A DNA stretch of 64,000 nt. Origin: Candidatus Marinacidobacterium sp. (GTDB lineage: Bacteria; Acidobacteriota; Vicinamibacteria; Marinacidobacterales; Marinacidobacteraceae). Position numbers and translations under genes: made by a program. The notes beneath the pieces were generated by a model. That model saw nothing but the letters and a program-made list of their open reading frames with translations, did not search any database and was not told the DNA's origin. Positions within the stretch are counted from its first letter, which is position 1; the number at the start of each line of letters is the position of its first letter. Below, piece after piece: positions 1-64,000 of this stretch. The stretch is taken from assembly GCA_965220965.1 (NCBI GenBank), contig OZ244852.1:1088001-1152000 (forward strand), read 5' to 3'.

Positions 1-876
1 GAACTGCTCGGGCGGGTCCGCCACATCGAGATCCGCACCCGGAAGCTCGTGACCGAGGGGCTGGCGGGGGCCTGGCTCAGCACCTTCAAGGGGCAGGGGA
101 TGGAGTTCTCGGAGGTTCGCGAGTACGCCCCCGGAGACGACATCCGTTCGGTGGACTGGAACGTGACCTCGCGCACCGGGAGCCTCCACATCAAGAAGTT
201 CGTCGAGGAGCGCGAGCTGACGGTGCTCTTCCTGCTCGACGTCTCCCGCTCGTTCGCCTTCGGCAGCGGCGACCGCTTCAAGCGCGACACCGCCGCCGAG
301 GTGGCCGCCGTTCTGGCCTTCTCCGCGATCCGGTCGGGCGACCGGGTGGGAGCGCTGCTGTTCACCGACCGGCCCGAGACCCGGCTCCCGGCGCGGAAGG
401 GGCGGCGCCACGGCCTGCGGGTGCTGCGCGACCTTCTCTACTACGAACCCGAGGGGAGGGGCACCGACATCGCCGGCGCCGCCGCGGTGCTCAACCGGGT
501 GATGCGCCGCCGGGCGACGGTGTTCCTGGTGAGCGACTTCCTCGGGGATCCGCCCTCCCGCTGGGAGCGGCCGCTCCGGGTGGCTGCGCGACGCCACGAC
601 CTGATCGCGGTCCGGGTGAGCGACCCCCGCGAGCACGAGATTCCCGCGGTCGGCCTGGTCGTGCTCGAAGACGCCGAAACCGGCGAGCTGCTGCGGGTGG
701 ACACCTCCGACCGGGGCGCGCGTGAGGCGTTCGCGGCGAGGGCGCGGCGCGCCCGCGAAGAGGCGGGACGGGTGCTCCGCGACGCCGGGGTGGACATCGT
801 GGACATCGTCGCCGGCGAGTCTCCCGAAGCCCCGCTCCGGCGCTTCTTCCACCGGCGCGCCCGGCGCCGGCGGTGA
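1..876 (+). CDS. DUF58 domain protein (MoxR-associated VWA-like), 5' end outside window
   Basis: FKGQGMEFSEVREYAPGDDIRSVDWNVTSR and LLDVSRSF motifs; frame open from base 1; first gene of a bat operon. Confidence 0.9.
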   Translation, partial: ELLGRVRHIEIRTRKLVTEGLAGAWLSTFKGQGMEFSEVREYAPGDDIRSVDWNVTSRTGSLHIKKFVEERELTVLFLLDVSRSFAFGSGDRFKRDTAAEVAAVLAFSAIRSGDRVGALLFTDRPETRLPARKGRRHGLRVLRDLLYYEPEGRGTDIAGAAAVLNRVMRRRATVFLVSDFLGDPPSRWERPLRVAARRHDLIAVRVSDPREHEIPAVGLVVLEDAETGELLRVDTSDRGAREAFAARARRAREEAGRVLRDAGVDIVDIVAGESPEAPLRRFFHRRARRRR

Positions 877-883
877 CGTCTCG

Positions 884-1855
884 ATGAGGTTAAGGCCGGC
901 CCTCCGTCCCGGACTCCTGGCGCTGCTGCTGCCCGCCCTCGGCGCGGCCCAGCCGGCGGAAATGCGCGCCACCGCCGAGGTCGTGGCGGAGCCGGTCGAA
1001 GTGGGCGCCGTCTTCGAGCTCGAAGTCCGGGTGGACCACCCGCCGGGCGCGGAGGCCGCGCCGGTTCTGGAGGACGGGCTCGGGCCGTTCCGGGTTCTGG
1101 GCGCCCTCCCGGTCTCAGGCGAGGGACCGGGCGAGGGCGCGGATCCGGCAAGCCGCTTCCGGGTGCGGCTCGGCGCGTTCGTCCTCCCGGGAGATCACGA
1201 GGTCCCCCCGGTCCCGGTCGGGATCCGGAACCCGGACGGCGGGCTGGCGCTGATCGAGACGCCGCCGACTCCGGTCCGGGTGGTCTCCTCGCTGCCGGCG
1301 GACGCCGAGGCGGGAGACATCCACGACATCCGCGGGCCGTTCGACCTCCGGCGGCCTCCGCAGTGGGGCTGGATCGCCCTCGTGGCGCTCGCCCTCGCCG
1401 GCGCCGTCGCCGCAGTCTGGTGGTGGCTCCGCCGCCGCGGCGGCCGGCTCACTCCGGCGCCGCCTCCCCCACCGCCGGCGGTTGAAGCCGAGGCGGCGCT
1501 GGCCCGGCTCCGCGCGGCGGGGCTGCTCGAGGCCGGCGAGGTTCCGCTCTTCTACGAGCGTCTCGCCGCCATCATGAAGCGCTACGCCGGTCGCCGGTTC
1601 GGGACGCGCTGGAGCGAGCGGACCACCCGGGAAATCCTGGCCGATCTCGAGGCCCGCGCCGAGAACGGCCATTCCGGATCGCTCCCGCTGCTCGCCGCGA
1701 TCCTGGGAGAAGCCGATCTCGCCAAGTTCAGCCACCGGCCGCTCGGCCCACCTTCGGCCGAGGCCCGCCTCGAGGACGCCGCGCGGTTCCTCGACCGCAC
1801 CCGGCCGGCGCCGACGGCGGCGGCCGACCCGGGCGCCGTGGAGGCCAACGACTGA
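884..1855 (+). CDS. Bat-operon membrane protein (DUF4381/BatD-like) with signal peptide and one TM helix
   Basis: ATG at 884, signal peptide, Ig-like region, DIHDIRGP followed by a TM helix, ERTTREIL...ADLAKF tail; lies between DUF58 and batA. Confidence 0.75.
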   Translation: MRLRPALRPGLLALLLPALGAAQPAEMRATAEVVAEPVEVGAVFELEVRVDHPPGAEAAPVLEDGLGPFRVLGALPVSGEGPGEGADPASRFRVRLGAFVLPGDHEVPPVPVGIRNPDGGLALIETPPTPVRVVSSLPADAEAGDIHDIRGPFDLRRPPQWGWIALVALALAGAVAAVWWWLRRRGGRLTPAPPPPPPAVEAEAALARLRAAGLLEAGEVPLFYERLAAIMKRYAGRRFGTRWSERTTREILADLEARAENGHSGSLPLLAAILGEADLAKFSHRPLGPPSAEARLEDAARFLDRTRPAPTAAADPGAVEAND

Positions 1856-2832
1856 TGCGTCTCCTCTGGCCGGCGGCGCTGCTCCTCCTCCTGCTCGTCC
1901 CCCTCGTCGTTCTCCGCGCCCGCGGCGCCAGGCCGGCGGCCGTCCGGTACCCCGACGGGGCGCCGTTCCGGGGCCTTCCCCCCACCCTCCGAAGCCGCCT
2001 CGCCTTCCTCCCCGGCGCGCTTACCCTGTTCGCGCTCGCCCTCGCCGCCCTCGCCCTGGCGCGCCCGCAGACCGGGCTCACCGAGGACTCCGGCTCGAGC
2101 CTGGGGGTGGACATCGTCCTCGCCCTCGACATCTCCTCCAGCATGCGGGCGGAAGACTTCGCCCCCGCCAACCGCCTCACCGCGGCGAAGGAGGTGCTTC
2201 AGGACTTCATCCGGCGGCGCTCGCGCGACCGCCTCGGCGCGGTGGCCTTCGCCCGGAACGCGGTCACCGTGACGCCCCTGACGCTCGATCACGACATCCT
2301 CGCCGCCCAGCTCGAGGCGGTGACGATCGGGGCCATCCCCGACGGCACCGCGATCGGCAACGCGATCGCCGCCGCGGTGAACCGCCTGGCGGGATCCGAG
2401 GCGGAGAGCCGGGTCGTCGTGCTGCTCACCGACGGCGTCTCGAACGCGGGGGAGATCCATCCGCTCACCGCCGCCGGCGTGGCGCGCGCAAGGGGCATCC
2501 GGGTCTACACCGTCGGCGCCGGAAGCGACGAGGGCGGTCAGGTCGTGCGCCGGAACGCCGACGGATCGCTGAACGTCTCGCGGGCTCCCGGCATCGACGA
2601 GGAGACCCTCCGCCGCGTCGCCGACGCCACCGGGGGCCGGTACTTCCGCGCCCGCGACCGGGAGGGCCTCGACGCCGTCTACCAGGAAATCGACGCGCTC
2701 GAGCGGACCGAGATTTCGGCGCCCACCTGGACGAGCTGGTCCGACGACGGCCCGGCCATCGCCGGCTGGGCCGCCGCGCTCCTCTTCGGCGCGGCCCTGC
2801 TGCGCTCCACCGCGCTGCGCACCGCGCCCTGA
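1855..2832 (+). CDS. batA: BatA VWA domain protein
   Basis: ALARPQ, MIDAS DISSSM, GTAIG, LLTDG; N- and C-terminal TM segments. Confidence 0.9.
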   Translation: MRLLWPAALLLLLLVPLVVLRARGARPAAVRYPDGAPFRGLPPTLRSRLAFLPGALTLFALALAALALARPQTGLTEDSGSSLGVDIVLALDISSSMRAEDFAPANRLTAAKEVLQDFIRRRSRDRLGAVAFARNAVTVTPLTLDHDILAAQLEAVTIGAIPDGTAIGNAIAAAVNRLAGSEAESRVVVLLTDGVSNAGEIHPLTAAGVARARGIRVYTVGAGSDEGGQVVRRNADGSLNVSRAPGIDEETLRRVADATGGRYFRARDREGLDAVYQEIDALERTEISAPTWTSWSDDGPAIAGWAAALLFGAALLRSTALRTAP

Positions 2833-2857
2833 TCGTGCGCCCCGGGAGAATCGCCTG

Positions 2858-3871
2858 ATGCGCTGGGGAGAGCCCTGGGCGCTCGGCCTGCTGGCGCTCG
2901 TTCCGGCCGCCGCCGTCCTCCTCTGGTTCGGCGCGCGGAGGACCCGCGCCGCGCTCGCCCGTTTCGGATCCCGCGCCGCGACGCTCGTCGAGCGGGCGGG
3001 CGGACGCCGCCGGCGGACCGCCGACCTCCTTCTGCTGGGTGCGGCGCTTCTGCTCGCGACCGCCGCCGCGCGCCCCCAGTGGGGACGCGAGGAGCGCGAG
3101 ATCACGCTCGTCGGGGTGGACGTGCTGTTCGCGCTGGACACCTCGTTCAGCATGGACGCCCGCGATGTGGCCCCGTCGCGCATGGAGCGGGCCCGCTATG
3201 TCGCTTCCGCGCTGCTCGACCGGATCCCCGGGAACCGCGCGGGGATCGTGGTGTTCGCCGGGAGCGCCTTCACCCAGTGTCCGCTCACCCACGACCTCGG
3301 CGCCGTCCGGACGCTGCTCGCGGGGGTCGCCACCGGCGCGGTGGAGAACCCCGGGACGAACCTCGCGGCGATGATCGAGGAGGCGGCCCGCGCCTTCGAC
3401 CAGCAGGAGAGCCCCCACCGCGTCGTCGTCCTGCTCACCGACGGACGACAGGACGACCTGCGCCTGACGCCGGTGGCCGAGGTCGCGGCGGCCGCGGAGG
3501 CCGCCGGCATCACGGTTCTGGCGGTCGGCGTGGGGACGGAGACCGGCGCCACGATCCCCGTGCCCTCGGAGACCGGCCCGACGCTGATGCGTGACGCCGG
3601 CGGCGCCCCGATCGTGAACCGGCTGGACCCGGGAACGCTCTCCGAGCTCGCGGCGCGGACCGGCGGAACCTTCCTGACGATCTCCCCCGACGACCGCGAG
3701 ATCGCCGCCCTCGCCGAGCGGATCGGCTCGATGGAGGGCGGCGAGCTGGGCGACGAAGTGGCCCGCCGCTATCAGGAGCGCTTCTGGATCCCCACCGCGG
3801 CGGCGGTGGCCGCGCTATTCGCCCACGGCCTGGTGGCGGCGGGCGCCGGGCGGCGCAGGACGACCCCATGA
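2858..3871 (+). CDS. batB: BatB VWA domain protein
   Basis: ARPQWG, DTSFSM, FAGSAFTQCPLT, LLTDG; follows batA. Confidence 0.88.
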   Translation: MRWGEPWALGLLALVPAAAVLLWFGARRTRAALARFGSRAATLVERAGGRRRRTADLLLLGAALLLATAAARPQWGREEREITLVGVDVLFALDTSFSMDARDVAPSRMERARYVASALLDRIPGNRAGIVVFAGSAFTQCPLTHDLGAVRTLLAGVATGAVENPGTNLAAMIEEAARAFDQQESPHRVVVLLTDGRQDDLRLTPVAEVAAAAEAAGITVLAVGVGTETGATIPVPSETGPTLMRDAGGAPIVNRLDPGTLSELAARTGGTFLTISPDDREIAALAERIGSMEGGELGDEVARRYQERFWIPTAAAVAALFAHGLVAAGAGRRRTTP

Positions 3872-4803
3872 TCCGCCTCCTCGTAGTGACCGTCCTGGCC
3901 GCGCAGTGGCTCGGCGGAACCGAGCGGAACACCCGGGAGGGCAGGGAGCACTTCGAGGCGGGCCGGCTGGAGGAGGCGCTCCGCGCGTTCTCGCGGGCCC
4001 GGGCCGAGAACCCGGACGCCCCCGCGACCGACCTGAACCTCGCCGGCGTCCATTACCGGATGGGAGAGGCGGGCGCCGCCGGGCCGGGCGTCCCGTCGGC
4101 TCCTCCGCCGGGAGAGGGCGCGGAGGGCGGTCCGCTCGCCGAGGCGGCGCGGGGCTACCAGGCCGCCATCAGCGCGGGGGTCGAGGGATCGACCGCCCGC
4201 GACGCCTGGTTCAACCTCGGGAACACGCTCTACCGCGCCGGGGCCTTCGAGGAGGCCGCAGCCGCCTACGCCGAGGCGCTCGCGATGGACCCGGAGGACA
4301 TCGAGGCGCGCCAGAACTTCGAGCGCGCGGCGCGCCAGGCCGAGGAGGCGAACGAGGAGCAGTCCGGCGACTCGAACGAAGACGACGGCGGCGAGGAGTC
4401 GGGCGAGCAGCCGCCACCAGAGCAGCAGCAGGAGCAGGACCAGAACCAGCCGTCACCGGACGACGAGCAGGACTCCCAGCAGCCGCAGGGTCAGGAGCCG
4501 CAGCCCCAGCAGCAGGATCCCGGGGACGGGGAGGACCAGCAGCAGCCGCCGGAATCCCAGCCCGAAGGCGACCAGTCCGAAGGCGACCGGCCCGACGAGC
4601 CGGAGCCGCCGGAACCACCCCCGCCAGAGGGTGACGCGTCCGGGGCGGATGTCCCGCCCGACGGCCCCCCGGGCGAGGTCCCCGAGGTCAGCCCGGAGCA
4701 GGCCGAGCGGATCCTCGCCGCCCTCGCCGAGGTGGAGCGCGCGTTCCAGCAGGAACAGGTCGAGAAGCGCCGGGCGCGGGCGCTGCGCAGGGGCCGGCAC
4801 TGA
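3868..4803 (+). CDS. batC: BatC TPR protein with Q/E/P-rich linker
   Basis: TPR AWFNLGNTLYRAG, long acidic low-complexity region, SPEQAERILAAL C-terminus. Confidence 0.85.
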   Translation: MIRLLVVTVLAAQWLGGTERNTREGREHFEAGRLEEALRAFSRARAENPDAPATDLNLAGVHYRMGEAGAAGPGVPSAPPPGEGAEGGPLAEAARGYQAAISAGVEGSTARDAWFNLGNTLYRAGAFEEAAAAYAEALAMDPEDIEARQNFERAARQAEEANEEQSGDSNEDDGGEESGEQPPPEQQQEQDQNQPSPDDEQDSQQPQGQEPQPQQQDPGDGEDQQQPPESQPEGDQSEGDRPDEPEPPEPPPPEGDASGADVPPDGPPGEVPEVSPEQAERILAALAEVERAFQQEQVEKRRARALRRGRH

Positions 4804-6755
4804 TGCGGTCCGCCCCCCTTCTCGCGTCCCGCCTCTTCTCCGGGCTCGTCTCCGGGCTCTTCTGGGGGCTCCTGCTGGCCGGACCCGCTCTCGCGCAGGA
4901 GCGGGCCGAGGTCAGCGTCGACCCGTCCGTGGTCGGGCTCGAGGACTTTGTGGAGCTGACGGTCTCGGTCCCGGAGGTTCGCGACGGACGCCCGGAGCTT
5001 CCGCCGCTTCCCGCCTTCGAAGCGTTCGGCAGCCAGATGACCACGAGCACCTCGTTCGTGAACGGCCGGATGACCCGGTCCGTCTCCTGGACCTACCGTC
5101 TGCATCCACGCGAGGTCGGCGAGTTCACGATCCCTCCGATTCCGGTGCCGGGCTACGAGCCCACGCCCCCGATCTCCGTGACGGTGGAGCCCGGCAGCCG
5201 GCGCAGCCCGTCGCCGGGACCGGGGCGGAGTCCGTTCGGCAGTCCGTTCGATCCGCTGTTCGAACGGTTCCGGGATCCCTTCGGCGCGGATCCGCCGCCC
5301 CGTATCGGCGAGCGGGATCTCTTCATCCAGGCCGAGGTTTCGGACCGGGAGGTGCTGGTCGGAGAACAGGTGCTCGTCCTCTACCGGCTCTACGCCCGGG
5401 TTCCGGTGGCGGTCGTCGTTCCGGTGGAGCCAGCCCAGCCGCAGGGCTTCTGGGTCGAGGAGGTTCCGCTGCCCGATCTCCCCTGGCGCGAGCAGGGGCT
5501 CTCCCGCGCCCGGATCCGGGAGCTTCGCGAGAGCCCCGGACCGCGGAGGGAGCAGCGGGTCGTGGACGGCGTCACCTATGACACCTATCCGATCCTGTTG
5601 CGGGCGGCGTTTCCCACCGGGGCGGGGGAGCGCGAGTTTCCGGGGCCAACCTTCGAGATCGGCGTCCCCGGGCGGTCCCGCTCGGTGTTCCTGGCGCCGA
5701 CCGCCGTCGAGACCCGGGCGGCCCCGGCGGTGACGATCCGCACCAACCCGCTGCCGGATCCGGGAGCGGGCTCGACCTTCTCGGGAACGGTCGGCGACTA
5801 CCGCCTCCGGGCGTCTCTGGTGCGTGACGGGGCGCCGCTCGGCGACGAGGCCACGCCGGCGGGCGAACCCCTGGTGCTTCGGCTGGAGCTCGAGGGCGAC
5901 GGGAACCTGCAGGCGGCGGGGACCCCGCGCCTCGACGGAGACCCCGGCTTCGAGCGCGCCTTCCGGTTCTTCGACCCCGAGTCCTCGCAGGAGACCGGGC
6001 TCCGGGAGGCGGGCGCGGGCACGGGCCTCGACGCGTTCCGTTTCGGCGGCCGGCGGGTCTGGGAGTTTCCCGTGGTGCCCGAAGCCGGAGGCGTCCATCA
6101 GGTCGCATCGGCCCGCCTCGATGTCTTCAACCCGGAGACATCCACCTACGAGACGCTCACCACCGACCCGTTCCCGGTCCGGGTCGAGGGCGGGATCGCC
6201 GCGATCCCCGCGCCAGCCGGCGGCGGGACGGTGGAGCGCCTGGGAGACGACATCCGCTATCTGCAGCCGCTAAGGCCCGCCCCGGCGAGCCCGCCGGCGC
6301 CGTTCTCCGCCGGCTGGTGGATCGCGCTGGCGCTCGGTCTGCCGGTCGCGTGGAACCTGGCCGTCTTCGCCGCGCTTCGCCGCCGCGCCTACCGGGCGGC
6401 CCACGCCGATCACTTCCGCCGGGAAGGCGCCGCCCGCGAGGCGCTGCGCCGCCTCCAGCGCATCCGGGACGAAGGAGAGGGCGCCGCCGCCGCGATCGGC
6501 GTCGTGCTGGCCGACTACGCCGCGGCCCGCCTGGGCGTCTCGCCCCACGGGCTGACGCCGGAAGGCGCCCGGGAGCGCTTCGTCGCCGCCGGGGCCGATC
6601 CCGACGCCGCCCGCGACTTCGCCGCGCTGCTCTCCCGGACCCAGGCGGCGCGCTTCGCCGCCGCCCCCGCCTCCGGGCGAGCGCTCCCCACCGGGAAGGA
6701 GGCCGCCGAGCTGGTGCGCCGGCTGGACTCGGGCATCCGGAGGTCGGCGGCGTGA
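4803..6755 (+). CDS. batD: BatD family protein
   Basis: Signal peptide, STSFVNG, GEFTIPP, VGEQV, GFWVEE, GDGNL, C-terminal TM helix. Confidence 0.85.
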   Translation: MRSAPLLASRLFSGLVSGLFWGLLLAGPALAQERAEVSVDPSVVGLEDFVELTVSVPEVRDGRPELPPLPAFEAFGSQMTTSTSFVNGRMTRSVSWTYRLHPREVGEFTIPPIPVPGYEPTPPISVTVEPGSRRSPSPGPGRSPFGSPFDPLFERFRDPFGADPPPRIGERDLFIQAEVSDREVLVGEQVLVLYRLYARVPVAVVVPVEPAQPQGFWVEEVPLPDLPWREQGLSRARIRELRESPGPRREQRVVDGVTYDTYPILLRAAFPTGAGEREFPGPTFEIGVPGRSRSVFLAPTAVETRAAPAVTIRTNPLPDPGAGSTFSGTVGDYRLRASLVRDGAPLGDEATPAGEPLVLRLELEGDGNLQAAGTPRLDGDPGFERAFRFFDPESSQETGLREAGAGTGLDAFRFGGRRVWEFPVVPEAGGVHQVASARLDVFNPETSTYETLTTDPFPVRVEGGIAAIPAPAGGGTVERLGDDIRYLQPLRPAPASPPAPFSAGWWIALALGLPVAWNLAVFAALRRRAYRAAHADHFRREGAAREALRRLQRIRDEGEGAAAAIGVVLADYAAARLGVSPHGLTPEGARERFVAAGADPDAARDFAALLSRTQAARFAAAPASGRALPTGKEAAELVRRLDSGIRRSAA

Positions 6756-7564
6756 CGGGTCTCCGGCAAGCGTCCAGCCTCGCGTTCGCGGCGGCGCTCT
6801 GTTCCGCCGCGATGGCCGCCGCCCAGCCCGCATCGGGGCCCGACGCCGCCCGGCTCTACGACGAGGGCGATTTCGCCGGCGCGCTCGCCATCTGGCGGGA
6901 GCTCGCGGACAACCCCGGGAGCGGACTCGATCCGGCGCCGCTCCACTACAACATGGGCAACGCCGAGTTCCGCTCGGGCCGGCTGGGCCAGGCGATGCTC
7001 CAGTGGGAGCGCGCGCTCCTCCATCGCCCCGGTGACGAGGATGCGCTCGCGAACCTCGAACTGGCCCGCGGGATCCTCGATCAGCGGCTCGCCGACGAGG
7101 CGTCGTCGGGGGAATCGAACGCTTTTGCGCTTGAATTGCTAGGTTCCATGGAGGGTTTCGTGGCCGATCTGCGGCGCGTTCCGCCGGTTCGGCTCGCGAT
7201 AGCGCTTGGGGCGACGGCGCTGTTGGCCGGAGGATGCCTGACGCTCGCGCTTCTCGGCCGCGGCCGCCGCCGGCTGGTGGTCGCCGCGCTGGCCGTCTCG
7301 CTCGCCGCCACCGCCGCGGTTCTCACGATCCTCCGGATCCGCGTCGCCGCGCCGCCAGTGGCGGTCGTGGTGGAGGCCGGCGCCGCGCTCAGGAGCGGTC
7401 CGGGCCCCACGTTTCCGCAGCTCGCCGCGCTCCCCGAGGGCTTCTACCTCGAGCTCGACGAGTCCGGCGTCGAGGAGGCCCGCGGCTTCCGGCGAGTGAT
7501 CGCCGCCGGTATCGTCGGCTACGCCGACAGCGCCTCGGTCGTCCCGGTGGTCGAGGCGCCATGA
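6752..7564 (+). CDS. batE: BatE TPR + SH3-like protein
   Basis: GTG overlaps the batD stop; LHYNMGNAEFRSGRLGQA TPR, two TM helices, LRSGPG SH3b-like tail. Confidence 0.85.
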   Translation: MTGLRQASSLAFAAALCSAAMAAAQPASGPDAARLYDEGDFAGALAIWRELADNPGSGLDPAPLHYNMGNAEFRSGRLGQAMLQWERALLHRPGDEDALANLELARGILDQRLADEASSGESNAFALELLGSMEGFVADLRRVPPVRLAIALGATALLAGGCLTLALLGRGRRRLVVAALAVSLAATAAVLTILRIRVAAPPVAVVVEAGAALRSGPGPTFPQLAALPEGFYLELDESGVEEARGFRRVIAAGIVGYADSASVVPVVEAP

Positions 7565-7577
7565 TGAGGAGACCGCC

Positions 7578-8912
7578 ATGACGAATCGAACCTCTCGCCG
7601 CGACTTCGTTCTCCAGGGCGCCGCCGGCGTTCTCGGCGCCGCCCTCCCCGGCCGGCTTCAGGCGGCCACCGGGGCGCGGCAGCCGGGTGAGGCGCCGATC
7701 CGCGAAGAGCGGATCAACGGGTGGATGGAGGTTCTCGCCGGGATCGGCCCGGGTCCGGAGGGCGGACTCTCCCGGACGGCGGGGACCGACGCTGACCTCG
7801 CTTCGCGAGCCGCCTACGCTGGCTGGCTTCGCGAGGCCGGGCTCAGCGTGCGCACCGACCTCGCCGGGAACCTGATCGGACGGCTCGAGGGCGCCGAGCC
7901 TTCGCTCCCGCCGCTCCTCACCGGCTCGCATCTCGACTCGGTGCCGCGCGGCGGCGTCTATGACGGCGTCGCCGGCTGCGTGGCTGCGCTGGAGACGGTC
8001 ACCGCCTTCCGCGATTCCGGCATCCGGCTTCGCCATCCGCTCGAGGTCGCGGTCTTCTTCAACGAGGAGAACGGCAAGACCGGAAGCCGGGCGCTCGCGG
8101 GCGAAGTGACCGCCGAGGAAATGGATCTGCCGGTTCACGGCGGGATGACCCTCGGAGAGGCCCTCGCCCGCTGCGGAGGATCTCCCGACCGGATCGGTGA
8201 AGCGATCCTCGAGCGCGGCGCCTATGCGGGTTTCCTCGAGCTCCACATCGAGCAGGGGCCCACGCTCGACGCCGGAAGGGTCGACATCGGCGCCGTCGAG
8301 GGCATCGTCGGGATCCGCCGGTTCCGCGTCCGGGTGAGCGGCTTCGCCAACCACGCGGGGACAACCGAGATGCGGATCCGCCGCGACGCGATGGTGACCG
8401 CGGCGCGCTTCATCGCCGCGGTGAACGACGAGACCGTCGGGCGTCCCGGCCGGCAGGTGGCCACCGTGGGACAGATCGAGGCGCATCCGGGAGCCGCGAA
8501 CGTGATCCCCGGAGAAGTCGAGTTCACGCTTGAGATCCGCGACCTGAGCATGGAGGTCATCGCGTCCCACTACGAGCATCTCCAGCAGGTCGGGGCGGAG
8601 ATCGCCGCGAGGAACGACACCCGGATCCACTTCGAGCCCTACTACCTGAGCCGCGCCGCCCCGTGCGACCCGGCGCTCGTGGACCTGGTTCACGCGACCG
8701 CCGATGAGCTCGGAATGGGACGGACCCGTCTGCCCTCGGGGGCGGGACACGACGCTCAATCCATCGCGGTGGTGGCGCCCATCGGGATGATCTTCGTGCC
8801 CAGCAAGGACGGCATCAGCCACTCGCCCCGGGAGTTCACCGAGGCGGCTGACATCGCGAACGGCGCCCGGGTGCTCACCGAGGCGATCCGTCGTCTCGAC
8901 CGGCTCGCCTGA
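7578..8912 (+). CDS. M20 Zn amidohydrolase (hydantoinase/N-carbamoylase/allantoate family) with Tat signal
   Basis: GSHLDSV, YDG, NEE, ELHIEQG, NHAGTT, SGAGHDA, SHSPRE; N-terminal SRRDFV. Confidence 0.9.
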   Translation: MTNRTSRRDFVLQGAAGVLGAALPGRLQAATGARQPGEAPIREERINGWMEVLAGIGPGPEGGLSRTAGTDADLASRAAYAGWLREAGLSVRTDLAGNLIGRLEGAEPSLPPLLTGSHLDSVPRGGVYDGVAGCVAALETVTAFRDSGIRLRHPLEVAVFFNEENGKTGSRALAGEVTAEEMDLPVHGGMTLGEALARCGGSPDRIGEAILERGAYAGFLELHIEQGPTLDAGRVDIGAVEGIVGIRRFRVRVSGFANHAGTTEMRIRRDAMVTAARFIAAVNDETVGRPGRQVATVGQIEAHPGAANVIPGEVEFTLEIRDLSMEVIASHYEHLQQVGAEIAARNDTRIHFEPYYLSRAAPCDPALVDLVHATADELGMGRTRLPSGAGHDAQSIAVVAPIGMIFVPSKDGISHSPREFTEAADIANGARVLTEAIRRLDRLA

Positions 8913-8968
8913 ACCGGAGAACGCGCCGCCGGCGCTCGCCGGGGGCGCCGCTGTTATTTTCCGGGGCG

Positions 8969-10105
8969 ATGGCGACGCCCGCCCCGCGCCCGGGAGCGAC
9001 CTGGACCCGGCGAGGCTTCCTGAGCGGCCGCCAGACGCTGCGGGTCCGGGTCGGGCTGGTCACCGCCGCGGTCTACGCCGATTGGGTCCGCGATTACCGG
9101 TCCGGGCGGTTCATCGAGACCGCGCGCAAGGTGAGCGAGCGCGCCGCCGAGGAGCTCCGCGACGCCCAGCGGGGCTACCTCCGGTCACTCCCGGCCCGGG
9201 ACGATCCCCGGGGGTTCCGCGCCCGGGTGGCGGCCGCTGCGCTCCAGGCCGAGGCGATCGCCAGTTTCGGCTGGAACCAGAGCAGCGACATCCGCCTGCT
9301 CCGGGAACCGTGCGACTCGCTGCCGGATCGCTGGATCGCGGGTCTGCCGCCCTCCATCCGCGCGGACGCCGGCGTCGCGTGGGGGGTGCGCGCCACCTAC
9401 GATCCCCGCCGCGTCATGCTGCGCGAGGTGGCGCTGGCCGCCGCCCGGCCCCGCTTCGCCATCCTCGCGCTCCCTGACGCCTCCCGCGTCCTCGACCAGG
9501 CGTCGGGGAACGATCCGGCGATCCTCTGGCAGGCGACGGCGGTCCGGGCGTTCCAGGCGCGCTACCTGCGCGCCCGGCGCCAGTGGGACGACGTGCGGGA
9601 CATGCTCTCGCCCGGCGCCGAGGAGGAGTTCATCCCCGAGGCCGCCGGCCGCGCCTCCCCCCGGATCGTGGCGCGGGCGATGAGCGACCCGGACGACCGG
9701 AACCTGCGCCTGGCGCTCGTCGCGCTCGGGATGAACCGCCGCTCGCTGGCCGAGGAGCACCTGAGCGCGGTCCGCGCCGAACCCTGGGAACCGCTCCGGG
9801 CGCCGCGCCGCCTGCTCGAGGGAGAGGCGCTCATGAAGCGGAGCCAGTTCGCGAGCGCCGCCGAGGCGTTTCGGGCCGCGAGGACATCGGCCCCGACATC
9901 CCAGCCGGCGGCCGCCGCGCTCGCGGCGGCGCTCCAGGCGGCGGGCCGCTGGGAGGAAGCGGGGGAGCTCGCGCGCGACTGGCTTCAGGGCGAAACGGCC
10001 AGCCGCATCACTCCGTCGGAGCACCCGTGGCTTGCGTTCCTGACGACCTGGGCGGTGGCGGACGCCTCCGAATTCACGTGGCTTCGCAACCTCGTCCGAG
10101 CCTGA
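8969..10105 (+). CDS. Hypothetical TPR-like protein
   Basis: Genome-typical codon usage; TRRGFL Tat-like motif; helical TPR-like C-half ending HPWLAFL; coupled to a VWA gene. Confidence 0.6.
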   Translation: MATPAPRPGATWTRRGFLSGRQTLRVRVGLVTAAVYADWVRDYRSGRFIETARKVSERAAEELRDAQRGYLRSLPARDDPRGFRARVAAAALQAEAIASFGWNQSSDIRLLREPCDSLPDRWIAGLPPSIRADAGVAWGVRATYDPRRVMLREVALAAARPRFAILALPDASRVLDQASGNDPAILWQATAVRAFQARYLRARRQWDDVRDMLSPGAEEEFIPEAAGRASPRIVARAMSDPDDRNLRLALVALGMNRRSLAEEHLSAVRAEPWEPLRAPRRLLEGEALMKRSQFASAAEAFRAARTSAPTSQPAAAALAAALQAAGRWEEAGELARDWLQGETASRITPSEHPWLAFLTTWAVADASEFTWLRNLVRA

Positions 10106-10968
10106 CGGCGACGGCGGCTGCGCTGAGCGCCGTCCTGCTCGCAGCCACCGCGGCGGCCCAGTTCCGGGTCGAGACCCGGGTCGTGCTGGTGGACGTCTCG
10201 GTCACCCGCTCCGGCCCGGTGCGGGACCTGACCGAGGCCGATTTCGAGCTGCGGGTGGACGGGACCCCGACCGAGTTCCGCCTCCTGGATCCCGAGTCGC
10301 TTCCGCTCGCCACGCTCTTCGCCATGGATGTCAGCGCCAGCACCGCCGGAGACCGGCGCCGACGCCTCGCGGCTGGCGCCAGCCGCTTCTCCGACGCGAT
10401 GACCGCCCGGGATGTGTGCGCGGTCGTGGCCTCCTCGATGGAGACCCGCTTCGTGCGGGACTTCGAGCCCTGCGAGGCGGGCGTCCAGAGCGATGTTCTG
10501 GCGCGCGCTCCCCGGGGGGCGACGGCGCTGTGGGACGGCCTGATCCTCTCGCTCGCCGCGCTCCGCACCCGTTCGGAGCGACCGGTGCTGCTCATCTTCA
10601 CCGACGCCGTGGACAACCTGAGCTGGATCCGCGAGGACGATCTGCGGAGGGCGGTCCGGGGTTCGGAGGCGCTGATCTACGCCATCGTGGCGCCGGCGCC
10701 GCGAAGGTCGGCGGCGGTGCGCGTCTCCGACGACGGCTCGCGACTGCTGCGCGACCTGACCAGCGCGACCGGCGGTCGGCTCCTCACGATCCGCTCGGAC
10801 GAGGGGCTGGAAGAAGCCTTCGACGAGATCCTCGCCGAACTCCGCGTGCGCTATGTCCTCGCCTTCACGCCGGAACCGGGACGGGAGGGGTACGTCCCCC
10901 TCGAAGTCCGGGTGAACCGCCCCCGCGTCCAGGTCCGCGCCCGCGACGGCTACACCGCGCGTCCCTGA
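10078..10968 (+). CDS. Exported VWA domain protein (Acidobacterial VWFA-related type); start uncertain (GTG 10078 or CTG 10102)
   Basis: QFRVETRVVLVDVSV, DVSAST, GATALWD, FTDAVD, TGG, ELRVRYVLAF, VRARDGY. Confidence 0.8.
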   Translation: MASQPRPSLTATAAALSAVLLAATAAAQFRVETRVVLVDVSVTRSGPVRDLTEADFELRVDGTPTEFRLLDPESLPLATLFAMDVSASTAGDRRRRLAAGASRFSDAMTARDVCAVVASSMETRFVRDFEPCEAGVQSDVLARAPRGATALWDGLILSLAALRTRSERPVLLIFTDAVDNLSWIREDDLRRAVRGSEALIYAIVAPAPRRSAAVRVSDDGSRLLRDLTSATGGRLLTIRSDEGLEEAFDEILAELRVRYVLAFTPEPGREGYVPLEVRVNRPRVQVRARDGYTARP

Positions 10969-11016
10969 GCGCGGCGCCCGGGCGCCCGGCGAAAGGGCCG
11001 GAGTCCTGACGTCCGC

Positions 11017-11454
11017 TCAGCCCGCGACCGGCTCGCCGGCGAGGCGGGCGGTCCACGCAAAGCGGGTCTCGCGGTTCAGGCTGTGGAGCACGCTGCAGTA
11101 CTTGTCGAAGGACAGCGCGACCGCGCGGTCGAGCCGCTCGGGAGTCACCGCGGCCCCCTCGGCTTCGAACTCGAGCGTGACCTGATCGAAGCTGCGCGGG
11201 TGCTCGTCGCGGCGGGTTCCCGCAACCCGGCCGGTGAGGCGGTCCGGCTCGGCGCGCATCCGCTGGAGGATCATGACGATGTCGATCGCCATGCACCCGG
11301 CGAGCGCGGCGAGGAGCGCCTCCATCGGGGAGGGTCCCGCCTGCGCGTCGCTGTCGAGCGTCACCCGGGCGTCGGACGGGGTGGTCACCGAGTAGGTGGT
11401 CCCGCCGTCCCAACGGATCCCGATCTCCATGTTGGTTTTCCGGTCGGCCGCCAT
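11017..11454 (-). CDS. OsmC family protein
   Basis: GPSPMEALLAALAGC ... DKYCSV two-Cys motif. Confidence 0.9.
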   Translation of the reverse strand: MAADRKTNMEIGIRWDGGTTYSVTTPSDARVTLDSDAQAGPSPMEALLAALAGCMAIDIVMILQRMRAEPDRLTGRVAGTRRDEHPRSFDQVTLEFEAEGAAVTPERLDRAVALSFDKYCSVLHSLNRETRFAWTARLAGEPVAG

Positions 11455-11463
11455 GATCTCCCC

Positions 11464-12705
11464 CTAGCGTTCCCGCCGGAGCACGAGCACCGCGTTCGTC
11501 CCCCCGAACCCGAAGGAGTTCGAGAGCGCCCACTCGGCGTCGGTGGCCGTCGGCGCCAATACCGGCGGGTACTCCTCGAGTTCCGGATCGAGCGGCTGGG
11601 CGTTCACCGAGGGGGCGAGCCAGCCTTCGCGCAGCATGAGCAAAGTGAAGGCGGCCTCGAGCGCGCCCGCCGCCGAGACGGTGTGGCAGGTGTAGCCCTT
11701 CGTTGACGAGTAGGGGACGAGCCGCTCCCCGAACACCCCCCGGATCGCCCGCACTTCCGAGGGGTCCCCGAGCGGCGTCGAGGTGCCGTGGGTGTTGATG
11801 TAGCCGATCCGCTCCGCAGGCAGCCGGGCGTGCCGCAGCGCCCGCCGCATCGCCAGACCGGCCCCCTCGGCGTCCGGCGCGACCATGTTGCCGGCGCCGT
11901 CGGAGGACATCCCGTAGCCGGCGATCACGCCGAGGATCTCGGCGCCGCGCCGCTCGGCCGACTCCCGCGACTCGAGCGCGAACACTCCGGCGCCCTCGCC
12001 GAAGATGAAGCCGGCGCGATCGGCGGCGTAGGGCCGCGAGGCCTTCTCCGGCCGGTGGTTGTCCACCCGGGTGTAGGCCCGCATCGAGTCGAACCCCAGA
12101 TGGAAGTGGACATCCTCGGCTTCGACCCCGCCGGCGAGGGCGTGGTCCACGACCCCCTCCCGGATCCAGCCGGCCGCGACCGCGATGTTGTAGCCGCCGC
12201 CGGCGCACGCCGCGGTCGCCGAGAACGACGGACCCCGCGCCTTCAGGAGGGTGGCCAGATTCGCGGAGGGAGTGGAGGCCATGATCTTGGGGATCGTCGT
12301 CGGCGACACCCGGACCCGCCCGCCGCGATCCACCCGCCGGACGACCTCCCGGTGGGTCTCGATCTCGCCAGTCCCGCTGCCGACGACGACCGCGGCGTCG
12401 CGGGTCGGCATCCCCGACTCTTCGAGCGCCATGCGCGCCGCCGCCACCCCGAGCAGCGACATGCGCCCCATGAACCGCGCCTGGGAGCGGTCCACCCCCA
12501 GGTCCTTCGGGTCGAGCGCGTCGCGATAGGCGCCGACGAGCTGGCACCCGGTGCCGAGCTCGACGCCCGGCTGGTAGACCGAACAGGGGACCTCGGTCCC
12601 CGCGCGCAGGGTCTCGCGGTGGACTTCGACCCCGGTCCCGACCTGCGACAGAAGGCCCATCCCGGTGACCACCGGGTCCCGGGGCGAAAGCGAAGGATCG
12701 GTCAA
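11464..12705 (-). CDS. Beta-ketoacyl-ACP synthase (FabB/FabF family)
   Basis: TAACAGG (Cys), INTHGTST (His), KGYTCHT (His), SNSFGFGGTN. Confidence 0.9.
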   Translation of the reverse strand: MTDPSLSPRDPVVTGMGLLSQVGTGVEVHRETLRAGTEVPCSVYQPGVELGTGCQLVGAYRDALDPKDLGVDRSQARFMGRMSLLGVAAARMALEESGMPTRDAAVVVGSGTGEIETHREVVRRVDRGGRVRVSPTTIPKIMASTPSANLATLLKARGPSFSATAACAGGGYNIAVAAGWIREGVVDHALAGGVEAEDVHFHLGFDSMRAYTRVDNHRPEKASRPYAADRAGFIFGEGAGVFALESRESAERRGAEILGVIAGYGMSSDGAGNMVAPDAEGAGLAMRRALRHARLPAERIGYINTHGTSTPLGDPSEVRAIRGVFGERLVPYSSTKGYTCHTVSAAGALEAAFTLLMLREGWLAPSVNAQPLDPELEEYPPVLAPTATDAEWALSNSFGFGGTNAVLVLRRER

Positions 12706-12807
12706 GACGGCGGCGGGCGACTGGGGTGACTAGCGCGGCGGGCGCGCCGTTTGCTTGTCGGTACGATACTTCGTTCCCGCCGCGAGACCTTCGCAAAACC
12801 CTCCTCC

Positions 12808-13812
12808 ATGCTCTCCGCTTCGATGCTTCGCCTCCTGCCCGCCGTCCTGCTCGGGTCGTTCCTGCTCGCGCCGGGTCCGGCCCACGGCCAGCCCCGACTC
12901 GATGGGGACCGCTACCTCGCGCTTCTCGGCGAGACCCGCGGCGGCCTCTTCATCACCTCGGGCCGGGCGCTCGCCGGCTACGCCGGCGCCTCGGTCGAGC
13001 CGGTCGTCGAGGGGTTCCTCGCCTCGGGACCGCAGCCGCTCGTTCTCAGGACCGCCGCCATCCTCCACACCGAGGCCGCCTTCCTCTCGAACGCCGCCGC
13101 GGAGGTCCACCTCGAGATGGCGCGGCGCCTGCTTCGCGCGCTTCCCGACCCGGCGGACCGGGAGGCCTGGCTCCGGCGGTGGTGGCTCGCGGTCTGTTAT
13201 TCGTACCACGTCTCGCTGAACTCCACCGCCGGCGTGGCCGCGTTCGACAGCGCCCTCGAGGATCTCCCCGGCGACCGCGAGATCCGCATCGCCCAGGCGG
13301 CGATGCTCCAGATGGCGGGCCGGCAGCGCGAGGAGACCGCCTACCTGATCGCGGGCGGGAACGCCCTGCTCGCGCTCCTCGAGGAGACGCCCGAGGACGC
13401 CGACCTCCGGGTCCGGGTGGCGGCGGTGCGGCTCGATCTCGGCGACCCGGACAGCGCCGAGGCCGAACTCGAGCGCCTGGGCGACGCCCGCCTCACGCCG
13501 CTCACCCGGGTCGCCTCGATGCTGATCCGCGGCGAGATCGCGCTCGCCCGCGAGCGGTGGGAAGAGGCCGAGAACCACTTCGCCTCGGCGGTGCGACGGG
13601 CGCGCCGATCCCCCGCCGCGGTCTCGGGCCTCGTCACCGCCCGCCTCGCGCTCGGGGACGCCGCGGGCGCAAGCGAGGCCGCCTTGGCCCTTCTCGACCG
13701 GCCCGCCGTCGGGTGGGAGCCCGAGTGGCAGTACTGGCTCGGCCCGGCGCTCGATTTCCAGGAGATGTTCAACGAGATGAAGGCCGAGATCCGCGCCGCG
13801 GGGCAGCCGTGA
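12808..13812 (+). CDS. Exported TPR-like protein
   Basis: Signal peptide (LLPAVLLGSFLLAPGPAHG), helical repeats, EPEWQYWLG C-terminus; coupled to a VWA gene. Confidence 0.65.
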   Translation: MLSASMLRLLPAVLLGSFLLAPGPAHGQPRLDGDRYLALLGETRGGLFITSGRALAGYAGASVEPVVEGFLASGPQPLVLRTAAILHTEAAFLSNAAAEVHLEMARRLLRALPDPADREAWLRRWWLAVCYSYHVSLNSTAGVAAFDSALEDLPGDREIRIAQAAMLQMAGRQREETAYLIAGGNALLALLEETPEDADLRVRVAAVRLDLGDPDSAEAELERLGDARLTPLTRVASMLIRGEIALARERWEEAENHFASAVRRARRSPAAVSGLVTARLALGDAAGASEAALALLDRPAVGWEPEWQYWLGPALDFQEMFNEMKAEIRAAGQP

Positions 13813-14798
13813 CGCCCCGCCTCCGGCGGACGCCGGTTCTCCTCCCCGCGTCCATCGTCCTCGGCATCGCCTCCGGCGCGGCGGCGCAGAACGAGGGGGC
13901 GCCCTCCGCCCCCGCCGAGGTCCGGGTGGAGGTCCTCGTCGAGGACGGCGACCGGCCCATCGAAATCCGGGACGCCGCGAACCTCTCGCTCCTGGTCGGC
14001 GAGACCCCCGTCCCGTTCGAGTGGACTCCGGACGAACCGCTGTCGGTCGCGGTCGTGTTCGACCTGAGCTCGAGCGTCACCGGGGACCGGCTGCGCGCGG
14101 CGGTCGCCGGCGCGCAGAGCCTGTTCGGGGCGCTCTCCGGCGAGGACCGCTGCGCGCTCCTGACCTTCACGAGATCCACGAACCTGGTCTCGGGCTGGGA
14201 CGCCGGCTGCCCCGCCGCCGCGGCGGCCGCCGGGGAACTGCGCAGCGGCGGGCCCTCCGCGCTGAACAACGCCGTCCTCCTCGCGCTCGGGCTGCTCGCC
14301 GAGGCGCCGGGCCGGCCGGTGCTCGTGGTGTTCACCGACGGGGTGGACGGCGCGAGCTGGCCGCGCGACACCTGGCCGCTGGTCGCCGCCACCGGGCACA
14401 CCCCGCTCGTCATGGCGATCACCGCTCCCGCCGCCCGTGGGGCCGGCGGAGTCGGCGGGGTCTACGGCACGGTCAGCCGCGAGGACCTCGCGAACCAGAT
14501 CACCTTCGAGGGGCGGAACCTCCAGGACCAGGGCCGCGACCTCCGCGGCCTCCGCAACACGGACCCCTACTGGGCGCTCGAGGAGCTGGCGCGCCGCAGC
14601 GGCGGGGAACTGGTCCGCACCGACGGCGCCCCCGAGGCGCTCGAGGCCGCGCTCTCCGGGATCCTCGACGCGGTTCGCCTGCGGGCGTCGCTGCGCTTCA
14701 CCCCTCCGCCCGGAACCCCCGCCGGCTGGCATCCGCTCACGGTGCGCGCGAGCGTCGGAGAAGCGCGCCACCGTCCGGGGTTCGCCTGGCGGGAGTGA
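13809..14798 (+). CDS. Exported VWA domain protein (Acidobacterial type)
   Basis: GTGA overlap; DLSSSV, GPSALNN, FTDGVD, SGG, RHRPGF. Confidence 0.78.
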   Translation: MTPRLRRTPVLLPASIVLGIASGAAAQNEGAPSAPAEVRVEVLVEDGDRPIEIRDAANLSLLVGETPVPFEWTPDEPLSVAVVFDLSSSVTGDRLRAAVAGAQSLFGALSGEDRCALLTFTRSTNLVSGWDAGCPAAAAAAGELRSGGPSALNNAVLLALGLLAEAPGRPVLVVFTDGVDGASWPRDTWPLVAATGHTPLVMAITAPAARGAGGVGGVYGTVSREDLANQITFEGRNLQDQGRDLRGLRNTDPYWALEELARRSGGELVRTDGAPEALEAALSGILDAVRLRASLRFTPPPGTPAGWHPLTVRASVGEARHRPGFAWRE

Positions 14799-15898
14799 GC
14801 CGGCTCCCCCCGGGCGGCCTTCGCGGCCGCGGCGCTGTCTCGAACCCCACCGCGCGGTTCGAGGCGGTCCGGGAAGAAGCGTTCGACGACGGCTGGACGC
14901 CGGACGAGGTCCCGGACCGGGTTCCCACCGAGGTCCTCTTCGACCGCACGAAGACGATCATCGCGAGGAACGACTCGCCCGACGTCCCGTTCGACCGGTC
15001 GGTGAACCCCTACCGGGGCTGCGAACACGGCTGCGTCTACTGCTTCGCCCGCCCGAGCCACGCCTGGCTCGGGTTTTCGCCGGGGCTCGACTTCGAGACG
15101 AAGATCATGGCGAAGCGGAGCGCGGCGGACCTCCTCCGCCGCGAACTCCGCCGCCCCGCCTACCGGCCGGCGCCGCTGGCGCTCGGATCGAACACCGACC
15201 CCTACCAGCCGATCGAGCGCGAGCTGCGCATCACCCGGGGCGTCCTCGAAGTGCTCGCCGAGGCCCGGCACCCCACCGGGGTCGTCACCAAGTCCGCGCT
15301 CGTGCTGCGGGACCTCGACCTGCTGGTCCCGATGGCCGAAGAGGGACTCGTCCGGGTCATGGTCTCGATCACGACGCTCGACCGGGAGCTCGCCCGCCGG
15401 ATGGAGCCGCGCGCCGCGACCCCCGGACGGCGGCTGGACACCGTCCGCGCCCTCGCCGAGGCGGGCGTCCCGGTCGGCGTGCTGGCGTCGCCGATGATCC
15501 CGGCGCTGAACGATCCGGAACTCGAGGCGATCCTCGAAGCGGCCCGCGACGCCGGCGCCGACGCCGCCGGCTACATCCTTCTGCGCCTCCCGCTGGAGAT
15601 CAAGGATCTCTTCGGCGAATGGCTCGAGACCCATTACCCGACGAAGGCCTCGCGGGTCGAGGCGCTGCTCCGCGACGCGCGTCAGGGCGCGCTCTACCAG
15701 GCGCGGTTCGGAGAGCGGATGAAGGGGCAGGGGCCCTACGCCGAACTCCTCGCCACCCGCTTCCGGGTCGCCGTCCGCCGGCTTGGACTGAACGCCGAGG
15801 CGCCTCCGCTCCGCGCCGACCGCTTCCGGCCGCCCCGCGCCCCCGGCGCTCCGCGTACCCTGTTCGACCCCGTGAAGGAGACCCCGCATGCGACCTGA
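14795..15898 (+). CDS. PA0069/Rv2578c family radical SAM protein (SplB-like)
   Basis: NPYRGCEHGCVYCFARPSH (CxxxCxxC), NTDPYQPIE, LLRLPLE; GTGA overlap start. Confidence 0.92.
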   Translation: MSRLPPGGLRGRGAVSNPTARFEAVREEAFDDGWTPDEVPDRVPTEVLFDRTKTIIARNDSPDVPFDRSVNPYRGCEHGCVYCFARPSHAWLGFSPGLDFETKIMAKRSAADLLRRELRRPAYRPAPLALGSNTDPYQPIERELRITRGVLEVLAEARHPTGVVTKSALVLRDLDLLVPMAEEGLVRVMVSITTLDRELARRMEPRAATPGRRLDTVRALAEAGVPVGVLASPMIPALNDPELEAILEAARDAGADAAGYILLRLPLEIKDLFGEWLETHYPTKASRVEALLRDARQGALYQARFGERMKGQGPYAELLATRFRVAVRRLGLNAEAPPLRADRFRPPRAPGAPRTLFDPVKETPHAT

Positions 15899-17093
15899 CG
15901 CCCTCCTGCTCCCCCCTCTCGCGCTCCTGCTCGTCCCGCTGCTGTTCGCCGCCGCCGCGTTCGCCCAGGAGAGCCGTCCCCGGGCCCGGGACCTCGGCGT
16001 TCCCTTCGACGGCGCGCCGGGGCCGCTGAACGCGATCACCGACGTGGCGGGCATCGAGGTCGGCCACCACACGATCATCCGGGGCGAGGGCGCGCTCCGC
16101 GTGGGCGAGGGCCCGGTGCGCACCGGCGTCACCGCGATCCTCCCGCGGGGCCGCGAGAGCCGGGGGCGGGTCTTCGCCGCGTGGTTCACGCTGAACGGCA
16201 ACGGCGAGATGACCGGCACGACCTGGCTCCGGGACCGGGGCATCCTCGAGGGCGCGGTCATGATCACGAACACCCACAGCGTGGGCGCGGTCCACGAGGC
16301 CACGATCGCCTGGGCCCAGCAGAACCTCGAGGCGCCCGACTGGAGCCTCCCGGTGGTGGCCGAGACCTGGGACGGGTTCCTGAACGACATCAACGGCTTC
16401 CACGTGCGCGAGGAGCACGTCTTCGCCGCGCTCGACTCGGCGCAGGGCGGCCCGGTCGAGGAGGGCTCGGTCGGGGGCGGGACCGGGATGCGCACGTTCG
16501 GGTTCAAGGCCGGGATCGGGACCTCCTCCCGCCGGATCGAAGTCGCCGGGCGGACCTACACCGTCGGGGTCCTCGTCCAGTCCAACTTCGGGAGCCGCCA
16601 GCTCATGACGGTCGCCGGGGTTCCGGTGGGTCGCGAGATCCCCGATCTGACTCCCGAGCTGGGGCCGCACGACGCCCCCCGGCCGGAAGACGCGGCGGGG
16701 GATTCGGACCGCGACGGCTCGATCATCATCGTCGCCGCCACCGACGCCCCGCTCCTCCCGCACCAGCTCGACCGGTTCATCCGCCGCGCCTCGCTGGCGC
16801 TCGGCCGGGTGGGCAGCATCGCCTCGAACGGCTCCGGCGACATCTTCGTGGCGTTTTCCACCGCGAACATGGAAGCGGCCCACAACGAGGAAGGCGTGGC
16901 GCCGCTCGAGAACCTGGCCAACAACGACATCAACCCGTTCTTCGAGGCGATCGTCCAGGCGACCGAGGAGTCCATCGTGAACGCGCTGGTCGCCGCCGAG
17001 GACATGGTCGGGGTGAACGGCCGGCGGACCTACGCGATCCCCCACGACCGGCTCCGCTCCATCCTGCGCCGCTACAACCGGCTCATCGAGTAG
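15888..17093 (+). CDS. dmpA: DmpA/P1 family (S58) aminopeptidase, exported
   Basis: NAITDVAG, NGNGEMTG, PVVAETWDG, DG|SII autoprocessing site, GSGDI. Confidence 0.9.
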   Translation: MRPDALLLPPLALLLVPLLFAAAAFAQESRPRARDLGVPFDGAPGPLNAITDVAGIEVGHHTIIRGEGALRVGEGPVRTGVTAILPRGRESRGRVFAAWFTLNGNGEMTGTTWLRDRGILEGAVMITNTHSVGAVHEATIAWAQQNLEAPDWSLPVVAETWDGFLNDINGFHVREEHVFAALDSAQGGPVEEGSVGGGTGMRTFGFKAGIGTSSRRIEVAGRTYTVGVLVQSNFGSRQLMTVAGVPVGREIPDLTPELGPHDAPRPEDAAGDSDRDGSIIIVAATDAPLLPHQLDRFIRRASLALGRVGSIASNGSGDIFVAFSTANMEAAHNEEGVAPLENLANNDINPFFEAIVQATEESIVNALVAAEDMVGVNGRRTYAIPHDRLRSILRRYNRLIE

Positions 17094-17140
17094 GCGCGGG
17101 AGCCGGGCGCCACGGCGGCGGCCCATAGACTCGCCAGATC

Positions 17141-17638
17141 ATGGCCCCCGCCGATCCCGAGCGCCCGACCCACGCTCTGTGGCGCTGGCTCGAGGGGGCG
17201 GCGGCGCTCGCGCTCGGGCTCATGTCGGCGCTGGTGATCTACCAGGTCGCGGCCCGCTATCTGTTTGACAGCCCCCCGAGCTGGACCGAGGAGCTGGCCC
17301 GCTACCTCCAGGTCTGGCTCGTCCTGCTGGCGGCGCCAGTCTGCCTCCGGCGGGGCATGCACCTCGCGGTGGACCTGCTCACGCCGCGCCTCCCCGCCTT
17401 CGCGGGGTCGCTCGTCCGGGCGGCCATCCTCGCGCTGGTCGGCGGCTTCGGCCTCATCTTCGCGGTCCAGGGCGTCCGCCTTCTCCGCATCGCCGCCCTC
17501 CAGACCTCGCCGGCGCTCGGGATCTCGATGATCTGGCCCTACCTGGCGCTCCCGCTCTGCGGCGCGCTGATCGCGCTCGCCGCCGCGGCCCGGATCGCCG
17601 CATCCCGAGGGGAGGGGAGGCCCCCGGACGGCGCGTGA
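17141..17638 (+). CDS. dctQ: TRAP transporter small permease
   Basis: WTEELARYL, HLAVD, four TM helices. Confidence 0.9.
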   Translation: MAPADPERPTHALWRWLEGAAALALGLMSALVIYQVAARYLFDSPPSWTEELARYLQVWLVLLAAPVCLRRGMHLAVDLLTPRLPAFAGSLVRAAILALVGGFGLIFAVQGVRLLRIAALQTSPALGISMIWPYLALPLCGALIALAAAARIAASRGEGRPPDGA

Positions 17639-18915
17639 TCCCGGCGCTCTTCATCACCCTCGCGGTCCTGCTGGTGCTGGGCGCACCGGTGGCCTTCGCC
17701 ATCGGGCTCAGCGGGATAGCGGCGCTCCTCGCCGAGGGTCAGCTACCGTACGCGCTGCTCCCCCAGCGCGCCTTCGCCGCGCTGAACTCGTGGGCGCTCA
17801 TGGCGGTGCCGCTCTTCATCTTCGCCGGCGAGCTCATGAACGCCTGCGGGATCTCGCGCCGGGCGGTGGCCATCGTGGGCCGGCTCCGGGGCGGGCTCCC
17901 CATCGTCTCGGTGGTGGCTTCGATGTTCTTCGCGAGCATCTCAGGGAGCTCCAGCGCGAGCACCGCCGCGGTGGGCGCGATGATGATCCCGGCGATGCGC
18001 GAGCGCGGCTACCCGACCGGGTTCGCCGCCGCGCTCCAGGCCGCTGGCGGGGCGCTCGGCCCGATCATCCCGCCCAGCATCATCATGATCGTGATGGGCT
18101 ACGTGACCGGCACATCGATCGCGGCGCTCTTCATCGGGGGCGTCGTCCCCGGCTTTCTGATGGCCGGCGCGCTGGTCGCGGTGAGCTACGGCAGGGCCCG
18201 TACCCACGAGACGGCGGCCCCGCCTCCGTCGGCCGACGACCAGGGCGGGGGAGGGCTGGGGCGCGCGCTCTTCGGCGCGCTCCCGGCGATCGGCATGCCG
18301 GTCGTCGTCCTCGGCGGGATCCTCGCCGGGGTGTTCACCGCGACCGAGGCCGCCGGGGTCGCGGTCGCCTACGGCCTGGTCGTGGGCCTGTTCGTCTACC
18401 GCGAGCTGCGACTTCGCCAGTTGGGCCCGCTGCTGGTGAGCGCGGCGCTTCGCTCGTGCGTCGTGCTGTTCGTCGCCACCAGCGCGTTCCTGTTCGCCTG
18501 GCTGATCGCAGTGGGCCGGGTTCCGGAAGCGGTGGGCGGCCAGATCGAGGCAGTGGCGGGGAGCCCGCTGGCGTTCCTGCTGCTCGCGAACGTGATCCTC
18601 ATCGTCGTCGGGATGTTCATGGAGTCCATCTCCGCGATCATCGTGATCATGCCGATCCTGTTTCCGCTGGCGATGGCGCTCGGCGTGGACCCGGTGCACT
18701 TCGGCGTGCTGGCTTCGGTCAACTTCTGCATCGGCATGGTCACGCCGCCCTACGGCGCGACGCTCTTCGTCGCCTGCACGGTCGCCGGCCGGAGCATCGG
18801 CCAGGTCGCCGGCTGGACTCTCCGGCCGGTGCTGGCGATGGTCGCGGTGCTCGGCCTGATCACCGTGTTCCCGGACACGGTTCTGGTGCTGCCGCGATGG
18901 CTGGGACTGCTGTGA
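17635..18915 (+). CDS. dctM: TRAP transporter large permease
   Basis: AVPLFIFAG, ISGSS, IIPPS, TATEA, DPVHFG, TPPYG. Confidence 0.93.
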   Translation: MIPALFITLAVLLVLGAPVAFAIGLSGIAALLAEGQLPYALLPQRAFAALNSWALMAVPLFIFAGELMNACGISRRAVAIVGRLRGGLPIVSVVASMFFASISGSSSASTAAVGAMMIPAMRERGYPTGFAAALQAAGGALGPIIPPSIIMIVMGYVTGTSIAALFIGGVVPGFLMAGALVAVSYGRARTHETAAPPPSADDQGGGGLGRALFGALPAIGMPVVVLGGILAGVFTATEAAGVAVAYGLVVGLFVYRELRLRQLGPLLVSAALRSCVVLFVATSAFLFAWLIAVGRVPEAVGGQIEAVAGSPLAFLLLANVILIVVGMFMESISAIIVIMPILFPLAMALGVDPVHFGVLASVNFCIGMVTPPYGATLFVACTVAGRSIGQVAGWTLRPVLAMVAVLGLITVFPDTVLVLPRWLGLL

Positions 18916-19901
18916 GATCCACCGTCGGGCTGCTCGTCGCCGCGGCCGCGCTCTTCGCGGCCTGCGGGGGCGGGGACGCCCGGACGATCACGATCCGGGC
19001 CAGCTCCAGCTCCGCCGCGAACGAACCCATGGTCCTCGGGCTCGAGCGCTTCGGCGAGGAACTGGCCGCCGCCACCGACGGGCGGATCCGGGTGGAGGTC
19101 TACCCGAACAACGCCCTCGGCAACGAGCGGGACGTCCTCGAGCTGGCGATCCTGGGCGCGGTCGAAGTGACCGCTCCTTCGAACGCGCCGCTCGCGACGT
19201 TCGTCCCCGAGATGCTCGTCTTCGACCTGCCCTACCTGTTCCGCGACCGCCGCCACATGTACGAGGTCCTCGACGGCCCCATCGGGCGCGGGTTCGAGGG
19301 CCCGGTGGCGGAGCGCGGGCTCGTGCTGCTGGGCTACTTCGAGGCGGGACTCCGCCACCTGATGACCCGCGACCGACGGGTCGAGGGGGTCGGGGACCTC
19401 GCCGGCCTGAAGATCCGGACGATGGAGAACCCCCTCCACCTGCGCGCCTTCGAAGCCTTCGGCGCCAGCCCGCTCCCGATGGCCTACGGGGAGGTCTACA
19501 CCGCGCTCGAGCAGGGGGTCATCGACGGGGCGGAGGCGGCGCCCTCGAACTACTTCGCGAAGCGCTTCCATGAGGTCGCTCCCCACTGGTCCGAGATCGG
19601 CTGGATGTACCTCGTGTCGCCGCTGGTGATGAGCCGGCGCTTCCATGACGGCCTCACCCCCGAGGACCGGGAGGCGGTCCACGAGGCCGCGAGGCGAGCG
19701 ATCGACTTCGAGCGCGCCGAGTATCAGCGCCAGGACGAGGCGGCCATCACCCGGCTGAAGGCCGAGGGAGTCGAATTCTCGAGCCCCGACCGGAGCGCGC
19801 TCATGGAGCTGGCCCGCCAGGTCTGGCGGGACGCCTCCGACCGGGTCGACCCCGAGGTCGTCGAGGCGATCACCGGCCAGGGGGCGGGGGAGTCCCGCTG
19901 A
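18912..19901 (+). CDS. dctP: TRAP substrate-binding lipoprotein
   Basis: GTGA overlap; lipobox FAAC, DLPYLF, GLKIRTM, EVYTALEQGVIDGAE. Confidence 0.9.
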   Translation: MRSTVGLLVAAAALFAACGGGDARTITIRASSSSAANEPMVLGLERFGEELAAATDGRIRVEVYPNNALGNERDVLELAILGAVEVTAPSNAPLATFVPEMLVFDLPYLFRDRRHMYEVLDGPIGRGFEGPVAERGLVLLGYFEAGLRHLMTRDRRVEGVGDLAGLKIRTMENPLHLRAFEAFGASPLPMAYGEVYTALEQGVIDGAEAAPSNYFAKRFHEVAPHWSEIGWMYLVSPLVMSRRFHDGLTPEDREAVHEAARRAIDFERAEYQRQDEAAITRLKAEGVEFSSPDRSALMELARQVWRDASDRVDPEVVEAITGQGAGESR

Positions 19902-19906
19902 CCCGC

Positions 19907-21145
19907 TTGCCCGACCGGGACGGGCGGGACCTCGCGAGGCGCGCCCGAGGCGAACTCCTCGACCTGCTCGAGGCCCTGATCGCCGAACCGAGCCCCTGCG
20001 GAAAGTCCGGCGCGGGCGCGCAGCGGGTGCTGAAGGAGTATCTGGAGGCGAACGGCTTCGTCACCGAGACCCACGAGGACGACCCGCAGACCCACATCGA
20101 CCACCCCGAATACAGCCCGCCTCCCCCCGCGGCCGAACTCCCGGTCAATCTGACCGCCCGCCCGGCGGAGAACGAACCGCTCGATCTCGTCCTGTTCGCC
20201 CATGTGGACACCGAGCCGGCCGGGGAGGGCTGGACGGCGCCGCCCCACACCCCGGTGCGGCAGGAGGGACGGCTTTACGGCCTCGGGGCCGCCGACGACA
20301 AGTCCGGGCTGGCGGCGGCCGCGGTCGCAGGGGCGCTCGCCCTGCGCCACCAGAGCCAGGCGCCCACCATCCTCAGCGTCCACGGCAAGGGTGGCGGCGC
20401 CCGGGGAACGCTGCCGACGTTCCAGCGGCTCGGCGCCGCCGGGAGCGCCGCGCTCTACGTCCATCCGCCGGAGAACGGCGCCGGGCTAGCGGTGCTCAAG
20501 ACCGAAAGCCGCGGGATCGTGGACATTGAGCTCGAGGTCCACGGCTGGCGCGGCCCGCCGGTGGAGATCGGGACCCCCGAGAGCGCCCGCTTCGAGGACG
20601 GCGGCGACGCCCTCGCCGCGTGCCTCGGGATCGTGGAGAGCGTCCGCCGCGATCTCGAGGGCGCCGAGGTCCATCTGGGCCGTCTCGACGCGGGAGAGGC
20701 GCCGGGCCTGACGCCGCTCCGGGCGTCCGCGGGGGTCCGCGTCCTGTTCGAAGGCGAGCTCACGGTCGCCCGGGTGCTGGGCGCCTTCCACGTGGCCGCC
20801 GAAACGCAGACCCGGACCCACTCCAACTCCTCGAAGTCGTTCCGCGTCGAAGTCCGGGCCCCGGGTCTTCGCGCGAACCCGGCCGTCGCACCGTGGACCG
20901 GCGCCTTCGCCGGTCAGCTCCGGACCGCGGTCGCCGGCGTCACCGGAGGCGAGCCGGCGCCATACACCCACCACCTCGCCAGTGACATCCGCTTCCCGAT
21001 CCGGATGGGGGGCGTCCCGGCGATCGGCGTGGGCTGCCGGGCGGGCGGCTTCTACGGCCCCGACGAGTGGGTGGACATCGACGACCTGGTGCGCCTCGTC
21101 GCCGTGCTTCTGGCTCTCATCGAGGCAGGGGCGGGCGGGAGTTGA
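19907..21145 (+). CDS. M20 (ArgE/DapE-like) protein with non-canonical metal site
   Basis: FAHVDTE, LYGLGAADDKSG, GPDEWV; the EE and final His ligands are absent. Confidence 0.75.
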   Translation: MPDRDGRDLARRARGELLDLLEALIAEPSPCGKSGAGAQRVLKEYLEANGFVTETHEDDPQTHIDHPEYSPPPPAAELPVNLTARPAENEPLDLVLFAHVDTEPAGEGWTAPPHTPVRQEGRLYGLGAADDKSGLAAAAVAGALALRHQSQAPTILSVHGKGGGARGTLPTFQRLGAAGSAALYVHPPENGAGLAVLKTESRGIVDIELEVHGWRGPPVEIGTPESARFEDGGDALAACLGIVESVRRDLEGAEVHLGRLDAGEAPGLTPLRASAGVRVLFEGELTVARVLGAFHVAAETQTRTHSNSSKSFRVEVRAPGLRANPAVAPWTGAFAGQLRTAVAGVTGGEPAPYTHHLASDIRFPIRMGGVPAIGVGCRAGGFYGPDEWVDIDDLVRLVAVLLALIEAGAGGS

Positions 21146-21567
21146 CCCGAGCCGGGGAGTACCCTCGGCGGAGCCGGAAGACGAGCAGCGTGACGGAACC
21201 AGTCCCGAACGATGAGGGCTCCGTGTCGGGCGCGATCCAGTTCATGCGGACGCTCCTGACCGACTGGAAGCTCAGTCATGTGGACGCCACCGCCCTCTTC
21301 GGTCTTGGTTCCCACGCGGCGCGGGAGGCCGTTCTCGCCGGACGCCAGCGCGAGCTGGGAGACGACTTGCGAGAGCGCGTCGCCCATCTGCTCTGGCTCC
21401 GGAGTTCCCTGTGGGGCCTCTTCCGCAGCCTCGAGGCCGAGAACGCCTGGCTGCGCGCATCGCACCCGCTGCTGGGAGGCCAGCGGCTCCTCCCGCTTCT
21501 TCTGACCGGCAGGAGGCGGGACCTCCTGACCGTGCGTGACTATGTGGATGCCGCTTGTGGGCGATGA
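21142..21567 (+). CDS. MbcA/ParS/Xre-like antitoxin (no RES toxin follows)
   Basis: TTGA overlap start (or GTG 21190); DDLRERVAHLLWLRSSLWGLF...NAWLRASHPLLGGQRLL...VRDYVDAACG. Confidence 0.7.
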   Translation: MTRAGEYPRRSRKTSSVTEPVPNDEGSVSGAIQFMRTLLTDWKLSHVDATALFGLGSHAAREAVLAGRQRELGDDLRERVAHLLWLRSSLWGLFRSLEAENAWLRASHPLLGGQRLLPLLLTGRRRDLLTVRDYVDAACGR

Positions 21568-21632
21568 ACCTGCGGACCTGACGGTCGTGTGAACCCCTCC
21601 GGCCGCCGTCAGGGGGGCGCGGCCGGAACCCC

Positions 21633-22631
21633 TCAGCGGCCGTTCGTCCCCGCCTTCTCCCGCTTCGCCAGCATCAGGTCGCTGAGCTTCTCCCCGCGCC
21701 CCGGTTCGGACCAGGGGCAGACCTCGATGCAGATCGCGCAGCCGAAGGTCTTGGTGAAGTAGGGGACGCACTTGTCGAAGTCGACATACCAGCGCTTCTC
21801 CCCGCGCACCCACTGCTTCTCCTCGTAGATCGCATCGGGAGGGCAGTCGATCACGCAGCGCCGGCAGTGGACGCAGACATCGTCCACGCCGATGTCCACC
21901 GGCGCATCCGGCGCCATCGGCATGTCGGTCAGCACGGCCGCCAGCCGGAAGTTGGAACCGTGCTCCCGGCTGATCATCGAGCCGTGCTTCCCCAACTGCC
22001 CGAGTCCGGCGCGGACCGCCAGCGGGATGTGGAGGATGTCGGTCGCGTTCGGGTCTCCGTAGGCCTTCGCCGGCCACCCCCGCTTCCGGATGGCCTTTCC
22101 GACGCGCATCGCGATGAGCGCCACCTCCCGGTAGGCGCGCATGACCTCGGCGGCGCCGCGCGGCCGGGCGGCGTACTGCATCTCCTCGCGCTCCATCGGC
22201 AGCCCGAGGCAGACCACGTAGGGGTGCGGCGCCTTCTTGCCGGCGAACACGTCGGTCTCGGTGACCTCCGTGATCCCCACGAGCGTGGCCCCCGCCCGCG
22301 CCGCCGCGGCCTTCGCGAAGGCGGCGTTGCCTTCCGCGCCTTCATCCACGACCCGCCGCGCCACCGGCCCGCGTTCCGCGCGCAGGTCGAACTTGTTCAG
22401 GAGCCGGTGCCGGACGACCTGCCACGGGTTCAGGCACATGAAAAAGTCGTCGAGCCCCTGCCAGGCGATGGTCCGGTCCGGGTCGGCGTTGTGGAACACC
22501 TGGTCCGCCCGTCGCTTCGCCTTCTCGCCAAGACCGTTGATCGCGTTGCCCGACACCGGCGGCTCCCGGTAGCCGAACGCGTATTCCGCCGGCGGGACCG
22601 GAGCCAGCTTCCAGCGCGCCTTCCCGTTCAT
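21633..22631 (-). CDS. Reductive dehalogenase-like cobalamin / 2x[4Fe-4S] protein, no Tat signal
   Basis: GATLVGI, MRAY, IPLAVRAGLGQLGKHG, VLTDMPM, CxxCxxCxxxCP and C-x9-CxxCxxxCPW. Confidence 0.75.
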   Translation of the reverse strand: MNGKARWKLAPVPPAEYAFGYREPPVSGNAINGLGEKAKRRADQVFHNADPDRTIAWQGLDDFFMCLNPWQVVRHRLLNKFDLRAERGPVARRVVDEGAEGNAAFAKAAAARAGATLVGITEVTETDVFAGKKAPHPYVVCLGLPMEREEMQYAARPRGAAEVMRAYREVALIAMRVGKAIRKRGWPAKAYGDPNATDILHIPLAVRAGLGQLGKHGSMISREHGSNFRLAAVLTDMPMAPDAPVDIGVDDVCVHCRRCVIDCPPDAIYEEKQWVRGEKRWYVDFDKCVPYFTKTFGCAICIEVCPWSEPGRGEKLSDLMLAKREKAGTNGR

Positions 22632-22837
22632 TTCGCCGCCCCCGGCCCGTCCTCGACGAAGGGCCCCCGGTCGAGCCAGATCGTCGCTCCGGTCCGCTGC
22701 GCCTCCCCGTAGCGCTGCCGGACCCGGCGCGCCTTCGTCAGGTAGAGCCCGACGAACCGCACCGAGACGAGCAGGAACTTCACCGTGCGCCAGCGCCGGA
22801 TCAGGAAGCCGCCGACGCCGCGCGATGTCTCGTCCAT
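22628..22837 (-). CDS. Small hypothetical protein (69 aa) translationally coupled to the RdhA-like gene
   Basis: ATGA overlap with the next gene; TAGAAT -10 box 6 nt upstream of the ATG; one hydrophobic stretch. Confidence 0.6.
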   Translation of the reverse strand: MDETSRGVGGFLIRRWRTVKFLLVSVRFVGLYLTKARRVRQRYGEAQRTGATIWLDRGPFVEDGPGAAK

Positions 22838-22984
22838 GGCCGGATTCTAGGGGTGAGACGGTTCGCCGCGGCCCGGCCAGGCCCGTCGACCAGGGCGCGG
22901 ACCCCCGCGACGAGCCTCCACGCGACCCCATCTCGACTATCGCACAGTGTTGATACGGAAATAACTCTGTTTTCCGCATGAAAT

Positions 22985-23000
22985 ATGCTGATATCAGCAT
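22985..23000. promoter_or_regulatory. Perfect 16-bp palindrome ATGCTGATATCAGCAT, putative operator
   Basis: Read directly; in an AT-rich divergent intergenic region 5 nt before the ATPase GTG. Confidence 0.5.
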
Positions 23001-23005
23001 TTCCC

Positions 23006-24169
23006 GTGACCCCATCCCGCTTCCTTCCGCGTCGTCTGCCGCTCGCGGACGACCTCCGGAACCGCTCGGTCTTCCTGTTCGGCCCGCGGCAGACCGGCAA
23101 GAGCACGCTTCTACGTCACCTCTTCCCGCAGTCGCCGTCGTTCAACCTGCTCCGGGGCGAAGTCTTCCTCCGCCTGGCGCGCGAGCCGGGGCGTCTCCGG
23201 CAGGAACTGGCCGCCGCCTCGCCGTTCGAGGGCCCGGTCGTGATCGACGAGATCCAGAAGTTGCCGGGACTCCTCGACGAGGTTCACCACCTGATCGAGA
23301 GCCGAGGGCTCCGCTTCGTTCTCGCCGCCAGCAGCCCGGTGAAGCTGCGCCGGGGCGGAGTGAACCTGCTCGGGGGCCGGGCGCGCACCCGCATGCTCCT
23401 GCCGTTCGTCTCCGCCGAGACGCCGGACCGGGACCTCATCCACGCCGTGAATCGCGGCGGCCTCCCCCCGGTCCACTTCTCGGGCGAGCCGGACGAGGAC
23501 CTCCGCGCCTACTGCGGCTCCTACGTCCGCCTCGAGGTCCAGGCGGAGGGCCTGGTCCGCGGCGTCGAGCCCTACTCCCGGTTCCTCGCCGCCGCCGGCG
23601 CGAGCTACGCCCAGCCGATCGTCTTCGAGCGGATCGCTTCCGACGCGCAGGTTCCCGCCCGGACGGTCCGCGAGTACTTCCAGGTCCTCGAGGACACGCT
23701 GCTCGGAACCCTGCTGCCGCCGTTCACGCCCCGGGCGGGGAAGCGCAAGCCGGTGTCCCGGGCGAAGCTGTTCTTCTTCGACCCGGGCGTCGCCCGGACG
23801 CTGGCCTCAATCGGCGAGATCCGGCCGGGCAGCCCGCCGTTCGGTCCGGCGGTGGAGCAGCTCGTCTTCTGCGAACTTCGGGCGTGGCTCGCCTACGCCC
23901 GCGACCCCCGCCCACTGACATGGTGGCGGACGGCCGACGGCTCCGAGGTCGACTTCGTGGTGGGCGACGAGGTCGCGATCGAGGTCAAGGCCACCGGCTC
24001 CGTCACCGGCCGGGACCTGAAGGGCCTGAAGCGCCTTCACGCCGAGACGCCGCTACGCCGCGGGTTCCTCGTCTGCCGGGAGCCCGCGGCGCGGATCGTG
24101 GACGGCGTCCGCATCCTGCCGGTCTCCCGGTTCCTCGAGGAGCTCTGGACCGGCGAGGCTCTCGGGTGA
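23006..24169 (+). CDS. AAA_14 ATPase with DUF4143 / PD-(D/E)XK-like C-terminus
   Basis: GPRQTGKST, IDEIQK, GGLP, KLFFFDPG, EVDFV...IEVK. Confidence 0.88.
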   Translation: MTPSRFLPRRLPLADDLRNRSVFLFGPRQTGKSTLLRHLFPQSPSFNLLRGEVFLRLAREPGRLRQELAAASPFEGPVVIDEIQKLPGLLDEVHHLIESRGLRFVLAASSPVKLRRGGVNLLGGRARTRMLLPFVSAETPDRDLIHAVNRGGLPPVHFSGEPDEDLRAYCGSYVRLEVQAEGLVRGVEPYSRFLAAAGASYAQPIVFERIASDAQVPARTVREYFQVLEDTLLGTLLPPFTPRAGKRKPVSRAKLFFFDPGVARTLASIGEIRPGSPPFGPAVEQLVFCELRAWLAYARDPRPLTWWRTADGSEVDFVVGDEVAIEVKATGSVTGRDLKGLKRLHAETPLRRGFLVCREPAARIVDGVRILPVSRFLEELWTGEALG

Positions 24170-24228
24170 CGACGCCGCGTTCGAGCCCTGCCGCCCGGTA
24201 GGCTGGCCCGGTCCGGAGGACACCGCCC

Positions 24229-24702
24229 ATGGAGACTTCGAAGCGAGTGCGCACCTGTCTCTGGTTCGACGACCAGGGACACGAGGCCGCGGAGTTCTAC
24301 GTCTCGCTGCTGCCCGGGAGCGCGATCGAGAGCGTGTTCCGCCGCGGCGACGACGCGCCGCCGCTGGTGGTGGACTTCCACCTGTCCGGGACGCCCTACC
24401 AGGCGCTCAATGGAGGTCCGCACTTCAAGCACTCGCCCGCCGCGTCGATCGTGGTCATGACGAAGGACCAGCCGGAAACCGACCGCCTCTGGACCGCGCT
24501 CACCGCGAACGGCGGAGAGGAGAGCCGCTGCGGCTGGCTGGTGGACCGCTACGGCGTCTCGTGGCAGATCGTCCCCGAGGTCACCCTCCGGATGATCCAG
24601 GACCCGGACCGCGAGGCGGCGCAGCGCGCCTGGGACGCCATGCTCACGATGAACCGGCTGGACATCGCGGCGATGGAGGCGGCGTTCCAGAGCGAGGACT
24701 GA
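24229..24702 (+). CDS. VOC family protein (PhnB / 3-demethylubiquinone MTase-like)
   Basis: CLWFD, EAAEFY, LNGGP, CGWLVDRYGVSWQI. Confidence 0.9.
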   Translation: METSKRVRTCLWFDDQGHEAAEFYVSLLPGSAIESVFRRGDDAPPLVVDFHLSGTPYQALNGGPHFKHSPAASIVVMTKDQPETDRLWTALTANGGEESRCGWLVDRYGVSWQIVPEVTLRMIQDPDREAAQRAWDAMLTMNRLDIAAMEAAFQSED

Positions 24703-24731
24703 AGCCGGCGCGCCGGCGGCGGACCCCGCCG

Positions 24732-25520
24732 TCAGAACCCGAGGACGACGAGGAGCTGCGGCAGGAACTCGTGGGCGCCGGCGACGCCGAACTTGTTCCG
24801 CCAGACCTGGAGCTCGACTCCCACCAGCACTCTCCCGACGGCATCCCAGAGCGACTCGCCGAGGTCGTAGCGCACCTGCGGCTGGAGGAGGACGACATGG
24901 GGCGTCCGTCCGCCGGCCTCGTTCCCCGTCGGGCGCTGCCACTCCGCGTGGCCCTCCACGGAGAACGACCTTCCGCCGACCTCGAAGGGACGGGACCAGT
25001 TGAAGTCGACGCCGAGGCGCGCGTCATTCCGGGGCCCGCCACCGCCCTCCAGCCCGGCGCTGCGATCCAGAAGCCAGAGGAAGTCCAGGTTCGCGAAGGC
25101 GAAGCCGGGCAGGTCCAGCGCCAGCCGCACGCCGGGGGCGAGGATCGTGAGCGCGGGCTGCGCCCCCCAGTTCAGCCCTCCGATGACCCCGATGTCCCGG
25201 ACCGGCCCGAACGAGAGCTCCCGGTCAGCCAGCGCCCCGAGACTGAGGGTCGGGTACCACTCCAGGTACATGTCGCGGTTCGACACCGGCTCCGAGCAGC
25301 AGACCATGTCCACGAAGAAGAAGTTGTCCCCGTGGCTCCACGCGCTCGCGTGCTGGAGCGTCAGGGTGTGCTGGATCCCGGGCGGGCTGAGCGCCCCCGC
25401 GACGACCGCCGGGCCGCCCTGGTAGTGGAACTCGGTGCGGCTGAACCCCTGGGCCGCCGCCACCGCCGGGAACGCCGCGACCGCCATCAGGGCCAGCCAG
25501 GAAGGAGCCGACCGTCGCAT
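24732..25520 (-). CDS. Tsx-like nucleoside-specific outer membrane channel
   Basis: Signal peptide, TLQHASAWSHGDNFFFVD, QPQVRYD, WRNKFG, terminal Phe. Confidence 0.75.
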   Translation of the reverse strand: MRRSAPSWLALMAVAAFPAVAAAQGFSRTEFHYQGGPAVVAGALSPPGIQHTLTLQHASAWSHGDNFFFVDMVCCSEPVSNRDMYLEWYPTLSLGALADRELSFGPVRDIGVIGGLNWGAQPALTILAPGVRLALDLPGFAFANLDFLWLLDRSAGLEGGGGPRNDARLGVDFNWSRPFEVGGRSFSVEGHAEWQRPTGNEAGGRTPHVVLLQPQVRYDLGESLWDAVGRVLVGVELQVWRNKFGVAGAHEFLPQLLVVLGF

Positions 25521-25559
25521 CACCGGGCGGCTCTCCGCGCCGCGCTTCGGCCCGAATGA

Positions 25560-25628
25560 AACCGTTTTGGAAGCCAAGAGCTCAAAACGAATCGATTTGG
25601 AAGGCCTGTAACCGTTTTGGTACCCAAA
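25560..25628. promoter_or_regulatory. Repeated TTGG-N3-CCAA operator-like sites upstream of the porin
   Basis: AACCGTTTTGG repeated 50 bp apart; TTGG-AAG-CCAA (25567-77), TTTGG-TAC-CCAAA (25616-28) and a partial middle copy. Confidence 0.45.
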
Positions 25629-25682
25629 GTACGCCCGTGGCCCCGGACCGCCGCCCGCAGCCCCGGACCGCGCTGAACCGGC

Positions 25683-28283
25683 CTACTCTCCGACCAGGGC
25701 GTTGAAGAACAGCTTGAACGTCCCGTGGGTCTGCGCCCGGTGCTGCGCGCGGAACCCGATCATCACGATCGTCCCGTCGCCGTGCTCCACGGACACCATC
25801 CCCGCCTTGTTGGCGATGGCTTCCTCGCCGAGCAGCCAGCCGCTCTGGAGGATGTCGCGGTCCACGTAGGTCAGGACCCGGTGGACCCGGTCGCTGTGCG
25901 GCCCGGGAATCGTCTCGTAGACCTGTCCCCCGGCGAGGTAGGCGATGAGCGCGTCCTCCGGCATCCCGTAGGCGTAGGGGCTCGCCGTGTCCACATCGAC
26001 CCGGAGGGTGGACCCCGGCGCCCAGAACCCGTCGCCCCACATGCCCGCGACCGCGTCGCGCACCGGGACGTCGAACTCGTCGAGGACGAGCTGTCCGGCC
26101 TGGGCGAAGGTCACGAGCGTGCCGCCGTTCTGAACGAACGCCTCGAGCGCCTCGACCCCCTCGGCGCCGAAGCCGCTCTGATAGTCCGGCGGCGTGAGGC
26201 CCGGATCGGAACGCCCCAGCATCATCTCCTTCGAGTCGGCGGGGAGGACGATCACGTCCCAGCGCTCGTGGAGGTCGCCGGCGAGGATCTCCGGATCGAA
26301 CAGGCTGGTGTATTCGAAGTCGAACATCTCGAGCAGCAGCCGGGTCCAGCCCTCGTCCATGTTGCCGCCGTAGTAGCGCTGGTACATCCCGATCCGCTGT
26401 TGGGATAGCGGGGTTCCCGAGGACAGCGCCTCCGCCGAAATCGCGCTGAAGTCCACTCCGGTGGCCTCCGCCACCTCTTCGAGCGTCGCCGCCGCGACCC
26501 CGGGCGCCACCAGGAAGTCGCCGCGGTGGACCCCGTCCCCGTCCTCGGTGGCGCGCCGGACCGAAGCCTCCGCGCCGAACAGCAGGTTGACCGCCCGGAA
26601 CGCGTCATTCAGCGCGCCGTCGATCCGGTAGCCGCCGGGCGCCGAGGAGGCGACGGACCCCGCAGCGAGCATGCGGTCGGAAACCACCTCGAGGTCCGCT
26701 TCGACCGGCGTCCTCGCCTCGTCGACCCGCACCCCCATGAACTCTGCGAGGACATCGCCCGACATGTCGTAGGGCCGGATCGGGTCGCCGTCGGCGGTCC
26801 GGGTGTAGCTGTTGTCCGGGTAGAAGGTCCGGCCGAGCAGCCAGCGGATGACCCCGCGCTTCGGCTGCGCCAGCGAGATGACCCAGCTCCCCGGCCCGTA
26901 GACCCGCCCCTCGTGCGTGAACCCTGACGGCGAGCGCTCGACGGTGATCCCCTGGAGGAGCAGCTTGTCGACCATCTTCCCCATCGTGAGCGGGTCGTGC
27001 TGACTGGCGGGGACGATGTAGGCCTTCACCTCGTCCTCGGCGCCGCGCCGGATCTGGCGGCTGCTCTTGTTCCAGGCGTTTCGCAGGACGATCTCGCGGT
27101 TCCGGGCGGCGATCTCGAGCGGCGAGAAGGTGGCGACGATCTGGCGGTCCACGATGTCGCGCACCCGCCACCAGCCGCCCGGCCACGGGTTCGGGAAGGT
27201 CGTCTGCGCCTCGTACTCGGGCAACTGGCGCGAGCCCCGCAACTGGTCCGGGTGGACATAGAGCGGCGTCGCCAGCCGCGCGCTCGCCGACTCGGTGAGC
27301 ATCCCGGCGATGTTGTGGAAGGGGGTGATCCAGTGGAATCCGAAGTGCCCCCAGCCGGAGTAGATCGCGGCGTTCACCGTGCCCTCGAAGCCCTCTTCCT
27401 CCATCCGGTAGGCCATGTGGGCGCCGTACCAGGCCATTTCTCGCCAGACGATCGGGTCCCCGCCCGGGCGGATCGGCTCGGCGTAGGGCGGCAGGTAGAT
27501 GCGCGCGGTGTAGGCGCCCATCTGGTGGTGGTCGATGAACCCCTGCGGGATCCACTCCCGGAAGAGGACATCGGCGGCGTAGCGCGACTCGACCGTGTTC
27601 TGCATGAAGGCGTCGCGGTTGTTGTCGTGCCCGATGTAGTGGTGGTACAGCCCCGGCGGGCCCGCGCCCTCGTGCTCGGTCCCGACCCAGCGGTCGTACC
27701 ACTCGTTCACCAGGTCCACGCCGTCCGGGTTCAGGGCGGGGAAGAGGATGGAGATCGTGTTGTCGAGGATCTCGTGGATCCCGGGGTCGTCGCGGGTCGC
27801 GAAGAGCCACGCGATCTCGGCGGCCGCCTGGCTGGCGGCGACTTCCGTCGAGTGGAGTGCGTAGGCCTGGACGAAGACGACCTTCCCATCGGAAATGGCC
27901 GAGGCGATTTCCTCCTCGGAGTGGCCGCGCGGATCCTGCAGGACCGCGTTCATCCGCTGAAACTCGTCGAGCCGCGCCAGATTCTCCGGGGACGAAACGA
28001 ACAGCACGAGGAACGGCCGCCCGAGCGTCGAATTCCCCACGTTCACGACCTGAACCCGGTCGCTCGCCTCGCCGATCAGCTCGTAGTACTCGACGAGCGG
28101 GGCCCAGTGGACGAGCTTGCGGTCCGCGCCCATTTGGTGGCCGAAGAACTCCTCGGGGGAGGGGATCTGGGCCGTAGCCAGTCCCGCCGGGAGCAGCGCG
28201 AAGAGCGCGGCGCCCAGGAAGGCGGACCGGACGAGCATCCGGTGTCGGGGAAGGGGAGTGCGGAGGGAGCGGGAAGTCGTCAT
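25683..28283 (-). CDS. Exported M14 zinc carboxypeptidase family protein
   Basis: HSTE (HxxE), NPDG, DNNRD, DHHQMG; C-terminal glutamine-amidotransferase-like domain. Confidence 0.88.
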   Translation of the reverse strand: MTTSRSLRTPLPRHRMLVRSAFLGAALFALLPAGLATAQIPSPEEFFGHQMGADRKLVHWAPLVEYYELIGEASDRVQVVNVGNSTLGRPFLVLFVSSPENLARLDEFQRMNAVLQDPRGHSEEEIASAISDGKVVFVQAYALHSTEVAASQAAAEIAWLFATRDDPGIHEILDNTISILFPALNPDGVDLVNEWYDRWVGTEHEGAGPPGLYHHYIGHDNNRDAFMQNTVESRYAADVLFREWIPQGFIDHHQMGAYTARIYLPPYAEPIRPGGDPIVWREMAWYGAHMAYRMEEEGFEGTVNAAIYSGWGHFGFHWITPFHNIAGMLTESASARLATPLYVHPDQLRGSRQLPEYEAQTTFPNPWPGGWWRVRDIVDRQIVATFSPLEIAARNREIVLRNAWNKSSRQIRRGAEDEVKAYIVPASQHDPLTMGKMVDKLLLQGITVERSPSGFTHEGRVYGPGSWVISLAQPKRGVIRWLLGRTFYPDNSYTRTADGDPIRPYDMSGDVLAEFMGVRVDEARTPVEADLEVVSDRMLAAGSVASSAPGGYRIDGALNDAFRAVNLLFGAEASVRRATEDGDGVHRGDFLVAPGVAAATLEEVAEATGVDFSAISAEALSSGTPLSQQRIGMYQRYYGGNMDEGWTRLLLEMFDFEYTSLFDPEILAGDLHERWDVIVLPADSKEMMLGRSDPGLTPPDYQSGFGAEGVEALEAFVQNGGTLVTFAQAGQLVLDEFDVPVRDAVAGMWGDGFWAPGSTLRVDVDTASPYAYGMPEDALIAYLAGGQVYETIPGPHSDRVHRVLTYVDRDILQSGWLLGEEAIANKAGMVSVEHGDGTIVMIGFRAQHRAQTHGTFKLFFNALVGE

Positions 28284-28680
28284 GTCGGAACCGGGGATCG
28301 TGTCAGAAGCGGCGGGGTGGACGGCCCGGTCGGAAGGAGGGCGCCGCCGGAGGACCGCACGGCGCGGTCAGGCGGAGAGATCCCCGGGCGCTTCGTCAGG
28401 TTCTTCCATCGCGCGATCGAGGGCCTCGCGAATCGCGGAGATCATCTGGGCGAAGGTCAGGACGGCCCCGCCGTGAAGCTTGATCGCCGCCACACCGACA
28501 GGTACGCCTCGTGAGCCCCGAGACGCCCGCGGGACCCCGTCCGGCCGGACGTCCGGGAAGAGGGGTTCCCGGAGGCGGAAGTCACCGCGGCGACTCTCCG
28601 CTACGCTAACCCCCCTCTTTGCGCCGTGGCGGCCACCGTCGGCGCCTGAGCGCGCCCCCAACTGACCCGCGGAGGTCCCA

Positions 28681-29304
28681 ATGACGAACTCTGACCCCTC
28701 GAAACGAGACGCGAGCAAGGACTCCCTGCACTCTTTGTTTCGGGAGAAACTGATCGAACACTTTCTGGTGGGCGAGTTGCTCAAGCACTCCTGGTCACGA
28801 GGGGATTGCGCGCTCGAGATCTCCCGACCCGAAGTCGACCGGGCAGGCTACGACCTGGTGGCCGAACATGGCGATGTCCTGCGGCACATTCAACTGAAGG
28901 CATCACGGCAGGGCGCGGCGACCGGAAAGCTCAACATCCATCTCGACCTTGCGAAGAAACCCTCCGCGTGCGTCGTCTGGGTCGTCTTTGACGAGGATTC
29001 GCTCGCCCTTACTGAATTTCGGTTCTTCGGAGAGGAGCCTGGACAGAGACTGGCGTGCCTCTGCGACCACGAGGTCGCGAAGCACACGAAGGCCAATGCG
29101 GATGGAGTCAAGACCGAACGACCCAACCTCCGTGTGCTGAGGAAGAAGCACTTTCGCGAGCTGAGCGGAGTCAAGGAGCTGTGGTCCGCGCTGTTCGGTG
29201 CGGAGCAACCTGTCGAGGAACCGGATTCATCCACGTGTCCGAAGTGCGGCGGCGAAGACCGAGCGCCGGCCATGACGTCGGTCTCAACGGAGGAGTCACA
29301 CTAG
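28681..29304 (+). CDS. Putative PD-(D/E)XK nuclease
   Basis: EVDRAGYDLV...HIQLKAS pattern; atypical codon usage. Confidence 0.6.
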   Translation: MTNSDPSKRDASKDSLHSLFREKLIEHFLVGELLKHSWSRGDCALEISRPEVDRAGYDLVAEHGDVLRHIQLKASRQGAATGKLNIHLDLAKKPSACVVWVVFDEDSLALTEFRFFGEEPGQRLACLCDHEVAKHTKANADGVKTERPNLRVLRKKHFRELSGVKELWSALFGAEQPVEEPDSSTCPKCGGEDRAPAMTSVSTEESH

Positions 29305-29383
29305 CGCGATATAGCCGCGAAATCAGGGAGACAGCGCCTGGTCCGGCCGCGACCAGTACCGCGCCGCTCGGTGCCGACGCTCT

Positions 29384-32300
29384 TCAGACCGGGGGGCTCG
29401 CCCGCGCAACCAGCTCGGAGAGCTTGTAGTTCACGCTTGTAACGCCAAAGTCCGGTTCCTGACTGAAGGGGTGCTTCAGATAAAGGACCTCCTCCCGGCC
29501 ATCCTCGTGAAACAGGACGAGGGCGAGGATGAACTCCCGGGGCTTGTTGAGGGCGGTGAGGATCTCGTTGCGCGTGACGGTCACTGTCTCGGCGGTCGCG
29601 ATCCTCCCCTTGACCTCGATGAAGCGCAGCCTCCTGGTGTTGGGGTTGAAGCTCTCGATGTCGTAACCGAGCTTCTCGGTCTCGCGGTCCACCGGCTCGA
29701 AGCCAAGCTCCCGCTCTGCCGCCATCACCGCGCGACGCGCTCGCGCCGCAGAGGTCTGCGTATCGACTGGCGGTGCTGGTTGGTGCCCGGTTCCGTGGAT
29801 CTCATCCAGAAGACCCCGAGGGACCACGACGAACGCCCCGGTCACTGTGGGAGACGCCGGCGAAATGCGCCTTTGCTCGTCCAACTGCCGTAGCCGGGCC
29901 TCCATGCGCCTCCGAAGCTCGTCCGCCGTCTGCTGCGCCTGGCTTGCGTTCATCCGGGCCACGGGATCGTCGGCGCGCTTTCCGGCTGCGAGTTCCTGGG
30001 CCCGGCGATCCCAATGAGCGATTTCCCGCTCCAGCCGCTTCTTCACCTCGGCGGCCGTCTTCCGGAGAAGCTCCACCCGCGTCTCGGTCACCTCGTTGAA
30101 ATGGTCGGGAACCACGGCCGCGATCGCGTGGTCGCGCGCCCGCTCCTGGAGACTGCTGCCGATCCACTCGAATTCCGGCCGAGACAGGAGCTCGCTGGCG
30201 GCGGGCTCGTCGGGCGCCAGCGGACGAAAGTCGAGGTACGGGGCCGGTCCGAGCCCGCGGATCGAGTCCCGGTCCATTTCGACGGTGACCATCCGCTCGC
30301 TCAGGACCCTCGGCTTGTCACCGTCGACGCGGCCCTCCCGGACTTCGTGCGACAGCGTGACGACGACGCGCGGCTCGGTCCCGTCGTCCAGGTCGTCCAC
30401 CAGCACGGCCCCCTGGCGCAGCACGGGCCCGTACCGCTCCTTCGTCCAACGGACTACGGCGTCGAGCAGCGGATGGCCGGGCGCAAGGAACTCCGCCGAC
30501 GGTTTCCCGTCCACCTGGATGCGACTCTTGTCGAAGGCGACCCGCTCGTAGCGTCGTACGACGGGCTTCTTCCGACCACTCGCGATGGCCTTGCCAACCT
30601 CCCGGATGGCCTGCGGCACATGAGTGATCTGCCAGCGGTCCGTTTCGCGGCCCCGCAACGAGCCGCCGGCGCGGTCCAGGGCATGGCGGAAGAAGGAGCC
30701 AATGAAGTGGGGCTGGAGTCTTCGCGCCTCGGCGCGCTCCATCTCGGCCCGGATGGCCTCGACGCGGGACGTGTCCATGACTTCGCCCGCGAGGGCTCCC
30801 TCCCTGATGAGGCGCCTCAGGTGCGCCGTGTCCACCACGTCGTCGACCACACGTTCCAGATGGAGTCTCGCTTCGGGACGCTCCCCGTACCGGATCGCCT
30901 CGATGAGCAGCTCTCCCAGCGGCTTTCCCTCGAACGCAAGGTTTCCGAGCACGTCGAACACCTGTCCGCCGAGCGTCTGTCGCGCCTGCCCCAGTTTCTC
31001 GAGCAGCCGCTCGTAGACGGCGCCCTCCCGCGTGTCCTTCGCCACCAGATTCCAGAGATGGCAGGTCTCCCGCTGTCCGATCCGGTGGATGCGGCCGAAG
31101 CGCTGCTCCAGCCGGTTGGGGTTCCAGGGCAGGTCGTAGTTGACCATGAGGTGCGCCCGCTGCAGGTTGATGCCTTCCCCGGCGGCGTCGGTCGCGAGCA
31201 GGACCCGCACCTGGGGGTCATGCAGGAACCGCTCCTGGGACTCCCGCCTGGACCGCCGGTCCATCCCGCCATGGATCATCGCGACCGCCTGCGGCCGACC
31301 GAACCGCGTTTCGATGCGGGCCTGAAGCGCGTCCAGGGTCGCACGGTGCTCGGTGAACACAACGAGCTTGCGGGGTGCCGACTCTGACGCTGGCGGAAGC
31401 GCTTCCAGGCCGGCGATCCTCTGCCTGGCGCTCGTTCGCCGTGACGGTCCGCCGCCGAAGAGTTCGTCGAGAAGACCGCGAAGTTCGCTCCATTTCGTGT
31501 CCTTCCCGCTCTGGACCACCTTCTGCGCCCGGAGTTCCAGTTTTCGGAGCGCCGCGATCTCCTGCTGGAGCTCTTCGACGGTCCTCGCGGCCGTCGCCTG
31601 GTCGAGAACCCGCTCCTCCTCGGCCTCGACTTCGTCCTCGGGAAACTCGTCGAGGTCTTCGAGGAAGTCCTCGGCGATATGGCGGATCCGGTCGGGCCGC
31701 CGCGCTTTCCCCCCGCCGCTCTCCAGCTCTTCCCGCTGGGCGTCCAGACGCTCGCGACGCCGGCGGAGCGAAGCGTGGATGGCTTCCGGTGACGAGGCCA
31801 GCCGCCGCTGCAGCACCGTGAGGGCAAACCCGACGGTCCTCCTCCGACCGGAACTACCGACACGGTCAGCGCGGTTGAACTCCTCCCGGACGTAGCTGGT
31901 GACGGCCTCGTAGAGCTCCTTCTCGGCGCCGCTCAGCTCGTAGGGGATCGTGTGGGCGATGCGCTCGGGGAACAGCGGCTTGCTGTCGAACCGGAGGAGC
32001 TTTTCCTTCACCATCCGCCGCATCAGATCGGAGGCGTCCACCCGCCAATTCGCCTCGTTCGCGTGCCGGCCGGGTTTGCCGGCAAAGCGGTCTTCGTCCA
32101 GCAGGCTCATGAAGAGCGAGAAGTTGGCCTCGATCCCCGAGTGGGGTGTCGCCGTCATGAGCAGCAGGTGGCGAGTCTTCTGCGAGAGAAGCCGACCGAG
32201 CTGGAACCGCTTGGTGTACTTGATCTCGTCGCCGTAGTACTGGGCCGACATCTTGTGGGCCTCATCGCAGATCACCAGGTCGTAGCGGCAGTCCCGGGCC

Positions 32301-32953
32301 CTGATCTGGCTCTGGAGCTCCTCGTTGCGGGACAGCATGTCGAGGCGGGCGATCCCGAACGGGGTCTCGAGGAACCAGTTGCCGCTGGCCGCGGTCTCGG
32401 CCTTGTCTTTGGTCAGGATGTCGAACTGGAGCCGGAACTTCTGATCCAGCTCGTCCTGCCACTGCTCCACGAGCGCCCCGGGACACACCACGAGACAGCG
32501 CTCCACATCCCCGCGGGCGATCAGCTCGCGGATGAGGAGGCCCGCCATGATCGTCTTCCCGGCGCCCGGGTCGTCGGCCAGCAGGAAGCGCAGCGGCTGG
32601 CGCGGCAGCATCGCCTCGTAGACGGCGGTGATCTGGTGTGGCAGGGGCTCGACGTCGGACGTCTGGACCGCAAGGCGCGGGTCGTAGAGGTGCGCGAGGT
32701 GGATGCGCTCCGCCTCCGCCGCGAGGCGAAACAGCGCGCCGTCGGCGTCGAACCGAAACGCCGGCTCTTCCGGCGCGACCTCGAGTCGGGACTCGTCGGC
32801 GCGGTAGAGAACCCGCTCGTCGAGGCGGCCACCCTCGTCACGCGTGATCAGGGTGAGCGCGTCGTTTCCGTGCCACGTCAGGCTTTCGACGCGGACCGGC
32901 GCCGACGCCAGACCGAGAACGTGAACCCCGGTCTGGAGATCTTCGAGCTTCAC
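29384..32953 (-). CDS. SNF2-family helicase with C-terminal DUF3883 (NOV) nuclease
   Basis: ADDPGAGKT, DEAH, TATPH, NYDLPWNPNRLEQRFGRIHRIGQ, GYDIES...IEVKGR; probable GTG start at 32953. Confidence 0.92.
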   Translation of the reverse strand: MKLEDLQTGVHVLGLASAPVRVESLTWHGNDALTLITRDEGGRLDERVLYRADESRLEVAPEEPAFRFDADGALFRLAAEAERIHLAHLYDPRLAVQTSDVEPLPHQITAVYEAMLPRQPLRFLLADDPGAGKTIMAGLLIRELIARGDVERCLVVCPGALVEQWQDELDQKFRLQFDILTKDKAETAASGNWFLETPFGIARLDMLSRNEELQSQIRARDCRYDLVICDEAHKMSAQYYGDEIKYTKRFQLGRLLSQKTRHLLLMTATPHSGIEANFSLFMSLLDEDRFAGKPGRHANEANWRVDASDLMRRMVKEKLLRFDSKPLFPERIAHTIPYELSGAEKELYEAVTSYVREEFNRADRVGSSGRRRTVGFALTVLQRRLASSPEAIHASLRRRRERLDAQREELESGGGKARRPDRIRHIAEDFLEDLDEFPEDEVEAEEERVLDQATAARTVEELQQEIAALRKLELRAQKVVQSGKDTKWSELRGLLDELFGGGPSRRTSARQRIAGLEALPPASESAPRKLVVFTEHRATLDALQARIETRFGRPQAVAMIHGGMDRRSRRESQERFLHDPQVRVLLATDAAGEGINLQRAHLMVNYDLPWNPNRLEQRFGRIHRIGQRETCHLWNLVAKDTREGAVYERLLEKLGQARQTLGGQVFDVLGNLAFEGKPLGELLIEAIRYGERPEARLHLERVVDDVVDTAHLRRLIREGALAGEVMDTSRVEAIRAEMERAEARRLQPHFIGSFFRHALDRAGGSLRGRETDRWQITHVPQAIREVGKAIASGRKKPVVRRYERVAFDKSRIQVDGKPSAEFLAPGHPLLDAVVRWTKERYGPVLRQGAVLVDDLDDGTEPRVVVTLSHEVREGRVDGDKPRVLSERMVTVEMDRDSIRGLGPAPYLDFRPLAPDEPAASELLSRPEFEWIGSSLQERARDHAIAAVVPDHFNEVTETRVELLRKTAAEVKKRLEREIAHWDRRAQELAAGKRADDPVARMNASQAQQTADELRRRMEARLRQLDEQRRISPASPTVTGAFVVVPRGLLDEIHGTGHQPAPPVDTQTSAARARRAVMAAERELGFEPVDRETEKLGYDIESFNPNTRRLRFIEVKGRIATAETVTVTRNEILTALNKPREFILALVLFHEDGREEVLYLKHPFSQEPDFGVTSVNYKLSELVARASPPV

Positions 32954-32969
32954 GCCGGTGTTCCGGTGC

Positions 32970-35900
32970 TCATTCGTCCTCGAAGCCGTGTTTGGCGAAG
33001 CGGAGGGACTGGCTGTTCTCCCGGACGATCCTGACGATGTCCTCCGGGAACCCTTCGGACCGCTCGGCCGAGACCTCGAGGGTGACCTGGACATCGGCGC
33101 CGATCTGTCCGGAGAGATGAGCGATGACCTCTTCGGCGACTCTGGCCGCATCAGGTCCGATGCGCCCTGGATCGAGCGCGACCGAGCCGAAGAAGCGCCG
33201 TGACGTCGGGACCGGCGGGGGAGGTATCGGCGGATCCGGCGGGGGCACGGGCCCGGGTTCCCGATCCGCGGCCACCGCCTCCGGCCGCACCAGCACCCCC
33301 GGAGAATCGGGCGTCACCCGGTAGGCCTGCCCAGCGCTCACCCCAACGTAGCGCCCTTCTCCTTCATCGTAGGACTCGGCAAAGCCGAAGGTGTCCCGCT
33401 TCCAGCTCAGGAGCCCGAGCCCCTGCGTGATCGTCTCCGCGAGAACCTCCGGTCCCGCCAGACGGGGGCGCTCCAGGAGCTGCGCGTAGTAGTGGACCAG
33501 CTTCCGGATGGAGACGTGGTCGCCGTCCCAGAGCGGCACGCGGTCCAGATCCCGCCGCAGCAGCGTCGCGCCGTACTGCGTGATGAGGAGTTCTTCCTTC
33601 CGGGCCCGGACTGCAACGCGCTCGACGAGACCGCCCGATCCCTTGAGCCGCAGCGCCTCCCAGGTGACCGGGGCCTGCGGCCCCGTCTTCTTGGGCGCCA
33701 GCAACCAGCAGTAGGTCTCGCGCAACTGCGCCTCCACCCCCCGCTCCGCATCGTCCCGCCGCGCCTCCGCCTGCTTTCGTTGCGACGGCGCGAGATTCAG
33801 GCGGTCGGCGTCGTCAACGACCGAGCGCCACGCCAGAAGCCGACGGACCGCGCCTTCGAGATCCTGACTCCTTGTCTTGTCAGCCGCCAGGAACAGCAGG
33901 GTGTTCCGGAACTCCCGTGGCGCGTTGCCGCGCCATTCCAGGATCTTCTGCGCCTTCCCCACGGCGGGGTCATCCCCCTCTCCCTTCACGCACGGTGTAT
34001 CGGTGGAGAGGATCACGAGTCGGACGCGCGTCTCGTCGGGCACATCCCCCGATTCGCGCGGCGCTGCGTGGATCGCCGCGAAATCCCCACGCCTCTTCGC
34101 CTCCTCGCGGAGGCGTTTCCCGACCTCCTGCGCCACATCGTCGCCCCGGCATTCCTGCGCCCGATCCCGGGCGAGCTTGGTAACCGTCGGCTGGATGTCG
34201 TACCAGTAGCGGGAGCCGTCGGCGTAGAGATACGTCCCGCGTTCCGTGAGGCGGCGCAACGCATCCTCGTAGACCGCGATCCGTTGTCCCGGAATGGCGC
34301 ATCCGAGTCGGATGCGGCGGGCCTCGATCCCCTGCTGGGCCGCTTTCTGCTTCGGCGCCGACCCCAGGAATATGGTGCGGGCGACCTTCCCGGCGGCCCG
34401 CACCCGGCCGAAGTTGGCGTTCGACTTATCGATCTCGAGCGGCAGCGATCGGTCGCCATCCACGTCCTGATCGAGGATCGAGTCCCAGGGATCCTCCAGG
34501 TAACGAAGCAGCTCGGACCGCACCGGCCCCGGGTCCAGAGGGATCATGGACGGCAGGATCAGCGGGCTCTGATCGTTCGATTCCCACAGCGAGTGGATGA
34601 CCGCCGCCATCAGGCGAAGGACGCCCCGGGTGCGCTGGAAGCGGAGCCGCGAGGCCCAGTCTTCGTAAAGCCGGTCAAAGACCTCCGGGTGGATCGGGTA
34701 GGCGCTCTCGATTCGCTCGCGGTACGGGACCTCGGAGCAGGCCCTCGGAAAGTCCGCCCGGCCCTCCCGGTAATACTCGGCGAACCGCCGGGCGGTCTGG
34801 TCCCGGTGCTTGTAGTGACTGCCGGGCATGTTCTCGAACAGCCTCCGCCGGACGATCTCGAAGCCCTCCTCCGATGTCGCTGGCTTCCACGATGAGGCCA
34901 CGCGACCGAGAACATTCCGCAGCTTGTCAAGGGCCTGCCGACCCCGCACTCCGCCGACCTCCTCGTCCATGTCGTCGGAGGAGGCGTGTCCCTCGCTGGA
35001 CGCCGGGAGCGAGATCACGAGCAGGCAGTTCTTCGCCTGCTTGACCGTTTCGGTGAGGGCCTGGGCGAACGAGAACTGCGTCTCGAACGATCCACCGGGA
35101 AGGTCGGAGCGGTCCTGAAGCTGGCGGGCGTAGGCCACCCATTCGTCCACCAGGATCAGGGCCGGCCCGTAACGCTCGAGCAACTTGCCGAGCGCCGCCC
35201 CCGGGTTGGTGGCTTTTTCGTCGTCGGTCCGGATCCGGGCGAAGGCCTCCGGGCCGCCGAGTTGCCAGGCGAGTTCTCCCCAGAGCGTTCGGACGATCAC
35301 GCCGTCGGGCTTTTTCTGCGGGCTACCGGGTGAGATGCGGTTCCCGACGAGAACCACGCGCCGCACGTTCGATGGCAGTTCGGTGATCTCCGCCTTGGAA
35401 AGCAGGTTGTCCACACCGTACAGATCCGAGGCCGGCTTTCCGGAAAAGAGGTGGTAGAGCGCCAGCATCGAGTGGGTCTTGCCCCCACCAAAGTTCGTCT
35501 GGAGGTCGACCACCGGGTCTCCGCCAACCCCGGAGAGCCGGCGCACACCCCCGGTCAGCAAGGCCCGGAGTCCCGCGGTGAGATGGGTTCGCCGGAAAAA
35601 CTGGCCGGGATCGCCGTACTCGGCCCCCACGGCTCCCGCATCGTCATGGACGGCGTGGAGATCCGCCGCGAACTCGGCCTGCTGGTAGGCGCCTCCCCGA
35701 ACATCCTCGTGCGGCGTGATGACGTCCCGCCACGGCTTCAGTCCCTCGACCGGCCCCTCCGCAACGCGTTCCTTCCGCTTCCGGCGGCGATCCGCGTCAC
35801 GCGCCCGTTCCTCGTACCGGAGGCGAAGAAGCTCGTCCTTCATCGGGACCAACTGAGCGGCCTGCGAGGCCGACACCGCCGCCAGGAGTCGCTCGGCGTC

Positions 35901-36242
35901 ATCCAGCGCGCGGAAGGCCTCGTCGCCGGAAAACGTCTGCTGGTGAGCCCAACGGTTCCGCGCCGCCTTCAGAGCGTGGATCAGACTCCGCTCGGCGTTT
36001 CCGAGCGGAAACCGGAAGACCGGATCCCAGAGATCGAGCATCACCCCGAGGAGCGCGGCGGCGTCCCATCCCTCCGGGAACGACTTCGCCTGGTTCCGCG
36101 ACCGCGCCAGCGCGGAAAGCGCGTCCCGGCCGACGCGTTGCTTCTCTATTCCGCTCTGGACCTCCCGCTCGATGAAGGGGGCGAGCCCCTGCTGCAGCAG
36201 GTCGAGCGCCTTCCCGACCTGATCGCGGTTCGTCAGTGCCAC
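32970..36242 (-). CDS. Swt1-like HEPN + DUF499 AAA+ ATPase
   Basis: RNRWAH (RxxxxH), PWRDVITPH, EFAADL, TNFGGGKTHS, YPIHPE, FQRTRGVLRL; GGAGG RBS. Confidence 0.9.
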   Translation of the reverse strand: MALTNRDQVGKALDLLQQGLAPFIEREVQSGIEKQRVGRDALSALARSRNQAKSFPEGWDAAALLGVMLDLWDPVFRFPLGNAERSLIHALKAARNRWAHQQTFSGDEAFRALDDAERLLAAVSASQAAQLVPMKDELLRLRYEERARDADRRRKRKERVAEGPVEGLKPWRDVITPHEDVRGGAYQQAEFAADLHAVHDDAGAVGAEYGDPGQFFRRTHLTAGLRALLTGGVRRLSGVGGDPVVDLQTNFGGGKTHSMLALYHLFSGKPASDLYGVDNLLSKAEITELPSNVRRVVLVGNRISPGSPQKKPDGVIVRTLWGELAWQLGGPEAFARIRTDDEKATNPGAALGKLLERYGPALILVDEWVAYARQLQDRSDLPGGSFETQFSFAQALTETVKQAKNCLLVISLPASSEGHASSDDMDEEVGGVRGRQALDKLRNVLGRVASSWKPATSEEGFEIVRRRLFENMPGSHYKHRDQTARRFAEYYREGRADFPRACSEVPYRERIESAYPIHPEVFDRLYEDWASRLRFQRTRGVLRLMAAVIHSLWESNDQSPLILPSMIPLDPGPVRSELLRYLEDPWDSILDQDVDGDRSLPLEIDKSNANFGRVRAAGKVARTIFLGSAPKQKAAQQGIEARRIRLGCAIPGQRIAVYEDALRRLTERGTYLYADGSRYWYDIQPTVTKLARDRAQECRGDDVAQEVGKRLREEAKRRGDFAAIHAAPRESGDVPDETRVRLVILSTDTPCVKGEGDDPAVGKAQKILEWRGNAPREFRNTLLFLAADKTRSQDLEGAVRRLLAWRSVVDDADRLNLAPSQRKQAEARRDDAERGVEAQLRETYCWLLAPKKTGPQAPVTWEALRLKGSGGLVERVAVRARKEELLITQYGATLLRRDLDRVPLWDGDHVSIRKLVHYYAQLLERPRLAGPEVLAETITQGLGLLSWKRDTFGFAESYDEGEGRYVGVSAGQAYRVTPDSPGVLVRPEAVAADREPGPVPPPDPPIPPPPVPTSRRFFGSVALDPGRIGPDAARVAEEVIAHLSGQIGADVQVTLEVSAERSEGFPEDIVRIVRENSQSLRFAKHGFEDE

Positions 36243-36331
36243 AAGATTTCCTCCATCCGACGTTCGGGACGCGGATGTGAACGGATCTTATGCGGGTCGC
36301 CGGTCAGAACCTGTCACTTGCCGACTCCGCT

Positions 36332-37246
36332 TCACCGCGCGCTGCGGGGCCGCCGTGACGCCTCGAAATCACGGGAAGGATCGAGCAGAGCGGCGATCGC
36401 GCTCCCGATCCGTTCGGCCGCCGCCTCCAGATCCCGGTCGCCCACATGGGTGTAGCGCAGGGTCATCCGCGTCCCGCTGTGCCCGAGCAGGCGGGAGACG
36501 ACGGGGAGGGGCGTTCCCCGCAGCACCGCGTGGCTCGCGAACGTGTGCCTCAGATCGTGCAGGCGAACATCCTCGATGCGGGCGTCACGGCGCACCTTGC
36601 GCCAGAGGGAAAGCTCCGAAGATCGAGGCTGGGACGGATCTCGAAGGCAGGGGAAGACCCAGGGGCTCCCGTTGCGAGGCTGCCTCCGCAGGATGTTCCG
36701 GGCGGGCGCATTCAGAAGCACCGTGCGAGCGCCGGTCTTGCTGTCCGGTAGGTGAAGCATGTCGTCGTCCACGTCGCGGCAGCGCAGATGCACGAGTTCT
36801 CCCTTGCGGCAGCCGGTGAGGAGCAGAAGGCGCAGAATGTCCGCCTGTTGGCCTCCGGACCCTCGGCCCCGATGACGATCTATGGCGCGGTGCAGCCTCC
36901 GGACTTCCGTCCGTGACAGGAATCGGGTCCGGCGGACCTCCGGGTTGCGCACGACTCCGCGCGCCGGATTGCGACGGAGATGCCCGCAGGCCACGGCGTG
37001 ATTCAGGATCTGGCGCAGGATGTCGAGGGTCCGGTTGGCGCCGGCCGGGGCGCTCGCGCTGTAGCGGTCGAACCAGGCATGGACGACGCGCGGCTGGATG
37101 CGTGTCACGCGGCGTCCCCCGAACGTGGGCAGCAGTTGGGTTCGCAGCGCGCTGTCCACCCGCCGGCGGGTTGAGGGCTTCAAGCGCTGGTAGCACTCGG
37201 CCCTCCACCGACCGCTCACGAACTCCGCAAACGTTGGCGCGGTCAA
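36332..37246 (-). CDS. Tyrosine recombinase/integrase (copy 2)
   Basis: TGCRKGE, DSKTG, HDLRH, LLGH, RY; no arm-binding domain. Confidence 0.92.
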   Translation of the reverse strand: MTAPTFAEFVSGRWRAECYQRLKPSTRRRVDSALRTQLLPTFGGRRVTRIQPRVVHAWFDRYSASAPAGANRTLDILRQILNHAVACGHLRRNPARGVVRNPEVRRTRFLSRTEVRRLHRAIDRHRGRGSGGQQADILRLLLLTGCRKGELVHLRCRDVDDDMLHLPDSKTGARTVLLNAPARNILRRQPRNGSPWVFPCLRDPSQPRSSELSLWRKVRRDARIEDVRLHDLRHTFASHAVLRGTPLPVVSRLLGHSGTRMTLRYTHVGDRDLEAAAERIGSAIAALLDPSRDFEASRRPRSAR

Positions 37247-37248
37247 GC

Positions 37249-38136
37249 TCAGCCCCCGAGCGCCCGCCCGACCCGCTCGGAGGCGAGACGAGCCATGGCG
37301 TCGCCGAAGTGGAGGTAGCGGAGCGTCGTCGCCGGGTCGCGGTGGCCGAGCAGTCGGCCGATGGTCAGCACCGTCTCTCCTCGCCGCAACGCAAGGCTGG
37401 CGTAGGTGTGCCGAAGGTCGTGGAGCCGGACGTCCGGGAGGTCAGCCATCCTTCTCAGGCTCCGCCAGTGGCGCGACAGGGTCTCGGAGGGCATCGGCCC
37501 CGAACCCCGGCTCGCCGGGAAGACCCACACGCTGCGCCGAGGCAGCAGGTCCAGGACCGAGCGCGCCGCGCGCGAAAGCCAGACAGTGCGCGGGCCAACC
37601 TTGCTGTCGCTCAGGAACAGACAGTCCTCCCGGTAGTCGGACCACCGGAGCGCCCGGATCTCGCTCTGCCGGCAGCCGGTCAGCAGGAGGAGCCGGACCA
37701 GGGCGGCAGGTAAGGGGATGTTGCTCTGCTCGGCGGCGAGCGTCGCGCCGAGCCGCCGGGTCTCCTCCATCGTCAGGAAGCGTTGCCTGCCCGGTCGCCG
37801 GTAGCGCCGGATCCCGAGGCACGGGTTCGCGCCCCGTCGCCGGTAGCCGTAGATCTCAGCCTGACGAAGGATGACCGACAGGATGGGAAGCGAACGATCG
37901 GCGGCCGCGGGAGTCTTGTGCAGGGCGGAGAACCACCGCTGCACCTCGGCGCGCGTGATGGAGCGCACCGGTCGCTCCCCGAACCAGGGGAGGATCTGGT
38001 TGCGCAAGTAGATCCGGTTCACCGCCAGGGTGCTCGGCTTCCAGGTCCGGCCGTAGCGTTGGAAGACTTCGCTTGCGACGGCATGAAAGCGGTGGCCGCG
38101 CGTCGGAGAGCGGCGTGGTGAGTCGTGTGTCGGCAT
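37249..38136 (-). CDS. Tyrosine recombinase/integrase (copy 1); start uncertain
   Basis: TGCRQSE, DSKVG, HDLRH, LLGH, RY. Confidence 0.9.
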   Translation of the reverse strand: MPTHDSPRRSPTRGHRFHAVASEVFQRYGRTWKPSTLAVNRIYLRNQILPWFGERPVRSITRAEVQRWFSALHKTPAAADRSLPILSVILRQAEIYGYRRRGANPCLGIRRYRRPGRQRFLTMEETRRLGATLAAEQSNIPLPAALVRLLLLTGCRQSEIRALRWSDYREDCLFLSDSKVGPRTVWLSRAARSVLDLLPRRSVWVFPASRGSGPMPSETLSRHWRSLRRMADLPDVRLHDLRHTYASLALRRGETVLTIGRLLGHRDPATTLRYLHFGDAMARLASERVGRALGG

Positions 38137-38262
38137 GTGAGCAAGGATCGCCACAAAGGGGAGCCATTGACGGGAGGTTCGGAGTCACAGGAGGGGCGCC
38201 GCGGAACCTCTTGTCCCGCAAGTCTTTGGGGTGTCCTGGAGGCTCCGATACCCTCTACCCTC

Positions 38263-40902
38263 GTGGCCGCGCGCAAGCTGATCGAGACCTCGCTGCCGCT
38301 GGACGCGATCAACGCTGCGGGCGCTCGCGAGAAGTCCATCCGCCACGGGCACCCTTCTACGCTGCACCTCTGGTGGGCGCGCCGGCCGCTCGCGGCGGCG
38401 CGGGCGGTCCTGTTCGCCCAGATGGTGGACGATCCGGACGAGGAGCGGTTCCCGACCGAGGAAGCGCGGCAGGCGGAGCGTGAGCGCCTGTTCGACATCC
38501 TGCGCCGGCTGGTGCTGTGGGAGAACACCACTAACGAGGAGGTGCTCGAGGAGGCGCGAGAGGAGATCCGCAAGAGCTGGCGGCGCGCGTGCGAGGACAA
38601 CCGCGACCACCCCCGCGCCGCCGAGCTCTTCGACCCGGAGCGCCTCCCCGCGTTCCATGACCCCTTCGCCGGGGGCGGCGCCATCCCGCTGGAAGCCCAG
38701 CGGCTCGGGCTCGAGGCGCACGCCAGCGACCTGAACCCGGTCGCCGTCCTGATCAACAAGGCGCTGATCGAGATCCCGCCGAAGTTCGCCGGGAAGCCGC
38801 CGGTGAACCCGGAGGCGTGCAGCCAGCCGAAGCTCTCGCAGCGGAGCTGGAAGGGAGCGACCGGCCTTGCGGAGGACATCCGCCACTATGGCCAGTGGAT
38901 GCGGGACGAGGCGGAGAAGCGGATCGGACACCTCTACCCGAAGGTCGCGGTCACAACACAGATGGTCGAGGAGCGGCCGGACCTGAAGCGCTACGCGGGT
39001 CGGGAGCTGACGGTCATCGCGTGGCTCTGGGCGCGGACGGTGCGGAGCCCGAACCCAGCGTTCCGGGACGTGGAGGTTCCGCTGGCGTCAAGCTTCGTGC
39101 TTTCGGCGAAGAAGGGGAAGGAGGCGTGGGTGGAGCCGGTCGTGGAGGGGCGCAGCTACCGCTTCCGGGTGCGGACGGGAACGCCTTCGGACGAGGCGAA
39201 GAGGGGCACAAAGTCTGGCGGGAGCGGGAGTTCCTTCCTCTGCCTGTTGTCCGGAGTCCCAATGCTCTTTCCGTATCTGCGATCCGAAGGCAAGGGGGGG
39301 CGCCTGAGGTCCCGCTTGATGGCCGTTGTCGCGGCGGGTGACCGGGAGCGCGTGTATCTGAGCCCCAACCAGGAACAGGTGCGCGCGTCCGTAGCGGCGA
39401 AGCCGGATGTGCTTCCGGAGACAGCTCTTCCGGCTAGAGCCTTGGGCTTTCGCGTTCAGGAATACGGAATGCTCCGATGGTCCGACCTCTTCACCGATCG
39501 TCAGCTCGTTGCGCTGACGACATTCTCCGATCTCGTCGGTGAGGCCATGGATCGCATCCGCCGGGATGCGTCCATAGCGGGGCTCCGGGACGACGGGATT
39601 GCACTGCGGAAGGGCGGCGTTGGCGCGCTCGCGTATGCCGAGGCGGTGGCGGTGTATCTGGCGTTCGCGCTGAGCAAACAAGCCGATTTGGGAAACAGCC
39701 TGTGTCGCTGGGAGCCCCTCGCACAGTGTCCACGTCAGCTCTTTGCACGACAGGCGATTCCGATGGTGTGGGACTTCGCCGAAGGGAATCCGTTGGGGTA
39801 CAGCTCCGGTTCCTGGACGGTTTGCGTTGAGGGGATTGCCAAGGCCTTCACTCGAGCGTTTCGCGTCGCTCGGACAGATGCCGTTGGTGTGGCCCGGCAG
39901 ATGGATGCCCAGTCGCAGGGCCTATCGCGAGGCCGGGTCGTCTCTGCGGATCCACCCTACTACGACAACATCGGCTATGCGGACCTCTCGGATTTCTTCT
40001 ATGTCTGGCTGCGCCGGTCGCTGAGGTCAGTGTGTCCCGAGCTGTTCGCCACCCTGTCAACACCCAAGGCAGACGAGCTCATCGCCACGCCGTATCGACA
40101 CGGCGGCACAGAAGAAGCCGAGACCTTTTTTCTGGAGGGTATGTCGACCTGCCTGCGTCGCATCGCCGTCGATGCACATCCGATGTTCCCGATTTCCGTC
40201 TATTACGCTCGGAAACAGAGTGAGCAGCGGGGTGCCCGGGGAAACAGGACGGGTTGGGAGACATTCCTTGAATCTGTTGTACGTGCCGGTGTTTCCGTAC
40301 ACGGTACGTGGCCCATGCGCACAGAAAACGCGAGTCGAATGACCGGCCAGGGGACGAACGCGCTCGCCTCCAGCATCGTTCTCGTCTGCCGTCGCCGTCC
40401 GGACGATGCCCCGACCGCGTCCCGCCGCGAGTTTGTAACGGCATTGCGCCGGAAACTTCCCGTCTCGTTGCGGCTTCTGCGTAGCGGCAACATTGCCCCC
40501 GTAGACCTCGCCCAGGCTGCTATCGGTCGCGGGATGGCGATATACACCCGTTACGCCCAAGTGCTTGATGCATCCGGAACTCCGGTCCCGGTGCGGGACG
40601 CTCTGGCGTTGATCGACCAGGTCCGCATTGAGGAACTCACACGAGCGGAAGGAGACTTCGACAAGGAGAGCCGCTGGGCTCTCGCCTGGTTCGACAGTCA
40701 CGGGTTCGCCGAGGGGCCCTTCGGCGAGGCGGAGACGCTCTCGACGGCCACGAACACAAGCGTGGCAACGATGGCAAGAGTCGGAATCCTCGAATCGCGG
40801 GGAGGTAGTAGCCCCAGAGGAGGCGGTAGCAGAGTTCCCGGTACGCGGGGACCCGCCCGACAGCGCCCTCCGCACAGGGTCGGGGTGCCGTCCATCACCT
40901 GA
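38263..40902 (+). CDS. DUF1156 adenine DNA methyltransferase, copy A (tail frameshifted after ~40805)
   Basis: [33 protein letters not shown]; the conserved tail continues in other frames to 41110. Confidence 0.88.
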   Translation: MAARKLIETSLPLDAINAAGAREKSIRHGHPSTLHLWWARRPLAAARAVLFAQMVDDPDEERFPTEEARQAERERLFDILRRLVLWENTTNEEVLEEAREEIRKSWRRACEDNRDHPRAAELFDPERLPAFHDPFAGGGAIPLEAQRLGLEAHASDLNPVAVLINKALIEIPPKFAGKPPVNPEACSQPKLSQRSWKGATGLAEDIRHYGQWMRDEAEKRIGHLYPKVAVTTQMVEERPDLKRYAGRELTVIAWLWARTVRSPNPAFRDVEVPLASSFVLSAKKGKEAWVEPVVEGRSYRFRVRTGTPSDEAKRGTKSGGSGSSFLCLLSGVPMLFPYLRSEGKGGRLRSRLMAVVAAGDRERVYLSPNQEQVRASVAAKPDVLPETALPARALGFRVQEYGMLRWSDLFTDRQLVALTTFSDLVGEAMDRIRRDASIAGLRDDGIALRKGGVGALAYAEAVAVYLAFALSKQADLGNSLCRWEPLAQCPRQLFARQAIPMVWDFAEGNPLGYSSGSWTVCVEGIAKAFTRAFRVARTDAVGVARQMDAQSQGLSRGRVVSADPPYYDNIGYADLSDFFYVWLRRSLRSVCPELFATLSTPKADELIATPYRHGGTEEAETFFLEGMSTCLRRIAVDAHPMFPISVYYARKQSEQRGARGNRTGWETFLESVVRAGVSVHGTWPMRTENASRMTGQGTNALASSIVLVCRRRPDDAPTASRREFVTALRRKLPVSLRLLRSGNIAPVDLAQAAIGRGMAIYTRYAQVLDASGTPVPVRDALALIDQVRIEELTRAEGDFDKESRWALAWFDSHGFAEGPFGEAETLSTATNTSVATMARVGILESRGGSSPRGGGSRVPGTRGPARQRPPHRVGVPSIT
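38272..39174 (+). repeat. 903-bp inverted repeat, left arm (partner 42669-43571)
   Basis: Colinear without indels; about 16 of 301 aa differ by hand count; includes a 105/106-bp identical block (38822-38927 vs 42916-43021). Confidence 0.9.
40522..40555 (+). repeat. Exact 34-bp inverted repeat, left copy (ATCGGTCGCGGGATGGCGATATACACCCGTTACG)
   Basis: Reverse complement at 41303-41336. Confidence 0.9.
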
Positions 40903-41110
40903 TCCGGGCGCACGAGTCGGAGGGAGAGGACGGCGCTGCGACACTCGGCAAGAAGCTCGGCGCGAAGGCCGATGCCGCCCGCGAACTCTGCTACCGCCTC
41001 CACTCGGTCGCCGACCGCAAGGGAAGGCCTGCCGAAGCCCTGCGGTACAACACCTCGTCCAGAGTTGGCCGGAGATCCAGAGGCTCATGCGGACGCCAGC
41101 TTGGACGTGA
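40806..41110 (+). pseudogene. Frameshifted C-terminal segment of the DUF1156 methyltransferase
   Basis: EFPVRGDPPD, then AVHHLIRAHES...ARELCYRLHSVADRKG...ALRYN, then LVQSWPEIQR, in alternating frames. Confidence 0.7.
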
Positions 41111-41114
41111 GCCG

Positions 41115-43604
41115 TCACTGTTCGCTTCCTGATGGTGATCGCGCTGCCGGCGTGTCCTCCAGGCCGCCACAGTGCTCCGTCATCGTGGCGAGCGCCCTCA
41201 CGCTGCCAACCGAGGACGCGAGGCCACGAACCTGCGCGCCGACAACGCTGTCTCCAGTGGCTCCGGGTCCCGCTGGTTCCGGGAGACGCCGCTTCAACGG
41301 CCCGTAACGGGTGTATATCGCCATCCCGCGACCGATGGCGGCCTGCGCGAGGTCAACGGGGGCGATGTTCTCGCTCCGCAGAAGCTGTAACGCCTCCGGA
41401 AGCTCCCGGCGCAGACCCGCCAGAAACTCGCGGCGGGGCGCGGTCGGCGCATCGTCCGGACGGCGACGGCAGACGAGCACGATGCTCGATGCGAGAGCAG
41501 CGACATTCTTCTTGAGATTCCCGGTCAGTTCGGTCCGCATGGGCCAAGTGCCGGTCAGCGAGAAGCCAGACTCGATCACCGCCGCCAGGAAGGTCTCCCA
41601 CCCGGTGCTGGTTGTTCCGGCATCGACCTTCGTCTCTGACTGCTTGAAGGCGTAGTAGATCGTGACCGGGTAGTGCGGATGGGATTGCTCAGAGAGCCGG
41701 CGAAGTGCCCGGGTCATGCCCTCCACGAAGAACTGTCGGGCGGCCTCCCGACTACCGTGCCGGTACGGCGTGGCGACGAGTTCGTCGGACTTTGGTGTCG
41801 CCAGCGTGGCGAGGAGGTCAGAGAAAGCTCGTCTCAGCGAGTGGCGAAGCCAAACGTAAAAGAAATCGGAAAGGTCCGCATATCCGATGTTGTCGTAGTA
41901 GGGCGGGTCGGTCGATACGACCGAGTCCCGCAGGGACCGAATCAGCTGCGCGTCGCCTTGTGTGGCCATGCCAGCGATCGCCAGCGGAGCTGCGACGACG
42001 CACTTGATCGGAAATCTGAGTTGCCCTGCCCAGCTACCGGTGGATGAGCTGAATGGATTGGCCTCGCATGAATCCCACACCATGGGCAGCGCTTGGCGAG
42101 CGAAGACCTGTTGGACGTTTTGCCCTTTCCGGTCCCAGAAGGAGAGCGACGAGTGCCGATTGGCCAACCGACCCACTGCCAGACCGAGATACACCGCCAC
42201 CGCCTCGGCATAGGCAAGCGCGCCAGCCCCGCCCTCCCGCAGCGAAACGCCATCGTCCGGGAGCTCCGCTGCCGCCGCATTCCCGCGGATGCGATCTATC
42301 GCCTCGCCGACGAGATCGGAAAACGTCGTCAAGGCTTGGAGTTGGCGCGAGGTGAAGAGATCTCGCCACTCCACGAAGCCGTAGGGCACACAAGTGCCCC
42401 CCGTGAGCCGCGGTGGCACGAGCCCCTGTGGACGCCATGCCGGCTCTGTCAATCGTGGCTCTGATTCGTGTGGCGGCGAGGGATCGAGGTAGATACGTTC
42501 GCGCTCTCCCTCGGCTACTACAGCTAGCAGGCGGGCACCCATCCGCTTGGCCTGCCCCTCCGCCTTGATGTAGTCGCTGCGGATCGGCGAGGCCGACATC
42601 AGGCACCGGAAGTTCGCTCCTCGCGACAGCTTGGTGCCCTTCCTGGCGTCTTCCGGCGAGGCTCCCCGCCGCACCCGGAACCGGTAACTCCGTCCGTCGA
42701 TCACCGGCTCGACCCACGCCTCCTTCCCCTTCTTCGCCGAGAGCACGAAGCTCGACGCCAACGGAACCTCCACGTCCCGGAACGCCGGATTCGGGCTCCG
42801 CACCGTCCGCGCCCAGAGCCAGGCGATGACCGTCAGCTCCCGGCCCGCATAGCGCTTCAGGTCCGGCCGCTCCCCAACCATCTCCGGCGTGATCGCGACC
42901 TTCGGATACAGGTGGCCGATCCGCTTCTCCGCCTCGTCCCGCATCCACTGGCCGTAGTGGCGGATGTCCTCCGCAAGGCCGGTCGCTCCCTTCCAGCTCC
43001 GCTGCGAGAGCTTCGGCTGGCGTCGCGCCTCCGGATTCACTGGCGGCTTCCCGGCGAACTTGGGAGGGATCTCGATCAGCGCCTTGTTGATCAGGACCGC
43101 GACCGGGTTCAGATCGCTGGCGTGCGCCTCGAGCCCGAGCCGCTGGGCCTCCAGCGGGATCGCGCCTCCCCCGGCAAAGGGGTCGTGGAACGCGGGGAGA
43201 CGCTCCGGGTCGAAGAGCTCGGCGGCGCGGGGGTGGTCGCGATTTTCCTCGCAGGCGCGCCTCCAGCTCTTTCGGATCTCCGCGCGGGCCTCCTCGAGCA
43301 CCTCCTCGTTCGTGGTGTTCTCCCAAAGCACCAGCCGGCGCAGGATGTCGAACAGGCGCTCCCGCTCCGCCTGCCGCGCTTCCTCCCTCGGGAACCGCTC
43401 CTCGTCCGGATCGTCCACCATCTGGGCGAACAGGACCGCCCGCGCCGCCGCAAGCGGCCGGCGCGCCCACCAGAGGTGCAGCGTGGAAGGATGCCCGTGG
43501 CGGATGGATTTCTCCCGCGAGGCGGCGGCGTTGACCGCGTCCAGCGGCAGCGCCGCTTCGATCAGCTTGCGACGGTGACTGACAACGTTCCCTGACGGAC
43601 TCAC
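41115..43604 (-). CDS. DUF1156 adenine DNA methyltransferase, copy B (C-terminally truncated after AIYTRY)
   Basis: Same catalytic motifs as copy A with a different central region; GAGGAGG RBS; unrelated sequence after 41303. Confidence 0.88.
41303..41336 (-). repeat. Exact 34-bp inverted repeat, right copy; the point where copy B loses homology
   Basis: Reverse complement of 40522-40555. Confidence 0.9.
42669..43571 (-). repeat. 903-bp inverted repeat, right arm
   Basis: Reverse-complement match to 38272-39174. Confidence 0.9.
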
Positions 43605-43650
43605 GATTCAGGCGCCTCCTCGGAAGCGGGCGGCGCGACAGCGTGACGTG

Positions 43651-43860
43651 TCACGAGCGCAGCTTCCGCAGCAGATCGAGCGTCGTGCCGCTCGTCGGCG
43701 AGCGGAACTTCAGTTGGCGGATCCGCGCGACGATGTCCCGGCGCGCTTCCTCGGTCTCCTGGTTCACCAACGGTTCCCGTTCCTCCTCCAGAGTCCGGCC
43801 GGCGCCGGTGGGAGTGGCCGGGCGACAGCCCTCGATCGGCTCCGCGTCGCGCCCGATCCC
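43651..43860 (-). pseudogene. Possible decayed FitA/Arc-like antitoxin
   Basis: GRTLEEE...ARRDIVARIRQLK...TTLDLLRKLR resembles FitA-type C-termini; N-terminus not recognisable. Confidence 0.3.
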
Positions 43861-44012
43861 ATCCGGAAGGCTGTGAGGTCGTTGTCCGCGGCCCCGCGCA
43901 TCGTCCCTGACCATGATCGCGGAGGATGGGCGGTTCAGCCCCGCGGTGTCAATACGCGCGCGCAACACGGAGCCCAGCGGAGAAACCCCCAAACCGCGGC
44001 GTGGCCGGCAGC

Positions 44013-44252
44013 TCAGGCGTCCTCCTCCATCACCCTGTCGAGCGCGTCGCGGTCGGCTATATCGACGCGCGGCGTCCCGCCGCTCCAGCTTGGCAAGGGC
44101 GGGAGAGGCTTGCGAGCGGCTGCCTGGGCTGGTTCGGACAGGACCAGTCGGACCCCTTCCTCGACGAGGCGTGAGACCGTGACGCCGCGACGCGCGGCCT
44201 CCTCGGTTGGGCGTCGCAGGAGCACCTCGTCCAGTTCGAACGTCGCCTTCAT
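44013..44252 (-). CDS. VapB/CopG-like RHH antitoxin (orphan)
   Basis: MKATFELDEVLLRR...AARRGVTVSRLVEEGVR...VDIADRDAL; TAGGGT -10 box 6 nt upstream. Confidence 0.75.
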   Translation of the reverse strand: MKATFELDEVLLRRPTEEAARRGVTVSRLVEEGVRLVLSEPAQAAARKPLPPLPSWSGGTPRVDIADRDALDRVMEEDA

Positions 44253-44372
44253 GGAGCAACCCTACTCCCGCGCGAGGGAATCAGCAGATCCGGTCCCGCC
44301 CGGTCTGTCTCGGTCCGTCCCGCGCCGCAATGAAGGAAACGCTCCCCCGCTGCGTAGTCCTACAGTAGAACG

Positions 44373-44951
44373 ATGCCGCGCCCTGCCGACGCTTCCGATC
44401 CTGCGGCGCTCGATCCGGAGGAGCAGGAGTGGATCCGGCGCTGCCGGAACGGTTCTCGCCGGGCCTACGAGCCGCTGGTCCGGCGCTACGCCACGTGGGC
44501 GGAGGCCTTCGCGTTCCGGCGGGTGGGCGACCGGGAGGAGGCGCGCGATCTGGCGCAGGAGGCCTTCGTCCGGGCGTTCCACGCGATGCCGCGGTTTCGC
44601 CCGGGGCGGCCGTTCCTGCCGTGGTTCCTCGCGATCCTCGACAACCTCTGCCGGAGCGAAATCCGGAGGCGGCGTCCCCATCTTGGGCTCGACGAGGTGC
44701 GTGAGCCCTCGAACGACGGCGGGATGGGGGATGTCGCGCGGCGACTCGATGTGGCGGAGGGTCTCGCGGCTTTGACCGAGGCCCAGCGGCAGGTCGTCGT
44801 GCTGAAGGATCTCGAAGGCCGGCCTCACCGGGAGGTGGCGGCCCGGCTCGGGATCCCCGAAGGGACCGTGATGTCCCGCCTGCACTTCGCGCGGCGACGC
44901 CTGCGCGAACTGTTTTCCGGCGCCGGACGGCGGCGCGCGGGAGGCGCCTGA
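44373..44951 (+). CDS. ECF sigma-70 factor
   Basis: AYEPLVRRY, DLAQEAF, PWFLAI, EVAARLGIPEGTVMSRLHFAR. Confidence 0.92.
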   Translation: MPRPADASDPAALDPEEQEWIRRCRNGSRRAYEPLVRRYATWAEAFAFRRVGDREEARDLAQEAFVRAFHAMPRFRPGRPFLPWFLAILDNLCRSEIRRRRPHLGLDEVREPSNDGGMGDVARRLDVAEGLAALTEAQRQVVVLKDLEGRPHREVAARLGIPEGTVMSRLHFARRRLRELFSGAGRRRAGGA

Positions 44952-45325
44952 TGATGACGAACGAACAGAAGTCTGCTAGCCCCGCGTCCTCGGGGCGGCT
45001 TCCGGCGGATGCGCCCGGGGTCGAAGATCGGGACATCCGGCCCGCCGACTCCGACGACGCCGCACTCGACCGGTTCTGGCTGGGGGTCTACTCCCGGCTG
45101 GAGCGGGGGATCGCGTGGGTCCTCGTCTCTGCGTCGCTTGCGGCGCTCGGGATGTACGGCGCCTACCACTTCGCGACCGAGTTCCTCGCCGACGGCGAGG
45201 TTCCGATCGTGGTCCGTTTCGGGACCGCCGGGCTGCTGCTCGGTATCCTGCTTCTTCTCCTCGGCGTGGTCCGCGAACGGATCCGCGCCCTCTCCACGGA
45301 TCCGTTCCGGAGGGTCCGCCGATGA
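44951..45325 (+). CDS. Two-TM membrane protein, anti-sigma-like
   Basis: Coupled to the ECF gene; FWLGVYSRLERGIAW, two TM helices, TDPFRRVRR. Confidence 0.65.
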   Translation: MMTNEQKSASPASSGRLPADAPGVEDRDIRPADSDDAALDRFWLGVYSRLERGIAWVLVSASLAALGMYGAYHFATEFLADGEVPIVVRFGTAGLLLGILLLLLGVVRERIRALSTDPFRRVRR

Positions 45326-45636
45326 TCCTGAGCACAACCTCATCTGTCCCCGGACGCGAAGTCGCCTCCGTCCTGGGAGTCGCCCGGGGCAACACGATCC
45401 GCACCCGCCACGTCGGGCGCGACATCCTCGCCGGGCTGCGAACCATCGTCGGCGGCGAGGTCGTGGGATACACCAAGCTCATGGCCGAGAGCCGCGAACA
45501 GGCCATCGCCCGCATGATCGAACACGCCGAGTCCCTCGGCGCCGATGCGGTGCTGGGCATGCGGGTCAGCACCCAGATGGTCATGGCGGGGGCCTCCGAG
45601 ATCCTCGTCTACGGGACCGCGGTCAAGCTGCGGTAG
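45322..45636 (+). CDS. YbjQ/UPF0145 family protein
   Basis: HVGRDILAGLRTIVGGE, GADAVLG, EILVYGTAV. Confidence 0.92.
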   Translation: MILSTTSSVPGREVASVLGVARGNTIRTRHVGRDILAGLRTIVGGEVVGYTKLMAESREQAIARMIEHAESLGADAVLGMRVSTQMVMAGASEILVYGTAVKLR

Positions 45637-45642
45637 GCCGCG

Positions 45643-46131
45643 GTGGCGGACGCCCCCGAGCGGGACGCGGGTCGGTTCTACGAGGACTTCCGCGTCGGAC
45701 AGCGCATCGTCCACCCGCTCGGGAGGACCGTCCACGCGGCGGACAACTCCTGGTTCTCGCTGCTGACCCAGAACCAGAACCCGATCCATGTGGATCACCA
45801 CTTCAGCGAGCGGACGCCCTTCGGGAAGCCGCTGGTGAACTCCTGTCTCACGCTGGCGCTTGCGACCGGACAGTCGGTGAACGACCTGACCCGGAACGTG
45901 CTGGCAAACCTCGGGTGGGAGGATGTCCGGCTCCCGGCTCCGTTCTTCGAGGGGGACACGCTCTATTCGGAGAGCGAAGTGCTCACCGCCCGGGAGTCCC
46001 ACTCCCGGCCGGAGGCGGGCGTCGTCATCGTCCGGACGACCGGGAGGAACCAGGACGGGACCGTCGTGATCTCGTTCCGGCGGACGTTCCTCGTGTGGAA
46101 GCGGGCGCACGCTCCGGCGTCGCCGGGGTAG
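45643..46131 (+). CDS. MaoC family dehydratase
   Basis: GRFYEDF, NQNPIHVD, ANLGW, GDTLY, NQDG. Confidence 0.9.
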   Translation: MADAPERDAGRFYEDFRVGQRIVHPLGRTVHAADNSWFSLLTQNQNPIHVDHHFSERTPFGKPLVNSCLTLALATGQSVNDLTRNVLANLGWEDVRLPAPFFEGDTLYSESEVLTARESHSRPEAGVVIVRTTGRNQDGTVVISFRRTFLVWKRAHAPASPG

Positions 46132-46169
46132 GGGGCGGGGCCCGGGTCCCCGGGGCGGGCTGGCGCGCC

Positions 46170-47927
46170 ATGATGTCCATCGATCCCGAGCGTTTCTGGC
46201 GGGAGGTCGCCCGGGGCGAGGACACCGCTCTCGAACTGCGCGCGGTCAGGTTGCGGGGCGAGAAAGTCACCAGCCCGCATCGGGATGGGCTGGCGGACGC
46301 CTTCGCAGCGTTCGGGAACGCGTCTGGAGGGCGTCTGGTGCTCGGCGTGCGTAACGACCGGAGCGCCCAGTCGCTCGGTCCTCCACAACTCGATGCGCTC
46401 ATGCGGCTCGTTGAGGAAGCCTGCACCGACGGCATCACGCCGCCACTGGATTACGAAGCGTTTCGGGTCCCCGCGCCGAAGCCTGGTGTCCGCGGGGTTC
46501 TCCTCGTTGACATCCCCGAGAGCGGCGAGGTTCACCGCGCCCCCAGCGGATATCTCCAATGGAAGGGCGACGCGACATGGCGGATGGATGCGCGCGCGGT
46601 GCGACGGCTGTCGCACGACCGCCGGCATGCGGACGCTTCCCCGCATGACGCCCGGGTCGTGCGCGGAACGGGGGTCGACGCCCTGGAACGGGATCTCTGG
46701 CGGCGGTATCTGAGCTCGTGGGTCGAGGACCCGCCCGAGATCTCGCTCGCGAAGCTCCGGTTCGTGAAGGCCGACTCAGCCGGAACGCTGCGGGCCACGG
46801 TCGCCGGGGTCCTGCTGGCGACGAAGGAGCCCCGGGTATGGCTGCCCGGCGCCTGGATCGAGGCGATCTGCTACCGGGGAGACCGGCCGGACGCGGAACT
46901 GCAGTTGGACGCTTCGGACATCACCGGCCCGCTCGACGAGCAGATCCGGGAGGCGACGCGTTTCGTGGTCCGCAACCGTTGGGTCGCCGCCTTCAAGGAT
47001 CCGGCGCGCACCGATGTGCCGCAGTTCAGCGAACGGGCGGTCTTCGAGGCGGTTGTCAACGCGGTCGTCCACCGCGACTACCGGGTGAGGGGATCCCATA
47101 TCCGCCTGCTCCTGTTCGAGGGCCGGCTCGAGCTCCAGTCGCCCGGCGGACTGTCGAACTGCCTGAAGCCCGAGGACCTGCGCACGAACCAGTCCGCGCG
47201 CAACGAGCTGCTGGCCTCCCGGCTGGGACAGTGCGTCGTGGGCGATGTTCCGGGCGCGGGAGGACGGCGCTACTTCATGGACCGGCGGGGCGGGGGGATC
47301 CGCGTCATCGAGGACGAGACCCGGGCGCTGGCCGGGCGACCGCCGGTCTTCGAGCTGCTCGGCGAACGGGAGCTTCGGGTCGTGCTGCCCGCCGCCCGGC
47401 CTCCGGTGGCGGGGGGCGTTGCTGCCCGCGTGACGACGCTTCGGGAGGAGGGAGGGAAACCTCTGGCGGACGCGCACGTGCTGATGCTCTGTCCCAATGG
47501 AACCTACCGGGAGGCGCGCACGAACAGCCTCGGCGAGGCCGACTTCGTCCTGCACTCGCGACTGGCGATGACGGTGCTGTGCGCGGCAGAGGGCTTTCGG
47601 GCGCACGTCGAGCGCGACCATCTCCCCGACGGTCCGCTGGAAGTGGTCATGCGGGCCGCGCCCGAGGGCGGCTCGCTGATCCTCCCTGACCAGGCCGGGA
47701 ATCTGCCCGGCATCCAGGGTCGAATGAACCCGATCCTGGACAACCTGGACCGCGCCTACCTCTATGCGCACAACGTCGCCATCAACGACGGCCAGGCCCA
47801 GCCCGTCCACTTCGCGCTGAACGAGCCGGTGCGCCTCACGGACTCACTCGGGGCGAGGGCGACGCTCTGGTTCCGGGAAATGGTGGGCGCTTCGTGCATC
47901 TTCGATTACGAATTCGATCGGGGATAA
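46170..47927 (+). CDS. Schlafen/AlbA_2 + RecG-C (HATPase_c_4)-like protein with an extra C-terminal domain
   Basis: GEDTALE, AFGNASGGRLVLGV, EAVVNAVVHRDY, SPGGL, RNELL. Confidence 0.8.
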   Translation: MMSIDPERFWREVARGEDTALELRAVRLRGEKVTSPHRDGLADAFAAFGNASGGRLVLGVRNDRSAQSLGPPQLDALMRLVEEACTDGITPPLDYEAFRVPAPKPGVRGVLLVDIPESGEVHRAPSGYLQWKGDATWRMDARAVRRLSHDRRHADASPHDARVVRGTGVDALERDLWRRYLSSWVEDPPEISLAKLRFVKADSAGTLRATVAGVLLATKEPRVWLPGAWIEAICYRGDRPDAELQLDASDITGPLDEQIREATRFVVRNRWVAAFKDPARTDVPQFSERAVFEAVVNAVVHRDYRVRGSHIRLLLFEGRLELQSPGGLSNCLKPEDLRTNQSARNELLASRLGQCVVGDVPGAGGRRYFMDRRGGGIRVIEDETRALAGRPPVFELLGERELRVVLPAARPPVAGGVAARVTTLREEGGKPLADAHVLMLCPNGTYREARTNSLGEADFVLHSRLAMTVLCAAEGFRAHVERDHLPDGPLEVVMRAAPEGGSLILPDQAGNLPGIQGRMNPILDNLDRAYLYAHNVAINDGQAQPVHFALNEPVRLTDSLGARATLWFREMVGASCIFDYEFDRG

Positions 47928-48029
47928 GTCGCTCGTTCCGGCCGGGGACCAGGTGAGACGCACGGCGCCACCGGGTCTCGGTGGCGCGGGCGAGAACCGG
48001 GGCCGTAGGGTTCGCGTAAGCGAAGGGCA

Positions 48030-48443
48030 ATGAAGACTCGTTCCGTGGCCGCGTCGGCAAGGCGGCGTCCGATCCTCCTGGGCGTTGTCGTCCTGCTCGC
48101 CGCCGCGCAGATCAACTGCTCGGTCGTCCTGACCAAGGGCCCTCCGCGGCCCGGCGACGACCGCTATGACGCGAGCGGCGCCTATCCGGACGGCGTCCCC
48201 TGCACCACCAGCCGGATGTGGCCGCTGGTGGACACCGGGTTGCTGCTGTGGGTGCTCATCGTCACGGCGAACTACCCGGCCGACCAGACCGACGACCGGA
48301 TCGACGGGCTGCTGACGGCGGCCGGCGCGGCGCTCTCGGCGTGGATCGGCTACCGCCGGACGAACGCCTGCCGCGAGCTCGAGCGCGACCTGATGACGCC
48401 CACGTCCGGGGCTCTGGGACCGGACGCGCTCGGACGTTCGTAG
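48030..48443 (+). CDS. Hypothetical membrane/lipoprotein
   Basis: Signal-like N-terminus with Cys, CTTS..WP..D, two hydrophobic segments. Confidence 0.55.
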   Translation: MKTRSVAASARRRPILLGVVVLLAAAQINCSVVLTKGPPRPGDDRYDASGAYPDGVPCTTSRMWPLVDTGLLLWVLIVTANYPADQTDDRIDGLLTAAGAALSAWIGYRRTNACRELERDLMTPTSGALGPDALGRS

Positions 48444-48882
48444 CCCGGGCCGCCGCCCAACACCCCGGGAGATTCGTGGTTCACTCACGGAACACGATCG
48501 CCAACAACGAGTTACGTGCGGATTGAACCACTAAGGATTCCTTAGGAGTTCGAATCGAGGGCGGCCGGCCGTTCCGGGGCGCGCTCCGGATTGAGGTGCT
48601 CCGCGAACGCGCCGTTCACCCTCCCGGTGAACCTGTGCAGATCGTGCACAGGTTGCCGGCCGGCGCACACGGCCAGGAACGAAGGATCGGCCGCCCATCG
48701 CCTCGCGCGAAGGAGACGCCCGGCAGACTGGACCCGTCATCGTGCGTGGAGCCTGGGGCAGTGCGACGCTCGTAGCCCAGGGCGCCGATCCGAGGCGCCC
48801 CCTCTGCGGCGGGTTCACACGCTTCGGCGGCAGACGGCGACGGAGAGTTGATTTGCGGGCGTGCGCGCCTCACGATGCCGGC

Positions 48883-49158
48883 ATGCGCGCGACCGTCACA
48901 CTGGACCCCGATACCCGCTTCCTGGTGAAACGCAGGATGCGCAGCCGGGGCGGTACGTTCGAAGAGGTCGTGAACGCCGCCATGCGGCGCGGTCTCCTGA
49001 TGGAGACGGCCGCTGCGGAGGAGCCGGAGTTCGTGGTCGAGGCGCGCTCCATGGGGCTTCGCGTTCAGGATCCGAAGGAACTCCGCCAGATCAACAACGA
49101 CTTCGAGGTCGAGCGGTTCGTCAGGGTCACCCGGCAGCTCGAGGAGGACTCGGAGTAG
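48883..49158 (+). CDS. VapB-like antitoxin (orphan)
   Basis: MRATVTLDPD...RMRSRGGTFEEVVNAAMRRGL...ARSMG. Confidence 0.75.
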   Translation: MRATVTLDPDTRFLVKRRMRSRGGTFEEVVNAAMRRGLLMETAAAEEPEFVVEARSMGLRVQDPKELRQINNDFEVERFVRVTRQLEEDSE

Positions 49159-49227
49159 TCCGGCAAAGGACGAAGGCCTCTCAGGCCCAGGGCCGCGGCT
49201 CGCAGCGCTTCGAGTGTCTTCGGGCGG

Positions 49228-50541
49228 TCAGTGGATCGCGTCGGGACGCGTGGCCGCAAGTGGGCCCTTCGAGGCCGCTGGGACCGCGCCCCTGGCGAAC
49301 AGGACGCTCCGGTCGATGGATCCCCGCCAGGAACGGAGGATCGGGTGCTCGTCGCCTCGCACGATGTCCGACGCTCCGTCACCGTCCTTGTCGAAGCACA
49401 GCACGTGGTCGGGCTCGACCAGGCCGAGAAGGGCGGGGGAATGCGTAGTCGCGAGGATCTGCGCGTCATAGGCGGACAGGAGCGAGTCCCGGATCGCCTC
49501 CAGCGCCAGCGGATGAATCCCGTTCTGCGGCTCCTTCAGAAGGTAGATCTCCTTGTTGTCAGGGATGTAGGCAAGGAGCGTGAGCGCCAGAAGGCGCATC
49601 GTCCCGTCGGAGGCTGTCCAGGACGGAACATCCACTCCGGTTTCGTACCGAAGAGTCAGGTAGGCGCGCCGGTCCTCGGGTCGAACGACGACTTCGATGT
49701 CCCGCAGGTCTTCGAGCACCGTCCGCACATGCGACAGCCACTCGGCGTAGTCCTCGGGACGCTCCTCGCGAAGCCGCTTGACGACCCAGGGCAGGCTGGA
49801 CCCGTCGTCGGCGAAGCCGTTGACCCCGCGTTCCGGAGGGCTGGGCGCTCGCATCGCCTCGCTGTCGAGAAAGACACGCCGGATCCCGGCGTCCAGCTTC
49901 TGCTTGAGGAAGGTCGCCACCGGGAACTTCTCCGGAGACTCGGGGAGGTTCGCGAGCGTCGATCGGCGAGGACCAAATGAAATGCTCGTGACCCAGCCCT
50001 TGCCGGGCTTCGGCGTGGTCTCGACGTAGTAGCTGTCAGTCCCCTTGTCCGACTTGCTCACGACGGACCGCGTTCCGGACCCGCCTCTCCCGCGCAGGAT
50101 GGTGGCGGGGGGAGGAGCCGGGTCGGGAAAGAGGAGCCTTCGTTCCGGCGCCATCCGGCCCCGCGACGCTTTCTTGAGGACCGCCCGCTCCGACGCAATG
50201 CCAGGTCCGTCGGGACCCTCCCGAATGCCGATCTCGTAACGGAAGACGCGGAAGTCCTCGGGCAGCCGCGGTCGCAGTTCCTCCGGTACGTCCACCTCGA
50301 TGGCGAGCTCGAATCCGGACTGCCCGCCGGGCCGCCCCCAGACCAGATCCCGGAAGTTCGAAGTCCGCTTCACGACGGCGGCTTCGAGGCCGTCCCGCAC
50401 CAGATCGCCGAGGAAGGCGATGGCGTCGAAGAGGGTGCTCTTCCCGCTCGCGTTCGGGCCGATGAGGACGTGAAAGCGGTCCAGCCGGACATCCACGTGG
50501 CGAAGACACCGGTAATTCAGCGCTTGTATCCGGCGGATCAT
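49228..50541 (-). CDS. AAA_21/AbiEii-type ATPase resembling MADS MAD3, with degenerate Walker B
   Basis: ALNYRCLR, GPNASGKST, SDGT signature, KEPQNGIHP (consensus EEPENG), TTHSP. Confidence 0.75.
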   Translation of the reverse strand: MIRRIQALNYRCLRHVDVRLDRFHVLIGPNASGKSTLFDAIAFLGDLVRDGLEAAVVKRTSNFRDLVWGRPGGQSGFELAIEVDVPEELRPRLPEDFRVFRYEIGIREGPDGPGIASERAVLKKASRGRMAPERRLLFPDPAPPPATILRGRGGSGTRSVVSKSDKGTDSYYVETTPKPGKGWVTSISFGPRRSTLANLPESPEKFPVATFLKQKLDAGIRRVFLDSEAMRAPSPPERGVNGFADDGSSLPWVVKRLREERPEDYAEWLSHVRTVLEDLRDIEVVVRPEDRRAYLTLRYETGVDVPSWTASDGTMRLLALTLLAYIPDNKEIYLLKEPQNGIHPLALEAIRDSLLSAYDAQILATTHSPALLGLVEPDHVLCFDKDGDGASDIVRGDEHPILRSWRGSIDRSVLFARGAVPAASKGPLAATRPDAIH

Positions 50542-50696
50542 GCCGATCCTCCCTGGGCCGGTAGTCTCGCAGGGGCGGTCGTCACGTCGCAGCCTGGTGG
50601 CGCGCCGGGATCACAAGGGGGCCGGGCTGTGGCGCGCACAGGACTCGAAGCGCCGCGCGCTGGACAGCGCCCCCGAGGCGCAACGAACCTCGGCCC

Positions 50697-52376
50697 CTAC
50701 CGCCAGCCGCGGAGGGAGGCGACGATCGCCTCGGCGTCCTTCGGCGGGGGGCCGGTGCGGCGGCTCACGACCCAGGTCACCGCGAAGTTGAGCAGCATCC
50801 CGAGCGTTCCGATGCCCTCCGGGCTGATCCCGAACCACCACGACTCCGGTCCGCTCCACTCGAAGACCTTGAACCAGCCGATGTAGACGGCGGTGAACCC
50901 GGTCCCGGCGATCATGCCCGCGACCGCGCCGCGGGCCGTGACCCAGGTGGTGAACACCCCCAGAACGAGCACCGGGAAGAAACTGGCGGCGGCCAGACCG
51001 AAGGCGAACGCCACGACGGCGGCGACGTAGTCGGGCGGATAAATCCCCACCACGATCGCCACGATGACCGCTCCGGCGGCCGAGAGGCGAGCGGCGAACA
51101 GCTCGCTCCGCTCGCTCATGTTGGGGCGGAGGAAGCTCTTCAGGAGGTCGTGGGAGACCGAGGCCGAGATGACGAGCAGCAGCCCGGCGGCGGTGGAGAG
51201 CGCCGCGGCGAGGCCTCCCGCAGCGACAAGCCCGACGACCCAGGCCGGGAGCTCGGCGATCTCCGGGTTCGCGAGGACCATGATGTCCCGGTCGATCACG
51301 AGCTCCGCCCCCGGACCCTCCCCGTACTGGATCAGCCCGTCCCCATTCACGTCGGTGAACCGGATCAGCCCGGTCGCCTCCCAGGTGCGGAACCAGTCCG
51401 GCGCCTCGGCGACCGGGGTGTTGTGGAGCGTCTGGATCAGGTTGACCCGGGCGAAGGCGGCGACCGCCGGGGCGGTCGTGTAGAGGATCGCAATGAAGGC
51501 GAGCGCCCAGAGGACGCTCCAGCGGGCGAGCCTTGCGCTCCGCACCGTGTAGAAGCGGATCAGCACGTGCGGGAGGCCGGCGGTCCCCGCCATGAGCGCG
51601 AGGGTGATCGCGAAGACGTCCTGGAGGGTCTTCTTGCCGGCGAGGAAGGCCCCGGTGTATTCAGGGAGGCCGAGATCCCGGTGGATCAAGTCGATGGCGC
51701 GCAGCAGCGCGACGCCGGCGCGCTCGCCCTCGACGAGGATCGACCCGAACCCGATCTGCGGGATCGGCGTCCCGGTCATCATCCAGGAGATGGCCCCCGC
51801 CGGGATCAGGAAGGCCACGATGAGCACGCAGTACTGCGCCACCTGGGTGTAGGTGATGCCGCGCATCCCGCCGAGCGTCGCGTAGAGGAGGACGATGACC
51901 CCGCCGATGACCACCCCGTACTCCACCGGGATCGTCAGGAACCGCGAGAACACGACCCCGACGCCGCGCATCTGCCCGGCGACGTAGGTGAACGAGATGA
52001 ACACCGCGCACGCCACCGCGACCAGCCGGGCCATCTGGGAGGCGTAGCGGTCGCCGACGAACTCGGGGATCGTGTAGCGGCCGTAGCGGCGCAGGTAGGG
52101 CGCGACGAGCAGCGCCAGCAGGACGTACCCGCCGGTCCACCCCATGAGGTAGATCGCCCCGTCGTAGCCCATGAACGATATGAGCCCCGCCATCGAGAGG
52201 AACGACGCCGCGCTCATCCAGTCGGCGCCGGTGGCCATCCCGTTCGCCACCGCCGAGACGCCGCGCCCGGCGACGTAGAAGCCGGAGGTCGTCCCCACCC
52301 GGCTCGCCACCGCGATCGCGCTGTAGAGCGCGAAGCTGAGCCCCACGAAGAGCAGGGTCCAGCCGGCGATGCTCAA
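50697..52376 (-). CDS. Sodium:solute symporter (ActP-like)
   Basis: ANGMATGADWMSAASF, GWTGGY, GTAGLPHV, AAALSTAAGLL. Confidence 0.92.
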   Translation of the reverse strand: MSIAGWTLLFVGLSFALYSAIAVASRVGTTSGFYVAGRGVSAVANGMATGADWMSAASFLSMAGLISFMGYDGAIYLMGWTGGYVLLALLVAPYLRRYGRYTIPEFVGDRYASQMARLVAVACAVFISFTYVAGQMRGVGVVFSRFLTIPVEYGVVIGGVIVLLYATLGGMRGITYTQVAQYCVLIVAFLIPAGAISWMMTGTPIPQIGFGSILVEGERAGVALLRAIDLIHRDLGLPEYTGAFLAGKKTLQDVFAITLALMAGTAGLPHVLIRFYTVRSARLARWSVLWALAFIAILYTTAPAVAAFARVNLIQTLHNTPVAEAPDWFRTWEATGLIRFTDVNGDGLIQYGEGPGAELVIDRDIMVLANPEIAELPAWVVGLVAAGGLAAALSTAAGLLLVISASVSHDLLKSFLRPNMSERSELFAARLSAAGAVIVAIVVGIYPPDYVAAVVAFAFGLAAASFFPVLVLGVFTTWVTARGAVAGMIAGTGFTAVYIGWFKVFEWSGPESWWFGISPEGIGTLGMLLNFAVTWVVSRRTGPPPKDAEAIVASLRGWR

Positions 52377-52699
52377 TGCGGTTCCGCCTTGGTGTCAGGT
52401 TGTTCGTTGGCGTCGACTCCGGAGTCGCGCTCGATCCGGTCCATGGCGACCGCGTTCACTGCGAGCAGCAAGACGAACACGATGATCGACCCCTGCTGCG
52501 CGAACCAGAACCCCAGCGGGAAGCCGGCGACCCAGATCTGGTTGAGCGGCCCGGCGAACAGCACGCCGAGCCCCAGCGACGCGGTGAACCAGATCGCGAG
52601 CAGGACGCCGATGAGCCGCAGGCTCCGCTTCCAGGCGCGTTCGCGGCCGTCAACCGGCGGGGCCGGGGACGGGTCGGGAGCGGGGGGATCGGGAGTCAT
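52373..52699 (-). CDS. DUF4212 symporter small subunit
   Basis: GFPLGFWFAQQGSI; overlaps the symporter start. Confidence 0.88.
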   Translation of the reverse strand: MTPDPPAPDPSPAPPVDGRERAWKRSLRLIGVLLAIWFTASLGLGVLFAGPLNQIWVAGFPLGFWFAQQGSIIVFVLLLAVNAVAMDRIERDSGVDANEQPDTKAEPH

Positions 52700-52792
52700 G
52701 CGCGCGGGAGAGGACCGTGAACGAGTTGCGGCCCTCCCGGTGGCAAAGGCTATATGCTCGGGCAGCGTTACCGAAACAGAGAGGAGATCGAA

Positions 52793-53665
52793 GTGATACC
52801 ACCGTCATTCGACTACCACGCACCGGGGTCGCTCGACGAAGCGAGCCGGCTGCTGCGGGACGATCCGGAGGCGAAGATCCTGGCGGGGGGCCACAGCCTG
52901 ATCCCGATGATGCGGTTCCGGGTGGCGCAGCCCGGCTCGCTCGTGGATCTGCGCCGGGTGCCCGGTCTTTCCGGCCTTCGCGAAGAGCGGGGTCACCTCG
53001 TCATCGGGGCGATGACCACGCAGTCCGAACTCGAGAAGTCCGACTTGGCGAAGAGCCGTTACCCGCTGCTCGCCGACGCGGCGCGGGTCATCGCCGACCC
53101 GCTGGTCAGGAACCTCGCCACCGTCGGCGGCAACGTCGCCCACGCCGACCCCGGGAACGACCTGCCGGCGGCGATGCTGGCCTGCGGAGCCTCGTTCACC
53201 GCCTGGAGCCCGGCCGGGGAACGCACGATCTCCGCGGATGACTTCTTCCTCGGACCGTTCGCCACCGCGCTGGAGGCCGGCGAGATCCTGACCTCGATCC
53301 GGGTCCCGTCGCCCGCGGCCGGATCCGGCGGCGCCTACATGAAGTTCGAGCGGAAGGTCGGCGACTACGCGGTCGCCGCGGTCGCGGTCCAGTTGCGGGT
53401 CGACGGCGGACGGATCGCCGACGCCGGGGTGGCGCTCACGAACGTCGGCCTCACCGCCATCCGGGCGAACGCGGCGGAAACGGCGCTTATCGGCTCGGAC
53501 GGGAGCGAGGACGCTCTCGACGCCGCCGCGGCGGCGGCCGCCGGGGCCGCGGAGCCCGCCGCCGACCACCGCGGCTCCGAGGACTACAAGCGCGCGGTGG
53601 TTCGCGCGCTGACGCACCGGGCGGCGACCAGGGCGCTGGCCCGGGCCCGGGGAGGGGAAGCATGA
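52793..53665 (+). CDS. coxM: CO dehydrogenase medium (FAD) subunit
   Basis: [29 protein letters not shown]; GAGGAG RBS. Confidence 0.9.
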
Positions 53666-54151
53666 GCGCGCACCGCGTCACGATCACCGTCAACGGCGAG
53701 CCGATGGAGCGCGAGGTCGAATCGCGCCTCCTGCTCGTCCACTTCCTCCGCGAGGAGCTCGGCCTCACCGGCACCCACATCGGGTGCGACACGACCTCCT
53801 GCGGCGCCTGCACCGTCCTGCTGGACGGAACGCCGGCGAAGAGCTGCACCGTGTTCGCGGTCGCGGCCGACGGGCGCGAGGTCACGACCGTCGAGGGGCT
53901 CGGCAACGGCGGGCTCCACCCCATCCAGCAGGGCTTCATGGAATGCCACGGCCTGCAGTGCGGATTCTGCACCCCGGGCATGATGCTGACCTCGAAGGCC
54001 CTGCTCGACGAGAACCCCGATCCCAGCGAGGAGGAGATCCGCTGGGGCATCTCCGGCAACCTGTGCCGGTGCACCGGTTACGTGAACATCGTCAAGGCGG
54101 TCCGGCACGCCGCCGACGCCATGCGCGACAACGCCGGCGAGGAGAGCAGCA

Positions 54152-54159
<8 letters not shown>
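53662..54159 (+). CDS. coxS: CO dehydrogenase small (2Fe-2S) subunit
   Basis: [27 protein letters not shown]. Confidence 0.93.
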
Positions 54160-56497
<2,338 letters not shown>

Positions 56498-56677
56498 CAG
56501 TCCGTTGATAAAGTCGCGTGCAGCGCCGAGAGCGGTGAGGCGCCCGTCCGACAAGGCGCGTGAGCGAGGAATATCGGGAATATTCCGAGCGAAACGCAAC
56601 GATGAGCGCCCCGAAGGGGCGTGATTCGGGCGGGATGCATCGCCGCTCGAACGCCGCGGGACTTTGTCAACGGGCTG
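56498..56677. mobile_element. MITE, 180 bp, with 18-bp terminal inverted repeats and TTAG target duplication
   Basis: CAGTCCGTTGATAAAGTC ... GACTTTGTCAACGGGCTG (16/18 match); TTAG at 56494-97 and 56678-81. Confidence 0.72.
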
Positions 56678-56706
56678 TTAGCGGGGCGCCGGCGTCCCCG
56701 CTCGCG

Positions 56707-57684
56707 GTGGCGGTCTCTCCCGGTGAGGGCCCGGGCGACCTTCTCCGGGAGGCGGTGCGCCTCCAGGAGGCGGGGGAGCCCTTTGCGCTCGCCACCGTGG
56801 TGCGGGCCGAGCGGCCCACATCGGCCCGGCCCGGCGCGAAAGCGCTCGTCACCCCGGACGGACGGGTGCTCGGCTTCGTCGGCGGCGCCTGCGTCCGGCC
56901 CTCGGTGCTGCGCGAGTCGCTCCGGGCGCTCGAGGACGGCGAGCCCCGCCTGCTGCGGATCTCGCCGGACGCCCCCCCGCCGGGGGTCAGCGCCCCGGAA
57001 GGGGTCCTGGAGGAAGTCATGGCCTGCGTGAGTGGCGGCGCCCTCGACATCCACATCGAACCCCACCTGCCGAAGAAGCGGCTCGCGGTGTTCGGCGAGT
57101 CCCCGGTCGCCCAGGCCTGCCGGTCCCTCGGGGCCGCGCTCGGATTCGCGGTCGAGGCGCCGCCCGCCGAGGAAGCGGCGCTCGAGGGCGCCGTGGTGGT
57201 CGTCGCGCTCCACGGGGAATCGGAGGGAAAGATCCTGCGCGCCGCGCTCGCCGAAGGCCGGGCGGCCTGGGTGGGCCTGGTGGCCAGCCCCCGACGCGCC
57301 GAGGCGGTGCGCGCCGACCTCCGCCGTCAGGGGCTTTCCGAAGCGGACATCGCGCGGCTCGCGTCTCCGGCGGGGCTCGATATCGGCGCCGAGACGGCGG
57401 CGGAGATCGCGCTCAGCATCTTCGCCCAGGTGGTCGCCGACATCCGGCGGCCCGCAGCGGTGGAGCGGGAGGCGGCGCAGCCGGCCGAGCCGGCGCCGAT
57501 CGCGATTTCGCTCGCCGCCGATCCCCCGGCCGATCCGCCGGAGGTGTTCGTGGACCCCATCTGCGGGATGACGGTCCGCGCCGACTCCCCGCACCGCCTC
57601 GAGGGCGAGGACGGCCCGGTGCTCTTCTGCTGCGGCGGCTGTCTGGACCGCTACCAGGCGGCCTCCCCGCAGGCGACCGCCTGA
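56707..57684 (+). CDS. XdhC/CoxF family Moco chaperone with C-terminal YHS/TRASH domain
   Basis: ALATVV, GFVGGAC, CVSGG, PAGLDIGA, VDPICGMTV...FCCGGC; start uncertain. Confidence 0.85.
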   Translation: MAVSPGEGPGDLLREAVRLQEAGEPFALATVVRAERPTSARPGAKALVTPDGRVLGFVGGACVRPSVLRESLRALEDGEPRLLRISPDAPPPGVSAPEGVLEEVMACVSGGALDIHIEPHLPKKRLAVFGESPVAQACRSLGAALGFAVEAPPAEEAALEGAVVVVALHGESEGKILRAALAEGRAAWVGLVASPRRAEAVRADLRRQGLSEADIARLASPAGLDIGAETAAEIALSIFAQVVADIRRPAAVEREAAQPAEPAPIAISLAADPPADPPEVFVDPICGMTVRADSPHRLEGEDGPVLFCCGGCLDRYQAASPQATA

Positions 57685-57705
57685 GCTGCGAGCGCCCGTT
57701 CGGCG

Positions 57706-58497
57706 TCAGCCGGAAGGCGCGTCGGACCGCTTCGGCGGCCAGGGGAAGAACGCGCTCGTCCGGCGGACGTAGTCGTCGTAGCCGGGGCGCGCCGAGAGGC
57801 CGCGCTCGAGCAGCGTCACGCCGGAGACGCGGACGATGAGCAGGCTCATCAGCGCCGGCCCCAGCAGCGTCCACGCGCCGCCGGGAACCGCCAGCGCGAA
57901 ACAGCCAAGACCCCACCACAGCGTTGCGTCCCCGAAGTAGTTCGGGTGGCGGGAGAGCCGCCAGAGGCCGCGGTCCATGACCCGTCCGGCGTTCGCCGGG
58001 TCGGCCCGGAAGCGGCTCAACTGCAGGTCGGAGACCGCCTCGAAGAAGAACCCGACCGCGAAGAGGGCCACGCCGAGGCTGTCGAGCCAGGACCACGGAG
58101 TGGAAGCCGTCTGCGCTGCGAGGAGCGGCATGGCGACGATCCACATGAGGACCGCCTGGAGCCAGAAGACGATCGGCAGCGAGAGCAGCGGGAACCGCGC
58201 TCCCCGTCGCTTCCGCATCGCCTGGTAGCGCGGGTCCTCGCCTTTCCCCCGGCTGCGCCAGAGGATGTGGAGCGCGAGCCGCAAACCCCAGATCGTGACG
58301 AGGACCGGGACGAGGGTCGCCCGGAGCGACTCCGAGGCGCCCAGGTCCCGGTAGAGCCAGGCGAGGACCACGAAGCCGGGTCCCCAGAAGATGTCCACGA
58401 TCGAGGCGTCGCGGCGGAGGAGGCTGAGGAGCCAGACGAGCGTCAGGAGGCCAAGGACGGCCCCGAGGCCGTAGAAGGCCGCCGGGACGAGCGTCAT
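57706..58497 (-). CDS. DUF1295 (steroid 5-alpha-reductase-like) membrane protein
   Basis: SIVDIFWG, WGLRL, EDPRY, GLWRLSRHPNYFG. Confidence 0.9.
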   Translation of the reverse strand: MTLVPAAFYGLGAVLGLLTLVWLLSLLRRDASIVDIFWGPGFVVLAWLYRDLGASESLRATLVPVLVTIWGLRLALHILWRSRGKGEDPRYQAMRKRRGARFPLLSLPIVFWLQAVLMWIVAMPLLAAQTASTPWSWLDSLGVALFAVGFFFEAVSDLQLSRFRADPANAGRVMDRGLWRLSRHPNYFGDATLWWGLGCFALAVPGGAWTLLGPALMSLLIVRVSGVTLLERGLSARPGYDDYVRRTSAFFPWPPKRSDAPSG

Positions 58498-58832
58498 CGG
58501 CCCGGCGCCGGCCGCAGCAGCAGATCCCGGACCGAAGCGCCCCGGGGCAGCATCCAGAGCCGGATGAGGAGGTAGACGGAGACCGCGATCGTGCCGAGCG
58601 TCATGACGAGGACGAACCACAGGACGCGGCGGGGCCAGGTCGGCTCCCGCCAGGCGATCCAGAGGTACGCGAAGAGGAAGCCGAAATAGGCGTCGGCGAG
58701 GGTGGCGCGGAACCAGGGATCGGGCCAGAGCGCCGACCCGGCCTCGAAGAGCCCGCGGTCGCCCGAGGCGATCACGGTCACGCTCACCATGGACACGAGG
58801 ACCCCGAGCGAAACGAGTCGGAGAAGCGTCAT
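58494..58832 (-). CDS. DUF1475-like membrane protein
   Basis: PWFRATLADAYFGF..W...RE..W...LG...Y; ATGA overlaps. Confidence 0.75.
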   Translation of the reverse strand: MTLLRLVSLGVLVSMVSVTVIASGDRGLFEAGSALWPDPWFRATLADAYFGFLFAYLWIAWREPTWPRRVLWFVLVMTLGTIAVSVYLLIRLWMLPRGASVRDLLLRPAPGR

Positions 58833-59881
58833 GAACTTGCCTCCTTGGGCGGACCCGGCGCGGCCCTCCGGGACCACAGCGAGTGGGACACGAACCACTC
58901 GCGCCCCTCGTCGTAGCCGAAGGTCCCGGCGCAGGCCAGGAAGAAGATCCGCCAGCGACGCAGCGCGACGGCTCCCGAGCCGCCTCCCGGCGCGGCGAGC
59001 GCGGCGCGCGCCGCGGCGCGGCGCCGGTCGAGATTCCGAAGCCACGCGAGCGCGGTGCGCTCGTAGTGATCGCCGCCGACCCGCCAGCGCGCTTCAAGTT
59101 TCAGCGGCCCGGCGAGAGCGTCGAGCAGCGTTTCCGAGGGCATCAGGCCGCCGGTGAAGAAGTGGCGGGCGATCCAGTCGCCCGAGCCCCGGTCCTCGAA
59201 GAAGTAGGGGCGGGAGCGGTGGCAGAAGTGGTGCACGAACAGACGCCCGTCCGGCTTCAGCCACTGAGCCACCCGCCCCATCAGCAGCGCCTGGTTCCAC
59301 ATGTGCTCGAACATCTCGATCGAGAGGACCCGGTCGAAGCGCCGCCCCGGCTGGAAGCCGTTTAGATCCGCGGTCCGCGCCTCGACCCCGGAGTGGCCCC
59401 GGCGCCGTGCGGCTTCGCGGATCCACTCCCCCTGGGACCGGGAGTTCGAGACCGCCAGCACCCGGCAGTTCGGGTAATGCGCCGCGATCCAGAGGGTCAG
59501 CGAACCCCAGCCGCACCCCAGATCGAGGACCTCCATCCCGTCCTCGAGCCCGGCGCGCTGGCAGACGAGATCCAGCGCGGCCGCCTCGGACCCGTCGAGC
59601 GTGTCCACGCCGTCCGGCCAGTAGCCGCAGGAGTACTTCAGGTGACGACCCAGCACCAGCCGGAAGAACCCGGTCGGGACCTCGTAGTGCTGTTCGTTCG
59701 CGGCGTCGGTGGCGGCGGCGAGCGGCTCGCCCCGCATGCGCTCGAGGATCGCCGCCTCGGCCTCGGCGGCGTCCACCGCGCAGATCTCGTCGTGGCGCGC
59801 CTCGACGAACCGGTGGATGCCGCGTCGCAGCAGGCGATCGGGAACCAGGCCGCGCTCCGCCAGCGCGATGGCGGCTCTCAC
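58829..59881 (-). CDS. CFA-synthase-like SAM-dependent methyltransferase
   Basis: ANEQHYEVP, KYSC, LDLGCGWGS, SIEMFEH, HFFTGG. Confidence 0.88.
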   Translation of the reverse strand: MRAAIALAERGLVPDRLLRRGIHRFVEARHDEICAVDAAEAEAAILERMRGEPLAAATDAANEQHYEVPTGFFRLVLGRHLKYSCGYWPDGVDTLDGSEAAALDLVCQRAGLEDGMEVLDLGCGWGSLTLWIAAHYPNCRVLAVSNSRSQGEWIREAARRRGHSGVEARTADLNGFQPGRRFDRVLSIEMFEHMWNQALLMGRVAQWLKPDGRLFVHHFCHRSRPYFFEDRGSGDWIARHFFTGGLMPSETLLDALAGPLKLEARWRVGGDHYERTALAWLRNLDRRRAAARAALAAPGGGSGAVALRRWRIFFLACAGTFGYDEGREWFVSHSLWSRRAAPGPPKEASS

Positions 59882-61155
59882 GCCGGCGCCCCGGCGCCGC
59901 GGAGGGGTCCCGGCCCCCGGAAGCCGGGCTTCGCGTAGAGGAGGTGCTGGTCGGTGATCGTCCGCTCGAGAAAGCCCGCTTCGCAGTAGGCGAAGTAGAA
60001 GCGCCAGAGGCGCCGCCGCTCCTCTGACAGCCCGAGCGCCGCGATCGCCTCGTCGCGCGCCTCGAAGCGGGCGCGCCAGAGCGAGAGCGTCCGGGCGTAG
60101 TGGCGGGTCAGGTCCTCGAGGTCGAGCAGCCCGAGGTCGGAGACCTTCGCGACGCACGCCTGGATCCGCGCCAGCGAAGGCAGGAGCCCGCCGGGGAAGA
60201 TGTGCTTCTGGATGAAGTCGACGGAGCGCCGGTAGCCCTCGTAGCGCTGGTCGGAGATCAGGATCGCCTGGATGAGCGCGAGCCCGCGGGGGGCGAGAAG
60301 CTCGCTAACCGTGCGGATGTAGCCGGGCAGGAAGCGGTGGCCGACCGCCTCGATCATCTCGATCGACGCCAGCTTGTCGAAGGCGCCCCGGAAGCGGTCG
60401 GGCAGGTTCCGGTAGTCCTCGCGGATGACCGTCACCCGCTGGCCGAGCCCGGCGCGCGCGACGGCGTTCGAGGCGTAGGCGAACTGCTCGCGAGAGATCG
60501 TGGTGGCGACCACCCGGCACCCGCGCGTCCGGGCGGCGTGGATCGCGAGCGATCCCCATCCGGCGCCGATCTCCACCAGCCGGTCGTCAGGCCCCAGATC
60601 CAGCTTCCGGCAGACGAGCTCCAGCTTCGCCGCCTGCGCGGCTTCGAGCGGGGCGTCCTCGCCGTCGAAGACCCCGCAGGAATAGGTCATCGTGGGGTCC
60701 AGGAACTGCGCGAAGAAGTCGTTCCCGAGGTCGTAGTGCGCCGCGATGTTCCGTCGGCTGCCCTTGAGGCTGTTGGGCTGGAGGAGGTGCGCGGCGCGGG
60801 CGAGGCCCCGGAAGAGCGTGGCGAAACCGCCGTCCAGCCGCGAGAGCGCATCGCGGTTCCTCGCCACCACCCGGACGACGGCGGTGGGGTCGGGGCTCGT
60901 CCACAGGCCCTGCGCGAACGCCTCGCCGGCGCCGATCGATCCGTCGCGCGCCAGCCGGACCCAGCACGAGGGGTCGCGCACCGTCATGCGGGCGCGGAGC
61001 CCGGGCTCGTCGCCGGCGTCCCCGAAGGCGTGCCGCGCCCGGCCCTCGAACACCTCGAGGCGGCCGGAGCGGATCGCCTGCAGGCGTTCCAGCACCATCC
61101 GGCGCGCCATACGTCCGGACCAGCCTCCGTCCGGAACCCGGACGGCGCCGGTCAG
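59878..61155 (-). CDS. cfa: Cyclopropane-fatty-acyl-phospholipid synthase family protein; start uncertain (CTG 61155 or ATG 61110)
   Basis: NIAAHYDLGN, TMTYS, EIGAGWG, SIEMIEAVG, IFPGG, YCEAGF. Confidence 0.9.
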   Translation of the reverse strand: MTGAVRVPDGGWSGRMARRMVLERLQAIRSGRLEVFEGRARHAFGDAGDEPGLRARMTVRDPSCWVRLARDGSIGAGEAFAQGLWTSPDPTAVVRVVARNRDALSRLDGGFATLFRGLARAAHLLQPNSLKGSRRNIAAHYDLGNDFFAQFLDPTMTYSCGVFDGEDAPLEAAQAAKLELVCRKLDLGPDDRLVEIGAGWGSLAIHAARTRGCRVVATTISREQFAYASNAVARAGLGQRVTVIREDYRNLPDRFRGAFDKLASIEMIEAVGHRFLPGYIRTVSELLAPRGLALIQAILISDQRYEGYRRSVDFIQKHIFPGGLLPSLARIQACVAKVSDLGLLDLEDLTRHYARTLSLWRARFEARDEAIAALGLSEERRRLWRFYFAYCEAGFLERTITDQHLLYAKPGFRGPGPLRGAGAPA

Positions 61156-61925
61156 CGCGCCCGGCGATCCGGATGCGGATGGAACGGGATTCCCTTGAAC
61201 CAAAGTCGCATCGCCTCCCAGTGGATCCGGCCCACGACGCGGAGCGTCATCGCGGGGAACCGCGCCAGCGCCCAGGCGAGGCGCCGGCCGGTGATTTCCC
61301 TGCGCTCGAGCCGCAGGGTTGCGTCAAAAACCTTCGCCGTCCCTCGCAGGGCCTCGATGTGGACCGCGAGGCGCTCCCCGGGGGAGCTGAGCCGCCAGGA
61401 ATACTCGAGGTCCATCGGCAGAAACGGCGAAACATGGAACGTCTTGGAGTGGCGGTGGCGGCCGACCCCGGCGTCCGCCTCCGTCTCCCGGGCGTCGAGG
61501 ACGTAGCAGTGGCGCTCCCCCCACGGCGTGTTGTGCACCTCGGCGACGATCGCCTCCACCGCGTCGCCCGGGGGATCGAAGCAGTAGTAGAGGCTGAGGG
61601 GGTTGAAGCAGTGCCCGAAGGAGCGGAGGTGGGTCAGCAGCCGGATGGGTCCCGCGGGGCGCCAGCCGGTCTCGGAAGCCACCAGCTCCCGAACGGCCCC
61701 GTCGAGCGGCGCCGACGGGTCGCCGAGGTGGTCCCGCCGATCGAACCAGTGCAGGTTCCGCCGGCGCCCGGACCACAGCCAGCGCCCCTCGAACACCGTG
61801 TCGAGCTCCGACAGGTCGAGGTACATCAGGTAGAGGGGGTAGTCGAAGGCGTGCTCCCTCGGGAGGAAGCGCCGGTGGCGGATCCTTCCGGCGTAGAGCG
61901 CGCTGGACCGGTCCGCGGAGGTCAC
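61152..61925 (-). CDS. DUF1365 family protein
   Basis: HRRF, FNPLSLYYC, AEVHNTPWGERH, KTFHVSPF, IHWEAMRLWFKG. Confidence 0.92.
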   Translation of the reverse strand: MTSADRSSALYAGRIRHRRFLPREHAFDYPLYLMYLDLSELDTVFEGRWLWSGRRRNLHWFDRRDHLGDPSAPLDGAVRELVASETGWRPAGPIRLLTHLRSFGHCFNPLSLYYCFDPPGDAVEAIVAEVHNTPWGERHCYVLDARETEADAGVGRHRHSKTFHVSPFLPMDLEYSWRLSSPGERLAVHIEALRGTAKVFDATLRLERREITGRRLAWALARFPAMTLRVVGRIHWEAMRLWFKGIPFHPHPDRRAR

Positions 61926-63217
61926 GCCGCGACTCCCAGCGCCCGCGCCGCGCGGAGACCGCTCACGACGCCGTCCTCATGAAATCCATGGCCACACCAG
62001 GCCCCACAGTAGTGGATCCGGTCGACGCCGCTGATCTCCGGGAGCCGCGCCTGCGCCGAGACGGCCGCCCGATCGTAGAGCGGGTGCTCGAAGGGGAAGC
62101 GGGCGATGACGCTGGCGGCGGCCACCTCGTCCTCCTGGTTCAGCGAGACCAGGTAGGGGGTCTTCGTCGGCAGGCTCTGGAGCAGCGTCATGTTGTAGGT
62201 GACCACCACCGGGCGCCCGGGATCGCCGGGCGTCCGGTAGTTCCAGCTCGCCCAGGCGCGTCGGCTTCGGGGCAGCACGGACGGGTCGGTGTGGAGGATC
62301 GCCGGGTTCCGCTGGTAGCGGATCGCGCCGAGGACCTCCCCCTCCACCGGGGTGGGAGCTTCCAGCATACGCAGGGCCTGGTCGCTGTGGGTCGCGACGA
62401 CGACCTGGTCGAAGAGCGCCGGCCCGCGGTCCGTCACGACTTCAACGCCCCCCTTGCGCCGCCGCAACCGGCGCACCGGCGTCTCCAGGTGGATGCGGTC
62501 GCGGAAGGGCAGGGTCATCTGGTCCACGTAGACCTGCGAACCGCCCCGGATCACCCGCCAGACCGGCCGCTCGCGAAGGCCGAGGAGACGATGGTGGTCG
62601 AGGAAGCGCAGCAGGAAGAGCGCCGGGGCCTCGAGGATCCGCCGGGGGTCGGTCGACCAGATCGCCGACGTCAGCGGGATCAGGTACTGCTCGGCGAGCG
62701 CGCCTTCCAGCCGGCTGGCGGCGAGGAAGTCGCCGAGCGAGCCCTCGAACCCCTCGGCGATGGCGCGGCGGCCGACGCGGTGGAAGCGCAGGATCTGCGC
62801 CAGGAAGCGGTAGTGGGCGAGGCGGAACAGGTTGCGGCGCTGGGCGAAGAGCGCGCCCCATTCGGGGCCGGCGAACTCGAACCCGGTCCGGTCGCTCCGG
62901 AAGCTGAGGCTCATCGGCGCCGGCTGCGAGCCGACTCCCAGCTCCTCGAGCAGCCGGACGAAGTTCGGGTAGTTGGGCGGGTTGAAGACGATGAACCCGG
63001 CGTCCACCGGAAGCGGGCCGTCCGGAGTATCGACCCGGGTGGTGACGGTGTGTCCGCCGGCGTAGGGCGCGGCCTCGAACACGGTGATGTCGTGGCGGGA
63101 CCGAAGCGCTCGCGCCGCGACCAGCCCGGCGATCCCCGCGCCGACGATGGCGACGCGCTGCCCCCGCGGCGCTGCTGGGCGCCGGGCGGGATCGGGCGAG
63201 GAACTGGAAACGGTCAA
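61922..63217 (-). CDS. FAD-dependent oxidoreductase (amine-oxidase family, UfaD-like)
   Basis: GAGIAGL, GGHT, DAGFIVFN..NYP, WASWNY, GFHEDG. Confidence 0.9.
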   Translation of the reverse strand: MTVSSSSPDPARRPAAPRGQRVAIVGAGIAGLVAARALRSRHDITVFEAAPYAGGHTVTTRVDTPDGPLPVDAGFIVFNPPNYPNFVRLLEELGVGSQPAPMSLSFRSDRTGFEFAGPEWGALFAQRRNLFRLAHYRFLAQILRFHRVGRRAIAEGFEGSLGDFLAASRLEGALAEQYLIPLTSAIWSTDPRRILEAPALFLLRFLDHHRLLGLRERPVWRVIRGGSQVYVDQMTLPFRDRIHLETPVRRLRRRKGGVEVVTDRGPALFDQVVVATHSDQALRMLEAPTPVEGEVLGAIRYQRNPAILHTDPSVLPRSRRAWASWNYRTPGDPGRPVVVTYNMTLLQSLPTKTPYLVSLNQEDEVAAASVIARFPFEHPLYDRAAVSAQARLPEISGVDRIHYCGAWCGHGFHEDGVVSGLRAARALGVAA

Positions 63218-63257
63218 AACGGGCGCTTAGGATACACTCCGGCTGGTCGATATCCGA

Positions 63258-63275
63258 GTGATTCCCGGGAATCAC
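63258..63275. promoter_or_regulatory. Perfect 18-bp palindrome GTGATTCCCGGGAATCAC in a divergent promoter
   Basis: Read directly, between the cfa operon and its divergent regulator. Confidence 0.5.
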
Positions 63276-63307
63276 CGGTGTTTCCCAATGTTCAAAACGT
63301 TCAGATC

Positions 63308-64000
63308 ATGCGAACCGAACTGACGCCCCGGCAATTCGCGGGGGCCATCGGGGTCAGCGAGTCCTCGGTCAAGCGGTGGATCGACGCCGGCCGGATCACC
63401 GCGATGCGCACTCCCGGCGGGCACCGGCGGCTCAGCGTGGCCGAGGCCTTCCGCTACGTCCGGGAGGCGGGGTTGCCCCTCGTCCGGCCGGAGGAGGCGG
63501 GGCTGCCGGATCTCGCCGCCTACGTCGGCGACGGGAACGGGGGGACGCTCTTCGAGTTCCTGACTTCGGGGCGGGCGGCCGAGGCCGCCGGGCTGCTGGA
63601 GGCCCGTCTTCTGGCCGGAGCGAGCGTCGCCGAGCTGATCGACGGACCGCTGGTGGAGGCGATGTCCCGCGCCGGGGAGCTGTGGCTCGGGAAGCCGGAG
63701 GGCATCGTCGCCGAGCACCGGGCCACCGAGACCGCGGTTCAGGCGCTCAGCCGGATCCGGGCGCTCCTGCCCCCGCCGCCGGGCGCGCCGGTGGCGCTCG
63801 GCTGCGCTCCGGCGGGAGACCCGTACCTGCTGCCGACGCTCTCCGCCGCCACCGTCCTCCAGGAGGAGGGATACCGGGCGGTCAATCTGGGGGCCGACAT
63901 GCCGCTCGGCGCGGTCGAACCGGGTCTGGACGCGCTGCGGCCGCGTCTCGTCTGGGTCAGTTGCAGTACAGTACCCACCGACTCCCGATTGCGCCGGGAG
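63308..64000 (+). CDS. MerR/excisionase-HTH + B12-binding-domain regulator (CarH/LitR-like), runs off the window
   Basis: Own translation (not in the ORF track): GVSESSVKRW..RTPGGHRR, W-x9-EH (WLGKPEGIVAEH), GDPYLLP, NLGADMP. Confidence 0.82.
   Translation, partial: MRTELTPRQFAGAIGVSESSVKRWIDAGRITAMRTPGGHRRLSVAEAFRYVREAGLPLVRPEEAGLPDLAAYVGDGNGGTLFEFLTSGRAAEAAGLLEARLLAGASVAELIDGPLVEAMSRAGELWLGKPEGIVAEHRATETAVQALSRIRALLPPPPGAPVALGCAPAGDPYLLPTLSAATVLQEEGYRAVNLGADMPLGAVEPGLDALRPRLVWVSCSTVPTDSRLRRE

What the first reader, a model, noticed from the sequence alone, without database searches (positions are those of the whole stretch)
36332..43604. Candidate invertible (phase-variable) DUF1156 methyltransferase locus inside a DUF499/SNF2 restriction-like system
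Seen: two DUF1156 methyltransferase genes lie tail-to-tail. Their first ~300 codons form a colinear 903-bp inverted repeat (~95% aa identity by hand count). The central regions differ in patches, e.g. [88 protein letters not shown]. Only one C-terminal segment exists, and two intact tyrosine recombinases sit beside the locus, between it and the DUF499 and SNF2 genes. Known: invertible hsdS loci of type I RM systems (Streptococcus pneumoniae SpnIII/ivr, Mycoplasma pulmonis hsd) switch specificity this way. Inference: the variable patches set target specificity, and inversion chooses which variant is full length or co-oriented with DUF499/SNF2. I know of no such switch described for a DUF1156/DUF499 system.
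Basis: partly seen in the sequence, partly recalled or inferred. Interest (0 to 1): 0.92.

Follow-up and report, generated by a model that had tools for sequence, protein, structure and literature searches.

The report
Invertible methyltransferase switch in Hma defence
An anti-phage defence locus carries two alternative versions of its DNA methyltransferase gene facing each other around one shared gene end, with two dedicated recombinases beside them, so flipping a 0.75-kb piece of DNA probably decides which version is made whole.

Summary
The locus is a PADLOC "Hma" system: SNF2 helicase HmaA, DUF499 ATPase HmaC and DUF1156 methylase HmaB. It has two convergent hmaB copies, one C-terminal cassette and two tandem tyrosine recombinases. 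The copies are 95% identical over the first 300 residues and 55% in the centre. Homology ends at ...[12 protein letters not shown], in an exact 34-nt inverted repeat that flanks the 747-nt cassette. In silico, flipping the cassette swaps full length (955 or 958 aa) and truncated (801 or 798 aa) between the copies, in frame.

Inversion was not shown in this genome, because the only holding run is kept as k=31 contigs that break at the repeat. Its contig differs from the assembly only inside the cassette, and it restores an intact gene.

Comparative support is strong. At least 18 other genomes in three phyla carry inverted hmaB pairs with the same orthologous recombinase pair. The junction codon is the same wherever both sites were found (11 loci, the window's included). 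Either copy can be the full one. One chromosome record holds its locus at both ends with the centre inverted.

I found no published description. I rate it a new variant of programmed-inversion methyltransferase switches such as BREX PglX, DISARM and type I hsdS.

The parts
29384..33151 (-). hmaA: SNF2 helicase with C-terminal NOV_C (DUF3883) domain. The real start is probably near residue 67 of the listed ORF.
   Evidence: PADLOC HmaA 1469 bits. Pfam SNF2-rel_dom, Helicase_C, ResIII, NOV_C.
32970..36242 (-). hmaC: DUF499 AAA+ ATPase with N-terminal Swt1-like HEPN domain.
   Evidence: PADLOC HmaC 1023.6 bits. Pfam DUF499 and HEPN_Swt1.
36332..37246 (-). rec1: tyrosine recombinase, 304 aa.
   Evidence: Pfam Phage_integrase, Phage_int_M, Phage_int_SAM_3. 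64-69% identical to the rec1 gene of three other hmaB-pair loci. Below every NCBIfam Xer or integron cut-off.
37249..38154 (-). rec2: tyrosine recombinase, 301 aa. It ends 2 nt before rec1 starts and lies divergent from hmaB copy A.
   Evidence: Pfam Phage_integrase. 60-66% identical to rec2 of three other loci and 43% to rec1. No other member of this recombinase family at E<=1e-10 in the genome.
38263..40555 (+). hmaB allele A body: N-terminus, variable centre and terminal repeat. It is joined to the C-terminal cassette in the assembly.
   Evidence: PADLOC HmaB 1313 bits, profile positions 6-860 of 967. The start at 38263 follows the 879-aa database protein.
38272..39213 (.). N-terminal inverted-repeat arm of copy A. 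Its partner is 42630-43571.
   Evidence: 942 nt, 91%. 84 mismatches, 61 of them at codon position 3.
40360..40555 (.). Terminal inverted-repeat arm L (196 nt, 86%). Its last 34 nt, 40522-40555, are exact and encode ...[11 protein letters not shown]. This is the proposed crossover site.
40556..41302 (+). Invertible C-terminal cassette. It encodes the only HmaB C-terminus on the + strand, with its stop at 41130-41132. Its far end supplies the short nonsense tail of the truncated copy.
   Evidence: tblastn of full-length homologues. Only one such segment in the genome. The run contig restores the frame. Reciprocal in-frame ORFs after an in-silico flip.
41303..41498 (.). Terminal inverted-repeat arm R. 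The exact 34 nt are 41303-41336.
41303..43604 (-). hmaB allele B body. It is truncated after ...YTRY in the assembly, and the ORF runs on to 41115 with an unrelated tail.
   Evidence: PADLOC HmaB 1227.5 bits, profile positions 5-782 of 967. Motifs FAGGG and DPPY are present. Full-length relatives reach 68% identity over the centre.
42630..43571 (.). N-terminal inverted-repeat arm of copy B.

Best explanation
This is a programmed-inversion switch inside an Hma (helicase-methylase-ATPase) anti-phage system. Two hmaB alleles face each other across a single 747-nt cassette. They are nearly identical in the N-terminal methylase part and in the last ~65 residues before the junction. They differ strongly in two central segments. 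The cassette encodes the last ~190 residues of HmaB and is bounded by an inverted repeat of 196 nt, whose last 34 nt are exact. The repeat ends precisely after the codons for ...[12 protein letters not shown]. Recombination between the two arms flips the cassette, so that allele A or allele B is completed in frame and the other is left truncated. I attribute the recombination to the adjacent tandem tyrosine recombinases rec2 and rec1. The likely consequence is a heritable, reversible change in the DNA motif that the system methylates and spares. This gives the population mixed phage-resistance specificities.

Shown here: the anatomy, the in-frame reciprocity, the recurrence of the module, and both states in relatives. 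Inferred: that inversion happens in this organism, that rec1/rec2 catalyse it, that the crossover lies in the 34-nt core, and that the variable segments set target specificity.
For: Anatomy and identities:
- Searches give the gene layout, domains and repeats.
- In an in-silico flip with the run-supported cassette, A/B are 955/801 aa as assembled and 798/958 aa when flipped.
- Both copies are kept as coding sequence: 61 of 84 N-terminal mismatches are at codon position 3.
- B's centre has full-length relatives at up to 68% identity, closer than A at 55.5%.

Recurrence:
- Of 66 loci found with the rec1 alignment, the 19 with rec1 identity >=64% all have rec2 directly upstream of rec1.
- 16 of those 19 hold two inverted HmaB segments, 2 hold one cut by a contig end, and 1 is a 3-kb contig without any.
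- Three more such loci lie in the window's own taxonomic family.
- The recombinases form two orthologous groups.
- Homology between the paired copies stops at the same codon in 11 of 11 loci where both sites were found, with a terminal exact run of 29-736 nt.
- The copy divergent from rec2 is the full one in L011, L013, L015, L017, L021, L023. The copy downstream of rec1 is the full one in L009, L010, L014. L075 and L076 have the rec pair in opposite orientation between like flanks.

Both orientations in one record:
- The two ends of record OZ244037.1 form a 15.3-kb direct terminal redundancy. Its centre, which holds the recombinases and both hmaB 5' parts, is inverted between 1.1-kb repeat arms.

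This genome:
- The window differs from the run's contig in 6 clusters, all inside the cassette, against 0 differences in 7,021 flanking bases (P about 8e-7 if placed at random).

Variable segments:
- Within-locus divergence falls in the same two segments, HmaB positions 301-420 and 476-575. At 301-420, 15 of 16 loci show 40-58% identity (L017 83%). At 476-575, 12 of the 14 loci with data show 22-45% (L016 100%, L021 91%).
Against: - No read-level evidence exists for this genome. Run X1 is held only as k=31 contigs, which must break at a 34-nt repeat, and the Hi-C run X2 laid 0 reads.
- The 34-nt exact run encodes a nearly invariant peptide. At the local identity of 86%, a terminal exact run of that length has P about 0.006, which is not negligible.
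- No experiment shows that HmaB sets specificity. In the one experimental Hma paper (passages read), HmaA alone defended against T4, and phage grown with over-expressed HmaB infected equally well.
- The structure model was too poor to map the variable segments (pLDDT 63.6; no fold hit at E<=0.001).
- Relatives of the recombinase pair at 52-62% identity are multi-copy in Alphaproteobacteria, and 0 of 47 of those loci have an hmaB. The pair descends from, or is related to, something mobile.
- The two ends of OZ244037.1 are only 95-98% identical, so a true duplication or a misassembly is not excluded.
Confidence: 0.72

Rival explanations
1. The switch is real, but its output is not a change of specificity. 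Inversion mainly turns the system on or off or re-wires expression, for example if only one allele is active, or if what matters is which copy is co-oriented with rec2-rec1-hmaC-hmaA. Alternatively the inversions are made by general homologous recombination on the long repeats, not by rec1/rec2.
For: Long, highly similar repeats are available: 942 nt at 91% here and up to 736 nt exact in L016. In the Halomonas study, HmaA defended without HmaB. The N-terminal repeat would allow promoter swapping. No methylation data exist.
Against: Both alleles keep the catalytic motifs and show substitution patterns typical of purifying selection. Divergence between the paired copies falls in the same two segments across loci. 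That pattern is expected for specificity modules, not for an on/off design. A conserved, single-copy, orthologous recombinase pair accompanies the module across three phyla. In this window the only exact repeat at the junction is 34 nt, which is short for RecA-dependent exchange (recalled knowledge).
Confidence: 0.15
2. The arrangement is static. Copy B is a decaying duplicate, and the two recombinases belong to an integrated mobile element in a defence island. Nothing inverts.
For: Related recombinase pairs behave like a multi-copy mobile element in Alphaproteobacteria. The Hma paper read nearby integrases (19.1% of loci) as a sign of mobility. No inversion is shown in this genome.
Against: B is an intact 761-codon frame up to the junction. 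The junction is the same in 11 loci. Either copy can be the full one in relatives, and one record has both orientations. The rec1 clade at >=64% identity is found with hmaB pairs wherever the contig is long enough. The assembly is disturbed only inside the cassette.
Confidence: 0.08
3. The duplication is an assembly artefact that merges two strains' hmaB alleles.
For: The window's cassette sequence is not supported by the run's contig. The genome is a 2-contig metagenome-type assembly, 94% complete with 2% contamination.
Against: The run's contigs cover the A-specific part (depth 107.5), the cassette (99.6), the B-specific part (96.4) and both flanks (118 and 92.9) at equal depth, with 0 differences outside the cassette. 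The same architecture is present in at least 18 other assemblies.
Confidence: 0.03

Closest known systems
BREX type 1 pglX programmed inversions (Lacticaseibacillus rhamnosus, Brevibacterium casei; Milman et al. 2023, PMC9881135, passages read)
   Same: It is a methyltransferase gene of an RM-like, multi-protein anti-phage system. It has a partial inverted second copy, an adjacent recombinase, and constant ends around a variable middle. States that leave the protein without its C-terminus occur as part of the cycle.
   Different: The protein family differs: DUF1156 HmaB rather than PglX. There are two tandem tyrosine recombinases instead of one. Here a single inversion of a small C-terminal cassette, or in relatives of the whole 5' block, completes one or the other allele. 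In L. rhamnosus, two nested inversions are needed to exchange a middle piece.
Type I hsdS invertons (S. pneumoniae SpnIII/ivr with PsrA; survey PMC7672463 seen as a listing only)
   Same: Recombinase-linked inversions between inverted repeats inside coding sequence reassort specificity-determining parts, and they give epigenetic heterogeneity.
   Different: No HsdS, HsdM or HsdR is present. The variable parts lie inside the methylase itself. The shared element is a C-terminal domain, not a target-recognition-domain half.
Class 1 DISARM DrmMI and Cj0031-like type IIG loci with programmed inversions (PMC9881135)
   Same: A large methylase lies next to SNF2-type helicases and is targeted by inversions.
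   Different: The methylase family and partner set differ (DUF499 ATPase with HEPN). DUF1156 is not mentioned in that paper's main text.
fim switch of E. coli with FimB and FimE (recalled, not checked in a call)
   Same: Two paralogous tyrosine recombinases are encoded in tandem beside the element they invert.
   Different: fimS is a promoter switch of 314 bp with 9-bp repeats. Here the inverted DNA is coding sequence.
Hma system (Payne et al. 2021, PMC8565338, listing only; Halomonas meridiana study PMC11232893, passages read)
   Same: The same three core proteins are present, with very strong profile matches.
   Different: The published descriptions that I read mention one hmaB. They treat neighbouring integrases as marks of mobility and do not describe duplication, inverted repeats or inversion.

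Membership tests
Hma defence system (PADLOC) | HmaA SNF2 helicase, HmaB DUF1156 methylase and HmaC DUF499 ATPase encoded together | tested here: met
   PDLC00659 1469 bits, PDLC00660 1313 and 1227.5 bits, PDLC00662 1023.6 bits. Pfam domains agree.
Hma defence system (PADLOC) | Anti-phage activity | not testable with these tools
   Shown only for Halomonas HmaA against T4 (PMC11232893).
Programmed gene-altering inversion locus (shufflon-type methylase switch) | Two or more homologous coding segments in inverted orientation, at least one incomplete, that share a constant part | tested here: met
   A and B are convergent. B ends at profile position 782 of 967, and there is a single C-terminal cassette.
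Programmed gene-altering inversion locus (shufflon-type methylase switch) | Site-specific recombinase gene(s) adjacent | tested here: met
   rec2 and rec1 are intact, tandem and orthologous across loci.
Programmed gene-altering inversion locus (shufflon-type methylase switch) | Each inversion product keeps an open reading frame | tested here: met
   A/B are 955/801 aa as assembled and 798/958 aa after the flip.
Programmed gene-altering inversion locus (shufflon-type methylase switch) | Both orientations present in one population (reads) | tested here: inconclusive
   For the window, k=31 contigs cannot resolve a 34-nt repeat, and the only sign is that assembly errors are confined to the cassette. 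For a homologous locus, the record OZ244037.1 holds both orientations at its two ends.
Type I RM hsdS inverton | HsdS specificity subunit with HsdM/HsdR partners | tested here: not met
   None of the 9 ORFs scanned has a type I S, M or R domain hit.
XerC/XerD, integron integrase and other named tyrosine recombinase equivalogs | Score above the NCBIfam curated cut-off | tested here: not met
   The best scores are 76.7 and 61.9 bits, against cut-offs of 220-600.

The most novel reading that the evidence does not exclude
Hma systems carry a portable re-targeting module. It consists of a domesticated pair of tyrosine recombinases, related to a multi-copy two-recombinase element of Alphaproteobacteria, that acts on a site embedded in the invariant ...AIGPGMAVYTRY codons of hmaB. 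This lets any incoming hmaB allele be plugged onto a resident C-terminus. The two hypervariable segments (positions ~301-420 and ~476-575) vary independently between paired alleles. They would act as two half-site readers, which would make HmaB the single specificity subunit for both modification and HmaA/HmaC attack. The module has spread across Acidobacteriota, Gemmatimonadota and Pseudomonadota.
Probability: 0.3. Interest if true: 0.75.

Novelty: new variant of a known kind. Interest (0 to 1): 0.62.

Why it matters
Hma is a widespread but mechanistically obscure defence system, and what HmaB does is not known. A conserved inversion switch that exchanges HmaB alleles argues that HmaB determines target specificity. 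A system can only afford to change its methylase if the same protein also directs restriction. That argument is directly testable.

The finding adds a fourth methylase family to those known to be diversified by programmed inversion. It adds an unusual topology, a flipped C-terminal cassette. It also adds a conserved two-recombinase invertase module whose site lies inside invariant codons.

It has a practical side. Such loci corrupt assemblies, as seen here in garbled cassette sequence and, in a relative, in untrimmed chromosome ends. Neighbouring "integrases" should therefore not be read automatically as marks of mobile elements.

Tried and rejected
1. Reads. The single holding run X1 is stored as k=31 contigs, which end at the 34-nt repeat and cannot tell orientation. 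Hi-C run X2 laid 0 reads.

2. Metagenome scan. I scanned metagenome contigs with an unchanged 43-nt B-specific stretch next to the repeat, to look for contigs of the other orientation. It did not complete five times because of a machine fault, so nothing can be concluded from it.

3. The 38-nt inverted repeat inside the cassette (40804-40841 / 40979-41016) was considered as a second switch. I rejected it, because one arm lies in the 27-nt patch that the run's contig does not support.

4. Structure. The AlphaFold2 model of homologue P0007, built with a 34-row alignment, was poor: mean pLDDT 63.6, pTM 0.38, and low confidence in the methylase core. Foldseek against the PDB gave 0 hits at E<=0.001, and phmmer against PDB sequences gave nothing better than E=0.02. 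The variable segments could therefore not be placed on a fold.

5. The promoter and terminator scan of 36000-44900 found 0 promoter-like sites, and terminators at the chance level.

6. I looked for dyad symmetry or wobble-position conservation in the junction site across loci. All nucleotides that are invariant between loci are first or second codon positions of conserved residues. No recombinase core could be defined.

8. Complex prediction was not used. Two paralogous tyrosine recombinases would tend to pass by likeness to solved tetramers.


Full report
WHAT IS THERE

The region is a complete Hma defence locus. On the minus strand lie hmaA (29384-33151; SNF2 helicase with NOV_C domain; PADLOC HmaA 1469 bits) and hmaC (32970-36242; DUF499 ATPase with N-terminal Swt1-like HEPN; 1023.6 bits). 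Two tyrosine recombinase genes follow: rec1 (36332-37246) and rec2 (37249-38154). Next come two HmaB/DUF1156 methylase genes, tail to tail. Copy A lies on the plus strand (ORF 38125-40902, probable start 38263). Copy B lies on the minus strand (41115-43604).

Copy A matches the HmaB profile over positions 6-860 of 967, and copy B over 5-782. The whole 3.25-Mb genome holds only these two copies plus one remainder of the C-terminus just after A. It holds no further recombinase of this family at E<=1e-10.

HOW THE TWO COPIES RELATE

BLASTP gives 540/762 identities. The first 300 aligned residues are 94.7% identical. The next ~460 are 55.5% identical.

At the DNA level there are three blocks of inverted homology:
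- 38272-39251 / 42595-43571, at 90%;
- a 176-nt block at 81%;
- 39936-40555 / 41303-41922, at 72%. Its last 196 nt are 86% identical and its last 34 nt are exact (40522-40555 / 41303-41336).

Homology stops right after the codons for ...[12 protein letters not shown]. Copy A then continues into family-like C-terminal sequence, and copy B into an unrelated tail. The 747 nt between the arms hold the only C-terminal coding segment.

Of the 84 mismatches in the N-terminal repeat, 61 are at codon position 3. Both copies keep the FAGGG and DPPY motifs. B's centre has full-length relatives at up to 68% identity. Of the 238 family proteins that my two searches returned, 210 are closer to B's centre than A's centre is. 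That sample was chosen by similarity to A or B. B is therefore a maintained allele of a different lineage with a homogenised N-terminus, not a decaying duplicate.

THE ASSEMBLY OF THE CASSETTE

As assembled, A leaves the family frame at 40806 and stops at 40902. The rest of the C-terminus lies in two other frames.

One public run (X1, kept as Logan contigs) holds the locus. Seven listed contig pieces cover 7,021 bases of flanks and gene bodies with 0 differences. The piece covering 40526-41332 differs at 21 bases and 6 indels, grouped in 6 clusters, all between 40809 and 41278. If placed at random, all 6 clusters would fall inside the cassette with P about 8e-7.

Applying those differences gives an uninterrupted A of 955 aa from 38263, with a family-typical C-terminus. 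The frame breaks are therefore not supported by the reads. So is the 38-nt internal inverted repeat (I5), one arm of which lies in the disputed patch.

An otherwise perfect assembly is wrong only between the two 34-nt repeats. That is what one would expect if the consensus there was built from few reads or from reads in conflict, that is, from mixed orientation. This is a suggestion, not a demonstration. Contigs built with 31-mers must break at a 34-nt repeat, and indeed the pieces end at 40551 and begin at 41307. They cannot show orientation. The Hi-C run of the same study laid no reads. Depths of the A-specific piece (107.5), the cassette (99.6), the B-specific piece (96.4) and the flanks (118 and 92.9) are alike, so the duplication is not a merger of two strains.

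WHAT A FLIP WOULD DO

With the run-supported cassette, the assembled arrangement gives A 955 aa and B 801 aa. With the cassette reverse-complemented, A is 798 aa and B 958 aa. The exchange is reciprocal and in frame, because the exact repeat ends at the same codon phase in both copies.

THE SAME MODULE ELSEWHERE

A profile search of 401 genomes of the phylum, G000 included, found HmaB in 71. That tally includes two genomes flagged as unpublished, G049 and G024, and nothing else here rests on them. Three further genomes showed a full and a partial copy on opposite strands a few kb apart. In all three, two tyrosine recombinase genes lie between the copies.

The eight recombinases, two each from those three loci and the window, fall into two orthologous groups. 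Between the window and the three other loci, rec1 is 64-69% identical and rec2 60-66%. Between groups, identity is 38-45%.

A scan of one genome per species with the rec1 alignment returned 66 loci:
- In the 19 loci with rec1 identity >=64%, rec2 always lies directly upstream of rec1.
- 16 of those 19 hold two HmaB-like segments in inverted orientation. L014 and L015 belong to one chromosome, and L009, L013 and L024 are the three genomes already found.
- 2 of the 19 hold one HmaB segment cut by the contig end.
- 1 of the 19 is a 3-kb contig with none.

By their record titles these are Acidobacteriota, Gemmatimonadota (Longimicrobiales) and Pseudomonadota.

The other 47 loci are Alphaproteobacteria, with rec1 identity 43-62%. 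None has HmaB. There the pair sits in 2.4-3.4-kb units that are 90-99.6% identical between places in one genome, which looks like a mobile element.

A search of 41 genomes, G000 and its 40 nearest relatives, found more cases. The three that I fetched (G415, G406, G413) have the same module. The count is thus at least 18 other genomes. The scan used two peptide patterns only, so this is a lower bound.

THE CONSERVED JUNCTION AND THE TWO STATES

In 11 loci, the window's among them, both junction sites were found by their peptide motif. In all 11 the two copies are identical up to ...Y-T-R-Y/H plus one to a few bases, and unrelated after it. In L020 one single-base difference interrupts the run. 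The last 50 nt before the junction are 94-100% identical in every one.

In the common head-to-head design the layout is [copy X <-][rec2 -> rec1 ->][copy Y ->]. X is the full copy in L011, L013, L015, L017, L021 and L023. Y is the full copy in L009, L010 and L014. L075 and L076 are from two genera of the window's family. They have hmaA-hmaC on the same side, with the recombinase pair in opposite orientations.

The strongest single piece of evidence comes from L014 and L015. They are the first 19.7 kb and the last 19.1 kb of one record, OZ244037.1 (4,095,690 bp, titled a Longimicrobiales MAG chromosome). Positions 1-15274 repeat positions 4080410-4095690 in direct orientation. The exception is the part between two 1.1-kb repeat arms, which are hmaB residues ~420-778 of the two copies. 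That part is inverted. It holds both hmaB 5' halves and the recombinases. This is the pattern of a circular molecule whose overlapping ends were not merged because the reads at the two ends carried the switch in different states. The identity of the two ends is 95-98%, so a true duplication or an assembly error is not excluded.

Other designs also occur:
- A tail-to-tail cassette design like the window's is found in Pseudomonadales locus L020, with 150-nt arms 806 nt apart and one copy broken by an IS110-family insertion.
- A design with only an internal cassette, residues ~233-777, is found in L012, L016 and L019.
- Loci with two complete copies occur in L077, and in L024 where the second copy lacks residues 1-149.

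WHERE THE ALLELES DIFFER

I anchored both copies of 16 loci on one full-length homologue and compared them by segment.
- Identity is 75-99% at positions 14-300 in the 14 loci with data there.
- Identity is 79-100% at positions 716-777 in the 14 loci with data there.
- At positions 301-420 it is 40-58% in 15 of 16 loci (83% in L017).
- At positions 476-575 it is 22-45% in 12 of the 14 loci with data (100% in L016 and 91% in L021).

The two segments vary independently. Only the first differs in L016 and L021, and mainly the second in L017. Both lie between the FAGGG motif and the DPPY motif. A preprint on BREX-related systems (10.1101/2025.10.09.681413, passages read) places the target-recognition insert of these DUF1156 methylases after core strand 2. 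My own model was too poor to check this. That the segments read DNA sequence is therefore an inference.

MECHANISM PROPOSED

Rec2 and rec1 invert the DNA between the two junction repeats. They may work together on an asymmetric site, as XerC and XerD do, or separately with different directional bias, as FimB and FimE do. Both comparisons are recalled, not tested.

In this window, inversion flips the 747-nt cassette and leaves the recombinases and hmaC-hmaA untouched. In most relatives it flips the block that carries both 5' parts and the recombinases. Either way, one allele at a time is completed.

Systems that change their methylase must use the same protein to direct attack, or they would restrict their own DNA. 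The existence of this switch therefore predicts that HmaB is the specificity subunit of Hma. Additional inversions across the 0.9-kb N-terminal repeat are possible. They would exchange only the 5' ends and promoters.

AGAINST THE PROPOSAL

- Inversion is not shown in this genome.
- The exact 34-mer encodes an almost invariant peptide. At the local identity of 86%, a terminal exact run of that length has P about 0.006.
- No wobble-position signal marks a recombinase core.
- The only experimental Hma study found defence by HmaA alone and no effect of HmaB over-expression on T4.
- The recombinase pair has mobile relatives.

LITERATURE

DUF1156 occurs in 5 papers of the searchable library (4 listed), and none deals with inversion. 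Searches that combined DUF1156, DUF499, HmaA/HmaB and pglX with recombinase, inversion, phase-variable and related terms found no description of this switch.

The Halomonas Hma paper reports integrase genes near 19.1% of hmaA homologues and reads them as mobility. The systematic survey of gene-altering inversions (PMC9881135, passages read) confirms inversions in BREX-1 pglX, DISARM-like and Cj0031-like methylases. Its main text does not contain DUF1156.

VERDICT

What is missing is read-level proof in this organism and any test of specificity. I rate it a new variant of a known kind: a programmed-inversion methylase switch in the Hma/DUF1156 family, with a paired-recombinase module and a C-terminal cassette topology.

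Noticed in passing
window 40809-41278: The assembly differs from the read-derived contig of run X1 at 21 bases and 6 indels. All lie inside the 747-nt cassette, and none lie in 7,021 flanking bases. The frame breaks in hmaB copy A are assembly errors or a minor variant.
   Followed up: yes
L026-L072 (Alphaproteobacteria and Defluviicoccus MAG records): Relatives of the rec2-rec1 pair (rec1 43-62% identical) occur many times per genome. They sit in 2.4-3.4-kb units that are 90-99.6% identical to each other, and none is near an hmaB. This is probably a mobile element built on two tyrosine recombinases, and possibly the ancestor of the hmaB-linked pair.
   Followed up: partly
L014 and L015 (both ends of OZ244037.1): A record labelled as a chromosome keeps a 15.3-kb terminal redundancy. 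The invertible centre differs in orientation between the two ends, so the ends were evidently not merged.
   Followed up: yes
G410 and G405 (window's taxonomic family): HmaB is strongly expanded in some relatives. G410 has 16 matches including 8 near-full-length copies, and G405 has 8 matches. Several look like genes split near residue 455-460.
   Followed up: no
L020 14517-15839: An IS110-family transposase gene interrupts one hmaB copy just upstream of its terminal repeat, in the Pseudomonadales locus that shares the window's tail-to-tail design.
   Followed up: partly
window 45009-47927 (+) and L004 16585-17793 (-): A gene with Schlafen AlbA_2 and HATPase_c_4 domains lies close to the locus both in the window and in a relative. 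The window's 972-aa version has weak PADLOC matches to Argonaute-associated proteins. The 375-aa ORF between it and hmaB copy B (43648-44775) has no family hit.
   Followed up: no
L006/L024 9259-12153: In this relative a PIN-domain gene and a Phd/YefM-type antitoxin domain lie between the two hmaB copies, next to the recombinases. The antitoxin domain is read in one ORF with rec1.
   Followed up: no
L073 and L074 (G401, same genus as the window): In a fragmented assembly of a congener, an hmaB ending at the same junction (residue 780) lies directly upstream of hmaC-hmaA with no recombinases between them. The contig breaks inside hmaB. A second complete genome of the genus (G402) has no HmaB match at all.
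   Followed up: partly

Follow-up and report, generated by a model that had tools for sequence, protein, structure and literature searches.

A locus in the window, i.e., the whole 64,000-nucleotide stretch of Candidatus Marinacidobacterium DNA analysed here, is probably a programmed switch, based on inversion, for the specificity of methylation and defence. Two convergent genes for the methyltransferase HmaB share a single C-terminal tail, the tail segment is bracketed by inverted repeats, two recombinase genes are found next to it in this and related loci, and inversion of the segment in silico gives an in-frame alternative product. According to the proposed mechanism, two complete HmaB bodies, each with its own start and DUF1156 N-terminus, would compete for the single tail, whose 747-bp segment would be inverted at 34-bp sites within coding sequence by the two paralogous tyrosine recombinases encoded side by side at the locus. 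As assembled, body A would be complete while body B would end in unrelated codons; after inversion, body B would be complete (958 aa) and body A truncated. Such a switch would alter the sequence methylated by the system and, if HmaB guides restriction as is thought for PglX in BREX, the attacked sequence would change as well. A previous sequence-only reading had suggested that one tail is swappable between two methyltransferase genes, and this idea is now supported by 11 further loci, a common break-point and a link with the recombinases.

Gene content and layout of the Hma locus

Judging from profile matches, the locus belongs to the Hma (type-1 BREX-related) defence systems, the core genes hmaA, hmaB (twice) and hmaC all being recovered by PADLOC with E = 0. 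The features are the following, in window coordinates.

29384..33151 (-), HmaA, SNF2 helicase with a C-terminal NOV_C/DUF3883 nuclease-type domain (PADLOC HmaA 1469 bits, residues 67-1253; Pfam SNF2-rel_dom, Helicase_C, NOV_C)
32970..36242 (-), HmaC, DUF499 ATPase with an N-terminal Swt1-like HEPN domain (PADLOC HmaC 1023.6 bits; Pfam DUF499, HEPN_Swt1)
36332..37246 (-), tyrosine recombinase 2, 304 aa (Pfam Phage_integrase 71.5 bits, plus SAM-like and central domains)
37249..38154 (-), tyrosine recombinase 1, 301 aa, divergent from body A (Pfam Phage_integrase 64.5 bits)
38125..40555 (+), HmaB body A, DUF1156 N6-adenine methyltransferase, through the site (PADLOC HmaB 1313 bits; Pfam DUF1156)
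38272..39213, partner 42630-43571, N-terminal inverted-repeat arm (942 nt, 91% complementary)
40381..40409, partner 41449-41477, second exact block of 29 bp, encoding a conserved motif (list of exact runs)
40522..40555 (+), left 34-bp site, encoding 11 residues and base 1 of the following codon
40556..41302, inter-site segment, proposed to be invertible (747 bp; tail coding region and a spacer of about 170 nt)
41303..41336 (-), right 34-bp site, inverted, an exact match to the left copy
41303..43604 (-), HmaB body B, with its own N-terminus (PADLOC HmaB 1227.5 bits, profile positions 5-782 of 967)

The true start of HmaA probably lies downstream of 33151, and that of body A probably near 38250 as judged against its relatives. 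A scan for sigma-70-like promoters returned 0 sites for 0.4 expected, which is uninformative at 71% GC. Copy B as assembled covers 41115-43604 (-), and its HmaB profile match stops at residue 768, the Tyr that ends the site, in agreement with the former proposal that copy B leaves the family at this point. Its extension of 61 codons (41115-41302) has no family match, while the match of body A continues past the site. At the protein level, the two bodies share about 96% identity between residues 50 and 345 and diverge in the stretches at about 350-450, 511-600 and 660-745. These divergent parts, located between and after the catalytic motifs, are presumed to be target-recognition parts, and the two bodies would then differ in specificity. 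The possibility that the N-terminal arms contain another sharp recombination site was rejected, as identity fades gradually there.

The two recombinases are paralogs (43% identical), and both exceed the gathering score of Phage_integrase PF00589 (27.1). In the pairwise alignment, each of them contains the stretches TGCR, HDLRHT and LLGH...LRY, which may correspond to the catalytic residues of tyrosine recombinases (Arg, His-x-x-Arg, His/Trp, Tyr). Identity with the Xer proteins themselves was rejected on the NCBIfam cut-offs: the two proteins reached 49.2 and 65.6 bits for XerC (cut-off 335), 34 and 67.4 bits for XerD (cut-off 329.6) and 61.9 and 76.7 bits for XerA (cut-off 220). By these scores they are distant relatives of the Xer proteins, outside those families, and they would be the enzymes that catalyse the inversion.

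The 34-bp site and the segment between its copies

The sequence ATCGGTCGCGGGATGGCGATATACACCCGTTACG is a 34-mer found at 40522-40555 (+) and, as an exact reverse complement, at 41303-41336, with 747 nt between the two copies. In the whole genome (3.25 Mb, up to 3 mismatches allowed) these are the only two copies, against none for a control pattern, and the inverted exact repeat reported previously is borne out. We propose this site, with its ATATAC centre, as the recombination core. All ten degenerate codons of the site are identical between bodies A and B, versus 117 of the 229 conserved ones (0.51) outside the N-terminal arm, with a P of about 0.0012 for that single place, and this run of identical codons is the longest outside the arm. 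It includes the codon ATA, which accounts for 11 of the 187 Ile codons of eight genes in a window of 70.8% GC. The sequence-only reading was accurate in describing identical site codons, with a rare ATA, amid synonymous differences, and the 29-bp block it had noted as a second identical element (40381-40409 / 41449-41477) is present.

Among the exact runs shared by the two bodies, the 34-bp run ranks only 7th, so that identity alone is insufficient to single out the site in the window. Equally long tracts occurring at random had been regarded as an argument against a special site; six longer ones (35-67 bp) do exist, but all of them are located in the N-terminal arm, which is 91% identical over 942 nt. 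The weak dyad symmetry proposed for the site did not hold: it is weak in the window and, by eye, absent from the related loci, where the arms flanking the centre are unlike each other.

The tail coding region extends from 40556 to about 41132 (+) and corresponds to about 190 aa. As assembled in the window it is frameshifted, and it becomes a single open frame once the differences found in short-read contigs are applied. For this comparison, runs X1 and X2 were considered as Logan contigs over 37000-44800. With respect to these contigs, the window shows 27 differences (21 substitutions and 6 indels), all of them in the bracketed piece of 803 nt, whereas the flanks, about 6.2 kb, show none (Fisher P = 2e-26). 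This cluster is at most suggestive of reads of both orientations having been merged into one consensus, a situation in which such a pattern is expected. The putatively invertible piece is the sole place of short-read disagreement in 7.8 kb and apparently produces false frameshifts in the assembly; if the window frameshift were real, the switch would be dead in the source strain. Logan contigs are built from 31-letter words, which cannot bridge a 34-bp repeat. One X1 contig spans exactly 40526-41332 and its neighbours end or start inside the 34-bp sites, so that the contigs break within the sites and the orientation of the segment is not readable from them. A Hi-C run (X3), sampled at about 1 in 100, placed no read on this region, and the second orientation was not observed in any read or contig.

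With the corrected tail, body A and the tail form an open frame of 1001 aa counted from 38125 in the assembled orientation, and inversion in silico joins body B to the tail in a frame of 958 aa without any stop. The fusion of copy B to the tail anticipated by the earlier reading is indeed in frame, but with the short-read-corrected tail only, the window's own being frameshifted. The tail is in frame in all 74 evaluable plus-strand HmaB genes and would be needed by whichever body is in use. In the AlphaFold model of HmaB from a related locus, L008 (mean pLDDT 74), the break-point falls directly after a helix (749-764), with confident helical modules beyond it. A profile search of solved structures gave no match, and Foldseek against the PDB gave none at E <= 0.001, with generic methyltransferase folds only at E >= 0.15; in these searches, the tail is without a named structural relative.

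Related loci and rival explanations

Eleven other loci resemble the window in having a single tail for two HmaB bodies in inverted orientation, together with the same pair of recombinases. Eight were found among the best 80 of 540 relatives (L008, L018, L025, L043, L045, L048, L054 and L055) and three come from the window's own family (L096, L097 and L098). Their hosts belong to Alphaproteobacteria, Acidobacteriota, Gemmatimonadota, Binatia and the window genome's own family. In all 12 one-tail loci, window included, the sites are inverted and identity between the bodies stops 1-11 nt past the same Tyr codon (TAC); in the related loci, exact runs of 31-413 nt lead up to this break-point and identity beyond it is 13-43%. 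All 12 have a site centred on GT[A/T]TAC or ATATAC, and the wobble position of the central Val/Ile codon is A/T in each of them, compared with 17 of 73 single-copy loci and neither of two two-tail loci (both GTG). The DNA-level comparison with single-copy loci that was suggested with the original reading comes out positive at this central position. Apart from the centre, the wobble positions of the site differ among loci. The recombinases of the one-tail relatives are 59-72% identical to those of the window, and within the best 80 of 540 relatives a close recombinase pair accompanies 8/8 two-body loci versus 1/72 of the others.

Alternatively, copy B could be the remnant of an old rearrangement, a paralog cut short, with strong protein conservation and occasional gene conversion explaining the identity of the site and with no inversion at present. 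The site motif ranks with the most conserved ones of the family, G758, P759, G760 and M761 being invariant in 47 sequences, and the longer identical runs elsewhere in the body A/B pair would fit as well, as would the second orientation not having been observed. Nevertheless, all 12 one-tail loci, which span several phyla, are truncated at the same point and without exception have inverted sites and the pair of recombinases, synonymous positions are frozen at the site only (outside the N-terminal arm), and the central wobble is A/T much more often than in single-copy genes, all of which makes such a fossil duplication very unlikely.

It might also be the long inverted arms that cause rearrangement, by RecA-type recombination with each other and by gene conversion, the recombinases being uninvolved mobile-element genes. 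Across loci, identity between the N-terminal arms is 72-99% for lengths of about 0.9-1.6 kb, and the exact runs of up to 413 nt found upstream of the site in some loci are conversion-like. The recombinase pair is found in unrelated contexts too: it occurs without HmaB in one genome of the same genus (L095), and a query of a plasmid collection with recombinase 1 matched 28 records, all below 60% identity (36.6-42.1%), of which the two that were inspected carry tandem pairs annotated as integrases with no HmaB nearby. Since tandem pairs about 40% identical exist on plasmids in unrelated settings, the recombinase pair could be a mobile-element module. Against a RecA-type process, the exact run is just 31-41 nt long in L008, the window and L048, a length of identity that is short for efficient homologous recombination. 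Moreover, the end of the run is fixed across loci with respect to the Tyr codon and the recombinase pair is tied to two-body loci, which leaves this explanation a small probability.

Finally, integration of the recombinase pair and a tail-less body as a mobile specificity cassette at a resident hmaB site is most unlikely as the source of the present form, though it may account for how the layout arose. Horizontal spread as a unit would fit the recombinases, which resemble one another across phyla more than the bodies do; their plasmid relatives are annotated as integrases, and on one metagenome contig (L120) two sites are directly repeated. Integration predicts direct repeats and co-directional bodies, however, where inverted sites are found in 12/12 loci, and L120 looks like a chimera joined within hmaC, only 4 bases being shared at the junction.

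For the inversion switch, which these comparisons favour, two topologies are observed. The bodies are convergent with the tail between them in the window and L008, and divergent with the recombinases between them in the remaining one-tail loci, i.e., in most relatives. From their layout, both topologies are predicted to yield the same swap, the divergent form flipping the whole block. In L018, L025, L048, L054, L096 and L098, it is the body downstream of the recombinases that carries the tail; in L043, L045 and L097, it is the other body. Bodies compared as orthologs between genomes of the same family have 64-82% DNA identity and are too distant for a comparison of orientation states. When metagenomes were scanned with a degenerate site pattern (55 contigs, 56 sites), no pair of contigs showed a given body with a tail end in one and a non-tail end in the other; non-tail sequence, in 7 distinct kinds, came after 14 of the sites, and several contigs start only 53-92 nt upstream of the site.

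Taking these loci together, a broader reading is possible, which we hold only tentatively and consider somewhat doubtful: the recombinase pair and the tail-less body might form a portable "constant-tail toggle", in which the recombinases act as a pair and which would have reached Hma/BREX-related systems in four phyla or more. Each paralog would act on one arm of an asymmetric core of about 30 bp, resembling XerC/XerD on dif, and this GT[A/T]TAC-centred core would be embedded in the most conserved codons of hmaB. A single inversion would let two genes, with their own starts and presumably their own promoters, compete for one 3' end, the same logic applying to the flip of a 0.75-kb tail or of a 6-8-kb body-recombinase-body block. 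As a result, a clonal population could hold two defence specificities without a non-functional intermediate.

Comparison with known inversion systems

Programmed gene-altering inversions have been described for pglX of BREX type 1 and drmMI of class 1 DISARM (Milman et al., NAR 2023, PMC9881135). According to the main text of that study, inverted repeats also lie there inside the gene of a specificity-bearing defence methyltransferase, a recombinase gene is adjacent, alternative variants are in frame, and loss of the C-terminus is taken as an inactive state. In L. rhamnosus pglX, as presented in the same main text, one N-terminus and one C-terminus are combined with two nested inversions that swap the middle, and one recombinase is involved (PMC9881135). 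At the window locus, by contrast, there are two recombinases, each HmaB body has its own N-terminus and start, the tail alone is common, and one inversion would suffice. The switched gene is also a different one, a DUF1156 hmaB instead of pglX or drmMI; DUF1156 and DUF499 have 0 occurrences in the main text of PMC9881135, whose supplements may list DUF1156 targets.

The proposed switch is also similar to the inverting Type I hsdS loci (pneumococcal cod/ivr, PsrA), in which, in the published accounts covered here, a tyrosine recombinase and inverted repeats in coding sequence switch methylation specificity clonally. In hsdS switching, target-recognition half-genes are shuffled into one expressed hsdS and the methyltransferase is constant. 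At the HmaB locus, on the contrary, entire methyltransferase bodies would alternate and the constant part would be the 3' end. Gin (Mu), Cin (P1), both serine invertases, and the R64 shufflon join a common gene part to alternatives by one or few inversions, and the inversion proposed here would likewise join a constant part to alternative parts. In tail-fibre switches and the shufflon, it is the 5' part with its promoter that is constant and the 3' part that varies, whereas the HmaB arrangement would be the opposite, with a constant 3' part and variable 5' parts. The shufflon adhesin PilV and tail fibre proteins are among the enriched inversion targets listed in the main text of PMC9881135.

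The Hma system was defined by Payne et al. (2021, PMC8565338) and is also termed type-1 BREX-related (BR) (NAR 2026, PMC12839542). The three core genes of the window locus agree with the main-text accounts of Hma/BR: the SNF2 helicase has a nuclease-type domain at its C-terminus, the N6-adenine methyltransferase belongs to DUF1156 and the DUF499 ATPase is fused to HEPN. The main text of PMC12839542 holds no mention of recombinases, inversion or phase variation, the word "recombinase" has 0 occurrences in PMC8565338, and no description of an inversion switch for Hma was found in the main texts of the literature searched. As far as the main texts go, published data on phage protection and on methylation of the host's DNA concern solely a Halomonas HmaA (PMC11232893). 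The same paper reports, in its main text, that T4 infectivity was unaffected by growth in a host overexpressing the Halomonas HmaB (PMC11232893), so that the role of HmaB as a methylase in defence should itself be regarded as putative.

Hma is among the most widespread candidate defence systems, with 26 phyla according to the PADLOC paper (PMC8565338) and 2446 taxa for type-1 BR (PMC12839542), as given in their main texts. If the switch is real, the two states of HmaB would provide a handle on the specificity of Hma: strains locked in one state or the other should differ in methylation motif and phage range, allowing one to test whether HmaB determines the specificity of Hma as a whole. Another family, with a simpler design made of one inversion, a constant 3' end and two recombinases, would be added to the Type I, BREX and DISARM systems in which programmed switching of specificity is known. 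Besides, the integrase genes found in 19.1% of Hma neighbourhoods, read as signs of mobility in the main text of the Halomonas Hma paper (PMC11232893), would gain an alternative reading.

Organization of the Hma locus and its inverted repeat

According to the PADLOC profiles, the window carries a complete Hma system with two HmaB copies. Such loci are named type-1 BREX-related (BR) systems in a recent BREX paper (PMC12839542). The relevant features are:

29384-33151, minus strand: HmaA, SNF2 helicase (PADLOC profile)
32970-36242, minus strand: HmaC, DUF499 ATPase (PADLOC profile), with an N-terminal Swt1-like HEPN domain (Pfam)
36332-37246 and 37249-38154, both minus strand: two tyrosine recombinase genes between hmaC and copy A (Pfam, above cut-off)
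38125 onward, plus strand: HmaB copy A (PADLOC profile; Pfam DUF1156)
43604 down to 41115, minus strand: HmaB copy B (PADLOC profile; Pfam DUF1156)
40522-40555, plus strand: left copy of the 34-bp site, ATCGGTCGCGGGATGGCGATATACACCCGTTACG (exact sequence)
41303-41336: right copy of the site, reverse complement of the left (exact sequence)

The two recombinases are 43% identical to one another, and both score far under the NCBIfam cut-offs for XerC, XerD and XerA. The proteins of bodies A and B are about 96% identical over residues 50-345 and diverge at residues ~350-450, 511-600 and 660-745, i.e., in the surroundings of the catalytic DPPY motif and downstream of it. Copy B matches positions 5-782 of the 967 of the HmaB profile, the match stopping at the tyrosine that closes the site, and then runs on through 61 codons unrelated to HmaB; the earlier claim that it leaves the family exactly there is thus confirmed. 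Besides, two genes beside copy B may be further defence genes: an adjoining 375-aa gene (43648-44775) without Pfam, PADLOC or NCBIfam match, and a 972-aa protein (45009-47927) in which Schlafen AlbA_2 and HATPase_c_4 domains were recognized, along with weak PADLOC matches to Argonaute-associated proteins.

With up to 3 mismatches permitted, a scan through all 3.25 Mb of the genome found the two copies of the site and no third, while the reversed control pattern gave no match in the same scan; the exact inverted repeat of the sequence-only reading is therefore borne out, as is, from the alignment of the gene copies, its second identical block of 29 bp. The site forms the inner end of a longer inverted repeat (196 nt, 86% complementary). 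By length it ranks seventh among the exact runs between copies A and B, every one of the six runs that exceed it (35-67 bp) lying inside the N-terminal arm (38272-39213 / 42630-43571; 942 nt, 91% identical). Outside this arm, conserved degenerate residues use the same codon in both copies at 117 of 229 positions. Within the site, all 10 degenerate codons are identical, the longest such run outside the arm, and they include the rare ATA noted from sequence (used for 11 of the 187 isoleucines across eight genes, at a window GC of 70.8%). The observation thus holds; in the window on its own, it is only moderately improbable.

Recurrence of the layout and its common break-point

From 540 relatives (genome_contigs), the best 80 loci were fetched for comparison. 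Eight of these showed two inverted HmaB bodies, a recombinase pair (59-72% identical to that of the window) and a single tail. They belong to Thalassobaculaceae (L008), Candidatus Multivorans of the Acidobacteriota (L018), Longimicrobiales (L025, L054), Vicinamibacterales (L043), Bryobacterales (L045), Binatia (L048) and Acidobacteria (L055). In L055, the second body is represented by a short tblastn match to its N-terminal part, and the recombinases lie beyond it rather than between the bodies. A further locus, L030, combines the pair with one HmaB body and one site. In L054, about 1.8 kb (4152-5934) interrupts the tailed body between two core pieces.

Within the window's own family, the pair was found in 7 of the 40 relatives searched, and seven stretches from five pair-bearing genomes had HmaB bodies beside it in six cases. 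Three of them (L096, L097, L098) carry one tail each, L099 and L100, from one genome, carry a tail or part-tail on both bodies, and L101 stops at a contig end. The genome of L099 and L100 (G013) holds three recombinase-pair/HmaB loci: L099 (G013:C2), with both bodies tailed within a 6-kb inverted repeat of 97.5% identity (944-6948 / 13897-19901), L100 (G013:C1), with one full tail and one part-tail, and L101 (G013:C2 end). Another stretch of the same genus as the window (L095, G002:C1:1447500-1467400) has a pair 67-71% identical at 9279-11047, with no HmaB within 10 kb and no defence-related Pfam match among the neighbour genes.

In all 12 one-tail loci, window included, an exact run between the bodies (31-415 nt) spans the 30-33 nt encoding I-G-P/R-G-M-x-V/I-Y-T-R-Y/H and ends 1-11 nt past the final Tyr (or His) codon of this motif. 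Upstream of the run, identity over 300 nt is 30-84%; over the 60 nt beyond its end, it is 13-43%, i.e., random. The third base of the central codon is A or T in 12/12 one-tail loci (GTATAC, GTTTAC or ATATAC) against 17/73 single-copy loci, so that the expected DNA-level conservation in recombinase-bearing loci was found; both two-tail loci, L099 and L100, have GTG instead of GTA or GTT. The following codon is TAC in 14/14 two-body loci against 22/73 single-copy ones. The Fisher P values (1.7e-5 for the A/T ending, 7e-7 for TAC) overstate the case because the loci are not all independent. At the remaining wobble positions, the loci differ from one another. The weak dyad proposed for the site was not discerned across the loci compared. 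The core of a tyrosine-recombinase site consists of two arms flanking an AT-rich crossover region of 6-8 bp. In the shortest exact runs, 15-18 nt precede the centre on the left and 10 nt follow it on the right, a geometry that, from this general knowledge, fits such a core. Since the arms are asymmetric and the paralog pair is conserved, each recombinase is suggested to act, putatively, on one arm.

A proposed shared-tail switch and its alternatives

Together, anatomy and comparison make a swappable tail shared by two methyltransferase copies, as first proposed from sequence, the best-supported reading: the locus would be a one-inversion switch of two HmaB variants, driven by the conserved recombinase pair. 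We infer the inversion itself from the same two lines of evidence. Programmed inversions altering methyltransferase genes are known for Type I hsdS, BREX pglX and DISARM drmMI (PMC9881135), a paper whose main text does not contain DUF1156 or DUF499. No description of an inverting hmaB was found in the main texts of the literature searched: "recombinase" and "phase varia" have no occurrence in the BR paper (PMC12839542), nor "recombinase" in the PADLOC paper (PMC8565338), nor "recombinase", "invers" or "invert" in the Halomonas Hma paper (PMC11232893), which reports integrases in 19.1% of neighbourhoods and takes them as mobility. The HmaB locus would be a variant of this known design.

The paired sites lie on opposite strands in every one-tail locus. 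In the window and L008, the bodies converge on the tail, and from this layout it would follow that a short segment of ~0.75-1.3 kb flips; in most others, the bodies diverge with the recombinases in between and the tail outside, from which a flip of the entire 6-8-kb block would follow. The same swap is obtained from either topology. Among the loci with recombinases in between, the recombinase-downstream body bears the tail in six and its counterpart does so in three, as switching predicts. Recombination by the general machinery, if it caused inversion at the N-terminal arms, would leave this six/three picture as well, and the loci have diverged too far for the two to be distinguished. The recombinases could also mark a mobile cassette, and pairs about 40% identical to those of the window do occur in unrelated surroundings on plasmids. 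These two explanations and a fossil duplication are jointly rather unlikely (about a quarter of our credence). The plasmid relatives, from Sphingobium (L157, NZ_CP010956.1, 9659-12063) and Shewanella (L158, NC_017570.1, 9746-12228), each consist of two overlapping genes in tandem that carry an integrase annotation; since they too are paired in unrelated settings, the paired state seems, from these sequences, to predate the link with HmaB.

A degenerate-site scan of metagenome contigs returned 56 sites on 55 contigs, 14 of them followed by non-tail sequence of seven distinct kinds; in the non-tail contigs examined, the neighbours were again either the two recombinases or the end of one of the genes hmaC and hmaA. 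One contig (L120) matches other contigs at 100% identity from 1 to 4275, where the match stops within hmaC, and past 4 shared bases continues into the site (4269-4307) and a tail that another contig matches at 99.8% identity. The join lies in the first bases of the site, and L120 may have arisen by chimeric assembly or by off-target recombination.

The tail and the bracketed segment in short reads

An open frame leads from the N-terminal domain into the tail in all 74 plus-strand HmaB genes evaluated by script (6 of the 80 loci fell outside its filters). Tail-less copies share no conserved sequence beyond the site. In an AlphaFold model of the L008 HmaB (47 aligned sequences; mean pLDDT 74.3, pTM 0.49), the site is the end of a predicted helix (749-764), and the region after it is predicted to be mainly helical with short strands (pLDDT mostly 84-95). 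No match was found among solved structures.

As assembled in the window, the tail has at least two frame changes. The region 37000-44800 was compared with Logan contigs of X1, the best-matching sequencing run (0.92 of sampled words), which may be the same sample that was assembled. These contigs end exactly at the sites (39024-40551, 40526-41332 and 41307-42819). Between the middle one (803 nt) and the window there are 21 substitutions and 6 indels, whereas the other X1 contigs, ~6.2 kb in total, show no difference (Fisher P = 2e-26); 40526-41332 is thus the sole disagreement in the 7.8 kb compared, and it creates false frameshifts in the tail. Once the X1 differences were applied by script, a single frame starting at 38125 stayed open for 1001 codons, tail included, and in silico inversion with the corrected tail gave an open frame of 958 codons for body B plus tail, in agreement with the claimed in-frame fusion to copy B. 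We read the frameshifts as probable consensus errors limited to the bracketed segment, of the kind that mixed orientations among long reads would yield.

Inside the tail, a 38-nt inverted repeat (40804-40841 / 40979-41016) is 82% complementary. The short-read version lacks the reverse-complement copy at 40804-40841, its left arm reading differently, and the window seems to carry there a misplaced piece of the tail (40979-41016). This piece may be a consensus artefact of reads in both orientations; in position, it does not exactly mirror 40979-41016. Finally, a run from another study (X2) matches 37000-38809 and 43552-44800 without any difference at depth 2-4 and has near-zero depth across 38827-43263, which may reflect a strain with other HmaB bodies or an unassembled region.
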